64,000 bases of DNA, from the sequence record OR493421.1; one strand, written 5' to 3'. A model generated the notes under the pieces. That model was not told the DNA's origin. It made no database searches and saw only the letters and a program-made list of their open reading frames with translations. Made by a program: the position numbers and the translations under genes. This document shows positions 1-64,000 of the stretch, piece after piece. How positions within the stretch are numbered: the stretch's first letter is position 1; every line of letters begins with the position of its first letter.

Positions 1-179
1 ACGGGGTAAAGCGTGATCGTCAGTTCTTTAGTGTGAGCGACCATCGACTGAGGCGAAATGGTGAAGGGAATGAAATTAAAATCAAAGGGTTCCTTTAACC
101 CTTCTACGGTAAAGATCGCTTTAAAATTTTCTAGATCTTCTGCGTCTATACCGAAAAACCAAATGTTATCTAATTGCAT
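1..179 (-). CDS. hypothetical protein, runs off window edge (MQLDNIWFFGIDAEDLENF...)
   Basis: ATG at 179 with AGGAA RBS; open to position 1. Confidence 0.6.
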   Translation of the reverse strand, partial: MQLDNIWFFGIDAEDLENFKAIFTVEGLKEPFDFNFIPFTISPQSMVAHTKELTITLYP

Positions 180-206
180 GATATTTTTCCTAAATTGATA
201 CTCGAG

Positions 207-545
207 TTAAAATTGTGCGCAATACCAGCCGTCTTGTTCTTTGACTTTGATGGTAACAGTATGTCCAAGAACTTCAACGATATCTGGATTATCCATCTTT
301 TTACCGTATTCTGCTTTTCTAAGAATAGGCGCTATTAAATGGACACATGCGGTAGGACTTAACTTAATAAACCCTTTATAATACTTATTCCCCTCAGTGC
401 CGCTAGGACGGAATCTGAGCGTTCTCTCTTCTACTGACCACTCTACTATTAATCTTGGGACAAAATGTCCTATGATCCCCCTGAGTGGGTTTAATATAGT
501 TAATCTTCCGTAACTCGCTAAAGCTATTTTTAATTCATGTTCCAT
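207..545 (-). CDS. hypothetical protein
   Basis: 112-aa ORF co-oriented in operon. Confidence 0.7.
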   Translation of the reverse strand: MEHELKIALASYGRLTILNPLRGIIGHFVPRLIVEWSVEERTLRFRPSGTEGNKYYKGFIKLSPTACVHLIAPILRKAEYGKKMDNPDIVEVLGHTVTIKVKEQDGWYCAQF

Positions 546-621
546 ACCAAAGGAACCTCCAGGGTGCTGTGGATTTTCAAGCGTCTGAGTTTATCCCTGG
601 TCGATTGGGAACGCTTTTCAT

Positions 622-834
622 TTAGAAACTCCCAGCCGCCAAGAAACAAATCGTTTTTGTTGTCACAATTATCCCGAGTCCCGCCTGAATCCAATAAATG
701 ATCAGATCAGTTTTATTCGGGTTCTTGCAGTATTCGATATAGGACGTTACACATTTTAGTAAAACGTAAACCGTACACATGACCTGAACGATAAACCATC
801 CCTTAGAAACCGGAGCGAAAAAGAAATCGATCAT
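622..834 (-). CDS. small membrane protein
   Basis: two hydrophobic segments; ATGA overlap with upstream gene. Confidence 0.7.
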   Translation of the reverse strand: MIDFFFAPVSKGWFIVQVMCTVYVLLKCVTSYIEYCKNPNKTDLIIYWIQAGLGIIVTTKTICFLAAGSF

Positions 835-1097
835 TTGTTAACTCCTTTTTCCATTTCATGCGATTCCCCGGTTTTTAAATCCACCCGGTAGCAGCGCTGA
901 GCACCTCCGGTCACAGCGGAATCATTAGGACGACAAATGGTCGCATTGTCGTGGTCCATGACGGTTACCGTTCCATCGCTGCACTGATAGACCGTCTTTT
1001 CGTAATGATCCATCGCAACACAACTCCCGGTAACTGTAGAGTTTTTCGCATAGGACAGACTGCAACATAAAACTAACAACCCTAAGAAATATTTCAT
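831..1097 (-). CDS. small secreted Cys-containing protein
   Basis: N-terminal signal peptide (MKYFLGLLVLCCSLSYA), four Cys in mature part. Confidence 0.75.
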   Translation of the reverse strand: MKYFLGLLVLCCSLSYAKNSTVTGSCVAMDHYEKTVYQCSDGTVTVMDHDNATICRPNDSAVTGGAQRCYRVDLKTGESHEMEKGVNK

Positions 1098-1819
1098 TTT
1101 AAAGATTCCTTAATCTTCGCCCACTGGGCTTTTAACAGTTCGGTGTAAAAAGCTTTGTTGTCAGAATATAATCCGACCGAATAAGCTTGGTTAACTTCTA
1201 CCAATGCCGTGTCTCCGGAAGATAATACGCCGACATCCAAAACTACGGGATAGAGATTGTTTTTATGAATGACCTCTATCATTTTTGAGATGGCTTTATA
1301 ATGAGGGAGGACGTGAGGGTCGCCGCTGTAATGAACCGGATCGAAGCAGAATGGGTTTTGAAGGTAGATTCTCCATTCACTGACCCATTCAACAACTTCT
1401 GAAATATATATCGGGATACTGGACTTAACGAAGTTTAAACGATAATCGGTGATATCTTCAGCTACGAATCCGGTAAAAGCTTTGGTTTCTAACTTGGGTT
1501 TTATGAAAATAGGAAAGCGGTTGGGATTGAGGAAACGCTTGGTCGTAACGGATATTTCCCGGTGTAAGAAATCCTTTAATACTACCGGATAACAGTCAAA
1601 ATCTTCCTCATATCCCATTTGTTTAAATGCCGCTTCTACGAAAGGAAGTGAACCTGCGACAAGATCATAATCCATGATGTTCCCGTCATATCTCTTCCTT
1701 ATCAGCTGCTTTAAACTGCGTCTAACGATCGAGGCTTCTTCTCCTATTTCTTTATAGTGATCGAAAATAGCTTGTTCTTCTTTACGGAGCTTCATTGAGT
1801 GATGTTCAAGCAGTATCAC
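1094..1819 (-). CDS. ATP-grasp domain protein (DUF4343/R2K-like)
   Basis: FIKP..KAFTG, SEWRIY and VLDVG...LVEVN...GLY motifs typical of R2K ATP-grasp ligases. Confidence 0.8.
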   Translation of the reverse strand: MILLEHHSMKLRKEEQAIFDHYKEIGEEASIVRRSLKQLIRKRYDGNIMDYDLVAGSLPFVEAAFKQMGYEEDFDCYPVVLKDFLHREISVTTKRFLNPNRFPIFIKPKLETKAFTGFVAEDITDYRLNFVKSSIPIYISEVVEWVSEWRIYLQNPFCFDPVHYSGDPHVLPHYKAISKMIEVIHKNNLYPVVLDVGVLSSGDTALVEVNQAYSVGLYSDNKAFYTELLKAQWAKIKESLK

Positions 1820-1823
1820 GGTG

Positions 1824-2072
1824 TTATCCCTCCAGAGCTTTAGTTATCGCCGCTGCTTTGGCTAGAAATGCCTCGATCTCTTTGGCAGTGTAGTACTCGT
1901 AATGACCCGATGTGTTGCAGCATACCGTTCCCCACGGAAATAATTTTTCTATGCCTAATACAAAGAACCCATCGTGGTTCCAGCACGTTATCCACCTTTC
2001 AAGTTCGCGCGGGAGATCGTTAAGAACTTTGTCTTCCGTTAAAACAACAACAAAAATGCCGTTATTAGCCAT
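1824..2072 (-). CDS. hypothetical protein
   Basis: 82-aa ORF in operon. Confidence 0.7.
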   Translation of the reverse strand: MANNGIFVVVLTEDKVLNDLPRELERWITCWNHDGFFVLGIEKLFPWGTVCCNTSGHYEYYTAKEIEAFLAKAAAITKALEG

Positions 2073-2239
2073 TTAATTTAAACCTTTTATCTTTAGCAAA
2101 TTTGAATGATGGGAATCTTGGTAAGACACCCTATCGTTAATAAAGCAATCGAGCGAATTAAGTGGAACATCCTCTCTTTTAAAAATTCACAGCTTCTGTT
2201 ATGGCCGTCAAGCTTATGTTAACGACACACAGAATCACA

Positions 2240-2264
2240 AAGATCTAGAGGAGCTCTAGATCTT
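2240..2264 (-). terminator. hairpin, 11-bp stem
   Basis: AAGATCTAGAG-GAG-CTCTAGATCTT directly after 2270..2500. Confidence 0.55.
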
Positions 2265-2269
2265 GCGCG

Positions 2270-2500
2270 TCAGCCTCCTTGGATTAGACCACAAGAAAAT
2301 ATAATAAGTCCAACAGCAGTTAACCCAGCCCCAGCAACGAACATTTTGTCAAAGGCATCTAAGCTGTTCTTAATTAAGATTCTGATTAAGACGTAAAGGA
2401 AGATAAAACCCCCTACCGCAAAACAACTTCCTAAAATTATCGTCGGTGTCACGACAATTCCCTCCCAACAAACGTTTTTAAAACAATAATCATATCTCAT
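2270..2500 (-). CDS. membrane protein (2 TM)
   Basis: two hydrophobic helices. Confidence 0.7.
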   Translation of the reverse strand: MRYDYCFKNVCWEGIVVTPTIILGSCFAVGGFIFLYVLIRILIKNSLDAFDKMFVAGAGLTAVGLIIFSCGLIQGG

Positions 2501-2738
2501 CCTCCGCTAATTTATATGACGAAATTAAGTCTGATTTTGATCCTTCGATTATGGGTACGGATCGGTGAAGGATTTCCGAATCATAAGGATCTTCCACACA
2601 AAAAGCATTTTCGAAATCGATTTCCTCCTCGGTAGAGGAACAGGATAGGTGATCGGGATCCGCATCCGGAAATAGCTCCTTAAATTCTTCTTTCGTGATT
2701 TTTGACCCGAGTAAAAAATCTAAATCGAAATAAATCAT
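2490..2738 (-). CDS. acidic hypothetical protein
   Basis: 82 aa, GGAG RBS. Confidence 0.7.
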   Translation of the reverse strand: MIYFDLDFLLGSKITKEEFKELFPDADPDHLSCSSTEEEIDFENAFCVEDPYDSEILHRSVPIIEGSKSDLISSYKLAEDEI

Positions 2739-2780
2739 TTTACTACTCCAGTTAAATAAAAGAAGTTGTCTATACGTTTA

Positions 2781-2794
2781 GGTAATATAGTTTT
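2781..2794 (-). promoter_or_regulatory. putative phage early promoter (TATATTAC core)
   Basis: exact TATATTAC on minus strand at 2782-2789 in AT-rich intergenic DNA just after a terminator; matches the phiKZ early consensus. Confidence 0.55.
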
Positions 2795-2817
2795 AAAATA
2801 ATATGAAAAAAAATAAC

Positions 2818-2849
2818 TTACTGGAGTGGGGATGACCCCACTCCAGTAA
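2818..2849 (-). terminator. intrinsic terminator-like hairpin, 14-bp stem
   Basis: TTACTGGAGTGGGG-ATGA-CCCCACTCCAGTAA followed by T-rich tract on minus strand. Confidence 0.8.
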
Positions 2850-2852
2850 CTG

Positions 2853-3272
2853 TTAGAATAATTTATTATTTTGGTAATCAGCCAATGCCTTGTGCGCGAC
2901 GGGATCGATGGTCGGAATGATGTCGTACCGCCCGAATCCTGCCTCGGAGATATGCAGTATTGTCCGATTGCGTATGTCTGCCCGAGTATTGAGTTCGTCT
3001 CTGATCTTCAACAAGTGATCCAGAAGGTGATCGAGATCACCCACCAATCCGTATAGAACGGACCCGCACATGAAAACAAAGAAAGCCCCTCCTCGTACAA
3101 ATACCACAATGCTGTTATGGAAACTGCTTTTCCCCACTCTATCTTTGACGTCAGATAAGAGAACACTGTGACCTGGGGTTGTTAATCTTCTTGTTCCGGC
3201 TTTATTAACCACGGTGTATTCGGTGGCGAGCTCACTGTCGTCATAGACAAATAAAATGACATTATTGAACAT
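2853..3272 (-). CDS. hypothetical protein
   Basis: 139-aa ORF. Confidence 0.7.
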   Translation of the reverse strand: MFNNVILFVYDDSELATEYTVVNKAGTRRLTTPGHSVLLSDVKDRVGKSSFHNSIVVFVRGGAFFVFMCGSVLYGLVGDLDHLLDHLLKIRDELNTRADIRNRTILHISEAGFGRYDIIPTIDPVAHKALADYQNNKLF

Positions 3273-3816
3273 GGTATTCTGGACCCTTATATAAGGCGAA
3301 GAAGAAATCGTCAGAGAAGGTTATTTCAAACCGCTCATTTTCGTATTCCACGCCGATGAGCTTATAAACCCCATTAGGGAATTCTTTCTTGTGAATCTGC
3401 ACGGGTTCTTTGTAAAAGGAAAGGAGGTATTTCTCCAATTTACGCATTTCCCCAACAGTGAGTTTCTTATCGAACTCCATGCTGTTTACCGTGAAGTACT
3501 CTTTGACGATTCGGTTCAGCTGGTTTCTGGTTTTACTTGGTCTTACTTTAATTACGGGAATGACCGAGTTTGGTTTACCGTTGAGCTTAATGGTAATATC
3601 ACGGTACATCAGCTCGCGTACTTGGGCTGTTAAAGGAATGTCGGGTCGACGGGTAATATTGCGTTCGATATGCTCTTTAATCAACGCATGACAAACCAGA
3701 GGAGGTAAGTTTTGTAAGAAGACGTCGTGCTTAGCTAACAGCCAAACATTAACAAGCCCTTCTTCTATTTCTATGGTGGTTTTCTTACCACCGACGCTAA
3801 CTGCTTGTAAAATCAT
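3262..3816 (-). CDS. hypothetical protein
   Basis: 184-aa ORF, AGGGAA RBS. Confidence 0.75.
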   Translation of the reverse strand: MILQAVSVGGKKTTIEIEEGLVNVWLLAKHDVFLQNLPPLVCHALIKEHIERNITRRPDIPLTAQVRELMYRDITIKLNGKPNSVIPVIKVRPSKTRNQLNRIVKEYFTVNSMEFDKKLTVGEMRKLEKYLLSFYKEPVQIHKKEFPNGVYKLIGVEYENERFEITFSDDFFFALYKGPEYHVQ

Positions 3817-3844
3817 GGATGACGTTCCCTAAAATAAATGGCTA

Positions 3845-4282
3845 TTAGAGCCAGTTAACGGTTCTACGATCGTTACTGACGTAGTTGCAACTGAGTTGTT
3901 CGAGCTGACTTAACGCGTCACCGAGCTCGTCTCTGGTGATTTCCTTACGTAACTCAAAGAACTCAGGTTCGTAAGTTCCGCAGAACAATAACGGGAACTC
4001 GTAGTTCCCCACAGTTACCATGCAACGGAAGAACCGGTAGTTGTCTTGACCCGCCCTGATTCGTTTATTAGTAAAATCGTTAGCCTCGATACCGAGACTA
4101 ATACTCTTACCATAAATTTTCAAATACCCTTCTTCGTCCCCTAAGAACCCAGCCGATTTACATCCTTTGAGTTGAAATTTAAATTGAAGGAAAGTTTCTC
4201 GATGAGTAACCGGGATATGGTTACCCCAAGCCACTATTCCATTTTTAACAACACCACCGCAATACAGAGCGCGTAAACTCAT
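3845..4282 (-). CDS. hypothetical phage protein
   Basis: 145 aa; SAGF...IYGKSISLG motif recalled from small phage proteins. Confidence 0.7.
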   Translation of the reverse strand: MSLRALYCGGVVKNGIVAWGNHIPVTHRETFLQFKFQLKGCKSAGFLGDEEGYLKIYGKSISLGIEANDFTNKRIRAGQDNYRFFRCMVTVGNYEFPLLFCGTYEPEFFELRKEITRDELGDALSQLEQLSCNYVSNDRRTVNWL

Positions 4283-4291
4283 ATCGAATCC

Positions 4292-4885
4292 TTAAAAATT
4301 ACGGAACACCAACCAGTTATTATAGCCGTAAATCGTTTTGACCGAGTTATTGTAATTGACCGAGTCAAAGATGCGATTAATTTTTGCTAGAGAGGTTTCT
4401 TTTAGTAACTCATCGGCTTGACCTACCCCGCCAAGATGAACGATTAAAGGATAACGCAAATTATCGGGAACTAACGGCTTCTTCATCCCAACTTCCAGGC
4501 AAAGGTTAGTCAGCGCGCTAGCGTCTGCAACAACGTAAACATCTTTAAAGACTTCCACCACCCGGCAGCTTAAACCGCTGTCTTCAAATTTAACGAATAA
4601 ACCGTTACTGATCTTTCTTGGGAGATCGAAAACACTCTTGCCCCTTATCACGTCAAGACAAAAATTATCATTATGTTTGTACTTTAACATAAGGGCGAAC
4701 TGCGAGCGATTAATCTTCAAGATCTGGTTTATTCCAGATGGGGAGTATCTGATAAATAAGGACCCGTCGTCATTAACCTTAATGACCCGGAGCTGTTCAT
4801 TAAACATCTCGTGCCAGAGATCGCCAGGCTGTGGGTCATTGAAAGCTTCTTCGTTAACTTGTTTCATTGCTTCGATGTTTGCCAT
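4292..4885 (-). CDS. hypothetical phage protein
   Basis: 197 aa; PQPGDLWHEMF N-terminal motif. Confidence 0.75.
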   Translation of the reverse strand: MANIEAMKQVNEEAFNDPQPGDLWHEMFNEQLRVIKVNDDGSLFIRYSPSGINQILKINRSQFALMLKYKHNDNFCLDVIRGKSVFDLPRKISNGLFVKFEDSGLSCRVVEVFKDVYVVADASALTNLCLEVGMKKPLVPDNLRYPLIVHLGGVGQADELLKETSLAKINRIFDSVNYNNSVKTIYGYNNWLVFRNF

Positions 4886-4888
4886 TTT

Positions 4889-5263
4889 TTATTTCCCCAG
4901 GTTATTAAGTTTATTGTAAGCGTCGTTTCGCTCGCCAATTAATCTTCTTAACTCTTCCATTTTTTCTTTTCTTTTACCGATTAGCATTCGCAGGGAGGCG
5001 AATTCCATGTTAAGCTCCGCAATAAAACTACGGACTCCTAACCGATAAACCGTTTTACCCGAAATGCCCAACTCAGTACCTAGCCGCTGGCATTTTTTGA
5101 TTTCTTTCTTTAATGCTCTTATCTTCTTAATAGTAAAAGATATTTTAGCCGAAAGGTCGTTGTAGCGAGCATAACCCAATTTGGTTCTAAACTCGTACAT
5201 CTTGAAACGATCCGACATAATACTTTCGTAAGTCTGCCCTACGGCGTTATTTTCGTCCATCAC
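4889..5263 (-). CDS. basic coiled-coil hypothetical protein
   Basis: 124 aa, heptad-like K/R-rich helices. Confidence 0.7.
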   Translation of the reverse strand: MMDENNAVGQTYESIMSDRFKMYEFRTKLGYARYNDLSAKISFTIKKIRALKKEIKKCQRLGTELGISGKTVYRLGVRSFIAELNMEFASLRMLIGKRKEKMEELRRLIGERNDAYNKLNNLGK

Positions 5264-5616
5264 AATCCCCTGAAAATCTCTCTGGTGCTGTCACGTTCTT
5301 CGTCTACATCAAGAATACCGTGAGAAACCATAATACCTTGAATGTACCCCAACCAGCGATGTTTCTTGGTAAGGGACATTTCAGAATTATCCCTTATACT
5401 CTCCAGCATCCAGATGAGATGCGACGTTTTTGTTTTACCCGTACCCAGTTCAGGAGAGTTTTTGAGGTAACCGAGGTAACGATCAACAATGTCGGGATAA
5501 AAGGTTTTTACCTGAATCCGACACTCTGCAATTTCCAGGAGTTCTTTATGGGTGATTGTGACGACTTCGAGAACTTTAGAAGAAGCAATGAGCTGCAGTA
5601 ATCTTTCCTCTTTCAC
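5260..5616 (-). CDS. conserved phage hypothetical protein
   Basis: KHRWLGYIQG...EERD motif. Confidence 0.75.
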   Translation of the reverse strand: MKEERLLQLIASSKVLEVVTITHKELLEIAECRIQVKTFYPDIVDRYLGYLKNSPELGTGKTKTSHLIWMLESIRDNSEMSLTKKHRWLGYIQGIMVSHGILDVDEERDSTREIFRGL

Positions 5617-6410
5617 GATGATAACTCCTGAGTTGATATTTTGTTGAAAACAATTTTAGAGTGAACCTGACCCCTACCTGCGACGAATTTGAACTGGGTA
5701 GGTGATTTAAAATGCGCTTTAAATTCACTAAGCAGCATTTTTATATTCACGTCTATCTTCATTGGGCGGCTGGCGTCAACCGATTTAATTTCTGCGACCA
5801 AGTTACCTTCCTGATCAAAGATCTCTTCGTCGAGAATAAACCGAGTAACGTTTATCGGGACAGTTAAATCTAAGGATTCTGTTTTTCCTTTAGGGAGGAA
5901 GGAAAAAGGAACGTACCCGCCGTTCAGTATTTCATCGACAGAGAATAAACGATAATTAGTCGCCTCCATACTTACGTTGACGTAACGATCGTCGTATAAC
6001 GTGTCGGTGTGCATGTGAGCGTGGATGTTAATATAACCATGTCCTAAAGCGTGTTTATGCATCGGGATGTGTGAGAACCATATCCCGTCCATTTTAATGC
6101 TGCCATGGACTTCATCCATCACGTCGGTAATCATTTTTATATTCACTCCGTTTTGGAGGTCGTGGTTACCGAGTACGTGGACTTTGTAAAACTTATACTG
6201 TTTTAGTTTTATTAGACTTTCTGGACTGAGGAAGTTGTCACCTAAGAAGATAACGATTTTATCTTCTGGGACTTGGTCGAGAAGGCCCCAGGTTTCATTA
6301 TCATGTTCTTCCATCGTACTAAACTGAGGACGGTATTTTAACATGATCTTATCGTTTACATGATTGCAGCCAGTCACATAAACGTCTTTCCACTCATACT
6401 GATCTTTCAT
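5613..6410 (-). CDS. calcineurin-like metallophosphoesterase
   Basis: FLGD, LGNHD, SHIP and HAHMH metal-binding motifs. Confidence 0.85.
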   Translation of the reverse strand: MKDQYEWKDVYVTGCNHVNDKIMLKYRPQFSTMEEHDNETWGLLDQVPEDKIVIFLGDNFLSPESLIKLKQYKFYKVHVLGNHDLQNGVNIKMITDVMDEVHGSIKMDGIWFSHIPMHKHALGHGYINIHAHMHTDTLYDDRYVNVSMEATNYRLFSVDEILNGGYVPFSFLPKGKTESLDLTVPINVTRFILDEEIFDQEGNLVAEIKSVDASRPMKIDVNIKMLLSEFKAHFKSPTQFKFVAGRGQVHSKIVFNKISTQELSS

Positions 6411-6434
6411 GATGTTAGTTCCTAAAAGGGTTTC

Positions 6435-6842
6435 TTAGGAGGCCGGGATGTAACCCCAACTCCCTATTATTAAATGTGTGTTGATTCCGTTAGCCCGATA
6501 ATACTCAGTGTACGCCTCTCGGTATTTATTTTTGAGTGTGATTTGTCTGGCGACGGCGGTTTTATGTTGCAGACAAAGCCCCGCAAGGATCCGGTTCACC
6601 CGATCTATTTTTGCGATGTGGGCGCTCTTTTCCAATTCGGTCAATGGCTGTGTTTTATTTAAATGACTCCGACGGTAATTGTGGTAAGCTATTTGGAGTT
6701 GCAATCTTGAATATTTTCTCTCTTTTATCGCTTCTGTAAGCTCGTTAATCAACCCCGTATTGAGAATTAATTCTATCTTCAGGGACTCGGCTTCTGGTCC
6801 ATGATCGGAACGGTAACCGCCGCGTCTTTTAAATCTAGCCAT
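6435..6842 (-). CDS. basic helical hypothetical protein
   Basis: 135-aa ORF, GGAGG RBS. Confidence 0.7.
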   Translation of the reverse strand: MARFKRRGGYRSDHGPEAESLKIELILNTGLINELTEAIKERKYSRLQLQIAYHNYRRSHLNKTQPLTELEKSAHIAKIDRVNRILAGLCLQHKTAVARQITLKNKYREAYTEYYRANGINTHLIIGSWGYIPAS

Positions 6843-6865
6843 AATCCCTCCAATTAAATATGTGA

Positions 6866-7288
6866 TTATTTTTTAACTAATTCTGGGTCGCCCACGTAAA
6901 GGTCGTAATGACACCTCAGGTTTAATCCCTTACGACTCACAGTAGCCCATCCGTAATCGCTCGTTACATCGGGAGCTGGGACAAAATGTTGAAAATACTC
7001 ATCTAGAGTCATTTCTCCGTTTCTGGCATACTGTTCAACGAAGTCCTTTAAACTCAATGGTTCTTCTGGATTGAGGGCATTACCGTAGTCCACGAAAACA
7101 CCTTCAGCGTGTTTCAAAAAAGCAAGCTGAACCAACTGCGGAGTATTTCTAGTGATCTGCCAGTGTACTTTGCCTGTGGTGCGTCCTACGAAAGGCATCA
7201 AAACATATTTGTTAAAGAAGAGAACCCCGAAGGATTCCCCTTTCTCGACATCGAATCCGATGATGCTTTTATATTCAGATAAGCGCAT
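6866..7288 (-). CDS. hypothetical protein
   Basis: 140-aa ORF. Confidence 0.7.
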   Translation of the reverse strand: MRLSEYKSIIGFDVEKGESFGVLFFNKYVLMPFVGRTTGKVHWQITRNTPQLVQLAFLKHAEGVFVDYGNALNPEEPLSLKDFVEQYARNGEMTLDEYFQHFVPAPDVTSDYGWATVSRKGLNLRCHYDLYVGDPELVKK

Positions 7289-7297
7289 ACGTGACCC

Positions 7298-7714
7298 TTA
7301 ATTGGTTTGGAGTGAACGTTCTCTGGTGAGCTGGAAGTAAAACGTTTTAATACGCTGAATGATCTTTACAAGATCTGTGAGGTTGTCGTCTCTGACAAAA
7401 TCAACATAATCGGCTTCTTCCAAATGATTTCCGACTATGCTTAGGTGATTCTCCCAATCGTGACCATCGTCCTTGAGGGCGGCGTGCAGCTCTTTACTCT
7501 GGTTGAGATAATGCGGAATAATGAAAACAACTTTCATTTTGCGACTATCAGCCAGCTTAATTCGCCGGATAATTTCTTTTGGTTCTATCCCGGTACGAAC
7601 GTAGATATACCCATCCTTATTCGTATCCAGATTCCCCTTAGGAACCCCGTAATCCTTTAAAAGAGAAAAGAACTCACGACTACAAAAATTTTCCTGAATT
7701 AAGAATATTCTCAT
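7298..7714 (-). CDS. hypothetical protein
   Basis: 138-aa ORF. Confidence 0.7.
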   Translation of the reverse strand: MRIFLIQENFCSREFFSLLKDYGVPKGNLDTNKDGYIYVRTGIEPKEIIRRIKLADSRKMKVVFIIPHYLNQSKELHAALKDDGHDWENHLSIVGNHLEEADYVDFVRDDNLTDLVKIIQRIKTFYFQLTRERSLQTN

Positions 7715-8280
7715 GCTACTTCCCCAATGTCACTACGAAGGATTAACCCCCGATTATAAACAAGCTTGCCAAGCGCACTGGCGTCCCCCATGACGGGATT
7801 TTTTGTCATCCTTAGGTGACTGTCTCCTACGATCATACAGCCGCGTACATGTGGATTGTTAGGGTTGCACAACCCCATGATCTGATCGATCATAAACTGC
7901 TCTCTTAATGCGAAGCTACGCCGACAATCGGTGTAGATTCCGTTCTCGTCTTTCTTATCCCAGGCGTAAACGGATTTATCCCAAAGATCGCACCCTACGA
8001 CTTGTAACCCGAGCTCTAACGCTAATTTAAACGAACGATCGCTAATTGACCATTTCTCTAATTCCAGTCCTCGTTTAATGGCATTAGGTGTGAGGAACAC
8101 TTCACTTCCGCATTCCTCACTAAAGAGGACTTTAAACGGCTTTAGCGCGTGAGCCCGCCGAATCAAAAATTCGACTTCATCGCGATCTTCTGCTGTATGC
8201 ATTTCCCCGAAGATAATGAACTTACTATTCTTAAGTTCGTTAGCCGTTACGTACTTGCGTTTGATACTTTTCATCAGCAT
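7711..8280 (-). CDS. EreA/ChaN/TIKI-superfamily-like hydrolase
   Basis: IIFGEMH, SEE, LREQFM and IVGDSHL motifs in the order seen in this fold. Confidence 0.55.
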   Translation of the reverse strand: MLMKSIKRKYVTANELKNSKFIIFGEMHTAEDRDEVEFLIRRAHALKPFKVLFSEECGSEVFLTPNAIKRGLELEKWSISDRSFKLALELGLQVVGCDLWDKSVYAWDKKDENGIYTDCRRSFALREQFMIDQIMGLCNPNNPHVRGCMIVGDSHLRMTKNPVMGDASALGKLVYNRGLILRSDIGEVA

Positions 8281-8570
8281 TCCCTTCCAGCGAAGATATC
8301 GGACATCATTTTAACGAAATATTCTTTAAAGTCAGAAGAGCTCTCTACGAGAATGTAAGGTTTCTTTCCGTAGAACGTGATCACTATTCCCGTGCGGCTG
8401 TAGAGGTTAACGGTGCGGTTAACCAAACGTATTCGGGCGATATCTCTTATGCGAAAACTGATTTGGTCTTCGCCGTCTATAATCGTGCATACCCCGTTTT
8501 TAATAAAGTACGATGGTGTTTCGTATTCCGGCCAATCTAGTAATTGACGAAAGAAAGATTCTAAGCTCAT
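8274..8570 (-). CDS. hypothetical protein
   Basis: start moved to ATG 8570 behind TTTTTAGGAA RBS. Confidence 0.65.
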   Translation of the reverse strand: MSLESFFRQLLDWPEYETPSYFIKNGVCTIIDGEDQISFRIRDIARIRLVNRTVNLYSRTGIVITFYGKKPYILVESSSDFKEYFVKMMSDIFAGREC

Positions 8571-8600
8571 GATGTTGATTCCTAAAAAAGACAAAATAAG

Positions 8601-8620
8601 AGAGGGGCGTTAACCCCTCT
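8601..8620 (-). terminator. intrinsic terminator
   Basis: AGAGGGG-N6-CCCCTCT then T-rich tail on minus strand. Confidence 0.7.
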
Positions 8621-8626
8621 ACGTTT

Positions 8627-9301
8627 TTACTTCGTTTCTTGGTACAGCGAACAAATGCGAAGCGCGTCCAAATAACAATCGGTCAGTGCATGATGGCTTA
8701 CAAGGCCTTCAAACAAACTTTCCTCTAGGGTGTAATGTCCTTTGACGTCACCTGTTTTAGCAAACACGATGCTTGGGATGTCAATCACGTCGTTGTGCCT
8801 GAGGAACATCTCTGTATCCAATCGCTTACACAGATTCTCTAACCAAATGTAATCCGCGTGAGTGCGACGAATCAGAATAACCATGTCCTCGGTCTTACGA
8901 CGATAAGACATGATGAAGCGTCTGAATTCCCGTAAGGCCGCGTAGGGAGAAACCTCGTTCTCTAACATCTTACCGAGGTTCGTTCCGTTCTTTTTGTAAT
9001 GCCATTCTCCGGTTTCTTTGGAGATGTCGAAACCCAAGAAGAACGATTCCTTTAGATTAAGATTACGATAAAACGTATCCGTATCCTGAGGATTCTTCAT
9101 TCGACGTTGTGTAGTTTCTAAACTAAACCGATCGAAAGCAAACGCACCCATACTGAGGATCGCCGGATTAATGCCAAGCGAAGCGGTTTCGAAATCAAAG
9201 ATGACAGTGTTAATATCAGAGTCAATAGGAAACTCGTCTTTTTCATCCGTCGTTTTGGTCTTGTAGTAAGAAAGCGACATCGTTCTAGAATTTACACCCA
9301 T
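8627..9301 (-). CDS. DEDD 3'-5' exonuclease (Rv2179c/DnaQ-like)
   Basis: IFDFETASL, ILSMGA and HHALTDC motifs. Confidence 0.85.
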   Translation of the reverse strand: MGVNSRTMSLSYYKTKTTDEKDEFPIDSDINTVIFDFETASLGINPAILSMGAFAFDRFSLETTQRRMKNPQDTDTFYRNLNLKESFFLGFDISKETGEWHYKKNGTNLGKMLENEVSPYAALREFRRFIMSYRRKTEDMVILIRRTHADYIWLENLCKRLDTEMFLRHNDVIDIPSIVFAKTGDVKGHYTLEESLFEGLVSHHALTDCYLDALRICSLYQETK

Positions 9302-9313
9302 GTTTAATCACCC

Positions 9314-10057
9314 TTAAAAGTCAAATTGTGCCGAAGCCATGCGCCCACCCATTTTCTCCATTGCGTGACCCACCGCACTAAATTCAGGAGAAATAGAGAT
9401 CAGACTGATAGGAGCGACGCCTATCGATTTTAGACGTTTAATGAGGTATTTCATTACCTCATTATGCCGGTCTTTATCCTCAGTGTGTGAATAGAAAATA
9501 GACATGTCGAAGGCGTCATCGCCTTTGTCTCGCCCGGCGATAAAAGCAACCGGAACCCCGTCCAGATTTCTTTTTGCAATCCAGATAACGGCATTAGGAT
9601 CCGCTTCAATTAATGCACCCAGTGACTGACGAAGATCCCGTAATTCGGATTTACCCGGAATGCTCCCGAGTGCTTTAGAGTCGAGAAAACCTTTTAAAGA
9701 GAAAGGAGAGAAACTCATCGACTGAGCGTCGTAGATGTTCTGTTGAAGAATTACACCAAATTCTTTCATTGCTTGTAATACTTTCTCTTCCGCTTTAAGC
9801 GCTTCCAAAAGTTCCTTCTTTCGCTTGGCGTGTAACTTGAAAGTTACCGAACGATATTTTCTCCCCTCCTTGGTTTGATAAATCTCGCCGGACATCGCTT
9901 TATCAAACATCTTTACGGTGTTGTTGTGGTCTTTTATTTTGACCCCCAACATTTTAATGATGGTTTTCGAACGATTGATCTTAGTGCGATTCAAAACAAC
10001 ACCCGGATCATTTTTAATGTCGGAAGGAAGGTAAACGTAAGGAATGTTTTCGCTCAT
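9314..10057 (-). CDS. hypothetical protein, possible degenerate GNAT-like C-terminal domain
   Basis: PVAFIAG...AMEKMG pattern; acetyl-CoA motif not clear. Confidence 0.6.
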   Translation of the reverse strand: MSENIPYVYLPSDIKNDPGVVLNRTKINRSKTIIKMLGVKIKDHNNTVKMFDKAMSGEIYQTKEGRKYRSVTFKLHAKRKKELLEALKAEEKVLQAMKEFGVILQQNIYDAQSMSFSPFSLKGFLDSKALGSIPGKSELRDLRQSLGALIEADPNAVIWIAKRNLDGVPVAFIAGRDKGDDAFDMSIFYSHTEDKDRHNEVMKYLIKRLKSIGVAPISLISISPEFSAVGHAMEKMGGRMASAQFDF

Positions 10058-10081
10058 AATCGTAGCCCTAAATTAGTGAGG

Positions 10082-10501
10082 TTATTTTGTTGAAAAGGTA
10101 ATGAGATTAGATCTCACTGTATTTTTGGTTTTTCTAAAAGGAATGACCGCTGCTCTGAATTGACGAAGACGAAGTTTCCATTCGATAGGAAGTTCATCGA
10201 ATGGAACTAATAACGGATGGGTTTTCTTTTCCGCATCCTTTACTTCTCCATGAACCCAACCTTCTTGGGTTAGTCGACTAAGCCAACTGCCATGGAGAGA
10301 TTTTGGTGATTTGTCATGAACCAGAACGGCTCTGACGGATGCTTTCATTTGGGCTTTATACCCCTCACCCATTAACCCCCATTGATGCAATTCCGGCAGA
10401 CCAAAGGCATAGTCTATCCCGCACTGCACGCTGTGTGCTACGCTTGCGATAAAATCAAGCTCTGCGTCGGTATAATCTTCCCCGTGACTCTTACGCCCCA
10501 T
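10082..10501 (-). CDS. RyR domain protein
   Basis: HGSW...EGWVHGEVKDAEKKTHPLLVPFDELP matches the RyR repeat. Confidence 0.85.
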   Translation of the reverse strand: MGRKSHGEDYTDAELDFIASVAHSVQCGIDYAFGLPELHQWGLMGEGYKAQMKASVRAVLVHDKSPKSLHGSWLSRLTQEGWVHGEVKDAEKKTHPLLVPFDELPIEWKLRLRQFRAAVIPFRKTKNTVRSNLITFSTK

Positions 10502-11054
10502 TTTTAACCTCTTTTAAAACAATACCGATATCTCTAATTAGGCGGTCTATAGCGCGCTGTAAGATAACGAGCTCACCTATCTCACCTTTGCCTTGACTAC
10601 CAAAACGATTAACGTACCATCGCGCTGAGCGTTCACACGAACTGATCTCTAACGTATTACTATAAAGGTCATAGGTTTTTACCAACGACCCTGTAAACAC
10701 TTTATCGATTCCTTCGATGTCGTTTAACCAATAACGCTCTGTTTTTACAGTATCTTTTTTACTGCGTTTAACCGCGCACTTCTCAATGAAATCTCTGATG
10801 TGGGTATCCATCAGCCTGAGTTTGGCTAAAAATGATTCGAAATTTTTATCTATCCCCTCGTTATTAGTATGAATGACTAATAACGTATTCCCCTTTCGTA
10901 TGTTGATATTGGCATCAAAGATTTCGTTGTGAATCTTTTCTTTCTTTTTAGTTTCGTAGTCAATTATGGTGGTCTTGACCGACCAACTTACACTGTTGAG
11001 ATTAGACGTGTCTCGGTTAAGAAATAATCTCCCAGAAAGAGTCTTTATGGTCAT
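10491..11054 (-). CDS. hypothetical protein
   Basis: 187-aa ORF. Confidence 0.75.
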   Translation of the reverse strand: MTIKTLSGRLFLNRDTSNLNSVSWSVKTTIIDYETKKKEKIHNEIFDANINIRKGNTLLVIHTNNEGIDKNFESFLAKLRLMDTHIRDFIEKCAVKRSKKDTVKTERYWLNDIEGIDKVFTGSLVKTYDLYSNTLEISSCERSARWYVNRFGSQGKGEIGELVILQRAIDRLIRDIGIVLKEVKNGA

Positions 11055-11085
11055 TGACTAAATTCCCAAAAAATAAGCACGAGGG

Positions 11086-11114
11086 AGTAGGAGGAGGAAA
11101 CCCCCCCTCCTACT
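11086..11114 (-). terminator. hairpin terminator (AGTAGGAG family)
   Basis: AGTAGGAGG...CCTCCTACT after 11125..11406. Confidence 0.65.
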
Positions 11115-11124
11115 TTACCTTAAC

Positions 11125-11406
11125 TTAGCAGGCGCTGCCGGCAAGTTTGGCCGCCATTTCCGGAGACGGGTTGTTTTTACCTTTGGCTTTTTCGGCCTTT
11201 TGTTCCTGGGCTTTGTCCGTGACGAGGACACCGTCTTTGATCTTCAGGGTTTGGCCGATGGTCAGCTGACCCGGATCGAGATCGAGGGTGATGACCGACA
11301 CGTCGGTTGCCAGGGAGACTTTGCCGGCAGCCAGGCCGGAGACGACGAAGGATTCCGAACCATTCAGGGCGGCGAGTTGTTCTTCGGTCAGTTTGATTTT
11401 AGACAT
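11125..11406 (-). CDS. small protein with host-like, GC-richer codon usage (probably highly expressed)
   Basis: 93 aa; C/G-ending codons (ACC, GGC, CTG, ATC) unlike neighbours; own terminator. Confidence 0.8.
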   Translation of the reverse strand: MSKIKLTEEQLAALNGSESFVVSGLAAGKVSLATDVSVITLDLDPGQLTIGQTLKIKDGVLVTDKAQEQKAEKAKGKNNPSPEMAAKLAGSAC

Positions 11407-11464
11407 AACTTCTTTTCCTTTAATTAAAGTTTACGGTCGGTTAACCATTACAATAGTACAGGGC

Positions 11465-11478
11465 TGTAAATATTTACA
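11465..11478. promoter_or_regulatory. 14-bp perfect palindrome, possible operator
   Basis: TGTAAATATTTACA between the HTH gene and 11125..11406. Confidence 0.4.
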
Positions 11479-11480
11479 AC

Positions 11481-11657
11481 TTAAACGACTTCTTCTTTAG
11501 AGAAGAGATGCTCAACGTCAGAACGCATCCAACGCATATTTTTCCCCTCGCTAACGAAAGGCTGGGGGACAGTACCTTTGCTAATACGAATTTTCAGGGT
11601 TTTAACGGAAATACCCAGAAGTTTAGCTAACTCTTTAAGACTGATCAGTGGTTGCAT
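11481..11657 (-). CDS. AlpA/excisionase-like helix-turn-helix protein (58 aa, missing from ORF track)
   Basis: hand translation MQPLISLKELAKLLGISVKTLKIRISKGTVPQPFVSEGKNMRWMRSDVEHLFSKEEVV; ATG abuts upstream stop codon. Confidence 0.85.
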   Translation of the reverse strand: MQPLISLKELAKLLGISVKTLKIRISKGTVPQPFVSEGKNMRWMRSDVEHLFSKEEVV

Positions 11658-12548
11658 TTATTTACCTTTAGTAGCTTCAGTAGTAGCGTATTTTTTGAGG
11701 AAATGACGAGGAGCCCCACGGCGATAGATAATCGCTAAGAAATCCTCTTCGGACATATCAATGTCAAAACGAATATTGAATTGAACGTGTAATGCTTTAG
11801 CACGTTCGATATCTTCTCTCGTTCTTACGTTTGTGGGAAACAAACACAATAACGAGGTTAATGTGTTTAGAGCCAAAGCGTATTGTGAGTAAGTTGTGAT
11901 TTTCTTTTCACCGGGACGGAGTTCTCTAACGTATTTGCTGAGTAACTCAGGAATAGGCATAACCCCGTTAAGAAACGCGTCCACGTCCTTATCGGAGAAA
12001 ACAATTCCAAACTCGCGCTTAAACCGTTCGATGCAAATAACATCCCCGTATAGGAACTCTCTTGAAGCATTTCCTAGAGAGTGATGTCGATGATAAAAGG
12101 CGGCCAGCGCCTCGTAAAGTTTATCGTGAAATTCATCAGAGACGGGCTTGCGGTGCATGACTTTCATACTTTCGGCCATTGTCCGACATGCCGCCTCAAG
12201 CGCATGCATGTTAACCTTCCCGGTAGTAATTGAAATACCGTTTTGAATAACGGTATCTTTACCCTTTAGACTTTTCATCGCGGGGATCAGGAGAAGGAAT
12301 CGGGTCCTTGTTGATCGTAGCTGTCTCGGCTGTTGTAGTTGGGAGTGTTTAATAAAGCTTGCAGGCATTGGTTCACCGGGCTCTAAAAGATGAGGGTGCC
12401 CAAAACGATCGTACCAATACCGCGAAGAATGCTTTAATCTTCCAGTAGGCTGTTCATTTCTTGATTTATTCTTATCCGATGGGTCATTCGGATTAAACTC
12501 CACAACGACATTGTCTGGAGAGATGACTACTTTAATTTCTTTTTTCAT
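11658..12548 (-). CDS. hypothetical protein
   Basis: 296-aa ORF. Confidence 0.8.
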   Translation of the reverse strand: MKKEIKVVISPDNVVVEFNPNDPSDKNKSRNEQPTGRLKHSSRYWYDRFGHPHLLEPGEPMPASFIKHSQLQQPRQLRSTRTRFLLLIPAMKSLKGKDTVIQNGISITTGKVNMHALEAACRTMAESMKVMHRKPVSDEFHDKLYEALAAFYHRHHSLGNASREFLYGDVICIERFKREFGIVFSDKDVDAFLNGVMPIPELLSKYVRELRPGEKKITTYSQYALALNTLTSLLCLFPTNVRTREDIERAKALHVQFNIRFDIDMSEEDFLAIIYRRGAPRHFLKKYATTEATKGK

Positions 12549-12573
12549 ACCAAATATCCCTAAAAATGAATGA

Positions 12574-13359
12574 CTACGCGACGCTTTTAAGTTTATCTAG
12601 AGCAATAAACTTGGCTCTTGATCTCGCCAGGAGTGTGCGTTCTGTTTCTGGTCCTTTGCGATAAGACTCTCCGATCACTTTGTAATCGTTCTTATCCACC
12701 AGTACGCAGATCAGAATACCGGAATAGATATCCCTGACGTGATCTTTGAGTTCATGATCCATCGTGGCTTCTTTAGCAGTGAAGTAAGACTCGTGTTTGA
12801 TGGTGGTTACTACCCGGCGAGCTTTCAGAGTTTCCTCTACTGCGAACGCAATAGCCTTTTCGATTTTGTGAACACCCTCCCGTGATTCGTATTCGGTAGG
12901 ATTATTCAGGAGAAAATCGATTTCTTTAGGATGCGGTTCACACATTATCCCGCAGAATTCTTTTACGAGATAAGCGCCTACCAGATCGCACGGCATAAAC
13001 TCTTCTACGAGGGTCTCAGGTGTTAAAACCACCTCACTGATACGATCACCCCATTTAGATTTAAAACTTGATATATCGTGTCCTGTGGGGTATTCGGTAT
13101 CGAAGATATCGCTACCGATAGTGACCCAGGCGTGAAGAGTATTGCGAGCCATTCCAACGTCAACATCCAGTCGACGATTCAAAACGGAACTTACCGCTAA
13201 AGCGGCTACCGCGCAATCTCCGTTATTAATCGCAACCGAAGCGCTATGCATGGTTCGCCTTACATCATACATGCCTTCCTCGAATTTATTCCAGAAGTAG
13301 GTAAACCATTCGAAAGTATTCAGGATGGTCAGGCGATCTTTAAGCTGGGTCTCTAACAT
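12574..13359 (-). CDS. papain/transglutaminase-like Cys-His-Asp protein with extra C-terminal domain
   Basis: GDCAVAALAV...HAWV....IFD triad spacing. Confidence 0.55.
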   Translation of the reverse strand: MLETQLKDRLTILNTFEWFTYFWNKFEEGMYDVRRTMHSASVAINNGDCAVAALAVSSVLNRRLDVDVGMARNTLHAWVTIGSDIFDTEYPTGHDISSFKSKWGDRISEVVLTPETLVEEFMPCDLVGAYLVKEFCGIMCEPHPKEIDFLLNNPTEYESREGVHKIEKAIAFAVEETLKARRVVTTIKHESYFTAKEATMDHELKDHVRDIYSGILICVLVDKNDYKVIGESYRKGPETERTLLARSRAKFIALDKLKSVA

Positions 13360-13877
13360 TACCGAACTCCTTTATTCTTAACTTTCAAGAAATACCGCGG
13401 TGGATTTTCTAATGTCAGGCAGTAACCTACGACATTGTCGGGATGTGGACGAGAGTCATCCACATCAATCAGTTCAACCGAGCCAGGAATGACACCCATT
13501 TCGGTAGTGAGTGTTATTCCTATTTGCATCGCCATGAGCTGATAAACGCGTTCTTCTACTTCTAAGAACGTGTATTCGTTGGTGCTAAAGACAGGAGGAT
13601 CCAGTTCGGCTAAAGCCACACTTTTAGGCATAACCAACTTGGATTGATCAATTGGGATATTTACTCCTGCGATAAGCGGGACTCCGTTTAAGTCTTTGAT
13701 GGGATTGAACATCCCATCGGTGTTCCCGACATGACTGTTTAGCCATTTGACAATAGCTTTCACCATACCAGCCGGTGTGACGGGTTCGCCGTTGGACTCA
13801 CTGGAAAAATTAAACTGTGTTATCTCCAGCTTGTTATCTTTATTAACGGTCAGGTTCCCAAATCTAACGACTTTCAT
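13359..13877 (-). CDS. hypothetical protein
   Basis: 172-aa ORF. Confidence 0.75.
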   Translation of the reverse strand: MKVVRFGNLTVNKDNKLEITQFNFSSESNGEPVTPAGMVKAIVKWLNSHVGNTDGMFNPIKDLNGVPLIAGVNIPIDQSKLVMPKSVALAELDPPVFSTNEYTFLEVEERVYQLMAMQIGITLTTEMGVIPGSVELIDVDDSRPHPDNVVGYCLTLENPPRYFLKVKNKGVR

Positions 13878-13887
13878 GTGTTACCCC

Positions 13888-14190
13888 TTAATCACGATCG
13901 ACCAACACGATGCCTTCTTCCATCCCGTCGGCGGCTACACCCAACAGAACACAGTGTAAACGATCAGGAGCCGGCCAAGCGCAGCCGTGGAAGATGTCAG
14001 TTCGGCCCTCATCATCCACCCAGTTACCGGCTTCAGAATTGGTTTCGACTTCCCATTCGAAGGTATTTCCGTCTGCGTCGATATGAGGGTGGGTCAGCAA
14101 TGCGGTGTTGGTGTCAGGGGCTACAACGACCATACCGTTGATATCTTCGTCGCCAGTAAATTCCATTGGTTTAACCAAATAAATATTCAT
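13888..14190 (-). CDS. conserved phage hypothetical protein (paralog of 20451..20762)
   Basis: MNIYLV...VVVAPD..A...HP...W...CVLLG pattern. Confidence 0.75.
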   Translation of the reverse strand: MNIYLVKPMEFTGDEDINGMVVVAPDTNTALLTHPHIDADGNTFEWEVETNSEAGNWVDDEGRTDIFHGCAWPAPDRLHCVLLGVAADGMEEGIVLVDRD

Positions 14191-14232
14191 GTTGTTCTCT
14201 CCTAAAAAAGATTATGGTTTGTTCTACATAAG

Positions 14233-14246
14233 GATAATAAAGGTCT
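14233..14246 (-). promoter_or_regulatory. putative early promoter motif
   Basis: AGACCTTTATTATC on minus strand, 13/14 identical to 34145-34158. Confidence 0.5.
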
Positions 14247-14266
14247 GTTTTTATTTACATGTGCAA

Positions 14267-14299
14267 TAACTCCTACTCCCTTATCGGGAGTAGGAGTTA
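14267..14299 (-). terminator. repeated long-stem hairpin (TACTCC family), copy 1
   Basis: TAACTCCTACTCCC-TTATC-GGGAGTAGGAGTTA; 29-bp core identical to 34194-34222. Confidence 0.8.
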
Positions 14300-14306
14300 G
14301 ATTGAC

Positions 14307-14822
14307 TCAGCGGGTAACTTGTTTGAAAAGACCTAAATGTTCTTTATAGTTGAAAACGGAAGCGTATTTCTTGAAGCTATGAGTGAAGCTGCACCCGTCG
14401 TTGTCGTACTTTAAGGTGACTTGAACGATGTCGTCTTCTATTTTACCTGGGTCTCTAGCAAGACGTACTTCCAGATAATACTCTACCCCCGATTCACCCG
14501 TTTTCCAATGCTTAAGGAAACCCTCCGAAAGAACAGAAGAACGCTCTACGCTATGATTACCGTCAATTAATAAACGGGCTTTTATCAACGATTCACAAAT
14601 AGTTAAGCGCAGATCGCCGGTTAACCATTCACTATGAATCGGGGAGAAGAGTCGAACTCCGATATAAGCGAAGTCGAGCGCTTGAGTGAGATTAGGTTTA
14701 GAGGCCAGCAGATAATCACCCCAATAAACCTTAACGTTATACCCACACCCTTCTCGATACCCTACGCAGGAAAGATTACCTAAATTATACAGTGGAATAC
14801 GAACAACGTTTTCTTTAGCCAT
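14307..14822 (-). CDS. hypothetical protein
   Basis: start moved to ATG 14822 (GGAG RBS). Confidence 0.7.
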   Translation of the reverse strand: MAKENVVRIPLYNLGNLSCVGYREGCGYNVKVYWGDYLLASKPNLTQALDFAYIGVRLFSPIHSEWLTGDLRLTICESLIKARLLIDGNHSVERSSVLSEGFLKHWKTGESGVEYYLEVRLARDPGKIEDDIVQVTLKYDNDGCSFTHSFKKYASVFNYKEHLGLFKQVTR

Positions 14823-14920
14823 TTTTATTTCTCCGATATTTACGAAAGGAATGAGAGTAACCCACAAGATCACTCTCACCTAGGTCTACTGACCATACTA
14901 TTAAATTTAATTACGCTTCG

Positions 14921-15622
14921 TTATCCGATGACCAATTCTTCGTAAAACTTAACATAGTCCGATTCCGAAGGCGACCAAATCTGAGTGGCTCGATCAAGAT
15001 CACTCATAACTTCAGAACCCTCTCCCGCGCCCCAACGACGAATTACCTGCATGGCGACACCGATTGCGTTCTGGTAGGAATCCGATTCCCCCAATCCACT
15101 CAAACCAGTGTACGACAGCGCGATAGAGGCCAGATGTACAAGTTGATAAAGCTCGCTGATCGCGTTCACGTTGTAATCGTAAATCCCCGCTCTTTTGAGC
15201 TCCCGCAAGAGCGTAGTGAAGAAAAAGGGATTGCTGTCGAGCTGATCCGCGCTGGCAATTGTTAAATCAGATCGGAAACTAAGATATCCCCATTGACGAT
15301 AGGGGATATCGTGCCTAAAATGGTAATCGATTTTGGTTTCAGGTTTCATCATCATGATGGCGATATCGATTCGAGCAATCTCGTTGCGATGAATAGCAAA
15401 ATCCAAGGTCCTCGCCAAATCTTCAGAATACATGGCGCGGAGGACGTTATCAAATCGCTCTTCATCATACCCACGGGCAGCATTTTGGGTAGGGTCACTA
15501 AAAACCCCCTCCCATTTTGCTGAACCGATCTTCTTAATCGCTTTGCTCACCAGCTTAAATGATTTAGAGTGATTAAAGAAGACGTCGTCTGAAGTGGCAT
15601 TAATGTCATAGTTCTTACGCAT
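14921..15622 (-). CDS. hypothetical protein
   Basis: 233-aa helical ORF. Confidence 0.75.
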   Translation of the reverse strand: MRKNYDINATSDDVFFNHSKSFKLVSKAIKKIGSAKWEGVFSDPTQNAARGYDEERFDNVLRAMYSEDLARTLDFAIHRNEIARIDIAIMMMKPETKIDYHFRHDIPYRQWGYLSFRSDLTIASADQLDSNPFFFTTLLRELKRAGIYDYNVNAISELYQLVHLASIALSYTGLSGLGESDSYQNAIGVAMQVIRRWGAGEGSEVMSDLDRATQIWSPSESDYVKFYEELVIG

Positions 15623-15647
15623 GATATTTTATCCTTTATTGTCGGAA

Positions 15648-16343
15648 TTATTTATTTATTTTAACAACAAACCACATGTAAGCGCCGTACAGCGCGTTAC
15701 CGGTGATGACCGTCCACATCGCTACCATGGACCAAGAACCGGGTTGGTCTAAAGCAGGAATGACCCACATGTAAATAGAAGCGACATCGACCAGTATCCA
15801 GAGTAACCATTGTTCGGAATACTGTTTAACCATCAAGCCCATAGCGATTAAGCTCGCTACCATCGTAAACGCATCTAATACAGGTGAACTATCCCCGATA
15901 TGACGAAGGAACAAGCTTACTGCAAAGGTCCCTGCCAAAACAACGAACGTCATCTGAAGGAACTGAAGGAGTGACAATCGTTTAACAGATACGTCAACGC
16001 CAGCATCAGTCTTATTCAGCAATGTTTTACGCCATTCGTAAATACCCCAGAACTGGAATCCGAAGTAAATGACGTTAAGCGCCATGTTGCCGTAGAGTTG
16101 TTGCTTGTAGGAAACGATCGCGTAGAGAACTACCCCTAATAACCCCCAATAGTAATTGGAGAGTCGACCTTTAGCAACAAGAATAACACAGACGACGTTA
16201 AATATTCCAGCCCAGAATTCCAGTGGCGAAGCGGAAATACTCCCGGCCACAACAGCAGCGATGGCTACGACTAACCACAGCCATTCCTTACGACTCCATC
16301 CGCTCTGGAAATCAGTATAGATTACGCTAAAAAGTTCTTTCAT
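15648..16343 (-). CDS. pnuC: nicotinamide riboside transporter PnuC
   Basis: multi-TM protein with GRLSNYYWG, LDAFT and EQWLLWILVD motifs; abuts nadR. Confidence 0.92.
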   Translation of the reverse strand: MKELFSVIYTDFQSGWSRKEWLWLVVAIAAVVAGSISASPLEFWAGIFNVVCVILVAKGRLSNYYWGLLGVVLYAIVSYKQQLYGNMALNVIYFGFQFWGIYEWRKTLLNKTDAGVDVSVKRLSLLQFLQMTFVVLAGTFAVSLFLRHIGDSSPVLDAFTMVASLIAMGLMVKQYSEQWLLWILVDVASIYMWVIPALDQPGSWSMVAMWTVITGNALYGAYMWFVVKINK

Positions 16344-17453
16344 TTAAAAGTCACCTGAGTTAACACGTTGAGTGAAGGTTTTGATAATTTCGTAAGCCTG
16401 GTCGAACCTAACTTTGTAGTCGGAGGAAGAAATATGGAACGTTCTTCCTTCCGGGAACTGGTTAGGGAACTCCAGACTCATGAGGTTAAATAATTCAGTT
16501 GTCCGTTGTCTTTCGGGATTACTACGAAGGCCGTCATCAACCCACTCTACAGTAGGTTCGAGTACGATGACCAGATCGTAGTTTTCCTCAGCCGCTATCG
16601 CAGAGACGATACGATTAGGTTTCCCTTCATACAACCGATGGTAGTATTCGGTAATGAACGCATTCGTATCCACAATGCAAATGCGATTAGCCGAACGCAT
16701 GGCCTGGATTTCCAGTTCCTTATGGCGATAAGCGATGATTGGGTAATCGTCGCTACGGAGTGTCGATTCTGAACCACAGAGCTCAGTCTCGCAATACGTC
16801 CGACCGTACTCCTCTACCCAGGACGTATTAAACATCTTAGCCAGATTCTTGACCATGACGCTTTTACCGCAAGATTCCTGGCCGAGGATGACAATCCGTT
16901 TGGTGTAGTCCTTACGAACAATAGAAGGGAGGTATTCCCAGTTGGCGTAAAGATTCTCACGAATTTTAGTCGCACTAATGGGAACCGCTGTACGATGCGC
17001 ATCAACCACGACGTGACTGACTTCAGGAAGATGCTCCTCGTAACCTTTATCGTAATCGATTTCACTACTGAAAATGGCCACGGTCTGAGCAATCCGACGA
17101 GTGTTGTCGACTGATCCGATTCCTTTATAGTTCTTGTGCTGTTCCTCAGTGTAGATCTTCCTGAGGAGGTTGCAGTAAGCGCTCCATCCGTTGGGAAATT
17201 CCGGGATGTCATCTTCGATGATATATTTAATATCAATGTGGTCCGAATCAGCGTAATGCTGCTGTAACCAACGAAGACGGTTAGTGAACGTCAACGCCTT
17301 CTGATCACGAGGACATTGTTGCGCTAACCAGCGACTGTCGTGACTTAACACAACGATAACTTTCTTAGCCTGGAGGGAGGCTTGGGTGATGAGGTTGATA
17401 TGACCCTGAGTGAGCGGGGCGAATTTACCAACGACGATGCCGATATCAAACAT
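16344..17453 (-). CDS. nadR: NadR: NMN adenylyltransferase plus ribosylnicotinamide kinase (no repressor HTH)
   Basis: GKFAPLTQGH, ISATKIR, Walker A GQESCGKS, EYGR and WVDDGLR motifs. Confidence 0.93.
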   Translation of the reverse strand: MFDIGIVVGKFAPLTQGHINLITQASLQAKKVIVVLSHDSRWLAQQCPRDQKALTFTNRLRWLQQHYADSDHIDIKYIIEDDIPEFPNGWSAYCNLLRKIYTEEQHKNYKGIGSVDNTRRIAQTVAIFSSEIDYDKGYEEHLPEVSHVVVDAHRTAVPISATKIRENLYANWEYLPSIVRKDYTKRIVILGQESCGKSVMVKNLAKMFNTSWVEEYGRTYCETELCGSESTLRSDDYPIIAYRHKELEIQAMRSANRICIVDTNAFITEYYHRLYEGKPNRIVSAIAAEENYDLVIVLEPTVEWVDDGLRSNPERQRTTELFNLMSLEFPNQFPEGRTFHISSSDYKVRFDQAYEIIKTFTQRVNSGDF

Positions 17454-17467
17454 GATAAAGTCCCTAG

Positions 17468-18031
17468 TTAGCTAGGTTGATGGGGATGAGTAAAAACCGA
17501 CCTGGAATAATATTCGTTGCGAATTTCAGGGGAGGTAATAAGGAAAAGTTCTCTGAGGAGTCTCTCCCACAGTTCTTTTTGAACCTCGTCTCTCCCTTTT
17601 GTTTTTTCCTCCTCGGTAAGTTCGTAAACCCAGTTCATTTCGAATACCCAAACCGGATATGTTTCCCGCCCACCAAAGTTTTTCTTAAGCAGAGTGGTCT
17701 CTAGAGAAGGCCGGCAGAAAATAAACTCGTCCTCGTCTAAAGATTTAAAGAACTTATCAAATACTGAAAAAATGGCTGGGTGTGCTACCTCAACAACAAA
17801 AATGAAATTCCTTTTCTGTACCCGAGAATAAACTTTGGTCGGGTGAGATTTTAATTTTTCGGCAAAGGTGTGCCCGGAGCAACAAAAACGAGTAGTGACC
17901 CCGGGTATTGAGTTCAAAATCATCATCGGACCCTTCATTCTTTCATCAAGTCCTGGAAGCCCTTCCTCGACGTATTCGTTCCATTGCTTTTTAAATAATT
18001 CTGACTCATTAGCACTCAAGCAATTGATCAT
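17468..18031 (-). CDS. hypothetical protein with Tyw3-like N-terminal motif
   Basis: LNSIPGVTTRFCCSGH. Confidence 0.6.
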   Translation of the reverse strand: MINCLSANESELFKKQWNEYVEEGLPGLDERMKGPMMILNSIPGVTTRFCCSGHTFAEKLKSHPTKVYSRVQKRNFIFVVEVAHPAIFSVFDKFFKSLDEDEFIFCRPSLETTLLKKNFGGRETYPVWVFEMNWVYELTEEEKTKGRDEVQKELWERLLRELFLITSPEIRNEYYSRSVFTHPHQPS

Positions 18032-18054
18032 GGTCTATTTCCTAAAAAGAATTA

Positions 18055-18354
18055 TTAATTCAGCTTATCGATGGGAACAATTTTCTTTAACGTCGCTTTA
18101 AGCTCTTTATCTCGCTTAGCTTCGTAAAGATCTACTTGACGTTGAAGATTCAACCAAAACTCTTCGGACGTGTTGAAGAGCTTAGCGAGTTTAAACGCCA
18201 TCTCAATGCTCAGACGAGTATTCCCGCTAAGCAGACGGGAAATAGCAGCATTGCTTGAATGAGTCCGGCGGCAGAGTTCCATCATACTCATGTTCATCGG
18301 TTCGAGATACTCTTTCTTAATAATCTCGCCTACGGTAGAAGGTTTACGAGCCAT
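18055..18354 (-). CDS. higA: HigA/VapI-family antitoxin (XRE HTH), orphan
   Basis: VGEIIKKEYLEP...ISRLLSG..RLSIEMAFKLAKLFNTSEEFWLNLQ. Confidence 0.88.
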   Translation of the reverse strand: MARKPSTVGEIIKKEYLEPMNMSMMELCRRTHSSNAAISRLLSGNTRLSIEMAFKLAKLFNTSEEFWLNLQRQVDLYEAKRDKELKATLKKIVPIDKLN

Positions 18355-18365
18355 AATTTTCTCTC

Positions 18366-18596
18366 CTAGTTAAATAGTTTCTTTGCGATATAATGGTTGC
18401 TTAGAAAGGTCAAATCGGATGTGGGGTGTTCTCCTCCAGCATCTTGCCAGTTAGTAGGTGAAATAGACTTCACTATTTCATAATCCACAAGTATTCTCGT
18501 GGGAGTACCATCCTGATGCTTTTCTGGCCAGTCTTTAATTAACTCCTTTAATTCAGTGACTGTCATCCCTTCCGGAAAATCCCAAGGTGAGGTCAT
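18366..18596 (-). CDS. hypothetical protein
   Basis: 76-aa ORF, GGAGG RBS. Confidence 0.7.
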   Translation of the reverse strand: MTSPWDFPEGMTVTELKELIKDWPEKHQDGTPTRILVDYEIVKSISPTNWQDAGGEHPTSDLTFLSNHYIAKKLFN

Positions 18597-18607
18597 ATTC
18601 CCTCCGA

Positions 18608-18973
18608 TTAACTTATCCAGCTTAAAGAAATAACCGATGTGTTAAAATCAGTTTCTGCTAAAATGACGTTTATATCTTGAATGAGAAGATCTAATTCATC
18701 TTCCTTCCAACGATCGTCTTTACTTCTCTTCAGACGCGTGGCTAATTTTACCGAGCGTTCTAACTGCTTCTTAGTAAGCTCGTGAAAAGTACACTGTTCC
18801 ATCCCCCGGAATACAACATGAACCAGTATGTCCTGAATGGAATAATGTTTACGGTAATAGTATAATTCCTGATATAAACCGCGTCCGTCGAGATAGCCGA
18901 CTTTCCTGTCATCCCCTGACAATTCATCGAAATCGGTTTTATTAAACTTAACGATATCGGTATCAAGGCCCAT
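18608..18973 (-). CDS. conserved phage hypothetical protein
   Basis: MGLD...YYYRKH motif. Confidence 0.75.
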   Translation of the reverse strand: MGLDTDIVKFNKTDFDELSGDDRKVGYLDGRGLYQELYYYRKHYSIQDILVHVVFRGMEQCTFHELTKKQLERSVKLATRLKRSKDDRWKEDELDLLIQDINVILAETDFNTSVISLSWIS

Positions 18974-18975
18974 GG

Positions 18976-19509
18976 CTATTCTCCTAAATGTAAATGGTCT
19001 TCAAGAGTTGGTTTGCAATAAGTACGATAGGAACCAGATAAGATCTCATCGTGATGGATTAAACGATAACCGGTTTGTTCTAATGACACTCCGATATAAC
19101 GTTCGTCTTCGATCACTTTATCATGCAAATGAGCATGGATATTGATGCGACCTCGGAGATGATTAGGATGCTGAGGTTCATGGGATACGAAGAACCCACT
19201 CTTCCATTTAAACGATCCGGTGACGACGTCGAAGAAAGCAGCGAGATCGGTAACCTTAACGCCTTTCTCCATACAGTGATTCCCCGGGATAAGATGTTTC
19301 TTATACGGGAATTTCTTCAGGATGAACAGCGATTCGGGTTTAATGAATCCATCACCCACGATGGTTAGTATGTCGTGATCACGAGGTTTAACCAAAATCG
19401 TATCGGCGATAAATTCATCGTGCTCTTTTACCGTTTTAAACTGTTTACGGTATTTGATAATAGAAGGATCTCCTAAATGGAAATCCCCCGCGAACCAACG
19501 AGCAGTCAT
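18976..19509 (-). CDS. calcineurin-like metallophosphoesterase
   Basis: GDFHLG, VGD, PGNH, SHEP and HAHLH motifs. Confidence 0.88.
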   Translation of the reverse strand: MTARWFAGDFHLGDPSIIKYRKQFKTVKEHDEFIADTILVKPRDHDILTIVGDGFIKPESLFILKKFPYKKHLIPGNHCMEKGVKVTDLAAFFDVVTGSFKWKSGFFVSHEPQHPNHLRGRINIHAHLHDKVIEDERYIGVSLEQTGYRLIHHDEILSGSYRTYCKPTLEDHLHLGE

Positions 19510-19835
19510 TAGTAATTCCCCGGCAAATCAGCGACTTTGATAATCTTTTCTCGATTGGCTTTGAGGTATTCGATAATAACCTCTTTTTTCGTTTTAGTGC
19601 GTTCTTGAGAAAGGCAGAGCTGTTCCAAATCTCCGCACTCTAAGACGACTAATTCCACAGAGCCGTCTACCAGCTCTTGCGAAATGACCAAAATAGAATC
19701 GTCCTCTTCGCCCAAATACTCCCTTTTGGTTCTCCATCGCCGTATAAAGTAGAAATGAGGAATAAACAACCCCTGTTCTAAGGCCTCGATAATATCAACT
19801 TCTCTGTCTTCTAACACCTGAATCAATACTTTCAT
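19509..19835 (-). CDS. hypothetical protein (tandem paralog A)
   Basis: LVISQE...ECG shared with 19837..20169. Confidence 0.75.
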   Translation of the reverse strand: MKVLIQVLEDREVDIIEALEQGLFIPHFYFIRRWRTKREYLGEEDDSILVISQELVDGSVELVVLECGDLEQLCLSQERTKTKKEVIIEYLKANREKIIKVADLPGNY

Positions 19836-19836
19836 T

Positions 19837-20169
19837 TCATTGGTCCTCTGTAATTAAAACCGCCCGATGCAAATTGTCCCTGACGTATTTCTTTATTTTC
19901 GCGTTGATCAGTGATAGGGGCGTCCGGTTCATTAACTTCCCAAATTCGCCGCATTCAATAAAGAACAATTTAGTTGTAACAAATTCCGATATTTCTTGGG
20001 AAACCAAGACAACGTCCTTATCTCCGCCAAGCGCTTTTCTCTGAGGGAAATCAAATAGACTGTCGCCTAATCGATTTGGCCCTACTATTTCAAATCTTAG
20101 TCCCGGAATATCGGATTCCATAATTTCATTCGGGGTAAGATCTTTTTCAACTAAAACCATTATTTTCAT
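19837..20169 (-). CDS. hypothetical protein (tandem paralog B)
   Basis: LVEKDLTP...RFEIVG...LVSQE...ECG. Confidence 0.75.
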   Translation of the reverse strand: MKIMVLVEKDLTPNEIMESDIPGLRFEIVGPNRLGDSLFDFPQRKALGGDKDVVLVSQEISEFVTTKLFFIECGEFGKLMNRTPLSLINAKIKKYVRDNLHRAVLITEDQ

Positions 20170-20205
20170 GAGACCACCTCAAATCACGGTATCAGACATG
20201 GTGTA

Positions 20206-20427
20206 TCAATCTCCCAAAGTCACCGCAAAAGAAGCGCAGATCCCATTTATGTCTAGAGAGACCGGGATAAACATCTTATCCATATCCGTTTTCTTCCCCT
20301 GGGGAGAATCTAATCGGACGATGCCTAACTCCTCAATCCCAACCACTCTAAACTTGGGCATGACGATCTCAACCCCCGCATTTTTGATTGGCGTAAGATC
20401 TCTTTCGACTAAAAATATTGGTCTCAC
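20206..20427 (-). CDS. hypothetical protein (tandem paralog C, shorter)
   Basis: LVERDLTP...KFRVVG; GTG start with AGGGG RBS. Confidence 0.65.
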   Translation of the reverse strand: MRPIFLVERDLTPIKNAGVEIVMPKFRVVGIEELGIVRLDSPQGKKTDMDKMFIPVSLDINGICASFAVTLGD

Positions 20428-20450
20428 GATATTTCCCCTAAAGATGTTTA

Positions 20451-20762
20451 TTACGCGTGGTAGAAAAACCCTGATATGGCTCCTGGCTCTGTAAGAGGCG
20501 TTTCGCCCAAACAGATAACATGGAGGTTATCACGGTTAGGGTACCAATACCCACGGCCTTTTTCTCCATAAGGAAGACCTGATAGCGAACCATGATTATC
20601 ACCAGTAGGGACTGGTTCAAATACTGAAGTGCCAGAAACGAAATCAGGATGCGGGAACGTTATGTCTTTTGCTTCCGTCTCATCTTTAGCAGCAACAACC
20701 AATTCCCACCATCTTTCGTATTTCCCATGATTATCGGGCGAACGAACCAGAAATAATTTCAT
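20451..20762 (-). CDS. conserved phage hypothetical protein (paralog of 13888..14190)
   Basis: MKLFLV...VVAAKD..EA...HP...W...VICLG. Confidence 0.75.
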   Translation of the reverse strand: MKLFLVRSPDNHGKYERWWELVVAAKDETEAKDITFPHPDFVSGTSVFEPVPTGDNHGSLSGLPYGEKGRGYWYPNRDNLHVICLGETPLTEPGAISGFFYHA

Positions 20763-20783
20763 TTCATTTCTCCTAAATTAATA

Positions 20784-21053
20784 TCATTTGGCTTTTAGAA
20801 ATACCAGCTTTACTTCGTAAAATCCCATCTTTCTCAACATTTTGATGGGTGCTGCAAATCCTTTGAAGGTCTTTGGATAGTACGCATTCTTTGACGAAGA
20901 GAATACCCTATCTCCGTATTCTGTTTTGAACTCTACCGACCATCCCTCTGTAGTTTCAACCAAAGAAGCCGACTTAACCAATTTACGACCGATCATTATC
21001 CGAAGTTCTTTTAACTGAGCGAACGTTCTGGTAACGATGATTTCCGATTTCAT
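20784..21053 (-). CDS. basic hypothetical protein
   Basis: 89-aa ORF. Confidence 0.7.
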   Translation of the reverse strand: MKSEIIVTRTFAQLKELRIMIGRKLVKSASLVETTEGWSVEFKTEYGDRVFSSSKNAYYPKTFKGFAAPIKMLRKMGFYEVKLVFLKAK

Positions 21054-21295
21054 TCACTTTCCTTTATCTGACCAAGTAAGTCGTTTAAAGGGATCCAGTT
21101 TACACTAGGATACCAATACCCTCTGTATTCTGTCGATATGGACACAATGGCCGGGTACGAACGTGGATAATTGGACGGTCGTTCTTCAGCGATATCCGGA
21201 GAATTAGAGAATCTATGTTTAATCGCTTTTCTGAAACCGGCCTGGGTTCTTACTAAATAGAACCCTTTACCCAATATTACCAAATTATCTCTCAT
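21050..21295 (-). CDS. hypothetical phage protein
   Basis: YPRSYPAIV...YRGY motif. Confidence 0.7.
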   Translation of the reverse strand: MRDNLVILGKGFYLVRTQAGFRKAIKHRFSNSPDIAEERPSNYPRSYPAIVSISTEYRGYWYPSVNWIPLNDLLGQIKESE

Positions 21296-21345
21296 ACCGT
21301 TCCTTATGATTTAGCCGCCCAAACCACGCTTGACTAGATAAAGAT

Positions 21346-21765
21346 TCAAAATAATCCCAATTCATCTTCGACGATACGTTTGTTCAAAAAGTACTGTTGA
21401 CCATGACCATAGTCAATCGCTACTATCCGACCTTGATAATAACCGAAGTTGGAAGGCTCGGCGACTTCTATGATATTTAAAATATACTCGTTATCCTCTT
21501 CGTAAAGATTTTTGAATAGTTTCCAGAGTTGCGGGTCTTTGGGATCGGTTATTACACTACAACGTGGGTATACGTTTAAGAAACCACCAGGAAGAGAAAA
21601 TAATAAAGGAGCCAATGACTCACTAGGGAATCGGTTATAGCTTTTCTCGAACATGTTGTCCAGTAACCCTCTAACGAAATACGCCCAGGATTTCAAATAG
21701 GGGAGCTTTATGGCGTATTTCCCTATGAGGATAACCGACCTAGTTCTACCATGAATGAGTTTCAT
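21346..21765 (-). CDS. small protein-kinase-like fold protein
   Basis: GRTRSV..IGKYAIKLP, SNFG and AIDYG motifs. Confidence 0.55.
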   Translation of the reverse strand: MKLIHGRTRSVILIGKYAIKLPYLKSWAYFVRGLLDNMFEKSYNRFPSESLAPLLFSLPGGFLNVYPRCSVITDPKDPQLWKLFKNLYEEDNEYILNIIEVAEPSNFGYYQGRIVAIDYGHGQQYFLNKRIVEDELGLF

Positions 21766-22349
21766 CGTTTATCCCCCACCCAAGTTGCCACGCCCACTCT
21801 AAATGGTGTGTGATCGTGAATGTCCAAGCGTCTTAAATCCCCGAAAAAACTCAGATTGTTTACCTGGTCCAACCCTATGTTCAATCTATCCATAATGCGT
21901 TGTTTAGCGTCGGCGTAAGCCGAGGAAGTCCCTTTAGCCCAATCCTCTCTCAGCAAATCAAAGTTTGGATCTATCAACACCAGCGGTACTCCGCCGCCGC
22001 CATTAAAGACATAACGATCTAGCAAGTACCAGTTTCTTCTTGCATGGTAGTCGGTTAGCTTGGTGTAGATATCGTAGTGAAAGATAAAATGGGCTAAATG
22101 ATATCCTAGCTTCTCTTCCATCAATGCAAAGATGTCAGGATGGAGATGATGACTAATTTTATCCCCCGGGCCCATACTCGTACGATGCTTACGGATTTTA
22201 CAGAGTTTAACTTCGTCCCACTCGTCGTTGATTGGAGTGAGTTCCAGCTCGATCTGTTCGGTGTACATCCCTCCTTTACGAAGAAGAACGCGGTTATACG
22301 TATTCCAGTAAGAGGTGTAGTCAATCCAATCCTTCAATTGATTCATCAT
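21762..22349 (-). CDS. hypothetical protein
   Basis: start moved to ATG 22349 (TTTAGGAA RBS). Confidence 0.75.
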   Translation of the reverse strand: MMNQLKDWIDYTSYWNTYNRVLLRKGGMYTEQIELELTPINDEWDEVKLCKIRKHRTSMGPGDKISHHLHPDIFALMEEKLGYHLAHFIFHYDIYTKLTDYHARRNWYLLDRYVFNGGGGVPLVLIDPNFDLLREDWAKGTSSAYADAKQRIMDRLNIGLDQVNNLSFFGDLRRLDIHDHTPFRVGVATWVGDKR

Positions 22350-22381
22350 GATTTTAATTCCTAAAGTTGGGTATTCATAAA

Positions 22382-22395
22382 AGTAATATAGAGCT
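22382..22395 (-). promoter_or_regulatory. putative early promoter (TATATTAC core)
   Basis: exact TATATTAC at 22383-22390 on minus strand, overlapping the hairpin. Confidence 0.5.
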
Positions 22396-22414
22396 AGCAA
22401 AAGCTAGCTCTATA
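22387..22414 (-). terminator. hairpin, 12-bp stem
   Basis: TATAGAGCTAGC-AAAA-GCTAGCTCTATA. Confidence 0.7.
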
Positions 22415-22417
22415 GAG

Positions 22418-22675
22418 TCAGTCTTTTTCTTCGAAGAAGAAGTCGGTTTTTAGTAACACCACGACTAGAGCGAGTCCAATTAAACAGACCCAGATATTCT
22501 GATATTGTCCCAACAAACACCCAAAGATAAAGGAGATGAAAGGCATTGCTGGGAAGGATCCCTTCTTCCACGATAACTTAGGAATAGGTTTACCGCCCAT
22601 TCGTTTAACTTCCAGAACCACTGTAACAACAATGGAAATAAGTAAAAACCCAAGAAAGGCCCATAAGAAATTCAT
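22418..22675 (-). CDS. membrane protein (3 TM)
   Basis: hydrophobic segments. Confidence 0.75.
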   Translation of the reverse strand: MNFLWAFLGFLLISIVVTVVLEVKRMGGKPIPKLSWKKGSFPAMPFISFIFGCLLGQYQNIWVCLIGLALVVVLLKTDFFFEEKD

Positions 22676-22697
22676 AGCGACTCCAAAGAATAAGTGA

Positions 22698-23123
22698 TTA
22701 AGAAGAGAATTGGTCCCAGACCTGAGGGGATTCCAACCATTTTGTTTGTAATTCAGTTAGGGTGTCTGAGACGGGTTTCTTCTCCTGATAAGGATTATCA
22801 TCGAAGTCTTCCCCATCAATTCGCATGAGTCTGCGTTCCCCCACCAATCCATTGACTAGGCAACCCGATTCATTAATATCGAAGATCTGGCTGCGCTCGA
22901 ACCCTGTACCTGACCGCAAAAACACGACGGCGGGTATTGTTTCAGACACGCTCCAACATCTGCCCGCAGTTATAAAACCCCCCATGGTCCCGTCTTTTAA
23001 TGAGAAAAAGAAGCGAGTACCGGGATCGTAAACCCTGATCGCGGTGACTTCTTTACCCACGTTCTCAGGATAATAATCGTCTTTAATAATCAGGCACTTA
23101 CAACCCGGTTCGATCGGTTTCAT
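22698..23123 (-). CDS. hypothetical phage protein
   Basis: IEPGCKCLII...NVGKEV N-terminal motif. Confidence 0.7.
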   Translation of the reverse strand: MKPIEPGCKCLIIKDDYYPENVGKEVTAIRVYDPGTRFFFSLKDGTMGGFITAGRCWSVSETIPAVVFLRSGTGFERSQIFDINESGCLVNGLVGERRLMRIDGEDFDDNPYQEKKPVSDTLTELQTKWLESPQVWDQFSS

Positions 23124-23961
23124 TTTCTAATCCTATTTCTTCTGGATGTTTCTTGAGGTAATCCTCGAATTCTTCTACGAATTCATTATCGGTTAATAAC
23201 GCAGCCGATAAGGTTAACGGATCGGTTATAGTGCTCAGATCATGGTACTTAAATACCACCCAGCATTCTCCAACTTTCCCATCCCAATAACGCTGAATTT
23301 GATAGTTGTCTTGAAGTTCGAAGAAGCCCTGGATCATCATGAATCCATCTTCTAATGCTTCTTGGTCATAATCGAAATCTAACCAATCTAGCATGGCGTC
23401 AAATTCGGCCGCGTTATATCCTTTCTTAAGAATGAAGGATCCCCGGCCTTTAATAAAAACAGCTCCGCTGAGAATAGCGCCTTGATCTTGAATGGCTAAG
23501 ATGAATTCTTTACGGGCGTTCTCTAATAACGGTTGGTTGTTTTTCTTCCAATCTTCGTAATAGGTTTTGACAAGCAAACCTAATCCCTGCGATGCAAAGA
23601 ACATGGTAAAATACCCCACTCCGTACCATATCCCGAGTCCTAACAGAACAACCACCCCGACTAGAACTCGCCACGCGGTTAATATAGACCATTCCTTAGA
23701 GCTAAGGTCGTTGCGCAATACGTTCTCTGCATGTTCTAGATCGTGTTCGTCATCATACCCGCCTTCTGTTTTATAACACAGAATGCAGCCCGTCGCTTCG
23801 AATAACCAACTGGCAGAGAACAATAAAGCCAAATAACATACCGCGGAGACTAACCACGACTCCTGAGCCGCCGGTAGATTAAATACCATAAAGAGCAAAC
23901 AGAAGGATATGCAAGATAACTCAATCGGGCCGACGAGTTTCTTCAAAGATTGAAAATTCAT
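23098..23961 (-). CDS. membrane protein with soluble C-terminal domain
   Basis: four hydrophobic helices then acidic domain. Confidence 0.75.
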   Translation of the reverse strand: MNFQSLKKLVGPIELSCISFCLLFMVFNLPAAQESWLVSAVCYLALLFSASWLFEATGCILCYKTEGGYDDEHDLEHAENVLRNDLSSKEWSILTAWRVLVGVVVLLGLGIWYGVGYFTMFFASQGLGLLVKTYYEDWKKNNQPLLENARKEFILAIQDQGAILSGAVFIKGRGSFILKKGYNAAEFDAMLDWLDFDYDQEALEDGFMMIQGFFELQDNYQIQRYWDGKVGECWVVFKYHDLSTITDPLTLSAALLTDNEFVEEFEDYLKKHPEEIGLENETDRTGL

Positions 23962-24014
23962 AGATAATCCTTAAAAAGGGAAGAGAAGTTCAATAACTAA
24001 AAATAACCGTTTAA

Positions 24015-24050
24015 ATATACTCCTACGGCTTAATCGCCGTAGGAGTATAT
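24015..24050 (-). terminator. long-stem hairpin (TACTCC family)
   Basis: ATATACTCCTACGGC-TTAATC-GCCGTAGGAGTATAT. Confidence 0.8.
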
Positions 24051-24055
24051 ATTGT

Positions 24056-24508
24056 TTATCCATGAGGGGGTTTTATCGTACCGAAAGTCGTTTTAACATT
24101 ACCGACGATCTGATCAGCTTGAATATCTCCGGAAGAAGTTTCAACGTTTCCTTTTATAGTCTTTGTGGTCACGTTACCAGAAGCAGTTTTTATTCCGTTT
24201 CTTGCTTCCTGGCCAACATCCACATCGCCCGATGCTGTGGTTATCTGACCTTCACAATTACCTTGGACGTAGACATCGCCGGATGCTGTTTTTATTTCCC
24301 CGGCTGATCCATTGACAGTAACAGTCCCTGATCCGATATCGATTTTCGTAGCAGAACCCTGCACAATGATATTAACTGTGATGTTCTGACTAGGCTCAAT
24401 CTCTGAAGGAGGTTTGCCGTTAATTAACAGTTCTCCATTGGAGAAACTGATGGACGCGCCTGAAGGCACATTGATACTTTTACCGTTAATGTTGAATTCG
24501 TTAGCCAT
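24056..24508 (-). CDS. DUF4097-like beta-solenoid repeat protein
   Basis: repeated I/V-x-T-A/S-S-G-D/N-V/I units about every 17 aa. Confidence 0.75.
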   Translation of the reverse strand: MANEFNINGKSINVPSGASISFSNGELLINGKPPSEIEPSQNITVNIIVQGSATKIDIGSGTVTVNGSAGEIKTASGDVYVQGNCEGQITTASGDVDVGQEARNGIKTASGNVTTKTIKGNVETSSGDIQADQIVGNVKTTFGTIKPPHG

Positions 24509-24522
24509 GATATTCCCTAAAG

Positions 24523-24771
24523 TTAATTTGGTTTATTTCTGCTTTCCCAGCGCCACCAACCCATGTCGCCGATCCAGCGGTATGTCGCGTACACGTGACC
24601 CTTTCCGCTAATGTACTCAAGCTTTACGCCGCCCTCGATAACATCAATCTCCGTGGGTATCTCATAAACACGCTCTGCGTGATCCGGAACGGCGAATTCT
24701 TTATCGGTCTTAGGATTGGTCCTGGTTAGCCCTAATGATCTTCGGTAATCGCCGAAAGAGATATTCTCCAT
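24523..24771 (-). CDS. hypothetical protein
   Basis: 82-aa ORF. Confidence 0.7.
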   Translation of the reverse strand: MENISFGDYRRSLGLTRTNPKTDKEFAVPDHAERVYEIPTEIDVIEGGVKLEYISGKGHVYATYRWIGDMGWWRWESRNKPN

Positions 24772-25193
24772 TAAATCTCCTTAGCGACAACGTCTTTTGC
24801 CTTTGTCGTGATCAAAGAACTTAGTCCATATGACATCAATACGAAGACGATGCTGAGCGTAGCCAAAATAGGTGAACCTGAGTAAGCCATAAACGCCATG
24901 AAACCAAATAGCCAGATGCGACCGACACATACCCTGAGACCGTACCATGATTTTTTCTTACGTTCTTCATTTTTAGCTAAGATATTCTTAGCCATATCTT
25001 TGACCTTTTGGCCCGCTGCGAATAGGGTGGCGTAAACTAAACACAAAGCGATAACACAACCTATCGTGAATGACGTGAAGAGTAAAAATAACCAGTCGGC
25101 GAACGAGACCATTTGTCCGTTGCCAATAGACGTCCCATAAAGATTGAGTGCAACGGCGATCACCATTAAAATGCGAAATAACCATAAGTACAT
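24771..25193 (-). CDS. membrane protein (4 TM)
   Basis: hydrophobic helices separated by a basic loop. Confidence 0.75.
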   Translation of the reverse strand: MYLWLFRILMVIAVALNLYGTSIGNGQMVSFADWLFLLFTSFTIGCVIALCLVYATLFAAGQKVKDMAKNILAKNEERKKKSWYGLRVCVGRIWLFGFMAFMAYSGSPILATLSIVFVLMSYGLSSLITTKAKDVVAKEI

Positions 25194-25223
25194 TTTTTGT
25201 TTCCTTAATTAGTAATAAATCGA

Positions 25224-25472
25224 TTAACCGAGTTTAAACGTGTGATGAATACCGAGAATAATGATCTTGTTCTTAGCCCTGTCGTAGGTGTTAAAGATAA
25301 CCGGTAAACGCATCCAGTGTGCAAATATCCAATATCCAGAGATCCTTTTCTCAATACGAAAATGATTGCCGAGGTCGATAACCCTATAGCGGTAATCTGA
25401 TTCAAACCTAATGGATTGTCGATAGGCCTTAGAAAGGTTTTTCTTTAGTCTTAACCTCAACCTATTCATCAT
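25224..25472 (-). CDS. basic hypothetical protein
   Basis: 82 aa, TTTTTAGGAA RBS. Confidence 0.65.
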   Translation of the reverse strand: MMNRLRLRLKKNLSKAYRQSIRFESDYRYRVIDLGNHFRIEKRISGYWIFAHWMRLPVIFNTYDRAKNKIIILGIHHTFKLG

Positions 25473-25496
25473 GATGTTAATTCCTAAAAAGATAGA

Positions 25497-25721
25497 CTAG
25501 GATAGAAAAGTCAATGAGCTGTGTTGTTCGCAATACTGTTTTATTTCTTCTGTCAGTGTTTCTTCTTCTCCCGGCGCAAAGATACTCAAAGTGATTTCTC
25601 CCAACTCCCAGTCAATCGCTGTAGAAGAAATCACTCCTCTCCCGTAAAGAACTTCCCTTAAAAAGGAAAACAGTTTATACATCCGTCTTCCTCTGACGCA
25701 TTTAATTTTAAACTCTAACAT
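25497..25721 (-). CDS. hypothetical protein
   Basis: 74-aa ORF. Confidence 0.65.
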   Translation of the reverse strand: MLEFKIKCVRGRRMYKLFSFLREVLYGRGVISSTAIDWELGEITLSIFAPGEEETLTEEIKQYCEQHSSLTFLS

Positions 25722-25723
25722 GA

Positions 25724-25933
25724 CTACTTAAAGATTTCCAAAAAGAATTCACTTACCCGTTTGAACGCATGGCCGATAAGAATAAACAGATGCCATATAG
25801 GACTAAGCCAGGCTTTGAATAACGTTTTGACGTAGCCTTCTTTTGGAGCTCTCTGATTACGCCACCAGAGTAAATGTAAAAACCACCCTCCGGCGAAGTA
25901 ACATAGTACGATAGTTACTATCTCCGTGATCAT
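25724..25933 (-). CDS. small membrane protein
   Basis: hydrophobic N-terminus. Confidence 0.65.
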   Translation of the reverse strand: MITEIVTIVLCYFAGGWFLHLLWWRNQRAPKEGYVKTLFKAWLSPIWHLFILIGHAFKRVSEFFLEIFK

Positions 25934-26205
25934 TTTCTTTTCCTTTTAGCATGTTTCTTATTTGGATTGAGTTTCTTTTTGGGTTTACTCAGATCATGAA
26001 CCCTGAAGATAATCGGGTCAGGCTCATCTTCCCTGAGAAACTCCCCGAAACTCAAACGAAACTTCTCGCCTAATTTGGCGTTCAGTTTATCTTTAGGCAC
26101 ATCGAACTTACGAACCTCTTTGGTGTCAGGATCCTGACCAACCAAAAGAATTCCCGTCGGTGTGGTGCGTGCAGCATAATAAACTATGGATGGCGCCTGA
26201 GCCAT
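25930..26205 (-). CDS. hypothetical protein with basic tail
   Basis: 91 aa, ends KKHAKRKRK. Confidence 0.7.
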   Translation of the reverse strand: MAQAPSIVYYAARTTPTGILLVGQDPDTKEVRKFDVPKDKLNAKLGEKFRLSFGEFLREDEPDPIIFRVHDLSKPKKKLNPNKKHAKRKRK

Positions 26206-26223
26206 AATTTTCTCCTAAATAGG

Positions 26224-26241
26224 GGGTGGGAAACCCCACCC
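26224..26241 (-). terminator. GC-rich hairpin
   Basis: GGGTGGG-AAAC-CCCACCC. Confidence 0.6.
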
Positions 26242-26251
26242 ACAAAGATTA

Positions 26252-26866
26252 CTAACCGGCTTGTCTCGCCAACCAATGAGAGAGATATCCGCGAGCCGAC
26301 ATCGACAGGCCTTTATCCGCTAACGTTTCAACCGCCCAAGCTGGAGTGAAGTCAGCTTCTTTAACAAAGACGTCATTATAGAAAACCCCCTTACGATCTT
26401 TAATCTCATCGTAAGACGCTTCGATGGCTTCCTGCAACGTAAAGTTATAACGGCGACTGATTTCATAGAGGACGTCGAGCACCGGATAATAGACCGTATC
26501 GAGGTCGGTGAAATCTCGTTCAATATCGTGATTTTCCACCAGGCTAAAAGCCTCACCCCAATAACAATACATGTCGGCTATTAACCCGATCGTGCCGGTC
26601 CCAAAAGGATAGAGGTGGCGTTCATCTTCGTCAAAGGTAATAACCGAAGACGGCTCAACCCCGTACATCTTCGCAACGTTGGTCATGATAACCAAAACAT
26701 CACCTACAGCATCTTTGATCAAATCGAGTTTATTGCGAGCAACGCCACCCGCGATTTCCCCCATTTCTTCCATGACTTTAAGGACTTGGCCGGAAGGCTT
26801 GCCCGCAGTGATGATATTACGTTCAGTAGACCAATCGACGATCTTGTCAAAAATAGTTTTTTCCAC
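26252..26866 (-). CDS. mazG: MazG-like nucleotide pyrophosphohydrolase
   Basis: KVMEEMGEIA...IKDAVGDVLV and AYDEIKDRKG-type (SYDEIKDRKG) motifs. Confidence 0.85.
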   Translation of the reverse strand: MEKTIFDKIVDWSTERNIITAGKPSGQVLKVMEEMGEIAGGVARNKLDLIKDAVGDVLVIMTNVAKMYGVEPSSVITFDEDERHLYPFGTGTIGLIADMYCYWGEAFSLVENHDIERDFTDLDTVYYPVLDVLYEISRRYNFTLQEAIEASYDEIKDRKGVFYNDVFVKEADFTPAWAVETLADKGLSMSARGYLSHWLARQAG

Positions 26867-26884
26867 GATATTTCCTTTGAGTAA

Positions 26885-27445
26885 TTAACGGGGTGGTCCT
26901 GGAGGACCGTTGGGATGACCACCTGGATTAGCTGGACCAGGCCCTGGGCCAGGACCTCTTCTGCTTTTGGTGTCACTATTATCGCTTTTAGAGAAAGGAA
27001 CGGCATCCTCTGCTTCAGGCGTGATAATCCTATCCAAAATATAGCACTCTGAGAACTCGATCGTTTTATCTACTTTGTTCTCTTTGTTATCCGGGGTCGC
27101 TATGAATTTCGTGAACCTAGTGAGGTTTATGACGAGGTCGCCGTTAGTAAAACCGAGATCGATCTTATCGTACCCAGCAGTCCCACTACCCTCTATTTTT
27201 CCTTTATCATGATAAAGGAAAAAAGGCAGTTCCATAAGAACCCCGCCGTAACGCCCATTAAGTAACGAGATTTTATTTTTGGAAATTATAAAATAATTGA
27301 TGTCGGTGTTGTAAAGAGTCGGTTTAACAACCCCAGTTCCTTTGGTCTCTCCAACTTTGTTACAGACCAGGACGATATCGACTCTGGCCAAACTACTAAA
27401 ACTTAATCCGAGCAAAATGAGTAACAGGTATAATCGTTTCACCAC
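26885..27445 (-). CDS. secreted protein with Pro/Gly-rich C-terminal tail
   Basis: signal peptide (SFSSLA), two Cys, ends GPGPGPGPANPGGHPNGPPGPPR. Confidence 0.75.
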   Translation of the reverse strand: MVKRLYLLLILLGLSFSSLARVDIVLVCNKVGETKGTGVVKPTLYNTDINYFIISKNKISLLNGRYGGVLMELPFFLYHDKGKIEGSGTAGYDKIDLGFTNGDLVINLTRFTKFIATPDNKENKVDKTIEFSECYILDRIITPEAEDAVPFSKSDNSDTKSRRGPGPGPGPANPGGHPNGPPGPPR

Positions 27446-28083
27446 TCCTCCGACACCTCGATGTATTCTTCGATTTTGCCATCTTTAGCCACCCCACCAC
27501 GTTTGACTATTGATTCGATCAAAAGGTCTGTGCTAACGACGACGTCTTCTGGTTTAACTTCTTTAGCCAAATGTTTATCCATATAGGGGAGCATCAGTTT
27601 TACTAAACGTTCGTCTGTCCCGGACATGTTGTAGATGTCGCAGTGGCTAAAGAAATATCCGTAACCTATCAGCGTTTCCCGAGTGCAATCGGGGTCATTT
27701 TCAGCTTCGATGATACCATCTACCACAGTCTCTATTCTTTTATTGAACTGTCCCCCGAAGGATAACATTGTCTCCGCTTCCCATAAAGAGTCTGCGGTAG
27801 CCACAGAGATTCCATTAGGGGTATTGAAGAAACACCCAACCCATAAAGGCCAGTTCGTCTTAAGGCTGATCAAATGATCTAATAGAATTCTCCTGGCGGT
27901 ATGTACTTCCTTGCCCTGAGCGCCCAAGAAGAGCTTATTGGCGTTGACCGCCGTCGGTTTATAAAAAGACGCCCCGACAAAATAGAGCTCGTGATAGACT
28001 TTCTTAATGATTTCAGACAGACGTTTTTGTTCGAAAGTCATGCGGTTTTTTGTTGCGGGTTTCTTTTTACGTGGAGTTGCCAT
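27439..28083 (-). CDS. hypothetical protein
   Basis: 214-aa ORF. Confidence 0.75.
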   Translation of the reverse strand: MATPRKKKPATKNRMTFEQKRLSEIIKKVYHELYFVGASFYKPTAVNANKLFLGAQGKEVHTARRILLDHLISLKTNWPLWVGCFFNTPNGISVATADSLWEAETMLSFGGQFNKRIETVVDGIIEAENDPDCTRETLIGYGYFFSHCDIYNMSGTDERLVKLMLPYMDKHLAKEVKPEDVVVSTDLLIESIVKRGGVAKDGKIEEYIEVSEEW

Positions 28084-28125
28084 GGTGTTTATTCCTAAGA
28101 AATAAATAAAAAATAAAAGAGGGTT

Positions 28126-28153
28126 TTTGTGAGGCGGAATTCCGCCTCACAAA
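28126..28153 (-). terminator. 28-bp perfect palindrome, terminator-like
   Basis: TTTGTGAGGCGGAATTCCGCCTCACAAA. Confidence 0.75.
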
Positions 28154-28158
28154 TGAAA

Positions 28159-28557
28159 TCAGTAACCCTGGGGATGGAATACTGCCATAGTGGCGGCGGA
28201 AACCACCAGCCCCATTATTACGCTGATCAGCCAGAAGACGACCCACCAACGGCTATTACCGTTGCGTTTTTGTCGTTTATAGATATACACCGGAACGAAA
28301 AGGAACCAAAGCCAGTGAGGGACGAACGCACCTTGTGAAGCCAAGAATGCACGGTCGTGACAAAACCAGATCAGGAAGACGACAAAGGCGAAGATGAAAC
28401 CGATGGCCGGGTTCCAGCCCTGGATGGCGTTCATAACCGGCTGATAGGCCCAGATGAAGATCATGAAAGTTGGGGTCATCAGCTGCGGGAAAGCGCCTTT
28501 ATTAAAAGTCACTTTGCCGTTCATATCAGTAGTTGAGTTTTGAGAGATAGTAGACAT
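28159..28557 (-). CDS. membrane protein
   Basis: four hydrophobic segments; WFLFVPVYIYKR motif; host-like codons. Confidence 0.75.
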   Translation of the reverse strand: MSTISQNSTTDMNGKVTFNKGAFPQLMTPTFMIFIWAYQPVMNAIQGWNPAIGFIFAFVVFLIWFCHDRAFLASQGAFVPHWLWFLFVPVYIYKRQKRNGNSRWWVVFWLISVIMGLVVSAATMAVFHPQGY

Positions 28558-28587
28558 TTGTATTTTCCTAAAAGTGAGATGGAGAAA

Positions 28588-28612
28588 AATAGGGGGAAAC
28601 GTTCCCCCTATT
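28588..28612 (-). terminator. intrinsic terminator closing the three-gene secreted operon
   Basis: AATAGGGGGAA-ACG-TTCCCCCTATT then TTT on minus strand. Confidence 0.75.
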
Positions 28613-28631
28613 GAAGAAGTGCAGATGACGA

Positions 28632-29123
28632 TTACTGAATGCAGTTGATCACAATCTTGCCTTGGATGCGGGTTGTCCCGACCGGGAAGACCGACTGTTC
28701 CAGATTGATTTTCGGCGCCAGTTTGATCACGCGAGAATTGCTGGCCAACGCTTTAGCTTGAGCGGCGTCAGGCCACGCGTATTCCTGATCGTTGATGTAG
28801 ACCGACGTTTTGGTCTTATCGTTTACGCTCAGCAGGTTATCGCTGAAATCAAACCGGCCGGTGTTTTGAACCAGTTTGGCTTCGGTGATCTGCCAGTTGA
28901 CGTTTTGCGTGTTCGCGATCAGGGTGAAGGAAATCGCTTTGGATGTATTCGTCCCGCTTTCGTTAGCAGTAAGAATACCGCCTTCAACCGGGGTGCCGCC
29001 GGTGTAGTCGATCCCGCAGGTGATTTGGCTGTTGGTAAGAGACGCGTTCCATACCTGCTCAGAAGCGGCGTTGGCGAATGCTGTGGTAGACAGAAGAGCA
29101 ATGGCGATCATGATCTTTTTCAT
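28632..29123 (-). CDS. secreted pilin/fimbrial-subunit-like protein
   Basis: signal peptide, beta-rich 163 aa, Cys near each end, C-terminal FPVGTTRIQGKIVINC strand; strongly codon-adapted. Confidence 0.6.
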   Translation of the reverse strand: MKKIMIAIALLSTTAFANAASEQVWNASLTNSQITCGIDYTGGTPVEGGILTANESGTNTSKAISFTLIANTQNVNWQITEAKLVQNTGRFDFSDNLLSVNDKTKTSVYINDQEYAWPDAAQAKALASNSRVIKLAPKINLEQSVFPVGTTRIQGKIVINCIQ

Positions 29124-29168
29124 TTAGGAATTTTCCTGTTGGGTTGGTTGGTATAACGTTAAGGTTGG

Positions 29169-29564
29169 TTATTTGAAATCTAAAGCTCGCTGCTGTTGCA
29201 AGCGAAGGTTTTCTTCGGCAGCAGCAACAGCCATTTCACGCTGTTTTAATTCAACTTCTTTCATCTTCACGCCTAAGTCATAGAGGCGCGAGCAATCCGT
29301 CTTTACGGCAGATTCCCCGATAGGGATGGAGATGGATACGAACCCGCCTTTATCAGAATCTTCGTAACTGTAACGATTGCCGTTGTTACCGTAAGCTCCT
29401 ATATTAATAGTCGACTGTGGTTTAGAAGAATCGCAACTCACATCACCGACCTGTACTCGTTCAGAAGACGAGGCGGTGTTGTTAGTCATGTAGGGTGCGT
29501 CAGCTAACGCCAGGTTAGTGAAAAACGCTGCAATGAGGATGATGAGTGTTTTATACGCGAACAT
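29169..29564 (-). CDS. secreted protein with beta-hairpin and C-terminal coiled coil
   Basis: start moved to ATG 29564; signal peptide; VGDVSC...GGFVSISIPIG...DCSRLY then helical tail. Confidence 0.7.
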   Translation of the reverse strand: MFAYKTLIILIAAFFTNLALADAPYMTNNTASSSERVQVGDVSCDSSKPQSTINIGAYGNNGNRYSYEDSDKGGFVSISIPIGESAVKTDCSRLYDLGVKMKEVELKQREMAVAAAEENLRLQQQRALDFK

Positions 29565-29904
29565 CGAAGCATACCTTTCCGGTGAATTGCGAGTGGGCAT
29601 CAAGAGGCCAGGAGCAGATCTTGATGTGGTCGTTTTTAATGTACTTATTACTGATGGTCATTGGGAAAATGGCTTCCATGCCAGCCATCACGTACATCTT
29701 AACCGGATTCCCCTTACTGTCCACCTTAGTGACGTCTCCGACGCTAAACGCGTAGTAGTCGTTACGATCTGATTTTAACCGCATGTTGATCAGAGTCGTT
29801 TCGTAACCACGGATATTGACTTGGTCCACCGGTCCAAACAAGTGGGCTCGGGCCGGGGTTGTTGCCAGAAAGAACAGGATGATGAGACCTAAAATGTTTT
29901 TCAC
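29551..29904 (-). CDS. secreted small Ig-like/chaperone-like protein
   Basis: signal peptide (PARA-H), beta-rich, ICS...KVC disulfide pair. Confidence 0.65.
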   Translation of the reverse strand: MKNILGLIILFFLATTPARAHLFGPVDQVNIRGYETTLINMRLKSDRNDYYAFSVGDVTKVDSKGNPVKMYVMAGMEAIFPMTISNKYIKNDHIKICSWPLDAHSQFTGKVCFDVRV

Positions 29905-29917
29905 GGTGATACCTTTG

Positions 29918-30265
29918 TTATTCGGCTAAAAGGATGGCCTGGATTAATCGATGTTTATACAACTGCCGGGATAGCCAGCGGATGCGTTCTTTAGCTTCGG
30001 TTTGTTGAGCGATGAGACTGAGGTCGTGCCGATCCGCCAGGTAAACTGCGTTCCCTACGACATAGTCGGTACGCTGAGATTGATGCGGGCGGTCATCGTC
30101 ATCATACCACCCACCGAAAGGATCTTGCTTTCCTTCGGTCATCCAATCCGCGTGCCGTTTATCAGCGATCTCGAGGCCGAGACGTTTCACTTCCGCTTCC
30201 AACCAAACAAACTGTTCGGTCGGTGTTTTGGTAGAGAGTAGATCGTTAAGTTCTTTATACGTCAT
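29918..30265 (-). CDS. hypothetical protein
   Basis: 115-aa ORF. Confidence 0.7.
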   Translation of the reverse strand: MTYKELNDLLSTKTPTEQFVWLEAEVKRLGLEIADKRHADWMTEGKQDPFGGWYDDDDRPHQSQRTDYVVGNAVYLADRHDLSLIAQQTEAKERIRWLSRQLYKHRLIQAILLAE

Positions 30266-30279
30266 CTTAATCTTCTCAG

Positions 30280-30738
30280 TTAAAATTGGTTACGGATGTC
30301 GCTTATGGTTCCGCTACCTACCAGTGGAATGTTAACGATCTTTTTACCATTGGTATCGGTAACGTTAACCCAACCCACATCTTTAGCTTCGTTGAAGTAA
30401 GATTTAGCCCCGACGTAATAAAGCACATTACCATTTTTGATAATGACTTGTTCGCCGCTGGTGTTGTCGGTGTCTTCAACCTGAGCCCTTACATCGCGAA
30501 CGTTGACTTTAAGATACAGCTCGGGTTTCTGACCGATCTTACCGTAGGAGTAAAAGACATCATTGTCCCAACGGCAGACGAGAACTTCTTTATGTCCTTT
30601 TTCAGTTTGACCGTAAAAGACGATATCGCCTGGGGCGCAACGATCACCTACAACGTCCAGAGGATCCACCATCCCCATTGCGCCAGCAAATACGGAAGCG
30701 GAAAAGAAAGAGAGTAAAACTAAAACGATGCTTTTCAT
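30280..30738 (-). CDS. secreted/periplasmic protein
   Basis: signal peptide (ASVFA); C...F...T..G.KEVLVC...YSYGK...PEL motif. Confidence 0.75.
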   Translation of the reverse strand: MKSIVLVLLSFFSASVFAGAMGMVDPLDVVGDRCAPGDIVFYGQTEKGHKEVLVCRWDNDVFYSYGKIGQKPELYLKVNVRDVRAQVEDTDNTSGEQVIIKNGNVLYYVGAKSYFNEAKDVGWVNVTDTNGKKIVNIPLVGSGTISDIRNQF

Positions 30739-30767
30739 TGGATGTTCCTTTCAAAAGTTAGGTTTGG

Positions 30768-31145
30768 TTATTTCTTAATAACAAAATACGGCATTCCGCC
30801 TGGGAGGACGGACCACATTTCGCGCGGTAGAACGTATTCTACTTTATCTATGGCGATTCCCAGACCCATTAGTCGTTCGATGGTTGGGTGTTCTGCCCAG
30901 TGGTTTCCCTCTTTATCCATACAAGCTTCGAGGAAACTCCACCCGCCTCCTTTCTCTTCCTGAAATTTCTCAGGAAGCTCCATGAGAAAAGAAACGATAC
31001 TTTCTTTGTTTTCAATAAGTTTAGCGGGATCGAAGATAAAGACCCCTACGATGCCCACTACGACCTTTACGTCGGGATCTTCTTCTGATTCAGCCAAACA
31101 GTCACAAAATAAATCATTTACCGCTGAAGATGATAACTTAGACAT
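30768..31145 (-). CDS. conserved phage hypothetical protein
   Basis: GGWSFLEAC.D..G..W..H motif. Confidence 0.8.
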   Translation of the reverse strand: MSKLSSSAVNDLFCDCLAESEEDPDVKVVVGIVGVFIFDPAKLIENKESIVSFLMELPEKFQEEKGGGWSFLEACMDKEGNHWAEHPTIERLMGLGIAIDKVEYVLPREMWSVLPGGMPYFVIKK

Positions 31146-31171
31146 GATGTTAATTCCTAAAGAAAAACGGA

Positions 31172-31564
31172 TTATTTAAAGAAGGGATGGTCTCCGCCGG
31201 GATGTTTAACCGTTGTCTTTTTCTCATGGATATCCCAAACCAGGAGAAGGTGTTGGTGAGTGGGGGTATTGAGTAAATCAAAAGCACTGACCCGACCGGA
31301 CGTTTTACCCTCGATCGCACGAACGATCAATTCGACTTCTTCACCGACTTCGGGAAATTCGTCAGCCACCAACCCCAACCAGGTGATTAGGGTTTCCGGG
31401 TTATTCCACTTTATTTCGCAACGTGGGTAAAACCAATTGGTTTCATCAAAGATAAATAGCGGAGCTAAATCTTTGAGGGCCTTATGACGCGGATAATTTT
31501 GGATTCTGTTGACGATCAGACCCAGACGAGTCACACAGCCCATTGTTAAATCGACAGTAACCAT
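31172..31564 (-). CDS. hypothetical protein (paralog of 35189..35554)
   Basis: RLG...KDLAP...WLGLVADEFPEVGEEV. Confidence 0.7.
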   Translation of the reverse strand: MVTVDLTMGCVTRLGLIVNRIQNYPRHKALKDLAPLFIFDETNWFYPRCEIKWNNPETLITWLGLVADEFPEVGEEVELIVRAIEGKTSGRVSAFDLLNTPTHQHLLLVWDIHEKKTTVKHPGGDHPFFK

Positions 31565-31589
31565 TTCAATCTCCCGTGATATAAATATT

Positions 31590-32054
31590 TTAGACTCTTA
31601 CATTCGATCTGTTAATACGGTTAATGTCCGAAGAACCACAAAGATCGCTTCCTGCATACAGCCCGTACGCCAAGGTAATTTTCTTAGGTCGCTTATAAGA
31701 AGGAACGTTTTCAAGAGAAGCAAAACGGACGCTTAACTCAGCTTTAGGGAGTTCAACGTCGATCAGAGAAGCGTCTTCCAAAATAGGGTCGAGAAGAACA
31801 ACATTATGGATTTGAACGTTACCTGATAGGTCAAACCCTTCTTTACAGAAGAAAGTGTTTTCTCCCTTGATTCTCAGCAACAGATTACCGTAAATAAAGG
31901 CGTTCTGAATTTCAGAACGGATGGTCGCTCCTTTTAAATCACCGAGGCATTTAATTTTCAAGATCCCATCATGGCGAGTATCTTTAAGAATCACCTCGTC
32001 ATCAGAACAAGAAACGATTTCGATATAAGTCTTAGCTTCAAAAATATCGGACAT
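31590..32054 (-). CDS. hypothetical protein
   Basis: 154-aa ORF. Confidence 0.7.
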   Translation of the reverse strand: MSDIFEAKTYIEIVSCSDDEVILKDTRHDGILKIKCLGDLKGATIRSEIQNAFIYGNLLLRIKGENTFFCKEGFDLSGNVQIHNVVLLDPILEDASLIDVELPKAELSVRFASLENVPSYKRPKKITLAYGLYAGSDLCGSSDINRINRSNVRV

Positions 32055-32075
32055 GGCGTGGTTTCCTAATTTATC

Positions 32076-32097
32076 AATCGGGAGTTTCCTCCCGATT
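32076..32097 (-). terminator. hairpin terminator
   Basis: AATCGGGAG-TTTC-CTCCCGATT. Confidence 0.65.
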
Positions 32098-32100
32098 AAG

Positions 32101-32415
32101 TTATTTCGTTTCTGGGAAAGTGGTTTCGATAAAGTGTTTTACTTTATCGTACCCGTGTTCAGGACAGGAGAACTGACAGCGATCAGGTTTCTTTTCACCC
32201 CAGATCCAAACCTGCCAGGTAGCGTGATCTTTGAAGATTTCGAATTCGCCGTCGTCGAACGCACCTTTGATGTAAAGATTACCCAAAAGATAACTGTAAG
32301 AAAACACCATATCGTTGGTGCTTACTTTTCGACTGGTGATGAAGGTCTCGGGATTAAACCGATCGTTTTTAACCCGTTCTACCGTGTCGATAATAGTCGT
32401 GAGTTGCGAGTGCAT
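32101..32415 (-). CDS. hypothetical protein
   Basis: 104-aa ORF. Confidence 0.7.
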   Translation of the reverse strand: MHSQLTTIIDTVERVKNDRFNPETFITSRKVSTNDMVFSYSYLLGNLYIKGAFDDGEFEIFKDHATWQVWIWGEKKPDRCQFSCPEHGYDKVKHFIETTFPETK

Positions 32416-32427
32416 TTTTCGTTTCCT

Positions 32428-32883
32428 TTAAAAGAAAGCCAGATCATCAGAGAAGCGACGTTTGCGCCCCAGTTTATACTGCTCGAATCCATCCGGAGTC
32501 ATCACCTCTTTGAGACACTCATCCTGAATGGTCATTGTGGAATGGGTGGGGTGGGTCCAGATAAGTCCTTTGTTGTCCGCCACGCAAAGGATGACGTCAT
32601 CCTTAACCCCGATTACGCAGGAATTGCCGTCAACCAACCCCGTCATGTGTTTAATGACGAAAACACCGTTAAGCTTAGTCGGTTTATCAGAACTGGTTTC
32701 ATCCAGCTTAACGTGTTTGAGAATCCCGTCCGGGTTATCAAGGACGTAATCCGCCCCGGTACCGTAAAGTTTGCGATTGAACCCCACGTTGGTGTAAGTG
32801 CAAGGTTTATCCTTATAAGTCAGAATCCCACAGATGGCGGAAATAGAAGAAGATTTAATAACGATGTTTTTCAGTAATGGCAT
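32428..32883 (-). CDS. hypothetical protein
   Basis: 151 aa, AGGGAA RBS. Confidence 0.7.
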   Translation of the reverse strand: MPLLKNIVIKSSSISAICGILTYKDKPCTYTNVGFNRKLYGTGADYVLDNPDGILKHVKLDETSSDKPTKLNGVFVIKHMTGLVDGNSCVIGVKDDVILCVADNKGLIWTHPTHSTMTIQDECLKEVMTPDGFEQYKLGRKRRFSDDLAFF

Positions 32884-32910
32884 GATGCGTTTCCCTAAAT
32901 AAAGTTGATG

Positions 32911-33606
32911 TTAGTTTTTACGATAGATATCGATTCGATCGTAAGTTCCATCCCACCGAATAAAATGTTCCAGTAAGAATTTTTCTTCTATTAACTCGAA
33001 GCGTTCATCCAGGATCCTGTCTTGAAGAGGACCTCCGGTACACCCGTCATGCTCCCCGATCAAAATAAGGATCTGACCGGGTTTCATATTTAGCAACGCT
33101 TTATCCGCATTGCGAGGCCAGACCATTAAGATGACGTCGTAATAATCAAATGACAGTTCGTTATAATCTCCATTGACGTATGATGAGAATAAATGATATT
33201 TCTCTGAACTGGTGATCTTAGAACCCAGATACTCGTTAGCCAAATTGGATTCTTTACCCAGATCATATCCGGTTACATCGACCCTCCTTGCTTTTAAACA
33301 AGATAATAAATATCCGGCACCGGGTCCCAATTCGGCCACCTTACGGTCTCCGATATAGTCGGCGAGTCCGTCGACAATCTCTTTAGTAACAACCGCCCAG
33401 TGTACCGATAATTTCACACATCTTTTAAAATCATCGAGCACTAACCAATTCTCATCGTCAAGAGCAGTTAATGATCTAAACTGTTCGGAAGTCAACAACG
33501 ATTGAGTGGTGAACGTGTGGTCGATCAGTGTGGTTTTAGCATCTTCTGAAAGCGCTCTTATCCTCACTCCGTTGTCGAGCATTTCGACAAACACATTTCT
33601 TTTCAT
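32911..33606 (-). CDS. class I SAM-dependent methyltransferase-like protein
   Basis: VAELGPGAGY, DVTGYD, ILMVWP and LIGEHDGCTG motifs. Confidence 0.8.
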   Translation of the reverse strand: MKRNVFVEMLDNGVRIRALSEDAKTTLIDHTFTTQSLLTSEQFRSLTALDDENWLVLDDFKRCVKLSVHWAVVTKEIVDGLADYIGDRKVAELGPGAGYLLSCLKARRVDVTGYDLGKESNLANEYLGSKITSSEKYHLFSSYVNGDYNELSFDYYDVILMVWPRNADKALLNMKPGQILILIGEHDGCTGGPLQDRILDERFELIEEKFLLEHFIRWDGTYDRIDIYRKN

Positions 33607-33615
33607 CGTCGTCCC

Positions 33616-34032
33616 TTAATAAGAACAATTGGTGTACATTTTCACATCAACAGCTCTCGATGCTACACTACCTTTAAAGCTATCCAGAGTGACGTTATCT
33701 TTGTACTTCGCAACAATAACCGAATCAATTGTACGTCCGTTAAACCCAAACCAGTACGCGTACTTACCCTTATAACCCATACGGATGGTGAGGCCTTTCT
33801 CATCTTTGCCTAAGGCGTAAGTGGTGATTGAGAAGTCATCCGATTTACCATCAATCTTGGTTAAGATGTCCGTTGATCGACTGTAGTCGAAACTATACGT
33901 TCCGGGAATAACCTCTGTGGGAGTCGTTCCCTTTGCATTATCGAGATGGTTTAGCGTCCTACATACGAAATCTTCAGCAAAGGAAGAGAAAGAGAAAACG
34001 AACAGAGAGAGGGCGATAAAGATATTTTTCAT
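33616..34032 (-). CDS. secreted protein
   Basis: signal peptide (FSSFA-E), terminal Cys pair. Confidence 0.75.
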   Translation of the reverse strand: MKNIFIALSLFVFSFSSFAEDFVCRTLNHLDNAKGTTPTEVIPGTYSFDYSRSTDILTKIDGKSDDFSITTYALGKDEKGLTIRMGYKGKYAYWFGFNGRTIDSVIVAKYKDNVTLDSFKGSVASRAVDVKMYTNCSY

Positions 34033-34071
34033 GATGTGGGTTTCCTAAATTTGCATTCCGTATTAAAAAAG

Positions 34072-34095
34072 ACCGAGGACTTCCATTTCCTCGGT
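34072..34095 (-). terminator. hairpin with T-tract
   Basis: ACCGAGGA...TCCTCGGT then CTTTTTT on minus strand. Confidence 0.55.
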
Positions 34096-34144
34096 TAGGA
34101 AAAAACAACCATATAAGGTCAACAGTTGTTTTAGTTTACGCTTT

Positions 34145-34158
34145 GATAATAAAGATCT
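34145..34158 (-). promoter_or_regulatory. putative early promoter motif
   Basis: AGATCTTTATTATC on minus strand. Confidence 0.5.
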
Positions 34159-34190
34159 ATAAATAAATACAAGTAAAAAATAATAAGGTT

Positions 34191-34225
34191 TATACTCCTA
34201 CTCCCTTATCGGGAGTAGGAGTATA
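34191..34225 (-). terminator. repeated long-stem hairpin (TACTCC family), copy 2
   Basis: TATACTCCTACTCCC-TTATC-GGGAGTAGGAGTATA. Confidence 0.8.
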
Positions 34226-34227
34226 GG

Positions 34228-35103
34228 TTAAACGATTGTTAGGGCGTGTTCTAACCCAGAAATAATTTCATTTCTTTCTTCATCTGTTTCAAAATTTAAA
34301 CGGATCGCTTGAGGATAAGGTCCGACTTCACTCATAATCGTGAGCTGGTGTCGATCAAAGTTTTCTTTACGAGGGGCTTTTATCAAGGAGCAGACAAAAA
34401 CGTACTTCCCTGCCAGCTCTTTGATGTGACCTTTCCGATTACCTAACATTGGTTTAGATTGGAGCGTTTCGATAATCAACTCCAAGATGTCTTTACCGGT
34501 AGTACCAGAAATAATCATCGAGAATTGGGTTCTGTTAGAAATCACCAGCTCCTTGTGGGATCCTTGACTATCTCTTACGGTAATGGTCGTCAACGGATTG
34601 GACATGTTTCCTTGCCGAGCTAGAACTTTAAGGAAGTTGCCGGAGTCTCGATGAAGCAACAACATTCTGTTTAGCGGATCAAGGGCAGAGTGATCTATTA
34701 TCCCGGTGGATTCCCACTGGAGAATGAAAGGGTGCCAGAGTGATATCGTTTCAAGAATCTCAGTAAGATTGATCCTTGGGTCTCTATCCCCGCCCACTTT
34801 TATCGTCGTTCCTTTAAAAGAAATGTTAACCCGTTTTTCTTTCAGGTTTTCTACTACGACATATTGAAGTTTAGGTGCGTTAGGATTAAATCCTGGTATA
34901 ATTCCGTGCACAAACTCACGGATGGTTTGTGTGAATGTTCTAATTTCATCCGGTAAGATTAAGAACCGGTTATCGTACCTATCTGAGATCATGATCGACG
35001 CAGTGAGACGTTCTACTCGATCATCTGCGTTGAGTCTGAGAGACATCACTACGCCAGAATAGATATCGATAGCACGGATGCATTCGTGAATATTTCTTAA
35101 CAT
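34228..35103 (-). CDS. hypothetical protein
   Basis: 291 aa, GAGGAA RBS. Confidence 0.8.
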   Translation of the reverse strand: MLRNIHECIRAIDIYSGVVMSLRLNADDRVERLTASIMISDRYDNRFLILPDEIRTFTQTIREFVHGIIPGFNPNAPKLQYVVVENLKEKRVNISFKGTTIKVGGDRDPRINLTEILETISLWHPFILQWESTGIIDHSALDPLNRMLLLHRDSGNFLKVLARQGNMSNPLTTITVRDSQGSHKELVISNRTQFSMIISGTTGKDILELIIETLQSKPMLGNRKGHIKELAGKYVFVCSLIKAPRKENFDRHQLTIMSEVGPYPQAIRLNFETDEERNEIISGLEHALTIV

Positions 35104-35188
35104 GTTTATTCCTCGTTGAGTTTAGTTAGTTGACTCTAAACAGCACTAAGCTGTGTTGACGACATCCTTGTCTGGGTATTACTGCAGA

Positions 35189-35554
35189 TCAAAATACAGA
35201 AGGAGGTAAGAAATCTTTGTTCAATGGAGACCACCGCCAAAGTAAAGAGGGTTTACGATCCTGCAGTATTTTACGCATGTCGTAAAAACCACCTTTACTG
35301 TTTCCGATTTCTTTAAGAAGTAAACCGATCTCTTCTTCAATAACCGGATAAGTTTCTTTGACGAGCTCCAGCCACGCTTTGATTTCCTCTCCTTTCTCTG
35401 TGAAGAGATTAACACCATGTTCCCCACCAGAATAATACGTCTCACTATTCTTAGGGGCGAGGTCTCTGAGATCTTTGTTGGCGTAAGAGAAATACTCTCG
35501 TTCAAACCACCAACCAAGGCGGCAGTATTGGTTGACAATAAGTCGTACTATCAT
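35189..35554 (-). CDS. hypothetical protein (paralog of 31172..31564)
   Basis: RLG...RDLAP...WLELVKETYPVIEEEI. Confidence 0.7.
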   Translation of the reverse strand: MIVRLIVNQYCRLGWWFEREYFSYANKDLRDLAPKNSETYYSGGEHGVNLFTEKGEEIKAWLELVKETYPVIEEEIGLLLKEIGNSKGGFYDMRKILQDRKPSLLWRWSPLNKDFLPPSVF

Positions 35555-35557
35555 TTT

Positions 35558-36118
35558 TTATTTCCTAAATTCCATGATGTCGTAAGGAACCGAGGTAGCC
35601 GGCTGGGGAAACACCCGGCCCTCCGATACAATGCCAGGACTTAGGTCGGCAGGAGAGATTACTTTCCCGTTGTAGATTTTACAAAGAGCCTCGTAAAAAC
35701 TGAAAATGCTTTCAGGATACATTCCAGCATCAGAAAACCCAACAACTTCGACGATGTTCGTCGAAGGGGCCTGGGGGATTGGAGGGGCGAAGTAGTTCGG
35801 ATACAGTTGTTGGAAGTCAGGAAACCCATTAGGTCCTCCGGTGATAATCACCGCCCTTACCCTGAGGTTATCGTCCAAAACGACCATAACTTTATCAAGG
35901 TAATGGACGCGGAAATCGAATTCCTTAGCCGCTGCTTCAACCTCGATTTCTACTTCATTTTTCCCGGCAGTGATCTGAGTAGGGATGAAATGGATGGAGG
36001 ATTTCACCATTGCATTTTGGTCGGTGGCCAGTACGATAAGGCCGGTTTTCAGAATATTTGAATTGTGCTGGATAACAGACTGGTGCATGAGATCGGCAAC
36101 GCGTTTAATGTCGTTCAT
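35558..36118 (-). CDS. hypothetical protein
   Basis: 186-aa ORF. Confidence 0.75.
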   Translation of the reverse strand: MNDIKRVADLMHQSVIQHNSNILKTGLIVLATDQNAMVKSSIHFIPTQITAGKNEVEIEVEAAAKEFDFRVHYLDKVMVVLDDNLRVRAVIITGGPNGFPDFQQLYPNYFAPPIPQAPSTNIVEVVGFSDAGMYPESIFSFYEALCKIYNGKVISPADLSPGIVSEGRVFPQPATSVPYDIMEFRK

Positions 36119-36145
36119 GATACTAACTCCTAAAGGTTGGATTGA

Positions 36146-36580
36146 TTAACAGTATTGTAAAGAGGTTGCGAACGCCTCGTGCAAAGAAAATTGACGATTC
36201 TCATCGAAGGAGACGATTACTCCGGTGTAACGTTCGACCAGCGCATTGAAGTCTTTCGTGTCGATATTATCAACAACCAGTTTCAAGGTGTCGGCTTCGT
36301 CATTGACGGCTTCAATATGGAGTGTATGTCGTTTTACCACGTGGGTTTTGAACCCACGACTGATTCTTTCTTCGGAGACGGTTATCAGTGCCTCAAAATA
36401 ACTAAGGCCACCTTCGTAGTTTTCCCTTTCAAGATAACCACCAACAAGGCTTTCGACCAGTCCTTCACTGACCTCGTTATTCTCTAAAAACCCTTCCTTG
36501 TCGAAAGACGTGGAGCTACACCCAGACAAATGACCTTCAGAAATATAAAAGCTATCTTGTTTTTCGATTTCCCGTTCCAT
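36146..36580 (-). CDS. acidic hypothetical protein
   Basis: start moved to ATG 36580 (TAATG overlap, GGAGG RBS). Confidence 0.7.
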   Translation of the reverse strand: MEREIEKQDSFYISEGHLSGCSSTSFDKEGFLENNEVSEGLVESLVGGYLERENYEGGLSYFEALITVSEERISRGFKTHVVKRHTLHIEAVNDEADTLKLVVDNIDTKDFNALVERYTGVIVSFDENRQFSLHEAFATSLQYC

Positions 36581-36924
36581 TACTTGTCCTCCAAAATATG
36601 ACATTTCATGTCGGTATAACTGCTAGAGCTGTCCGGGCGAAACGTATTCTTTTCTTTACTGAAATAGAAATCACTTCCATCTTTATAAAGAATAGACAGC
36701 CCGGCGGTGAGCGTATCGGAACCTTTTACCATTTCGTAGGTGTCACCACGGTATTCAATCCGATCCGAATACTTTAAGATCTGGACCGTTTCTTTACTTC
36801 CCGCCAACTTATATGTGCAATCGTAGGTAACGAGTTCGCTCGCGTCTTTCTTTTGTTGACGTTCCGCCGCGGCACCGAGAAGAACAATAACAACGACAAT
36901 AAAAATAAGTGTTTTCTTTAACAT
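36580..36924 (-). CDS. membrane-anchored/secreted protein
   Basis: N-terminal hydrophobic segment, Cys pair. Confidence 0.75.
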   Translation of the reverse strand: MLKKTLIFIVVVIVLLGAAAERQQKKDASELVTYDCTYKLAGSKETVQILKYSDRIEYRGDTYEMVKGSDTLTAGLSILYKDGSDFYFSKEKNTFRPDSSSSYTDMKCHILEDK

Positions 36925-36975
36925 GATGTTTTCCCTAAAAATAACCGTTGGATTTACAAAGAGATGTTAAAGGTT

Positions 36976-37539
36976 TTATTTTATCTGCGTGTTGATTTCA
37001 CCAGAGGAAACTTTCTCTTTAAACTCACTCGCGGATTTTAGAAATTCTTCTTTGGGGTTTTCACATTCCAAAAAGCGTGAGGCGATGAGACGTATGATGT
37101 TCATGTTACGGGCCAGGTCGATACCTTCTCCTCTCGAACCCCAGAGAGTTCCCAACCCCATCTCGTCAGCCAATGCCTGCAGACTATAAAAACCCAACTT
37201 ATTTGGATCTTTAATGGAAAAGATGTAATCCAGATCGGATTCCCTAACCTTTTTCTCTTCCTCCTCCTTTTCCCACCGTTCTAAGAGATCGCCTCTCCCC
37301 ACCTCAATCAGAATGAGTTGGTCCTGTTGATACCAGGCGACACTTCCCCTCCCTTCCAACCAAAGAGAATAGCCGATATCAGACTCATTTTTAAACTCTT
37401 TTGATTTATCTTTATCGCCGTAACGATCATTGTAACTGTATTGAACGATAGCTCGACACCCACTTTCAAAATGGGACATGTACGGACCGAGGTCTTCTTT
37501 TATAAAAACCAAATCGCCTTGATGAAATTTCTGTTTCAT
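36976..37539 (-). CDS. hypothetical phage protein
   Basis: start moved to ATG 37539 (GAGGAA RBS); MSHF..GC.AIV.YSY motif. Confidence 0.75.
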   Translation of the reverse strand: MKQKFHQGDLVFIKEDLGPYMSHFESGCRAIVQYSYNDRYGDKDKSKEFKNESDIGYSLWLEGRGSVAWYQQDQLILIEVGRGDLLERWEKEEEEKKVRESDLDYIFSIKDPNKLGFYSLQALADEMGLGTLWGSRGEGIDLARNMNIIRLIASRFLECENPKEEFLKSASEFKEKVSSGEINTQIK

Positions 37540-37549
37540 GTTTATTCCT

Positions 37550-38020
37550 CTAACTGATTTCGATTCCGGGTCTTTTGGCATCTCTTAAAGCTCGTTCAGA
37601 CCAATAGACCAGCCAGGTTAAAATATGCAAATAAACTTTTACTGTATCTGAAGTTATCTCGTCCTGTATCTTTATATCCGGATACTTGGCCTGATAACTA
37701 TTCAGAGCATTCTTAAAAGATCTAAGCGTGTTGTCTGATAACCACTTCACTCCTGGATACCCATAAAGTTCTACGTGGTTCTCAGATCCATCACCATTGA
37801 CATAAACACAAAAGAAGATATCCAATATACCCACTTCCCGACAGAAATTCTCCAAAAAACTATAATTGTAATCTAGCCGGTTGGACTCCCATATTCCTAA
37901 ACTAAACGGAACTTCGTCATCTCGTTCAATGACCTCAACGACGATATTCATTTCGTCGTCTAAGTCATCCTGATCACGCGGTGAGATCTCCGCATGACCT
38001 ATACAAATATTGACGGTCAT
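37550..38020 (-). CDS. hypothetical protein
   Basis: 156 aa; WLVYWSERAL C-terminal motif. Confidence 0.7.
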   Translation of the reverse strand: MTVNICIGHAEISPRDQDDLDDEMNIVVEVIERDDEVPFSLGIWESNRLDYNYSFLENFCREVGILDIFFCVYVNGDGSENHVELYGYPGVKWLSDNTLRSFKNALNSYQAKYPDIKIQDEITSDTVKVYLHILTWLVYWSERALRDAKRPGIEIS

Positions 38021-39385
<1,365 letters not shown>

Positions 39386-39393
<8 letters not shown>

Positions 39394-40024
39394 TTGTTTT
39401 ATCCTTGGATACCACCCAACGGGTTCCGCTAGGGGCGAAGAAACAACGAAATAATTGGAAACAATATTCGTTCGTTCTTTCCTCCACATGGATCCAAACG
39501 TGCGGGAGGAAGCAGATTTCTTTAGGGTTGATTTTCATTACCGACATTCCCAAATTTTTGCCTTCCACATGAGCCTGAGTTAGGAAAAGAGAAGGTTTGT
39601 CCGCCATAATCGACTTATAGATCTTCGTCCTGTTTTTCTCACATTCCTTCATGTAATCAGGTAGGGTATCAGAAGCGTTCTCACGCGTCACCCCTTCTGG
39701 TTTTGTCGGGGGGACAAAATAACAAACCTCTTTGAATTCCCCTTCGGTTTCAATAAAAACATTCGGGGAACTAAGAGATTTGGAATACCCCTCACTGTTT
39801 TCTTTAAAGAGAACGCATAAAGCGGTTTTTAACAGATCAAGATTATCTGCCGTAATGAGTAATTTAAATTGAGGTGTTTGTCGCAAATATTCGTTAATGA
39901 ATTCAACGACAGAATCTTTACCCGCTTCTAGTATCTTTTTAGTATCGGGTATTTTTCTCTTAGGAGTAATGTCCGTTGCTAACTCAAAAACATTTTTCAT
40001 TACCGTTAACTTTTCCATGATCAT
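39386..40024 (-). CDS. hypothetical protein
   Basis: 212-aa ORF. Confidence 0.75.
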
Positions 40025-40027
40025 CGC

Positions 40028-40282
40028 CTATTTGTTGGGCCAAGTAAACCATTCTCCATGGGCGTACTTAGCGTTGAGTATTTCGATCTTTCCAGACCGC
40101 CCATCTAAATTACCGAAGGTATCTATCCCCGTTCCGTCGGTACTGCGCAGGCTAGAATTAAGCCCTTTGGGAACCTCAGGTTTCGGTAGCAATACCGCCG
40201 TAGTAGGAATAAGAGGTTCTTTCTTATCCTTGGGAATGTCGTTATTCTTTAGGAACTGACGATACGTCACTGGCTTGGCCAC
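40028..40282 (-). CDS. hypothetical protein
   Basis: 84 aa, GTG start with GGAG RBS. Confidence 0.65.
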   Translation of the reverse strand: MAKPVTYRQFLKNNDIPKDKKEPLIPTTAVLLPKPEVPKGLNSSLRSTDGTGIDTFGNLDGRSGKIEILNAKYAHGEWFTWPNK

Positions 40283-40706
40283 GAAGATGTTCTCCTTCTA
40301 TCTCTCGAGCAGTTAATCTGCAACTTATCGATGGGTTAAAGAGTTGTCCGAATGCCTCACGGCAGATTTCATTGAATCGTTCTTTATCTGACTCGGAAAA
40401 TCCTTCCGTGAGGCGAGGACGAAAAGCCTGAATGTTTCTCTCGGCCGAAGAGTTCGGTAAGGTATAAATAAATTCCCGCTTCATTGTCGGTTTGGCCGAA
40501 GTGGGTGTCAGACGTTTGCTGACCTCAGCTATATTCAGAGTTCCGTCGTCGTTTATTACGTCTTTCATAATACGACTAATACGAGTATTCTCTACTCGCC
40601 ACTGGTAGTGTCTGCGACCCTTATTAGGATGCGGTATTAAACGACGAAGTGCTTTCTTTTCTTTACGAGTGATTTTAACACCCGGTTTCCAAATAGATTT
40701 AGCCAT
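40242..40706 (-). CDS. basic hypothetical protein (tandem family)
   Basis: TRKEKK...KGRRHYQ. Confidence 0.7.
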   Translation of the reverse strand: MAKSIWKPGVKITRKEKKALRRLIPHPNKGRRHYQWRVENTRISRIMKDVINDDGTLNIAEVSKRLTPTSAKPTMKREFIYTLPNSSAERNIQAFRPRLTEGFSESDKERFNEICREAFGQLFNPSISCRLTAREIEGEHLRGQASDVSSVPKE

Positions 40707-40724
40707 GTTAGAATCCGTTAGTGG

Positions 40725-40958
40725 TTAAAGAGTGGTAGAAAGGAATTTCCTAAAATTACGAGTGTAGAATTCACCTACTGGGAATCCTAGGGGGTTACCG
40801 AAAACATCTTCAAAAATTGCTTCAATTTCTATCAATTGCTGAATGCCTTTACGACCTCTCAGTTTAGGCCCTGTGAAAAGATCAGCTCTCCTCTTATCCA
40901 GCTTTTTCTTCTCGAGTCTGCTCTTATAAGGACTCGACGATAACCCTCGTTTAGTCAC
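40725..40958 (-). CDS. basic hypothetical protein (tandem family)
   Basis: SRLEKK...FTGPKLRGRKGIQ. Confidence 0.7.
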   Translation of the reverse strand: MTKRGLSSSPYKSRLEKKKLDKRRADLFTGPKLRGRKGIQQLIEIEAIFEDVFGNPLGFPVGEFYTRNFRKFLSTTL

Positions 40959-41337
40959 GATGTACCTCTACTGTCACGTCCACTACGTGTTTCAGTTTAT
41001 AAGAACGATAAACCAAACCGTTATTGTTTTCATTCCAACACTGTTTCCAGGCTTCTTCCATCTTAGCTTCTACTTCCTCTAAAGCAAGACGTACGCTAGT
41101 GGCTCTCAGTTTATCTTCCCATACACCAGGATCAACACTAAAGTATTTACTAAACGCGGCATCCCAGGTCTCTTTAGAGAAACCAGGCGGGATTCCTACT
41201 TCTCTAGTGAAAACGCTTTGTCTGGCGATATTCTGATATTTCTTTCTACCTCGTAACGGACTTCCTTCGAAGAACTTGAAGACTTTCTTCTCTAACCGAG
41301 TCATGTGTTGTCCGGAGAGTAATTTACGCTTTTTCAT
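40951..41337 (-). CDS. basic hypothetical protein (tandem family)
   Basis: TRLEKK...FEGSPLRGRKKYQ; start moved to ATG 41337 (GAGGAG RBS). Confidence 0.7.
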   Translation of the reverse strand: MKKRKLLSGQHMTRLEKKVFKFFEGSPLRGRKKYQNIARQSVFTREVGIPPGFSKETWDAAFSKYFSVDPGVWEDKLRATSVRLALEEVEAKMEEAWKQCWNENNNGLVYRSYKLKHVVDVTVEVHRD

Positions 41338-41536
41338 TATTATACTCCTCAACTATTACATCTTCTTCCAGAATCTCGACTTCCGGTCTTTCTCCAAAAG
41401 AGGGTTGTGCGTTGGCGACTCTCATCGCTTCGATTGTAGCCGAAAACGATTCGTCTAACACACGCGCCATCTCGTCTTTCATCAAAACCAAGGACGTTAC
41501 AGCCCGCTTAACTTTAATACGGTCGCCCTTACTCAT
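41324..41536 (-). CDS. hypothetical protein
   Basis: 70-aa ORF. Confidence 0.6.
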   Translation of the reverse strand: MSKGDRIKVKRAVTSLVLMKDEMARVLDESFSATIEAMRVANAQPSFGERPEVEILEEDVIVEEYNNEKA

Positions 41537-42080
41537 AGACCCGCTCCCATTCGTCTCCGGTCATTTGATCCTTTAAGGCGTAGTTAACGTACCCAGGCTT
41601 ATCGCTTTTACTAAAGCGGAGTTTCACTTTAGGTTTCAGTTGGTCCGGTCCAACGATCCTTAACCCGTTATGGAGTAATCCCTCCACCCGCATACTCGAG
41701 GACAACCCCACCGTACAGCTGTTATACTTGAGCAGTCCTTTATAGGTATGCGGTCTTTGTGTAAAACGTTTTACGTAATCGTTGTCATTAAACAAAGAAG
41801 GGATCTCTTTATTATCCACTTTCTTGAATAACTTCGCCAATCGGATATCGGTATTGAATCTCACAACTAAGCTGATCAGAATATCGTTAATACCAAAACC
41901 AGGTGAGCTAAGATTAATGCGTTTTACTGCATCGATAATTTCATCAGTAGAGGAGTTCATATATCGCCCCCACCCTGTATCAATTGAATAGAATCGGTCA
42001 TTTGCATTTTTAATCCAAGAGCAATTAGGTGTCCTTAAATCCTTTGTCTTTAGACCATTTTCAGAAACAAAGAATCCCAT
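41529..42080 (-). CDS. hypothetical protein
   Basis: 183-aa ORF. Confidence 0.7.
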   Translation of the reverse strand: MGFFVSENGLKTKDLRTPNCSWIKNANDRFYSIDTGWGRYMNSSTDEIIDAVKRINLSSPGFGINDILISLVVRFNTDIRLAKLFKKVDNKEIPSLFNDNDYVKRFTQRPHTYKGLLKYNSCTVGLSSSMRVEGLLHNGLRIVGPDQLKPKVKLRFSKSDKPGYVNYALKDQMTGDEWERVYE

Positions 42081-42484
42081 TACATCCCCTCCTCTAATAA
42101 GAATTCAAATTCCCCTAAGAATTCATCGGTAAATTTCCGATGCATATCGCTGAGACTAACATCTTCGGTCATATAGAGAATCTTACCGTACTCGAAAACA
42201 AATTTGACGGCATTATTTTCGATATAAAGAAACAGTTCTTTTTTACCCTCTTCCGTCTCACCTTCTAACGTGATCGTTTCGGTTAAACATCCGCCTAAAA
42301 CATCTTGTTCGTAATCGGCTTCCCAATTACCCCTACCTATAACAGAAAAGATGCCATTTTCGTTAATTTGGTATTTGACGTTAAGGCAATCCATTTCCGT
42401 GGTTTGGTAGTGTTCGTCAGGGAGGAGGTTGGGGATCCCGACTTTATTATCCCTGGCAACGTAAACATAATCGATCATACCCAT
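42080..42484 (-). CDS. conserved phage hypothetical protein
   Basis: MGMIDYV...YQT..MDC motif. Confidence 0.75.
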   Translation of the reverse strand: MGMIDYVYVARDNKVGIPNLLPDEHYQTTEMDCLNVKYQINENGIFSVIGRGNWEADYEQDVLGGCLTETITLEGETEEGKKELFLYIENNAVKFVFEYGKILYMTEDVSLSDMHRKFTDEFLGEFEFLLEEGM

Positions 42485-42496
42485 TGATATTGACTC

Positions 42497-42685
42497 CTAA
42501 AATTTGTGATAGTGAAATACCTCTTCCGCTTCTTTAGCCCAGAGAGGCGCATCTGATTTACGTTTCACTTCTTGTTGGTGAACATGACCGCATAGTTTAC
42601 ACGTTCGTTTAAAACAATGAAAGAAACCCAACTCCTTCTTTAAGAATTCGTAAGTTGGTTTTTCAAAATCGTGATTACATTTCAT
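42497..42685 (-). CDS. small zinc-ribbon-like protein
   Basis: CNHDF...CKLCGH. Confidence 0.7.
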   Translation of the reverse strand: MKCNHDFEKPTYEFLKKELGFFHCFKRTCKLCGHVHQQEVKRKSDAPLWAKEAEEVFHYHKF

Positions 42686-42700
42686 TGATTACTCCGAAAA

Positions 42701-42714
42701 GATAATGTAGAACT
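42701..42714 (-). promoter_or_regulatory. putative early promoter motif
   Basis: AGTTCTACATTATC on minus strand, 11/14 identical to 34145-34158. Confidence 0.4.
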
Positions 42715-42736
42715 GAAAATAGATAAAGCCATCCAA

Positions 42737-43660
42737 CTAACCGATTGGTCTGATAGCAGGGATGTTGTGTTGGGCTTCCCTGACGATGGCTTTTAAGTTA
42801 TTCGCACTACAAATGGTGTAGAAGTCTTTATTGGTAAAGGGGAGAGGGTGCCATCGAGAGTCTCGATAAACTAATTCGATTAAAGCGTCGTAATTAGGAG
42901 AGAGATTGAAATCTTTCCCTAAGAGTTTCTTTCCGGCGTATCGCCCTATGCGGGAGATCTGAGCTGCTGAAAACACATAACTGTCTTTAATAGGTATATT
43001 CGCATTGATCCATTCTTTCCTTTTAGCTTTCCAAGGCGTTCTGACCAAGTCACCGTCTCCGTTATAATACTCGGAACCGTTAGGAACGACTAAAGTTTTA
43101 AGTTCTTCAGGTAAGCTCAGATAAACATCCGATTTAGTCATTTCCCAGAAGGGGGCTCTAAAAGGCTTACACGTTCTATCTATATTAGATAACGTCCCTA
43201 GTGTCACGGGTAATTTTAATAGTTCCTTATACTCCTCTGCCGAGAAATCGTATTCGTTAAAAGAAAATTCATTGCCATCCTCCTTTAACCAACCAATCCA
43301 GACACCTGGATTACAATCCCAAAATTTAGATCGAAGAAGACTAATGTTGTAAACCAATTGAAATTGTTGGGTCACTCCATAATTAGCCGGAGTGTTTTCT
43401 ATTTTGTTGTTGTTATGGAGATGAAAGAAAACCGGATTGATCATATACGTTAAGGGTCTTAATCTCCCGACGTAACCACCTTTATGTTCTTCAAACCAAT
43501 TCACTATATGTTCGGCTGCGGTTAAATCAAATACTGATGATCTGGGATCGCCGTTGACGGCAACGTATACAGGATGAACTTCGTTGTCACCTTGTAAGGC
43601 TTTATGGAGTAAAGCAGTGGATTCCACCCCACCGCTAACTGGAACGATAATGATAGGCAT
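42737..43660 (-). CDS. QueC-like PP-loop ATPase
   Basis: VPVSGGVESTALL PP-loop, IGW..ED and APFWEMTKSDV; QueC zinc Cys cluster absent. Confidence 0.7.
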   Translation of the reverse strand: MPIIIVPVSGGVESTALLHKALQGDNEVHPVYVAVNGDPRSSVFDLTAAEHIVNWFEEHKGGYVGRLRPLTYMINPVFFHLHNNNKIENTPANYGVTQQFQLVYNISLLRSKFWDCNPGVWIGWLKEDGNEFSFNEYDFSAEEYKELLKLPVTLGTLSNIDRTCKPFRAPFWEMTKSDVYLSLPEELKTLVVPNGSEYYNGDGDLVRTPWKAKRKEWINANIPIKDSYVFSAAQISRIGRYAGKKLLGKDFNLSPNYDALIELVYRDSRWHPLPFTNKDFYTICSANNLKAIVREAQHNIPAIRPIG

Positions 43661-43692
43661 AACTGTCCTTAATTATTTTTATAAACTGTGTT

Positions 43693-44037
43693 TTATTCTT
43701 TCGGGGATACATCAAACCAGATGAAACCACCAGGACATTTCCATAAGTACTTCGTGGTTTCTATGGGTGTAATAATGGGGACGTTGTTAACGATCACGGC
43801 CGTATAAACAGTTGATGTTTTGGTCTGATTTGCATACTCACAATTACGGGAGCTAACGTAGCTTATTTGACTTTTAAGATCCTCTATGAGAAAAGATCCA
43901 GAAATAGGCGCCACGAGAGTAATGGCCGTTAAGAAGACAAACCAAGCTTTGCTCTCATTCAGTATTTCATACCCCATCTTCCAGAAGAAAAGACCATAAA
44001 ACAGTATGAACGCTAGCCAAAGATAAACGTGGTACAT
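43693..44037 (-). CDS. membrane protein
   Basis: two N-terminal TM helices and a Cys-bridged tail. Confidence 0.7.
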   Translation of the reverse strand: MYHVYLWLAFILFYGLFFWKMGYEILNESKAWFVFLTAITLVAPISGSFLIEDLKSQISYVSSRNCEYANQTKTSTVYTAVIVNNVPIITPIETTKYLWKCPGGFIWFDVSPKE

Positions 44038-44054
44038 GATTGCAATTCCTTTAT

Positions 44055-44085
44055 TAAGTAGGAGAGGTTTCCCCTCTCCTACTTA
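44055..44085 (-). terminator. long-stem hairpin (AGTAGGAG family)
   Basis: TAAGTAGGAGAGG-TTTCC-CCTCTCCTACTTA. Confidence 0.8.
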
Positions 44086-44088
44086 GAT

Positions 44089-44415
44089 TTATTTTTTAGA
44101 TTGAGCGATGTTGTGAAGCAACGATCCTAACATGATACAACTGAGCAATCCCAAGATCGTCATCATCAACGCAACAAGAAAAGGTAACGGAGATGATAGA
44201 ATGACCAGCCACGCAATCCAAACTAAAACATAGCACGTCATCTTAAACTTAATCAGTTTAAGGCTAAGTTTGGATTTTCCTGGAATTACAGCGACGACCC
44301 AGAAAGGAACATAACTTTTAAGTCCAATCGCTCTTTTCGTGTAGTAATCGTCAAAGACACTAAAAACCATCAAACAAACCGTCAATCCTACGACGAAGAA
44401 GAGATGGTAGTTCAT
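44089..44415 (-). CDS. membrane protein (3 TM)
   Basis: hydrophobic segments. Confidence 0.7.
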   Translation of the reverse strand: MNYHLFFVVGLTVCLMVFSVFDDYYTKRAIGLKSYVPFWVVAVIPGKSKLSLKLIKFKMTCYVLVWIAWLVILSSPLPFLVALMMTILGLLSCIMLGSLLHNIAQSKK

Positions 44416-44687
44416 TTCGCCAACGCGTCTTTGATTTTGACAACGATCCAGTTCTCGTTGCGCAGATCACCCTGAGACGGTACCCAACCAGGTTGCAGCT
44501 CACCCTTGGCGTTATGCAACACGTAAACCGGTTTTAGTTTAACCGGGCCGGGAAAGCCCTGCTTGCGTGCTTCAACGAGAGACATGGTCAAAGAGGCATC
44601 AAAAACAAATTGATTAGCGCCATTCCAATCGGTGCACTGAATCCCGTAACCGGGTTTGAGTTTTGCAACAGCAGAAGTAAATTTCAT
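44412..44687 (-). CDS. tad2: DUF2829 / Tad2-like anti-defence sponge protein
   Basis: MKF..A...LK.G.....WNG...F and WVPSQGDL..ENW motifs. Confidence 0.75.
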   Translation of the reverse strand: MKFTSAVAKLKPGYGIQCTDWNGANQFVFDASLTMSLVEARKQGFPGPVKLKPVYVLHNAKGELQPGWVPSQGDLRNENWIVVKIKDALAK

Positions 44688-44722
44688 AATAAAACCTCAA
44701 TAATGTGGATTAATATCATGTT

Positions 44723-44732
44723 GAATTTTATG
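44723..44732 (+). promoter_or_regulatory. putative late promoter (TATG type)
   Basis: GAATTTTATG on plus strand about 70 nt before the plus-strand tailspike; same 10-mer at 62499-62508 on minus strand. Confidence 0.5.
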
Positions 44733-44800
44733 ACCCAAGTTCATTAGGAGTCATACATAGTAATATGCGTGACCGTTAATTTTTATAGTCGGAGGGAGAG

Positions 44801-46810
44801 ATGACGACTCCAACACAAAATGGTATACCCAGTAGCACCGCTATAGATGCTAGGTTTAACGCCGAGAAGTTAGATGAGATCGTTAATTCTGATAATGAAA
44901 CCTATAGTGACCGATTTGGAAATAGTAGGTTTACATTAAAGGGGTTAGCAACCCAGGTACAAGGATTTTTTGATAAAGTGCTTGGATCTGACGGAGCCGA
45001 CTATATCCCGTTAAAACAGGGAGGGAAAGTTGGCGACGCGATTGTTTCGGTTCACGTCGATTCATTTGGGGCGGATCCGTCAGGGCTAACTGACTCCACC
45101 CAAGCGGTAAAGTCCGCCCTGGCTGCAATTTCTACCGTCACCGGTAGCCCGATGAATGGTTCGGTTGATACTACTTACGCCTCTCTAGTTTTCGGAAACG
45201 GGAAATATGTAGTTGGCGATATCCCGCTATATTCCGGAATTTGGTATAAGGGGCAGGGCGCGTTTGAGACAATACTCATACCTAAAGCTGGATCAGAATT
45301 TGTCTTCACAACCGTGGGTACCAAGCCTTATGAAACCTACAGTATTTCATACAGGTTGTTCAGAACTATTATATCGGATCTTCATATAGGCTGCGGTTAT
45401 CAGAATGTGCTAAGTGGCGTCACTATCCCTACCGGTGTAGGAGGGATAAGGATTTATCATGCGTCTTACGTCACCATTGAAAACGTATATCTGCGTCATT
45501 TAGACGGGATGGGTTTTGATTTTGGATCTCTGTGGGACTCCGAAACATTTGGGTTAAGGGCGATGTACGTGGGGAACTGCCGTGATTCGTCTAACCCGGC
45601 CTGGGCTTTCAGACTGTGGGCGGCTGACGCGGCAACGGACGGTTCTAACGCGAATAGATTTTGGTCAACTCACATTGAGGGATGTCCCGCGGACATATGC
45701 GTCGACTTAAGATCCAGACACAATTTCTTTTTCGGCGGGAAAATAGAAAAAATCCGTTACAACGATGCAAATGCTTTCTGTTCTAGTGTTATAAGGGGTG
45801 CCGACAGCCTTGTTTTTTGCGATTTTGAACTTACTTCAGTAAACGTCATTCACTTTATGTTTGAAATTGTGGGTACGACAACGGTAATCGATACGAGCGC
45901 GGACGATGTTTCTGATCCAAACTGCGATCATTCTAGAGGCGTCGTGTTCATGAACCCACACATAATAGACAGTAATGCGTTGTCGGGGGACTATTTTAAA
46001 ACCAAATCTGATAGAGGTAGGATTAAGATTATCGGGGGGTACGCCAGGCACGCCAGGTATTTAATAAGTGGATCTGACGTAAAAATTTCTGATATGGATT
46101 TGACCCAATGCGGACCCACCATTGGCCTATTACAGGGGAATACGGTGTTGCAGGGCGTCACCATAGGTAGAAGCCGTGTCCCTACATCCGGGAGCTTCTC
46201 GGTATTTACAGTTACTGGTAACTCCAACAAAATACGTTTTTGTGAGTTCGGAACCGTTTACGGATCAGCCACTAATAATGGGTCGTGGATAACTGTGAAC
46301 TCTTCAACCGAATTGCAAATAAACGATCTTGAGTTTAGCGGTAGTATGCAAAACGGAATCAGCGGTTCTAACGCAACTCAGCAAAGAAAATTCAGAAATG
46401 TGAGACTTGCTTCCGGCGCTACGTACGGTTCGCTTATTAATGGCGGTTACCCTTACGACGGACTTCCAACCAAAATCATTACTGATACAGGATACGCCGT
46501 TTCTAACAGAATAACTGTTCCTGTTGACGGGACTGTTGCATCGCCAGCAACAGTCGGAGGAGCTTCGTCTATTCTGGTTAGAGTGGAAAATGCGTCATCT
46601 GTGGCGATCGCCTCAGGTAGAATATTTGGTGATGCGTCATTCGCGACCTTGAAAATAGAATCCGACATCCAGGGTAATTTATCTGTTACTGGAGTGGGGG
46701 TTAGTGGAGATGGTAAAATTTATTTGTCTCAATCCAATGGCGCGCTTTCCATAACTAATAGGACATCCGGTACCATTACAGTGTACATCCTCACCATAAA
46801 CGCAAAATAA
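44801..46810 (+). CDS. tailspike / capsule depolymerase TSP1 (pectate-lyase-3-like beta-helix)
   Basis: shared N-anchor (MTTPTQNGIPS...FNAEKLDEIVNSD..YSDRFG..RFTL.G); VDSFGADPSG.TDST.A...A and FGNGKY beta-helix entry motifs. Confidence 0.9.
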   Translation: MTTPTQNGIPSSTAIDARFNAEKLDEIVNSDNETYSDRFGNSRFTLKGLATQVQGFFDKVLGSDGADYIPLKQGGKVGDAIVSVHVDSFGADPSGLTDSTQAVKSALAAISTVTGSPMNGSVDTTYASLVFGNGKYVVGDIPLYSGIWYKGQGAFETILIPKAGSEFVFTTVGTKPYETYSISYRLFRTIISDLHIGCGYQNVLSGVTIPTGVGGIRIYHASYVTIENVYLRHLDGMGFDFGSLWDSETFGLRAMYVGNCRDSSNPAWAFRLWAADAATDGSNANRFWSTHIEGCPADICVDLRSRHNFFFGGKIEKIRYNDANAFCSSVIRGADSLVFCDFELTSVNVIHFMFEIVGTTTVIDTSADDVSDPNCDHSRGVVFMNPHIIDSNALSGDYFKTKSDRGRIKIIGGYARHARYLISGSDVKISDMDLTQCGPTIGLLQGNTVLQGVTIGRSRVPTSGSFSVFTVTGNSNKIRFCEFGTVYGSATNNGSWITVNSSTELQINDLEFSGSMQNGISGSNATQQRKFRNVRLASGATYGSLINGGYPYDGLPTKIITDTGYAVSNRITVPVDGTVASPATVGGASSILVRVENASSVAIASGRIFGDASFATLKIESDIQGNLSVTGVGVSGDGKIYLSQSNGALSITNRTSGTITVYILTINAK

Positions 46811-46868
46811 TAAACGACGCCTTATCAGTAGGGAAATAGTGGGAGGTGTGTATTTTTAACTACTCCCG

Positions 46869-46920
46869 CCCCACCCCAATTTTAACCTGAAGTGAGGAAA
46901 GGCAGATGACATCTTTTTAA
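46869..46920 (+). pseudogene. relic tailspike leader plus decapitated start (ATG ACA TCT TTT TAA)
   Basis: CCCCACCCCAATTTTAACCTGA is 22/23 identical to the reverse complement of 55819-55841; GAGGAA RBS and ATGACATC as in the TSP4/TSP6 starts. Confidence 0.6.
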
Positions 46921-46951
46921 AATTATCGGGATGTTTTTGAGATAGCGTGAT

Positions 46952-46987
46952 TATACTCTCCCTGACTATATAGTCAGGGAGAGTATA
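46952..46987. terminator. 36-bp perfect palindrome between convergent genes
   Basis: TATACTCTCCCTGACTATATAGTCAGGGAGAGTATA. Confidence 0.75.
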
Positions 46988-46997
46988 GCGGCAGCTT

Positions 46998-47795
46998 CTA
47001 TTTAAATGCCAAACTATCGAAGAACATATTCATCATTTCTAATTTCTTTTGATTCATCATTTTAATGAATAAATTTTGTTCTTTCTTAACGAATTGCTCT
47101 TCCCAACTCCCCAGATTATATTTCTTCTCACCCACTACAATGACTTTTTCGGTTCCATTGATATAACCTACTGCACTTTCTCCATTTAATCCGATAGAGA
47201 AATAATCGCCGCTAAATTGAGGGGCGTCGATAATAACGGACGAGAATCTTTTATTCGTTATAGTTTGCACCCCGAAGAAAAGTCTGGAGTGTACAACTCG
47301 GCAATCCCTCAAAGTCGTTCTTCCGGTCAAATCTCTGTTGACGATATAACTGTGATCAATAAAGTTATTGGCCAAATTACAGCCAATAAGATCACTGCAC
47401 TTAATAGCGATACCTTCCCCAATTTCCCCGTTCGACGTAATCGAAACATCCTGGAGTTTCGAGTCAACAATGGTGCACTGAGCTAAATTTGAAATATTGG
47501 TGCGATGAACCCGGGAGTTATTTAAATGAAGTTTTTTGGAGTAGCTTGTTAAACCGTTTAAGAAGATTACGCCAGTTAATGATGTTTCGTCACTAATATG
47601 TATCAGGTTGGGTCCAGTGAATAGGATCTCAGTTAACCACCCCACTACATTCTCGAATCTCTGAGAAGTCATCTTAGGGTTGTCTAAGACCAGTTTAAGT
47701 GAATCATCGCCATCAGTGAAATTAATATCCTCTTTTTTTATTACCAGATTAAAGTGTTCAATCAATTCTTCTTTAGTCACTTTCATTTTATTCAC
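46998..47795 (-). CDS. hypothetical protein with pentapeptide/beta-helix-like repeats
   Basis: NSRVHRTNISN...DSKLQDVSI...CSDLIGC periodic pattern. Confidence 0.7.
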   Translation of the reverse strand: MNKMKVTKEELIEHFNLVIKKEDINFTDGDDSLKLVLDNPKMTSQRFENVVGWLTEILFTGPNLIHISDETSLTGVIFLNGLTSYSKKLHLNNSRVHRTNISNLAQCTIVDSKLQDVSITSNGEIGEGIAIKCSDLIGCNLANNFIDHSYIVNRDLTGRTTLRDCRVVHSRLFFGVQTITNKRFSSVIIDAPQFSGDYFSIGLNGESAVGYINGTEKVIVVGEKKYNLGSWEEQFVKKEQNLFIKMMNQKKLEMMNMFFDSLAFK

Positions 47796-47894
47796 CTTTA
47801 TTTTACAGTTTAAAATGAGAACGTGTTATTTCAAACCGGTGTTTAAAACAACGTATTCTCGTTTATTACCAATAAAACATTACGGTCGTTAAAA

Positions 47895-48362
47895 TTAACC
47901 GAGCTGCATGGTGTATTCGACGGGTTTAAATTTAAGACTCTTGTAAAGCTTCTGAGCGGCTTTATTAGACCTGTAAACGTTTAACTGTACGATGTATCCA
48001 TTTGATCTTGCCGACACGATAGCAGCGATTAGGTTGCGTTTAGCAAGCCCTTTATGGCGATACTCAGGTAACGTATAAACGTTAAAGATTTTCGCTATTT
48101 TGAGATGATGTTCTAAAGCGTAAACAACGGATAGAATCGACACTATTTTCTTCCCATCAAAAACGAGGAAGTAGTGTTCGTTTAAACGGTTGTGTTTAAA
48201 ATCTTCCAGATTGAACGAATAGGGGTTGATGTCTTTAGCGATACTTTTCTTAGCGAAGTGATTAATGTCAGTCATCGCCAAATTTAACATTGTGATGACT
48301 TCTCCCTCTAAACCCAATCCAATTATTTCTTTTCCGTAGTAATTATCGTACATGAGGTTCAT
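47895..48362 (-). CDS. GNAT acetyltransferase
   Basis: IFNVYTLPEYRHKGLAK and N.AAQKLYKSL.F motifs. Confidence 0.9.
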   Translation of the reverse strand: MNLMYDNYYGKEIIGLGLEGEVITMLNLAMTDINHFAKKSIAKDINPYSFNLEDFKHNRLNEHYFLVFDGKKIVSILSVVYALEHHLKIAKIFNVYTLPEYRHKGLAKRNLIAAIVSARSNGYIVQLNVYRSNKAAQKLYKSLKFKPVEYTMQLG

Positions 48363-48410
48363 GATTACAGTCTCTTATGAAAAGTTCATAAATGGCCGTG
48401 GCGCGTTTAA

Positions 48411-48447
48411 AATAACTCCTATTCCCGATAAGGGAATAGGAGTTATT
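48411..48447 (-). terminator. repeated long-stem hairpin (TACTCC family), copy 3, inverted loop
   Basis: AATAACTCCTATTCCC-GATAA-GGGAATAGGAGTTATT; compensatory C-G to T-A change. Confidence 0.8.
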
Positions 48448-48452
48448 AGAAC

Positions 48453-49226
48453 TTACTTATAAAGTTTCAGGGCTTTGGAGCAAATGTCTGACCGCACACT
48501 ATCAGCCGCATTGAAACGATAAACCGGGAATCCATTTTCAGGATCTCGTTCGATACGCTCCAGCAGATCTTCCAGACCGGATTTAACTCCTTTAGGAAGA
48601 TCGCACTGGGTAAGGTCGCCGTTGATGATTACCGTAGTGTTCTCACCCATACGAGTGATGAACATTTTCATCTGCATAACTGTAACGTTTTGCGCTTCGT
48701 CAAGAATCACTACTGAGTCAGAAAAAGTACGACCCCTCATAAAAGCAAAAGGAGCGACTTCGACTTTCTCCACGCCAGGCTTCATGCAATAGTTAAGCAT
48801 TCCACCGCCCAGGCGTTTCAGTAAGATGTCGTAGACCGGCCGGAAGTAAGGCGCGAATTTTTCATTAACATCTCCGGGGAGAAAACCCAGATCTTCATCG
48901 GCCTGTAAGACCGGCCGTGTAACGATGATCTTTTCCACGTCTTTAGCCAGCAGACGTTCTGCGGCGTAACAAGTCGGGAGGAACGTTTTACCGCTACCCG
49001 CTTCACCAATACCGATGACGACATCGTGGGCGTGTAACCCATCCCAATATTTTTGCTGCATTGGGGTTTTCGGCTCAATCTTACTCCGATCAGCTTTTGC
49101 AAGAGGTAGATTTACTTCACTGAAATTGTTGTCCACCAGTTTCAGTTGGCTACTTTGGGACTTATCTTGACGTCTTGCTTCGCGACGAGCGTCGCGGTTA
49201 GCACGCTTAACACTACGATTATGCAT
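48453..49226 (-). CDS. phoH: PhoH-family ATPase
   Basis: GEAGSGKT, RPV, LGFLPG, FMRGRTF, ILDEAQN and GDLTQCD motifs. Confidence 0.95.
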   Translation of the reverse strand: MHNRSVKRANRDARREARRQDKSQSSQLKLVDNNFSEVNLPLAKADRSKIEPKTPMQQKYWDGLHAHDVVIGIGEAGSGKTFLPTCYAAERLLAKDVEKIIVTRPVLQADEDLGFLPGDVNEKFAPYFRPVYDILLKRLGGGMLNYCMKPGVEKVEVAPFAFMRGRTFSDSVVILDEAQNVTVMQMKMFITRMGENTTVIINGDLTQCDLPKGVKSGLEDLLERIERDPENGFPVYRFNAADSVRSDICSKALKLYK

Positions 49227-49297
49227 ATAAGTACCTGCTGTGTGTGGGTTAACTCCTTACCTTCATAGCATTAGGGCTGGGTAGAAAATAACTAGAA

Positions 49298-49531
49298 TTA
49301 TGTCCCGGAGTAAGTTGTTAAAGCTTTGAACGACACACCCTGATTAACTGTGTTGATGTATTCCGCTACCGCGCCGGCGCCCATCGCATCCATTCGCTGA
49401 GTCCTCTCACCCAAACCAAATGACCCGAATTGAGGGAAACCCCACTTAGTAACGGTTGTAAAATTACAGCCTTGAGTAATGAACCCCATATCGGCAGTGT
49501 AATCAAAAGATCGGACCTTCACATTAACCAA
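49298..49531 (-). CDS. possible small protein or gene fragment (no ATG or good RBS)
   Basis: protein-like 77-aa frame with TTG start only. Confidence 0.3.
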   Translation of the reverse strand: MVNVKVRSFDYTADMGFITQGCNFTTVTKWGFPQFGSFGLGERTQRMDAMGAGAVAEYINTVNQGVSFKALTTYSGT

Positions 49532-49608
49532 TTTAGCGTACGCTCTGGAGGCAAACTCTACGGTACGTTAGTTAAAAAAATACCCCCAATTCTACTGACT
49601 ATAAGGAT

Positions 49609-49890
49609 TTACTGCTGTTCTTCTTCTGCCTGAGTTTCTTCTGAAGCCCGTTCTGCGCGTTTGATATCTTCGATGTCTTTGTTCACCGCCTCGTCTTCTT
49701 CTTGCCGAGCGGTATCTTTCTCCATACCTTCGGCTTTCTCGATACGACCCAACTCGATAGATACACGCTGCAATTCGTTATTAGCGATAATCGATTCGAG
49801 CTCGGCGATGTATCGTTTGGCTTCGGCGCCTTCTAAACGCAGGTGGCAAATTTGAGCTTGAAGTTGAAGAATTTGTTTTTCGGCTGACAT
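49609..49890 (-). CDS. coiled-coil protein, possible tail-fibre chaperone
   Basis: heptad repeats, acidic tail, directly downstream of TSP2. Confidence 0.65.
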   Translation of the reverse strand: MSAEKQILQLQAQICHLRLEGAEAKRYIAELESIIANNELQRVSIELGRIEKAEGMEKDTARQEEDEAVNKDIEDIKRAERASEETQAEEEQQ

Positions 49891-49935
49891 GATATTTCCT
49901 TAGATGGGTTTATGGTCCATATATTGGTTAAATCG

Positions 49936-51453
49936 TTAAGGAACAATTATCCAGGTCGATCCATCGTACCAAACCTCTACTTTAGTTGGGGTGGTGACAG
50001 TTAAAGGGTACGTAGCGTAACCACTTACGTTGACTTCCTGGGCGTTGGCGGTGATATAGTATGTTCCAGCCCTAAGTATCTTCAATTCGTAAAAATGACC
50101 TGAAGACATATTACTTATAGCCGGCATTGTCAGAGTTATCCCGGCTGCATTTATCAGATAACAAGGAATGAGCGCATTCAGCGTTGTATTCGTCGTAAGC
50201 ACACTGTACTTAGTCATATTGCGCAGACGTCTACCGTATCCATCGTAAATCATCGTCGAGTTAACATACGACATATCTGTCATATCGGAAGATTTGCTGA
50301 ACACCATCGAATAAGTGGGCATTCCAGAAAATCTTATTCCGACTGGCGCAGACCCGGTCGATACGTAGTTATTATACGTGGCGCCGGACGCATAGAAGTT
50401 CATTCTGTTATTAGTTGAACGGACACCGTACAACCATGTTTTAGCTGAAGTGCTCGCAGGGCGAACCAGTACGCCAGCCACACCATCATAGAGGCTTTGT
50501 TGGAGCAGCGGAATATCGATACCGTTTAGCGAAGCTCCAGACTTATTGATCACCGCCCCAAATTCGCATATTACGGCATTATCGGCGGCAGAGTTGCTGT
50601 TAATGATAGTGTTGGCGTTGATAGCCCAAACTTTATTAATCAGGTTGACGTTGAACCCCACGCCCGAAGTCGGTGTTAGAGTGGCCCCATCAGCTGTCGC
50701 CCATTCATCAACTGTCACCACACCAGTGGTTTTGTTTATACTGGTAATCAACCCCCAACATTTAGTGGGGTGGAGTGTCTGAATGACGTCACCAACTAGG
50801 GCGTTGGTCAGGAAAGAAGAATACACCGATGGGCTGACCGTAACAGTCGTGGCGGTATATGACGCAGTATCAACTGTTTCCCAGTCTTCCAGTGCTGGAG
50901 CTAAGGCGTCGGCAAATAATGTTACGCCATCATTCAACCCATATGCAGCTACGCCCCTGGCGTTCTGCGCACCCGTAACCTGAGCATTGAAGACTCCAGT
51001 ATCTCCTGATGAAGCTCGGCCACCTCGTAAACTCAATGCGGTCGCGTGCCTGCGAATACTACGGAATTTCCTACCTATGGTGATCGAACCATTCAAAAGA
51101 AGATCGGTATCGCGAAGAGCGCCCTGCTCTGTAAAAATAGCAAGGTCGTTAGTCGAAGAATACCCCAGATAAGGACGCGGAAGACCCGAGTCACTCATTG
51201 TCCTCATACGGGAAAGAACATCTCCCACATTAGAGGTTCTATATCCGACATTCTCCGCCCCGTTTTCAGTGGAAAACGACGTCATCCAATTAGAAACGTT
51301 TTGTCTAATCCCGTTTAACGTCGTTCTGCTGATCCCAAGACGGTCTGTAAAAGACGTGTTGTTAGAGTTGATAAACTCGTCAAATTTTTCTGCGTTGAAT
51401 AATCGGTCTTGAACCGAGTTACTCGGTATATTGTTATTAGTTGGGGTAGTCAT
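49936..51453 (-). CDS. tailspike / tail fibre TSP2
   Basis: shared N-anchor MTTPTNNNIPS...FNAEKFDEFINS...TDRLG; beta-rich body; C-terminal WYDGSTW. Confidence 0.85.
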   Translation of the reverse strand: MTTPTNNNIPSNSVQDRLFNAEKFDEFINSNNTSFTDRLGISRTTLNGIRQNVSNWMTSFSTENGAENVGYRTSNVGDVLSRMRTMSDSGLPRPYLGYSSTNDLAIFTEQGALRDTDLLLNGSITIGRKFRSIRRHATALSLRGGRASSGDTGVFNAQVTGAQNARGVAAYGLNDGVTLFADALAPALEDWETVDTASYTATTVTVSPSVYSSFLTNALVGDVIQTLHPTKCWGLITSINKTTGVVTVDEWATADGATLTPTSGVGFNVNLINKVWAINANTIINSNSAADNAVICEFGAVINKSGASLNGIDIPLLQQSLYDGVAGVLVRPASTSAKTWLYGVRSTNNRMNFYASGATYNNYVSTGSAPVGIRFSGMPTYSMVFSKSSDMTDMSYVNSTMIYDGYGRRLRNMTKYSVLTTNTTLNALIPCYLINAAGITLTMPAISNMSSGHFYELKILRAGTYYITANAQEVNVSGYATYPLTVTTPTKVEVWYDGSTWIIVP

Positions 51454-51471
51454 AATTCACCTTGAATGAAC

Positions 51472-51493
51472 GAGAGGGAGTTAACCCCCTCTC
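51472..51493 (-). terminator. hairpin between TSP3 and TSP2
   Basis: GAGAGGG...TTAA...CCCTCTC. Confidence 0.55.
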
Positions 51494-51506
51494 TTAAGCT
51501 GATAGG

Positions 51507-53900
51507 TTAGCTAAATGTTGTTTTAACCCAGGCGTTCCAGGCACCGGTATTTGTGTTCCAGGTTCTCCTGTAAACATTATTCCCTACCCCGTTAAAGGTC
51601 TGGAAGGCCGTTGCTCTTGAATTAGGGTGCCCGGTATAAAAGTCGACAGCACCGTACGACTCCGGCCATGTCGAGTCGTTATAAATCGACGACCTCACAG
51701 TGCAATAAGGAGTAAACGACGTTGGGACGGATGAGGACGAGATAATGGAAACCATATTGTTAACGACAGTCCCTCCGACCATCTGCCAGTTACCATCCTT
51801 ATTATACCGCCATCCTTGCACCTCACCATAAGGAGAACCCTTCGTCCCAACAAACATTCCGTCGGCCCAGGCTATGTTACTGTATCCCGTCATAGTTGAT
51901 GCCGATGGTTTACCGTAAGTGGTTGAATCCCAAACCGTGGAGAATTCGTCAAACCTCCAATTCCCACTTAAATCAACGGAGACTAATCCTAAGTACCTGT
52001 CTCTAAAACGAACACCCTTTACTTTGGGGAATAGCGCGAAGTTAGTAGCGGATCTGACAACTAATTCTTCAGAATAAAGTTCTGGTGCCGTAGATCCGGT
52101 AACCAAGAAGAAGTTAGATACGTATGCTGTATCCGCCCCGTTTCTTTTAAAGGAAACATTCTTAGCGTAAACTTTGGAAGGTGTTGGGTGTGTCACCCCC
52201 CAGTTTATTAATAACTGAGCCTGCGCGATGGTATCGGTGGATGCGCTTGGGGGATTCTGTATGGCCCCATTGATCGAAACGACCGGGATTTGACGGTCAC
52301 CTACAATCGAAATAGAGTTGTAAACGTCGTCTGGGACAGAACCATTCACAGTCACCCCGTTGATATTAAGAGTGGATATTTCAGTATATCCTATTGCTAT
52401 TAAGGTTCGGGCGTTTCCGGACGGCCAACATTTGATATTCGAAAGAGTCAGTGACTTTATTGTACTTGGGTAAGTATTGGTGTAAGAAGATGGCTGGATG
52501 ACGTTACCAACCCTAATCGTGTTATAAAGATGTTGATTTCCGGTACTCCCATTTACCCTGACATCAATGTCGGATATGTTAATGCTACCCATTTCGGAAT
52601 AGTAATCGGTTAAAGGGGAGTTGCCGAAAGAAACTTCGCTACCCACCCTAACTGCTGAGTATTGGGTGAATCCTTTCACGCCAGATATTGATACTTTCTC
52701 GACCCCATACCCGCCTTGAGAGTTAACCACCACCCCGTTCCAAGTGTAGACTTTGGTAACACCATCCAAATCACTTATCTTATACCACGGATTGATGTTT
52801 TTTATGGTGACGTTTTTAATCATGAGGTAATCGAGATTGGTGATCGCGTCGCTATCGGCTTCAGTCCCCCCTTCTATCCACAGGCAGCCGGCTACGACGG
52901 CGACCATGTCGTCGGTGGTGAACCCATAAATATCTTCAATAAGGATATTTTCAGAACAGCCGGTCACACCGTCGCCTCTAGATCCACCTTGGGGAAAAGC
53001 GTTGGCGATGTGTGAGTTAAATCTCAGATTTTTAGCGTGAAAGTTAATGTTCCCGCCATGATTTACGCTATGTCCTCTAAAATCATGCACGTACATATCT
53101 TCTATCTTGGCGTTCTTGAACAGCGAAACGATAAATCCGTGCGAGAGGTCCTTAAATGTCCCGGTTGCGTTTAATGTCTCTTCCCCCTGCCCGCTCCAAT
53201 TTCCATCAAATTCACCGCCACGCCAAGAAAAGCTGTTCTCCCTATTACCTACAAACACGAACATGTTATTACGAACGAGATTATCTAATTTAAAAACTAC
53301 CCCCGGATCGCAATAAACGATAACGTTTTTAGTTAAAAGGATTTTCACTTTTTTGTTTATCAGGTACGTTCCTTTGGAAAACTTAATATGTTCAAAGGAA
53401 CTCTTGAACATATTAATGATTGCTCCTGAATCTTGTGTCACGCCGTCACCTACAGCACCGAACATCTGTGGGGTGACGAAGTTATCATTTCCAATCCTTT
53501 CCCAGTAATAGTTGATCCCTTGAGCTACTGTACCGCCATCATCTAACTTAGTGCCGATGTGACCAACGAAGATACCTCCACCCGTAGTTCCATTTTCATA
53601 ATAGGACTTGAGGAAAATACGCTGACCTTCGGTTCTCACTGGGGTCGATCTCAGCGTATCAAAAGATTTGACTCCGCCAATTAATTTGAACCCGTCGGGA
53701 GAGCCCAACAGATTCGTGAAAGTATCCTGGAAGCCATTAGCGAGTTCCTGAACCCCTTTCATTGTAATACGTTTTTTACCAAAACGATCCGTATAAGTCA
53801 GATCGTCGGAATTCATCACTCGGTCGAATTGTTCCGAGTTAAACTTGAGGTCCACCGCAGCATTGCTGGGGATGTCACCCGTAGTTGGAGTTGTAGCCAC
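51507..53900 (-). CDS. tailspike / capsule depolymerase TSP3
   Basis: N-anchor, LR...GQRIFLKSY..GGG.F..DDGG..WER domain, PQMFGAVGDGVT.D beta-helix, knob-like C-terminus. Confidence 0.92.
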   Translation of the reverse strand: MATTPTTGDIPSNAAVDLKFNSEQFDRVMNSDDLTYTDRFGKKRITMKGVQELANGFQDTFTNLLGSPDGFKLIGGVKSFDTLRSTPVRTEGQRIFLKSYYENGTTGGGIFVGHIGTKLDDGGTVAQGINYYWERIGNDNFVTPQMFGAVGDGVTQDSGAIINMFKSSFEHIKFSKGTYLINKKVKILLTKNVIVYCDPGVVFKLDNLVRNNMFVFVGNRENSFSWRGGEFDGNWSGQGEETLNATGTFKDLSHGFIVSLFKNAKIEDMYVHDFRGHSVNHGGNINFHAKNLRFNSHIANAFPQGGSRGDGVTGCSENILIEDIYGFTTDDMVAVVAGCLWIEGGTEADSDAITNLDYLMIKNVTIKNINPWYKISDLDGVTKVYTWNGVVVNSQGGYGVEKVSISGVKGFTQYSAVRVGSEVSFGNSPLTDYYSEMGSINISDIDVRVNGSTGNQHLYNTIRVGNVIQPSSYTNTYPSTIKSLTLSNIKCWPSGNARTLIAIGYTEISTLNINGVTVNGSVPDDVYNSISIVGDRQIPVVSINGAIQNPPSASTDTIAQAQLLINWGVTHPTPSKVYAKNVSFKRNGADTAYVSNFFLVTGSTAPELYSEELVVRSATNFALFPKVKGVRFRDRYLGLVSVDLSGNWRFDEFSTVWDSTTYGKPSASTMTGYSNIAWADGMFVGTKGSPYGEVQGWRYNKDGNWQMVGGTVVNNMVSIISSSSVPTSFTPYCTVRSSIYNDSTWPESYGAVDFYTGHPNSRATAFQTFNGVGNNVYRRTWNTNTGAWNAWVKTTFS

Positions 53901-53964
53901 GAGGTTACTCCTTTAAAAGAATGTAGTATAAAAGACTTGCGCAAGTCTACTGAATTTGGTTCAG

Positions 53965-53973
53965 CATAAAATC
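53965..53973 (-). promoter_or_regulatory. putative late promoter (TATG type)
   Basis: GATTTTATG on minus strand 65 nt before TSP3. Confidence 0.45.
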
Positions 53974-53982
53974 GAAGAAGAG

Positions 53983-54020
53983 TAATAGCTGCTGTTCCCC
54001 GGTGGGAACAGCAGCTATTA
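53983..54020 (-). terminator. hairpin, 17-bp stem
   Basis: TAATAGCTGCTGTTCCC-CGGT-GGGAACAGCAGCTATTA. Confidence 0.8.
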
Positions 54021-54026
54021 GTTAAC

Positions 54027-55805
54027 TCATTCCTGGGTCCAAGCGCCCCACGACCCGCCATTCAGCCATCTAAAGTAGCGAACATTGGTAGTCATATTGA
54101 ACAATCGCAGAACCGCAAAATTATTTGTTCCGTCAGATACAAGACGGGCACTCAATATTCCAGTCCCAGTCATCCCAGTAGGAATACCGGTATGAAGCGC
54201 TATATTGGAAATGTAATAATCCTGAGATGAAGTCGCTAGACTAGTAAGATCGGTCGCTGTTGTTAATGGAACAAGATCCCTGGACATGTTAATCCATCTT
54301 GTCCCGGTAGAGAAGTTAGGAGTCCCGTTAAGATTAATAAAGCTCCCTTCAAATACACCGGCTCCAGGGGCGGTAAGGTACTTCAGTCTTGTTTGATTAG
54401 ACCCACCTAATTGCTCGAAACACTCCCTGTTGTTAACCAACCCATTATTATAAGACGCACTATAACCCACCTGGCCTCCCACTGAGGATATTGGGAAGCC
54501 CTGATGCCCGGTAAGAGTATAAGGTCGGCCTAAATTAACCCTTGCAAGGCTGGTTTTGGGAGCAACGGTTCTAAAATGACGATTATAAATATAACACCCG
54601 GTAACGTCAGTTATAACAATATCGTCTTCACCTGTATCGTCGGCATCACAATCTCTGAAATTGGATTGAATGGTGCTGTTCCAGGCTCTAACAATGTTGA
54701 TCCCGCCTTTATTAATATGCCAGAAGTTACACCCTATAATCTCCGAACCAACTATACCTATGTTGGTGTCAGAGAGAATACCCCATCCGGTGTTCACGTT
54801 AACATAAGACCCGTCGAAATAGACCCCGATAATTTTTAAAGTGTCTAAGTCGTACCCGGCTTCATTAAAAAGGAATACTCCAGATGTTTCCCCAGGGACT
54901 ATTTGGTTTCCCGGGGAAATGGTTCCACCACCGCCGATCATTAGAGCGTGATCACGATTGTTGCCCCAAAGTTCGCAGTCGGTAACGTACCAGTCGGTTG
55001 TGTTAATGCAAGCTTTCGCAGCGGCTAATCTTGTTTTCCTTAAATGCACTACAAATGAAGAATTTGTATTCCCGGATCCTTTCTTTGTCCCTAAAGCCAC
55101 GCCATAGAGATCGGATTTCACTCCCCCAGACGAAACCCCATCCAACTGACATTCATCCAATCCGCAGGAATTGCCGTTGGTGAGGTCGATGGACCAATTG
55201 TTGGTTCTGGAGGTAGCTAGGTCAGTTATCCTTAAATTGGACAGTCTTATATTACTTATCCCATTAGCCGCGGGCGTTGCGTAATTAGATTGCGCTATAA
55301 TGGGGAAGTCTCCTCCTGACCACACCAAGCATAATTTAGACCTTCCTGGACCTATGAGGTCGGTCGGCTTGCTGATCATCAATGTGGAATTGATGTATCT
55401 CGTCATGTCGTCAAGTTCGAACGTGGAGGAGCTAGACGCCAACATTCTATTTATAGCTGCTGCATTAGCGGTAGCCGCATCGAGGTCGGCCCCATAAATC
55501 TTAGGAGCGCCCCACGCTGGATTTCTTATATTAGCTCTCCCGGTTATGACGTAGGGGGCGTCAAGAAATGTCTGAACGGTATCTCCAGAACTTGTCCCTA
55601 CGTTACTTGCGCCGGCAGTCCCGGTCAGCCCTGACAGGAAATTTTTTACGTAATTATAAATTCCCGTAAGTGTAAAGCGTTTTATACCCAATCTGTCGGT
55701 ATACTGATCAAGATCGGAATTAACCGCTTCGTCTATTTTTTCTGCATTAAATATCTGATCCAAAATGTTACCCGAAGGAACGGGATTTTTGGTAGGTGAT
55801 GTCAT
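54027..55805 (-). CDS. tailspike / depolymerase TSP4
   Basis: N-anchor MTSPTKNPVPSG..DQIFNAEKIDE; GASNVGTSSG linker; beta-helix; C-terminal RWLNGGSWGAW. Confidence 0.9.
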   Translation of the reverse strand: MTSPTKNPVPSGNILDQIFNAEKIDEAVNSDLDQYTDRLGIKRFTLTGIYNYVKNFLSGLTGTAGASNVGTSSGDTVQTFLDAPYVITGRANIRNPAWGAPKIYGADLDAATANAAAINRMLASSSSTFELDDMTRYINSTLMISKPTDLIGPGRSKLCLVWSGGDFPIIAQSNYATPAANGISNIRLSNLRITDLATSRTNNWSIDLTNGNSCGLDECQLDGVSSGGVKSDLYGVALGTKKGSGNTNSSFVVHLRKTRLAAAKACINTTDWYVTDCELWGNNRDHALMIGGGGTISPGNQIVPGETSGVFLFNEAGYDLDTLKIIGVYFDGSYVNVNTGWGILSDTNIGIVGSEIIGCNFWHINKGGINIVRAWNSTIQSNFRDCDADDTGEDDIVITDVTGCYIYNRHFRTVAPKTSLARVNLGRPYTLTGHQGFPISSVGGQVGYSASYNNGLVNNRECFEQLGGSNQTRLKYLTAPGAGVFEGSFINLNGTPNFSTGTRWINMSRDLVPLTTATDLTSLATSSQDYYISNIALHTGIPTGMTGTGILSARLVSDGTNNFAVLRLFNMTTNVRYFRWLNGGSWGAWTQE

Positions 55806-55826
55806 TATCTAATTCCCATCAGGTTA

Positions 55827-55870
55827 AAATTGGCGGTGGGGATGTTATCCCCATTGTCCACCGCCAATTT
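55827..55870 (-). terminator. hairpin between TSP5 and TSP4
   Basis: AAATTGGCGGTGG...CCACCGCCAATTT with inner GGAT/ATCC stem. Confidence 0.65.
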
Positions 55871-55887
55871 GACTATTTATGAGGTTT

Positions 55888-58047
55888 TTAGCTCACTACG
55901 GCAGCGCTAATTATTACACCGTCAGTATCGGATGTGGGTGTTCCGACTTTAGCGCGTTTATTCCCTGTCGAGTCATACCACTCATGAACATCGCCATTAA
56001 CGATATGTTGTCGTGAATATGATTTACTCAGCCCACTATTATGTCCGGTTGACAACGGCATGTCGTTGTTATAAATATTCAGGTTGCCTATTATAAATTT
56101 AGTTTGAGACCCGGCAATAAATGTACCCGGCCTAAATCTAACAATAAGCTGTCCCGTATCATTAGGTATAAAGGGCAATACGCATTTTTGCCATCTGGGG
56201 TTAGTGTCAAGCAGAATATTTCTCCGGTATAGTAAAACGGAACCGTCGGAGTTAAATATTTCAGCTAACACACTTTTGGTTGGCGTGGAAGACGACATCT
56301 TAACTTCAAAGTCGATCCAGGTCTTTTTACCCGCGATTGGATTTATCAGGGCGTATACCCTAGCAGTGGCGTCGGCTGCCGTTACTTCCATTGCTTCATT
56401 TAAACCCCCATATGAGTTATTCATGGGGGTTTTAGTTGCAGACACTGCAGTGAGGTCGGCTGTTATACCAGAGTAAAGGTTATTATAATCTACCTTCTGG
56501 ATCCCTATGTTTAGGGACGAGGCCTGAGGGTGTCCTGATAAATAAGACAGCGGATCGATCGTTTTAAAGACGTCGTTTAAATTGGACAGCGGGTTGATAT
56601 CACTACCTTCCTGTAAAGCCAAGCAATGAGATGCGTCAAACACGTTCGTTCTGCTAAGATTACCTATCGCCGTCTGACCTATACTCGAAGCGAACTCTAT
56701 AATGTATTTAGGCATTCCGCTATCGTACAAATCAGAAAAATACAGATTCCCCACATTAGGCGTGTATGACTTGATCATCGGAGCTACAACAGAACCGTTA
56801 GTGTTGATGACATTATTGGCCAGGAATCTCACCCCAGACAGGTATCCGATGGAAGTTGTTTCCACGTGGTGTCTGTCATTATTAAGGTTATCAGTTAAAC
56901 CTACGCCCGAATTAGCTAAAAGAATATGCGTGTCGCCTTCAACAAGGAACTCCTGTCCGAACTTGTTCGCCAAGAACACCAAACCGCGTCCTGCGTTGTT
57001 GGTCGTTATGCCCGGTTCAATCCAAACATCGTGAGAGTTCCCGGTTCTATTGCCTGTTCTATACCAATCGTTTCTTGAGATATTGAAAGGGGTCGCCGGA
57101 CCATTTGTCGTAGTCCCATTTGTACCCAAAGCCAATTTAATCCCATAAAGGTTGTCGGCAAAAGTACAGTTGTCGATCACCCCGCCGGCGCTATAACCAG
57201 AGATACAAACACCTATCGTATCCTTAGTGACATCACCGTAAAAGAATGAATCCCTGACCCTAACGTACGGCATGTCGATGGAATTATTGCCGATCGCACA
57301 CTCGGTGTATCTCGACATAACTAACCTTTCAAAAAGATGCATGCCGGAAGCATTTCGAGAAGTCGACTTATATCTTACTGCCCCCTTACCACCAGAAATA
57401 GTCATATCACTCAGACCACTTCTCACCGGATTATTTGTAAAGTCAAATAAATATCCTGATGACAGAATGATCTTAGTCGATAACATGCTTTCACCCCTAA
57501 CGTTAAACACGAAAGAGTTAGAGGAAGTTATGTCCAGCCCAGGACCGGTGTAAATAAAACAACCGTTCTCTATAGTCAGCAGCGGTCCTTTCTGCAACAT
57601 AAAGGGTAGTTCGTTAGCACCTGCAGCAGCTCGTTTATACGTGACATCCATTAAACACGCCCACCAATCGTTGAAAGCCTCGGTGTCGTCGGCGCTACCG
57701 TCACCTTTAGCCCCGAAGTTCTTTCTCAGCCCAGCGGTGCCGTCTAAAAGGAGATCGCCTACTTTCCTCGTCATTACCGCCGGGGCCCTGGTAGAAGGAA
57801 CTGAGAGACGATCTTCGACATTACTGCCGTCAGCAGTACCTATCTTGCTCGCCCCGGTGACGCCCGATAACCCACTTAACCACGTTTGGATGAAATTATA
57901 AATCCCACTTAGTGTAAATCTCTTTTTACCGAATCTATCAGTGTATTCAAGATCATCGCTATTAACGACTTCGTCGAGTTTTTCCCCGTTAAAAATCTGA
58001 TCTAAAATATTCCCGCTAGGAATAGGATTCTTAGTTGGCTGTGTCAT
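55888..58047 (-). CDS. tailspike / depolymerase TSP5 with C-terminal CBM-like domain
   Basis: N-anchor; FGAKGDGSADDTEAF; ends WYDSTGNKRAKVGTPTSDTDG. Confidence 0.9.
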   Translation of the reverse strand: MTQPTKNPIPSGNILDQIFNGEKLDEVVNSDDLEYTDRFGKKRFTLSGIYNFIQTWLSGLSGVTGASKIGTADGSNVEDRLSVPSTRAPAVMTRKVGDLLLDGTAGLRKNFGAKGDGSADDTEAFNDWWACLMDVTYKRAAAGANELPFMLQKGPLLTIENGCFIYTGPGLDITSSNSFVFNVRGESMLSTKIILSSGYLFDFTNNPVRSGLSDMTISGGKGAVRYKSTSRNASGMHLFERLVMSRYTECAIGNNSIDMPYVRVRDSFFYGDVTKDTIGVCISGYSAGGVIDNCTFADNLYGIKLALGTNGTTTNGPATPFNISRNDWYRTGNRTGNSHDVWIEPGITTNNAGRGLVFLANKFGQEFLVEGDTHILLANSGVGLTDNLNNDRHHVETTSIGYLSGVRFLANNVINTNGSVVAPMIKSYTPNVGNLYFSDLYDSGMPKYIIEFASSIGQTAIGNLSRTNVFDASHCLALQEGSDINPLSNLNDVFKTIDPLSYLSGHPQASSLNIGIQKVDYNNLYSGITADLTAVSATKTPMNNSYGGLNEAMEVTAADATARVYALINPIAGKKTWIDFEVKMSSSTPTKSVLAEIFNSDGSVLLYRRNILLDTNPRWQKCVLPFIPNDTGQLIVRFRPGTFIAGSQTKFIIGNLNIYNNDMPLSTGHNSGLSKSYSRQHIVNGDVHEWYDSTGNKRAKVGTPTSDTDGVIISAAVVS

Positions 58048-58060
58048 TAAAAACTCCTGT

Positions 58061-58084
58061 TCCCCCTGAGGTTAGTCAGGGGGA
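58061..58084 (-). terminator. hairpin directly upstream of the TSP5 RBS
   Basis: TCCCCCTGA-GGTTAG-TCAGGGGGA; no U-tract. Confidence 0.5.
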
Positions 58085-58091
58085 CGATTGT

Positions 58092-58306
58092 TATCTGGTA
58101 AAGGCTAATGGGGTGCTGGGTCCTTCAGTTAGCCAGTAAACTGGAAGTTTGATGCTTATTGTTCCAGTGATCCCACTGAGTATCAGAGAGGGCCGTACAA
58201 CAATTACATTGCTCGGGTCGGAATAGGTGTGTTGTTTGGTGACTCGCACCCCAACACACTTAGACGTCGTTAACGACGTTCTCATCTACGATAGCCTTTA
58301 CGGACC
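58092..58306 (-). ncRNA. candidate structured RNA / long leader
   Basis: 10-bp closing helix enclosing at least four hairpins in a ~310-bp intergenic gap. Confidence 0.4.
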
Positions 58307-58358
58307 ATAGTCGATGTGAATAGTTGCATCCGCCATTATCATTTCCCGAATGTACACG

Positions 58359-60230
58359 CTAACCAGTAATCAATTCAGCATAAGTATCCTGCAATGTAGC
58401 TAAATTCATTGAATACCTAACCGTCTGTCCTTTACTGACAGTAAAGTTTCCTGAAACTTGCCCTGTCATTTTCGCAAAATACGCGGCGGAATGCCCGTCC
58501 ACTGTAACAATGAACGAACTGTTCGTTGCATCATTGAGTTGCGCTACAAAGTACACTTGTTTTTGACATCTTGTGGTCCACACGGTATCTGTGGTCGATA
58601 CACCCCAACCAATGCGCAGTCGTCTACCGTTGCCTGTTGTCAACGTACCAGCAACATTGACCTCAGATCCTGGCGTGTACAATTTTCCAATGGCGTCCTG
58701 GTGTGGTATGTAAACAGGCGCTCCACTATAAGTCCCCCCAAAATTAATATTTTCGACCGTGATTCTGGAAGAACTATTGTTACCGCCGTACACGGCATAT
58801 GTTGGGCTGGTCTGATTATCTGTGTTCCAGATTATCTGACCATCTTTTATGGTTAGCGTCGCGGGTATGCCATCGTCAATCGCAAAACATGCTTTCGAAC
58901 TAAACCCAAGCGATGTATTACCTTTTGTCACAGCCACATTATGCGCAATCAACCGCACCGATACAGTAGAGACACCATTAAGGCCAGTATACGAACCAAC
59001 TTCAGAGCACAGTCTCGCAAATTGGTTTACTGAAACCCCCTCTGCGTTTTCAATCGTCACATCAGCATAATTTCCGAGTTTAAACACGCAGTTGGGTCCG
59101 TATCCCCTGGCTCTTGAGTAGTGGACTATCGAGTCCACAATTTCTACAGAGTACGCATCTTTCGTTTGCTGAGATGCCGCCGGGTCAGTCTGAGATGCTA
59201 TAAACAGAGCAGAAATAGTGTGGAATCCAGTACAGCCATAGATATAGCTTTCACTAGGCCCCATCAGTTTTTTCGTAATAGCTACTGAGGTGCATTTCTG
59301 GAATTTAAACTTAGCGGGCTGGAAGTTCTCAATATTAATATCATGAGAATCAAGGAAAAAGGCACCTGCCGTGCAGTTACCCTCTAGGATTGAATTAATG
59401 AAACCAAAGCCGTTTGTTCCTGCAAAACAAACCGAACCGCCACAGTTATATGCAACTACTTGGGAGGCTGCGTTTATACTTTGAACGCCAACTTTCTGAG
59501 TCACGCCATCAACAACTACGGTACGACCAAGAGACCCAACAAGCCACCCATTGTAATTCCGACCATTAACAATGAAGGTAGGACCGATAACGTCCTCTTC
59601 GAACCTTACAGCAAAGGATGATGCCTCTCGGTTGTCTGGGAACGCACCTGCGTCTGTTTTATCACCCAAAATATGGATAGATATGAAGGGGTCATAGCAC
59701 CTGATGAACTTAAACTGAGCTTCACCTTTCATTTGATAGTGACCAACAACGCCGGCAATGTTACCACCATAGTTCCAGTAGTGATACGCGGACTCAACCG
59801 TTGACTGAAATACATATTGGCGAGTTATCGGAACCCAATCCTTGGTGTCATTTACAATAATCTTTGAGTTATACCCACTGGCGTCAAACGAATCATTGTA
59901 TGCTGCTAAAAATGCGTTCTCACCACGCAATCCCCTTGCGTAGTAGTTTGATAGCATAATGCATTTATCTTTATTTATAAGCGCGCCTAATGCCGCTTCC
60001 ACTGTAATACCACTGGACGTCCCTACGTTAGACGCCCCGGAACTTGATCCTAGGCTGCTCATCCAATTCTGGATGACGTTATAAAGTCCTGAAAAAGTAA
60101 ATCGCTTCTTACCGAAGCGGTCAGTATATTGGAGGTCGTCGCTATTAACGACCTGGTCTATTTTTTCAGCATTAAAGAGCTGGTCGTTCTTAGCTGAACT
60201 AGGAACGGCGTTTTGTGTTGGGAGTGTCAT
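58359..60230 (-). CDS. tailspike / depolymerase TSP6
   Basis: start moved to ATG 60230 (MTLPTQNAVPSS..., GAGGAA RBS); N-anchor; beta-helix body. Confidence 0.9.
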   Translation of the reverse strand: MTLPTQNAVPSSAKNDQLFNAEKIDQVVNSDDLQYTDRFGKKRFTFSGLYNVIQNWMSSLGSSSGASNVGTSSGITVEAALGALINKDKCIMLSNYYARGLRGENAFLAAYNDSFDASGYNSKIIVNDTKDWVPITRQYVFQSTVESAYHYWNYGGNIAGVVGHYQMKGEAQFKFIRCYDPFISIHILGDKTDAGAFPDNREASSFAVRFEEDVIGPTFIVNGRNYNGWLVGSLGRTVVVDGVTQKVGVQSINAASQVVAYNCGGSVCFAGTNGFGFINSILEGNCTAGAFFLDSHDINIENFQPAKFKFQKCTSVAITKKLMGPSESYIYGCTGFHTISALFIASQTDPAASQQTKDAYSVEIVDSIVHYSRARGYGPNCVFKLGNYADVTIENAEGVSVNQFARLCSEVGSYTGLNGVSTVSVRLIAHNVAVTKGNTSLGFSSKACFAIDDGIPATLTIKDGQIIWNTDNQTSPTYAVYGGNNSSSRITVENINFGGTYSGAPVYIPHQDAIGKLYTPGSEVNVAGTLTTGNGRRLRIGWGVSTTDTVWTTRCQKQVYFVAQLNDATNSSFIVTVDGHSAAYFAKMTGQVSGNFTVSKGQTVRYSMNLATLQDTYAELITG

Positions 60231-60269
60231 TGCTATTCCTCGAGTCAGGAAGGTTGAAATATCGTTAGG

Positions 60270-60278
60270 CATAAAATC
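60270..60278 (-). promoter_or_regulatory. putative late promoter (TATG type)
   Basis: GATTTTATG on minus strand 40 nt before TSP6. Confidence 0.4.
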
Positions 60279-60307
60279 CAACCGCCTATAAGGGCGGTTG
60301 GATTTTA
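60272..60307 (-). terminator. hairpin, 15-bp stem
   Basis: TAAAATCCAACCGCC-TATAAG-GGCGGTTGGATTTTA. Confidence 0.8.
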
Positions 60308-60446
60308 ATTAACCAATGAACAAACATTTTCCGGTAAATTCAACACCCCGGTACCCGGGTAGATGATTCCTTTCCATCTTTGCTACTAGGCATAACGACA
60401 GTGGACTAGTTAAAGACACCCTGTCGGTTACTCAAATCACAACGAG

Positions 60447-62423
60447 TTATTGTTCAAAAACACAAACCGGGCCCATAAAAATGTCCCCGGTCATTTGATA
60501 ATGCCTGAAACCTACATTGGCTTTAACCGCGCCATTTGGAACGGAGATAAAACCACTGCAAATAACTGCGTTCGTAACTGTGCTGGATTGAGTATTCAGG
60601 TTAACCCCAACGTTAACGTGACTAATCTCGCTACCTCTTATGTCATACCAAGTGACGCCGAAATAACCGTTACCAGATGTCGCAACTAAGTTATTCCAGA
60701 GCAACTTAGTTGAAAGATATAATATCCTTCCTGGATGGACCTGAATGTCCTGCCCCACTAATGTTGTTGTTCCGCCTCCAGTTGATGTACCCGTGATTTT
60801 GACAGAATTTCCCAATGTCGGATTGTTGGCAAACGTCACAGTTGGTTTTACTGGCTCACCAGAAGATACTGAATAATCGACAGTCCATCCGGTAAGATCG
60901 CCCGTAGAAAAATTATAGTTTCTCATTGGGGAAACGGTATTTCCTAAATCGAGATAATCTACTCCACCTTGGATGTCGAAGAAAATGTTCTTAATGGAAA
61001 CCTGGGGTCGGCCACTGACAGAGTTCACTACCATGGATGACTGCATTTTACCGTATTTTCCCCAACTCCCCCCGTCCGCACTCAATCGACAAAAACCATT
61101 GGTAAGGAAGAAAGCCGGTTTGCCGGTATTAGTACCTACCTGAGCGACATCATTACCTCCGTCGATATTGACGGAGAAAAGATCGACTTGTGGTTTTCTT
61201 TTACCACTGGTATAAGTGATAACGCCGTAGGGCATTAGAGAATTATTTTCAAAATGACAACCTAAGAAACTTAAGGACCCTGAGTTTAATTTGAAAACAG
61301 TATCTGTGTAATCAAAAGATGTTTTATAGAAGAAGGCGTCAATGAAATGACCGTCTGGGGTCGAATACACTGCCGAAGTGGAGTTATCGGAATTTTTCCC
61401 GTTAAAGATGACACCGCCATTAAAAGATATATTTTCTCCGGCGTCATTTAAACAGTTGAAGTGCACACCATAGCGCCAGAACTTCCCAAGATGCACATTG
61501 TTAAATTGCAAAAGATAGACCGACTTATCTCCAATGTATAAACAGTCTCTAAATCCTTCTATCCAAAGATCATTAAAGACGACCCCCGATACCTGAGTGG
61601 AGTTCCCTGGATAAATCCCGACCCCATCAAGAGTTCCAGAAACTATCAATGGGGGAGAGCTCCACTCATCTCCACCGTACGGACCCTGCAAATTTAATTT
61701 TATTTTACTACCAGCGTTGTAAGTTTTATTAATATCACCCATAACTCTGACTGCGAAACCTGAGTTTAACTTGGTTGGATCGACAATAAGTCTGGACAAT
61801 CCCATGTTCAACTCGCCTTCCCCGGCGTAAACAACGAGCTGCTTAGAAAACAAATATCTCGCGTTAGAATTTTCAGAAGTGATGGTGTGACCCATCAATT
61901 GAAGATTTAAAGCCTTTTGAAGAGAATCGGAATCATCATTAATTTTATTCCCAAAACAACCCGCTTGTTCAAAGGTATATTCCCTTTTTAAGTTCCTCTT
62001 CCATCTCGCCCCCTTGGGAGTAACGAAAATTAGAAACCCGTCATCGTCTGAGGTTTTGTCCAGGGGATCGTAATAAAGCTCACCCCCTCCAACCGGGGGA
62101 GTTGACGAAGCCCCCCATCCAGAGTGATAAGATTTAAGAATAATTCGCTGATAATCTACCGATGGCTCCACGGATCTCAATGTAGTGACGTCGATACAAG
62201 TCCCTATAAATTTAGACCCGTCAGGGAGTCCAACGTTATTTTGAAAATCACTTCCTATCTGATTAATCAGATTCTGAAGTCCGGCGGTAGTTAATCTTTG
62301 TTTACCGAATCGGTCTACGTAATAATTAGCATCAGAGTTAACTATCTGATCTAATTTCTCAAAGTTAAATCTCGAATCCAACAAGTTATTGCTGGGAATC
62401 GGTAATTGGGTAGGTGTGGTCAT
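60447..62423 (-). CDS. tailspike / depolymerase TSP7 with C-terminal CBM-like domain
   Basis: N-anchor; LRS.EP...QRIILKSY..GGG...DDDG...WKR domain; beta-helix; NFSTGDLTGW jelly-roll. Confidence 0.9.
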   Translation of the reverse strand: MTTPTQLPIPSNNLLDSRFNFEKLDQIVNSDANYYVDRFGKQRLTTAGLQNLINQIGSDFQNNVGLPDGSKFIGTCIDVTTLRSVEPSVDYQRIILKSYHSGWGASSTPPVGGGELYYDPLDKTSDDDGFLIFVTPKGARWKRNLKREYTFEQAGCFGNKINDDSDSLQKALNLQLMGHTITSENSNARYLFSKQLVVYAGEGELNMGLSRLIVDPTKLNSGFAVRVMGDINKTYNAGSKIKLNLQGPYGGDEWSSPPLIVSGTLDGVGIYPGNSTQVSGVVFNDLWIEGFRDCLYIGDKSVYLLQFNNVHLGKFWRYGVHFNCLNDAGENISFNGGVIFNGKNSDNSTSAVYSTPDGHFIDAFFYKTSFDYTDTVFKLNSGSLSFLGCHFENNSLMPYGVITYTSGKRKPQVDLFSVNIDGGNDVAQVGTNTGKPAFFLTNGFCRLSADGGSWGKYGKMQSSMVVNSVSGRPQVSIKNIFFDIQGGVDYLDLGNTVSPMRNYNFSTGDLTGWTVDYSVSSGEPVKPTVTFANNPTLGNSVKITGTSTGGGTTTLVGQDIQVHPGRILYLSTKLLWNNLVATSGNGYFGVTWYDIRGSEISHVNVGVNLNTQSSTVTNAVICSGFISVPNGAVKANVGFRHYQMTGDIFMGPVCVFEQ

Positions 62424-62498
62424 AATGCCCTCTTTTCACCAATAAGCATACATGTATGATTACGTTTATGCGGCGTCCCACATACTCGGTCTTCAAAG

Positions 62499-62508
62499 CA
62501 TAAAATTC
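62499..62508 (-). promoter_or_regulatory. putative late promoter (TATG type)
   Basis: GAATTTTATG on minus strand 76 nt before TSP7. Confidence 0.5.
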
Positions 62509-62535
62509 GTTAGTGAAAAAAAAAATGAAATGTTG

Positions 62536-62569
62536 AGTATAGTCCATCCCCTAGGGGATGGACTATACT
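62536..62569 (-). terminator. 34-bp perfect palindrome, terminator-like
   Basis: AGTATAGTCCATCCCCTAGGGGATGGACTATACT followed by T-rich tract on minus strand. Confidence 0.8.
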
Positions 62570-62572
62570 GTT

Positions 62573-62926
62573 TTATGCGGCATTAGGGAACAACTGTCGT
62601 GGTAACAAAAAATCTCTTGCGTGAGACGGCGTTCTCAACGTAATAACGTAAGAATCGGTTTTCTCTTCAACGTCGTAGTCAAAACCTTTTAACCAAAGTT
62701 TAACTTCTTCGGAGTTTAAGAAATCGGCCAACGTCACATCGTGAGGTTTATGCACCGCTTTGTCTTTAATGACGTTAGCGGAGATTGTGCTTTGTTTAAT
62801 AAACTCCGACCAAGAGAGATCTTCTTTTTTCCACCCCTCTTTTACGAAGGAGTAGCCAGCGACACAGATAACAGACAGAGCGAACCAGCCGGATACAACT
62901 AACAGAAATGTACTCATTTTCTTCAT
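62573..62926 (-). CDS. membrane-anchored hypothetical protein
   Basis: N-terminal TM helix. Confidence 0.7.
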   Translation of the reverse strand: MKKMSTFLLVVSGWFALSVICVAGYSFVKEGWKKEDLSWSEFIKQSTISANVIKDKAVHKPHDVTLADFLNSEEVKLWLKGFDYDVEEKTDSYVITLRTPSHARDFLLPRQLFPNAA

Positions 62927-62957
62927 CCTTATTTGGGTAGGGTACGGAGATTTTTGA

Positions 62958-63485
62958 TTATAATGAAACGATAGGGAAGAGGATGTCTATCGCGTAGGGG
63001 TTGATATTGACGAAAGCTTCGCAAGAATACATTTTAAAACTTTCTTGTAAATGATTTGCTAAACATAGGTTGGGGTTAGGTTTATCATTCATTCTAACCC
63101 CAGAGGGGGAGACCGCATAAATATCCAAAGCTAGTAAAATAGCTTCGGATAAGATGTGGTGGTCCGCCGCGGAAGGACGGCCATTTTTCGTGTTCACCAG
63201 ATCAATCTTTACACGGTAACAAGAAGAACTCACTATTTCTGATAATGCTAACTTAAGCTCGGTTTGCTCAATAACAAAATCAGTATTTTTTGCAATATGA
63301 GATCCCGTGATAGCAAACCCTGATTGTAAGAGTGTGCTAGGGTGAGCTTCGTTGATTTTAGACACAGTGTCTACGATAACCTTAACTGCGGCTTTAACCT
63401 GGTCTGAGGTCCTGAGTACTTCAACTGGTACGCGCTGGTGAAGATCTAGCATTAATTTAAAATCTTCTGCAAAATGTTTGGCCAT
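62958..63485 (-). CDS. hypothetical protein
   Basis: 175 aa, AGGAA RBS. Confidence 0.75.
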   Translation of the reverse strand: MAKHFAEDFKLMLDLHQRVPVEVLRTSDQVKAAVKVIVDTVSKINEAHPSTLLQSGFAITGSHIAKNTDFVIEQTELKLALSEIVSSSCYRVKIDLVNTKNGRPSAADHHILSEAILLALDIYAVSPSGVRMNDKPNPNLCLANHLQESFKMYSCEAFVNINPYAIDILFPIVSL

Positions 63486-63516
63486 GATATTTTTCCTAAA
63501 TAAAGGTATTGAAAGG

Positions 63517-63888
63517 TTATTGTGCTTTAGTTTCTTTAAAACATCGAATGGTGGTGGCGGAACTCATTCCTAAGATACCACCCCACCGAGTCATCGAAAC
63601 AATTGACTCTAATCCACGGTCGGCGATATGACGAATCAGTTTGGTTCTCACGACGTTATTCGCAACGTAGATAGGGCACTTGGTGATAGAGAAACTTCTC
63701 CCTAGAACAACGTCCCGGTCTTTGAAATAAAGTAACGTAATCCAAACACCGTGTTTGGTCCCTTTGATCGTCGATTCGATTTTGGTGTGTTCGGGCGGGG
63801 TCTTCAGAAAATTTTCCATTTCATTTAAACTGGAAACGAACTTCGATTCCCAAGCACTAAAAGCGGTTACAATCTCCGGCATCATCAT
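63517..63888 (-). CDS. hypothetical protein
   Basis: start moved to ATG 63888 (ATGA overlap with upstream gene). Confidence 0.7.
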   Translation of the reverse strand: MMMPEIVTAFSAWESKFVSSLNEMENFLKTPPEHTKIESTIKGTKHGVWITLLYFKDRDVVLGRSFSITKCPIYVANNVVRTKLIRHIADRGLESIVSMTRWGGILGMSSATTIRCFKETKAQ

Positions 63889-64000
63889 TCCTTTGGTGTA
63901 CATAGCGCGATGTCGCGTTCAGGATTACGGGATAAGTAGATTAAATCGGCGCCTTCATAATCGCTAAGGTTTTCGATAACGAAGGCATCGGGATCGAGTT
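63885..64000 (-). CDS. 3' end of a gene entering from the right edge (...LDPDAFVIENLSDYEGADLIYLSRNPERDIALCTPKE)
   Basis: open frame from the edge to TGA at 63885. Confidence 0.55.
   Translation of the reverse strand, partial: LDPDAFVIENLSDYEGADLIYLSRNPERDIALCTPKE

Follow-up and report, generated by a model that had tools for sequence, protein, structure and literature searches.

Arrays of several tailspike (TSP) genes are found in the Ackermannviridae and in the jumbo Klebsiella phages PhiK64-1 and RaK2, and Rho-independent terminators occur between phage late genes. Cin and the C segment of phage P1 form a serine-invertase host-range switch, related to that of phage Mu. In Mu, the switch consists of the serine invertase Gin and the G segment (PMC3575834). 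FBKp24 is a further jumbo Klebsiella phage with a multi-tailspike array (PMC13385381), and Latka et al. 2019 (PMC6872550) describe modular receptor-binding protein (RBP) systems of Klebsiella phages, built on an anchor or a conserved peptide, in some groups of which the second RBP is truncated or lost.

The window analysed here, a stretch of 64,000 nucleotides, corresponds with 100% identity to positions 186001-250000 of the record of Klebsiella phage YC1 (OR493421.1), a Miami-like jumbo phage with a genome of about 252 kb, whose lineage is related to the Erwinia phages RisingSun and Joad (PMC7844079). The TSP genes of YC1, earlier tallied as six, number seven and lie in two opposed arrays (Table 1). 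TSP1 had been taken for the sole plus-strand gene of the window, and the annotation confirms it.

Table 1. Features of the tailspike region of YC1, in window coordinates.
Feature	Position	Strand	Description and basis
TSP1	44801..46810	+	669 aa; tailspike, TSP1-type N-terminal anchor and pectate-lyase-like beta-helix body; ORF, annotation
Conserved anchor-coding 5' segment of TSP1	44801..44953	+	blastn block ends, aligned N-terminal peptides
Orphan inter-TSP spacer and putative stub of lost second tailspike gene	46811..46911	+	aligns with inter-TSP spacers
Arm A of inverted repeat	46869..46912	+	inside orphan spacer
About 40 nt between stub and terminator palindrome	46912..46951		no above-chance match
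Perfect 18+18 nt palindrome	46952..46987		likely bidirectional terminator; inverted repeat I7, 100% complementary
265-aa gene, convergent with TSP1	46998..47795	-	ORF, annotation; backbone homology resumes at stop codon
GNAT acetyltransferase	47895..48362	-	within block once proposed invertible
PhoH-like ATPase	48453..49226	-	within block once proposed invertible
TSP2	49936..51453	-	505 aa; shared N-terminal anchor
TSP3	51507..53900	-	797 aa; tail fiber and EPS depolymerase PHROGs; PF27114
TSP4	54027..55805	-	592 aa; shared N-terminal module
TSP5-to-TSP4 spacer	55806..55887	-	intrinsic-terminator hairpin, U-tract, ribosome-binding site
TSP5	55888..58047	-	719 aa; shared N-terminal module
TSP6	58359..60230	-	623 aa; annotation, shared N-terminal module
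TSP7	60447..62423	-	658 aa; first gene of minus-strand array

Anchors, bodies and cassette boundaries

One N-terminal module of about 50 aa opens all seven YC1 tailspikes and matches residues 3-55 of PDB 9occ_G together with phrog_3257, phrog_17635 and phrog_13362; in the case of TSP1, the N-terminal ~54 aa match 9occ_G ('putative tail protein gp13') and tail-fiber PHROGs. TSP1 carries a PF12708 match at aa 84-230 (Pfam), homologues of its body are found in Klebsiella podophages and prophages, and the phage of Logan SRR31188207, referred to below as the Logan relative, encodes a protein 99% identical to it. The bodies of TSP3 and TSP7 match PF27114 and the tail fiber/EPS depolymerase PHROGs, and family searches with the bodies of TSP2, 4, 5 and 6 returned no match. 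Judged from these matches, the part 3' of the anchor appears to be a variable beta-helix body of the depolymerase type, as in modular cassette systems.

The backbone DNA homology to all relatives stops 122-153 nt into TSP1, at 44922-44953 (blastn), and restarts at the stop of the 265-aa gene, for which Pfam and PHROG searches gave zero matches. The Logan relative, which is 97.5% identical to YC1, shares TSP1 and TSP3-5 with it and differs in the cassettes of TSP2, TSP6 and TSP7; the common TSP5-TSP4-TSP3 block extends from 11 nt ahead of the TSP5 start to a point 89 nt inside TSP2. In all slots, the variable unit reaches from the end of the anchor to the ribosome-binding site and start of the next gene. 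In the model we propose, a tailspike gene of Miami-like jumbo phages would combine a conserved 5' anchor-coding segment with a freely exchanged receptor-binding body, and this body would move together with its 3' spacer, made up of the terminator hairpin, the U-tract and the following gene's ribosome-binding site. The exchange would be driven by homologous recombination within the anchor segments.

The TSP1 slot and the spacer behind TSP1

The TSP1 slot is opposite in strand to the main array in every relative, and the lone inverted tailspike is an arrangement of long standing, conserved throughout the phage group, rather than an event of YC1. L018 and L019 carry two tandem TSPs in this slot, and L016 and L017 a TSP plus a DUF4376 gene. 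Both TSPs of L018 (828 aa and 602 aa) have the TSP1-type anchor, and the slot expands and contracts, since the distal one has 91% identity with the TSP1 that stands alone in phiKp_32. In the metagenomic context L012, a spacer at the same locus and on the same strand is flanked by two tandem TSPs. The distal one has a TSP1-type anchor (69% identity to aa 1-84 of YC1 TSP1) and is followed 3' by a hairpin and then by a 262-aa gene 93% identical to its YC1 counterpart; the upstream one, partial as the contig ends inside it, is distant from YC1 TSP1 (28% over about 137 aa).

The strings quoted in the preliminary description as a tailspike leader are found after TSP1, in the minus-strand TSP5-to-TSP4 spacer and upstream of TSP6, where it had placed them, and the similarity is broader than first thought: the whole ~100 nt from the TSP1 stop can be aligned to spacers between TSPs in YC1, in KPN8 and in a JGI contig. 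The orphan spacer most closely matches the L012 spacer between TSP1a and TSP1b (80% over 85 nt), with one perfect run of 31 nt through the ribosome-binding-site region. Identity is 67% with the KPN8 gp72-to-gp73 spacer, at a score of 24.8 that 0/100 shuffles reach (16.5 +/- 1.5), and 66% with the YC1 TSP5-to-TSP4 spacer, the leader of TSP4. When 46850-46912 is aligned locally with the whole window on both strands, the best match scores 20 and falls in register upstream of a TSP start; among 100 dinucleotide shuffles (mean 14.1, sd 1.2, max 18), none reaches 20. The motif in common comprises the descending arm and U-tract of the inter-TSP terminator hairpin, then the ribosome-binding site and the general TSP start. 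The identity with the beginning of TSP4 claimed earlier is present, but it is weaker evidence, most of its bases being common to nearly all TSP starts of the group: beyond the universal start, the stub matches TSP4 at three bases only, one of which is different in the Logan relative.

The orphan hairpin appears degraded by the loss of part of its stem. Its fold lies within the shuffles (z -1.05), a short hairpin and U-tract being still predicted; the TSP5-to-TSP4 spacer folds at -27.1 kcal/mol (z -3.3) and the L012 spacer hairpin is strong (z -3.1). Over about 141 nt of the orphan region, YC1 and the Logan relative are set apart by 7 substitutions and 2 indels; the fourfold sites of TSP1 diverge by 4.9%, and these figures show that spacer and stub drift at the neutral rate. 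The stretch 46912..46951 gave nothing above chance against the window and related loci (18/100 shuffles score as well), and a similarity of the post-stub segment to the interior of TSP4 does not rise above chance, nor does a match of 10 nt in BUCTxx100. The palindrome beyond it folds at -32.5 kcal/mol (z -7.9), an equivalent hairpin stands at the same position in every relative, and the short-read contigs L007, L013 and L014 all terminate in or right beside it; it is likely a bidirectional terminator that serves both TSP1 and the 265-aa gene, which converge on it.

History of the stub and of the inverted repeat

The stretch after TSP1 is probably the non-functional fossil of a tandem tailspike-spacer-tailspike junction. 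The TSP1 slot is a small array in itself, holding one or two tailspikes, or a tailspike and a small gene, depending on the phage. The YC1 lineage would once have had two genes in this slot, or have recombined with a slot that held two, and the distal gene would have been lost by one deletion that left the spacer, the ribosome-binding site and the start behind. What carries this reading is that the stub is homologous to intact junctions, that relatives have two genes here, that mosaic boundaries fall at anchor and start, that the drift is neutral and that the orientation is constant. The sole close TSP1 homologue (99%, Logan) has the same stub, and among the homologues searched no genome has a YC1-type TSP1 body with the orphan spacer and a complete second gene behind it. 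Klebsiella podophages offer a precedent, in that a second receptor-binding protein has been lost or truncated in some of them (PMC6872550). Of the origin first proposed for TSP1, a tandem array broken at the start of the next gene, what stands is the real spacer, ribosome-binding site and gene start with the rest of the gene missing; the nearest counterpart, however, is not the TSP5-to-TSP4 junction. The footprint of shuffling is likewise retained as gain, loss or shuffling from a tandem arrangement, but the closest junction is at the same locus and strand in the two-TSP relatives L012 and L018.

Alternatively, the TSP1 body and its 3' spacer would have been lifted from a minus-strand-type main array, that of the phage itself or of a co-infecting relative, into a single-gene slot, with the left crossover in the anchor segment and an irregular right junction just within the next gene. 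The spacer family is indeed present in main arrays (YC1 TSP5-to-TSP4; KPN8 gp72-to-gp73 and gp78-to-gp79), the variable unit of all slots has the same limits, and the handful of bases that follow the start codon agree, as it happens, with TSP4. We nevertheless consider such an import unlikely: the main-array spacers (66-67%) are less similar than the same-locus L012 spacer (80%), the ribosome-binding-site part matches L012 and not TSP4, the agreement with TSP4 past the universal start comes down to the three bases mentioned above, and the existence of two-gene TSP1 slots makes a cross-array move unnecessary. We tentatively infer loss in place rather than import with an irregular right-hand junction. 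That the opposed arrays swap cassettes, rarely and without a dedicated recombinase, via shared anchor and spacer sequences, the orphan spacer being one product, is decidedly improbable; were it true, the TSP1 slot would serve Miami-like jumbo phages as an expandable port through which new receptor-binding modules enter.

It is also improbable that the orphan spacer is kept as a working weak first terminator, or as a stabiliser of the 3' end of the TSP1 mRNA, with the start as an incidental mini reading frame. The short predicted hairpin with its U-tract, and the survival of the element since the YC1/Logan phage split, would fit such a role, but the fold is within the shuffles, the element evolves at the fourfold-site rate and is lacking in Miami, KPN8 and VB_ZK_P1, and the obvious terminator is the perfect 36-nt palindrome located 40 nt downstream, whose position is conserved in all relatives.

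The preliminary description had further suggested rearrangement by inversion, in which recombination between the arms would flip the 46.9-55.8 kb block and re-pair TSP4 with TSP1, possibly phase-varying the receptor-binding genes. The inverted repeat between arms A and B is real and above chance (0/100 shuffles): it was independently recovered as the top inverted pair (46869-46895 / 55814-55840, 27 nt, 81% ungapped; 25/28 matching with one indel), arm B (55798-55841) lying mostly in the TSP5-to-TSP4 spacer and extending 8 nt into the 5' end of TSP4. Moreover, host-range inversion switches exist in phages, such as Gin and the G segment of Mu (PMC3575834). Yet the longest perfect run common to both arms is 15 nt, the matching parts are separated by unrelated sequence, and the two arms have changed independently of one another in the Logan relative, leaving a shorter shared run, with 2 changes in the otherwise conserved TSP5-to-TSP4 spacer. 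A Pfam scan of 36 window ORFs detected no resolvase, invertase or integrase domain; it covered all seven TSPs, the gene for the PhoH-like protein, five short ORFs next to the TSP1 slot and, among the 26 remaining minus-strand ORFs that reach 170 aa, 23. The earlier remark that the window holds no recombinase stands for these ORFs. The arms precede coding sequence or reach only into its first bases; inversion would alter no reading frame or protein, and there is therefore nothing to phase-vary. The block also holds the PhoH, acetyltransferase and 265-aa genes. The comparison with relatives suggested earlier gave a single orientation in 12/12 related contexts (5 complete genomes and 7 metagenomic contexts, as assembled sequence); the Logan contigs run uninterrupted across both arms in the standard configuration, and arm A is missing altogether in Miami, KPN8 and VB_ZK_P1. 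With short identity, independent neutral drift, no recombinase domain in the ORFs tested, unchanged coding and constant orientation, the invertible segment is unsupported, and active inversion is highly improbable. The inverted repeat with the TSP5-to-TSP4 spacer would exist only because two spacers of the same family sit in facing arrays.

That an AT-rich intergenic stretch resembles a leader merely by chance is barely conceivable, and this reading was rejected: two neighbouring similarities do lie at chance level, but 0/100 shuffles reach the scores in two independent comparisons and the 31-nt perfect run with L012 occurs in the same positional context.

Significance and comparison with known systems

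In conclusion, the locus offers a clean, dated case of a multi-tailspike jumbo phage changing its set of receptor-binding genes. The unit exchanged would be the tailspike body with its 3' spacer, limited by the conserved anchor and the start of the next gene, and the opposite-strand slot holds one or two genes, varying by relative. Annotators should label neither the stub as a gene nor the inverted repeat as a switch; the case is of use for comparative work on host specificity in Klebsiella phages. The stub reveals no new mechanism: it is ordinary modular tailspike evolution whose scar is unusually legible.

As in the Gin and Cin switches, an inverted repeat surrounds a block with tail-fibre or tailspike genes. 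YC1 differs from them in that the 36 window ORFs tested yielded no invertase, its arms lack the conservation of crossover sites, inversion would swap no coding parts, unrelated genes lie in the block and no relative has the other orientation. The motif shared by the intact spacers, a descending hairpin arm followed by a U-tract, is that of Rho-independent terminators, whereas in the orphan copy part of the stem is gone and the fold is no better than random. With the Ackermannviridae, PhiK64-1, RaK2 and FBKp24, YC1 shares tandem tailspikes, each presumably for a different glycan, and cassette exchange among relatives; it belongs, however, to another phage lineage and has one opposite-strand slot that expands and contracts alone. 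The systems of Latka et al. 2019 resemble it in their conserved N-terminal attachment module, their horizontally exchanged body of the depolymerase type, the varying number of RBP genes per slot and the remnants of second RBPs. YC1 is distinguished from these by being a ~250-kb Miami-like jumbo phage with seven TSPs, two opposed arrays and one ~50-aa module, and by a remnant that consists of a spacer and a start rather than a truncated protein.

Tailspike genes of YC1 and their surroundings

The window is identical (100%) to positions 186001-250000 of the genome of Klebsiella phage YC1 (OR493421.1, 252,505 bp), whose closest complete relatives are phiKp_32, KPN8, Miami (genus Miamivirus), the Raoultella phage VB_ZK_P1 and BUCTxx100. 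Miami is a jumbo myophage and a distant kin of the Erwinia phages RisingSun and Joad (PMC7844079). BUCTxx100 (OR529409.1) was deposited as a Stenotrophomonas maltophilia phage and its backbone is 90-95% identical to that of the Klebsiella and Raoultella phages above; a second look is warranted, either at the assigned host or at a large host jump via the tailspike set.

The seven tailspike (TSP) genes of the window all start with a common N-terminal module of about 50 residues, for which the matches are tail-fiber PHROGs and, in PDB 9occ chain G ('putative tail protein gp13'), residues 3-55. The pectate-lyase-like domain PF12708 is found in TSP1, and the tail fiber/EPS depolymerase PHROGs and PF27114 are matched by TSP3 and TSP7. 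As the preliminary description had stated, TSP1 is the sole annotated plus-strand gene within 64 kb. One gene order is common to the five complete relatives: the plus strand carries a single TSP, preceded by a minus-strand 91-aa gene and followed 3' by a convergent gene of about 262-265 aa, a GNAT acetyltransferase gene, PhoH and the minus-strand TSP array. The inverted tailspike is an old and conserved layout of this phage group.

Features of the YC1 window (positions in the 64,000-nt stretch)
Feature	Position	Strand
Tad2-like 91-aa gene	44412-44687	-
ATTTTATG-type motif	44723-44732	
TSP1	44801-46810	+
Orphan spacer and stub	46811-46911	+
Arm A of the inverted repeat	46869-46912	
Convergence palindrome	46952-46987	
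265-aa gene	46998-47795	-
Palindromic hairpin	48411-48447	
PhoH-TSP2 interval	49227-49935	
TSP2	49936-51453	-
TSP3	51507-53900	-
ATTTTATG-type motif	53960-53975	
Palindromic hairpin	53983-54020	
TSP4	54027-55805	-
Arm B of the inverted repeat	55798-55841	
TSP5	55888-58047	-
TSP6	58359-60230	-
ATTTTATG-type motif	60270-60279	
TSP7	60447-62423	-
ATTTTATG-type motif	62499-62508	
Palindromic hairpin	62536-62569	

Several neighbours of the tailspikes deserve mention. The product of the 91-aa gene, which diverges from TSP1, is Tad2-like (Thoeris anti-defence 2-like, PF11195, E 6e-14), and the gene keeps its position in all the relatives examined. The 265-aa gene convergent with TSP1 combines ends conserved at the DNA level with a highly variable middle; its protein, whose identity among relatives ranges from 93% down to 34%, has no Pfam or PHROG match. 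The gene could be a further rapidly evolving determinant of specificity or counter-defence beside the tailspikes. In phiKp_32, an annotated IS200/IS605 TnpB (9878-11014) lies about 1.7 kb upstream of the TSP1 slot and is absent from the corresponding place in YC1; in the same genome one tailspike slot (21881-24153) is annotated as two ORFs separated by one break, one bearing the anchor and the other the body. TSP1, TSP3, TSP6 and TSP7 are each preceded, at a distance of 60-75 nt, by a ATTTTATG-type motif, which is conserved at the orthologous sites in the relatives L002 (phiKp_32) to L006 (BUCTxx100). This motif may be a phage promoter element; since its 10-mer form shows no enrichment in the window, we make no promoter claim for it. 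The sigma-70 and terminator scans stayed at background level.

A repeat made of spacer sequence

The inverted repeat reported after TSP1 is confirmed as an observation. All the strings quoted in the preliminary description are found in place, and a repeat finder, run independently, put the pair 46869-46895 / 55814-55840 first in length among the inverted repeats of the region (27 nt, 81% identity ungapped; 25/28 identical with one indel). The best local alignment of 46850-46912 with the whole window, both strands included, scores 20, above the maximum of 18 reached in 100 dinucleotide shuffles (14.1 +/- 1.2), so that the similarity of the arms is real and above chance. The longest perfect run common to both arms is 15 nt, and the start-of-gene bases matching TSP4 are mostly common to nearly all TSP starts in the phage group. 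The TSP5-to-TSP4 spacer, read on the minus strand, contains a long hairpin directly followed by a U-tract (fold -27.1 kcal/mol, z -3.3). What the arms share is this hairpin's descending arm with the U-tract, after which come the ribosome-binding site and the start codon. A second inverted pair (I2), formed by about 24 nt directly 3' of the stub and the TSP4 interior on the minus strand, was rejected as chance, 18 of 100 shuffles being equal.

The kinship of the orphan spacer extends beyond the 22+8 nt originally flagged: inter-TSP spacers can be aligned with all of it, between the stop codon of TSP1 and the start codon, namely two from KPN8, the YC1 TSP5-to-TSP4 spacer and one from the JGI contig Ga0490018_000333 (L012). 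Against the KPN8 gp72-to-gp73 spacer it scores 24.8, a value reached by 0/100 shuffles (16.5 +/- 1.5). Its best relative is the L012 spacer, with 80% identity over 85 aligned nt and a 31-nt perfect run across the U-tract and the ribosome-binding-site region, the YC1 TSP5-to-TSP4 spacer being only 66% identical. The L012 spacer folds into a strong predicted terminator (-43.4 kcal/mol, z -3.1); the orphan hairpin has lost part of its stem and its fold is at shuffle level (z -1.05). The approximately 40 nt between the stub and the convergence palindrome gave no above-chance match. The regions following TSP1 in phiKp_32 and BUCTxx100 contain no spacer match, and that of phiKp_32 has no stub-like resemblance in a shuffle test; a 10-nt start-like string after TSP1 in BUCTxx100, the same as that of the stub, was attributed to chance (175/500 shuffles equal).

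The TSP1 slot and the exchange of tailspike cassettes

Backbone DNA homology stops 122-153 nt inside TSP1, and the stop codon of the 265-aa gene is the exact point where it restarts; what varies as a unit is therefore the TSP1 body with all the sequence 3' of it. A hairpin is present at the convergence point in every phage, that of YC1 being a perfect 18+18 palindrome (-32.5 kcal/mol, z -7.9). Miami, KPN8 and VB_ZK_P1 have nothing but this hairpin 3' of TSP1 (46-51 nt), additional DNA is found in YC1, phiKp_32 and BUCTxx100, and a recognisable spacer only in YC1. Other perfect or near-perfect palindromic hairpins occur in the window and at 17620-17662 of BUCTxx100. One stem family is located 3' of TSP1 in Miami, KPN8, phiKp_32 and the contigs L016 and L018, and at another intergenic site in BUCTxx100. 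Terminator hairpins, too, seem to move from site to site.

Metagenomic relatives, located by protein search with the 265-aa protein (its back-translated patterns yielded none in IMG/VR and JGI), reveal slots with one or two genes. L012, whose 262-aa protein is 93% identical to that of YC1, carries two tandem TSPs on the strand equivalent to the plus strand of the window: an upstream TSP that the contig end truncates (at least 612 aa), a 107-nt spacer, and an intact distal TSP of 672 aa whose residues 1-84 are 69% identical to YC1 TSP1, followed by a hairpin and the 262-aa gene. L018 (Logan SRR7532985) contains an entire slot, with tandem TSPs of 828 and 602 aa between the 91-aa and 262-aa genes. 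Both have the TSP1-type anchor, and between the distal one and the only TSP1 of phiKp_32 the identity is 91%, 3' flank included. L019, from a second sample, repeats this arrangement up to the contig limit. The slot of L015 holds a single TSP, and those of L016 and L017 a TSP and a 151-aa DUF4376 gene which, in L016 (a 254.6-kb relative), occupies the place of a second tailspike after TSP1 (8843-9298, minus strand). DUF4376 is frequently associated with tail-fibre accessory proteins. These one- and two-gene slots indicate that the TSP1 slot is a small plus-strand array which expands and contracts.

The units that are exchanged can be delimited with the phage in sample SRR31188207 (the Logan relative, about 97.5% identical to YC1), which shares with YC1 TSP1 (99% protein identity), the same orphan spacer, and TSP5, TSP4 and TSP3 in the same order, the bodies of TSP2, TSP6 and TSP7 being different. 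The limits of the shared block lie 11 nt 5' of the TSP5 start codon and 89 nt inside TSP2. In the other relatives, only the first 90-410 nt or so of each slot are kept, with the upstream leader also kept for TSP3, TSP6 and TSP7. From these limits, the exchanged unit is a TSP body with its 3' spacer, and its boundaries fall at the ribosome-binding site/start of the next gene or within the anchor segment, which explains why a spacer and a gene start would travel with a TSP body. On the basis of these boundaries, we infer that the exchange would be driven by homologous recombination in the anchor segments. The variable TSP2 cassette includes small ORFs of 93 aa (without any family match) and 38 aa, located in the PhoH-TSP2 interval; this stretch is missing from the Logan relative, which has another TSP2.

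The preliminary description had seen after TSP1 the footprint of tailspike shuffling. That part is supported and can be sharpened: the comparisons support the view that the orphan spacer and stub are the fossil of a TSP1 slot in a two-gene state. The stub is probably the remnant of the distal gene, the rest of which would have been removed by one deletion. This could have resulted either from a loss in place or from import from a two-gene donor. Searches for the TSP1 body and spacer in phage DNA, by tblastn, in IMG/VR (protein and pattern), in JGI metagenomes (pattern) and among 5.8 billion proteins recovered nothing but YC1 and a single Logan contig, which carries the same stub; the next best TSP1 bodies are 59-61% identical, and the one whose context was checked lies on a podophage-like contig. 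Both origins stay compatible with the data, since no genome found by DNA, protein or pattern searches combines a YC1-type TSP1 body, the orphan spacer and an intact gene. The TSP1 genes of YC1 and the Logan relative have 30 differences in 2010 nt, with 23 in third codon positions and with 16/325 fourfold sites affected (4.9%); the orphan region of about 141 nt has accumulated 7 substitutions and 2 indels. Its divergence is thus close to that of the TSP1 fourfold sites, the neutral rate, and the stub appears to be under no selection.

Inversion and known systems

The other reading, an active invertible segment with phase variation of the tailspikes, starts from the same genuine inverted repeat and is not supported. 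The perfect homology is very short and the arms drift independently of each other: in the Logan relative arm A has changed in the U-tract and the start region, and arm B once in the U-tract and once in the ribosome-binding-site region, which makes the perfect run shorter still. No resolvase, invertase or integrase domain was detected in 36 window ORFs. Five of these are short ORFs next to the TSP1 slot; the others are all seven TSPs, the PhoH-like gene and, out of 26 further minus-strand ORFs of at least 170 aa, 23. As the arms lie in leaders, a flip would change no protein and would create no alternative phenotype; the block would also carry PhoH, the acetyltransferase and the 265-aa gene. 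Arm A is absent from Miami, KPN8 and VB_ZK_P1, the orientation is identical in 5 complete genomes and 7 metagenomic contexts, and the SRR31188207 contigs span both arms in the standard configuration. The break of a Logan contig just 3' of TSP1 was rejected as a sign of rearrangement: the contig passes arm A and ends within the perfect palindrome, which is also the stopping point of two other assemblies coming from the opposite side, so that all three stops are a short-read assembly artefact.

Of the defining features of the Gin/G segment (PMC3575834) that are testable here, the YC1 locus has none. Anchor-segment exchange in the YC1 group is consistent with the modular receptor-binding protein model of Klebsiella phages, which also covers lost or truncated second receptor-binding proteins (PMC6872550), and the YC1 stub is a new and well-documented instance of this known kind of evolution.
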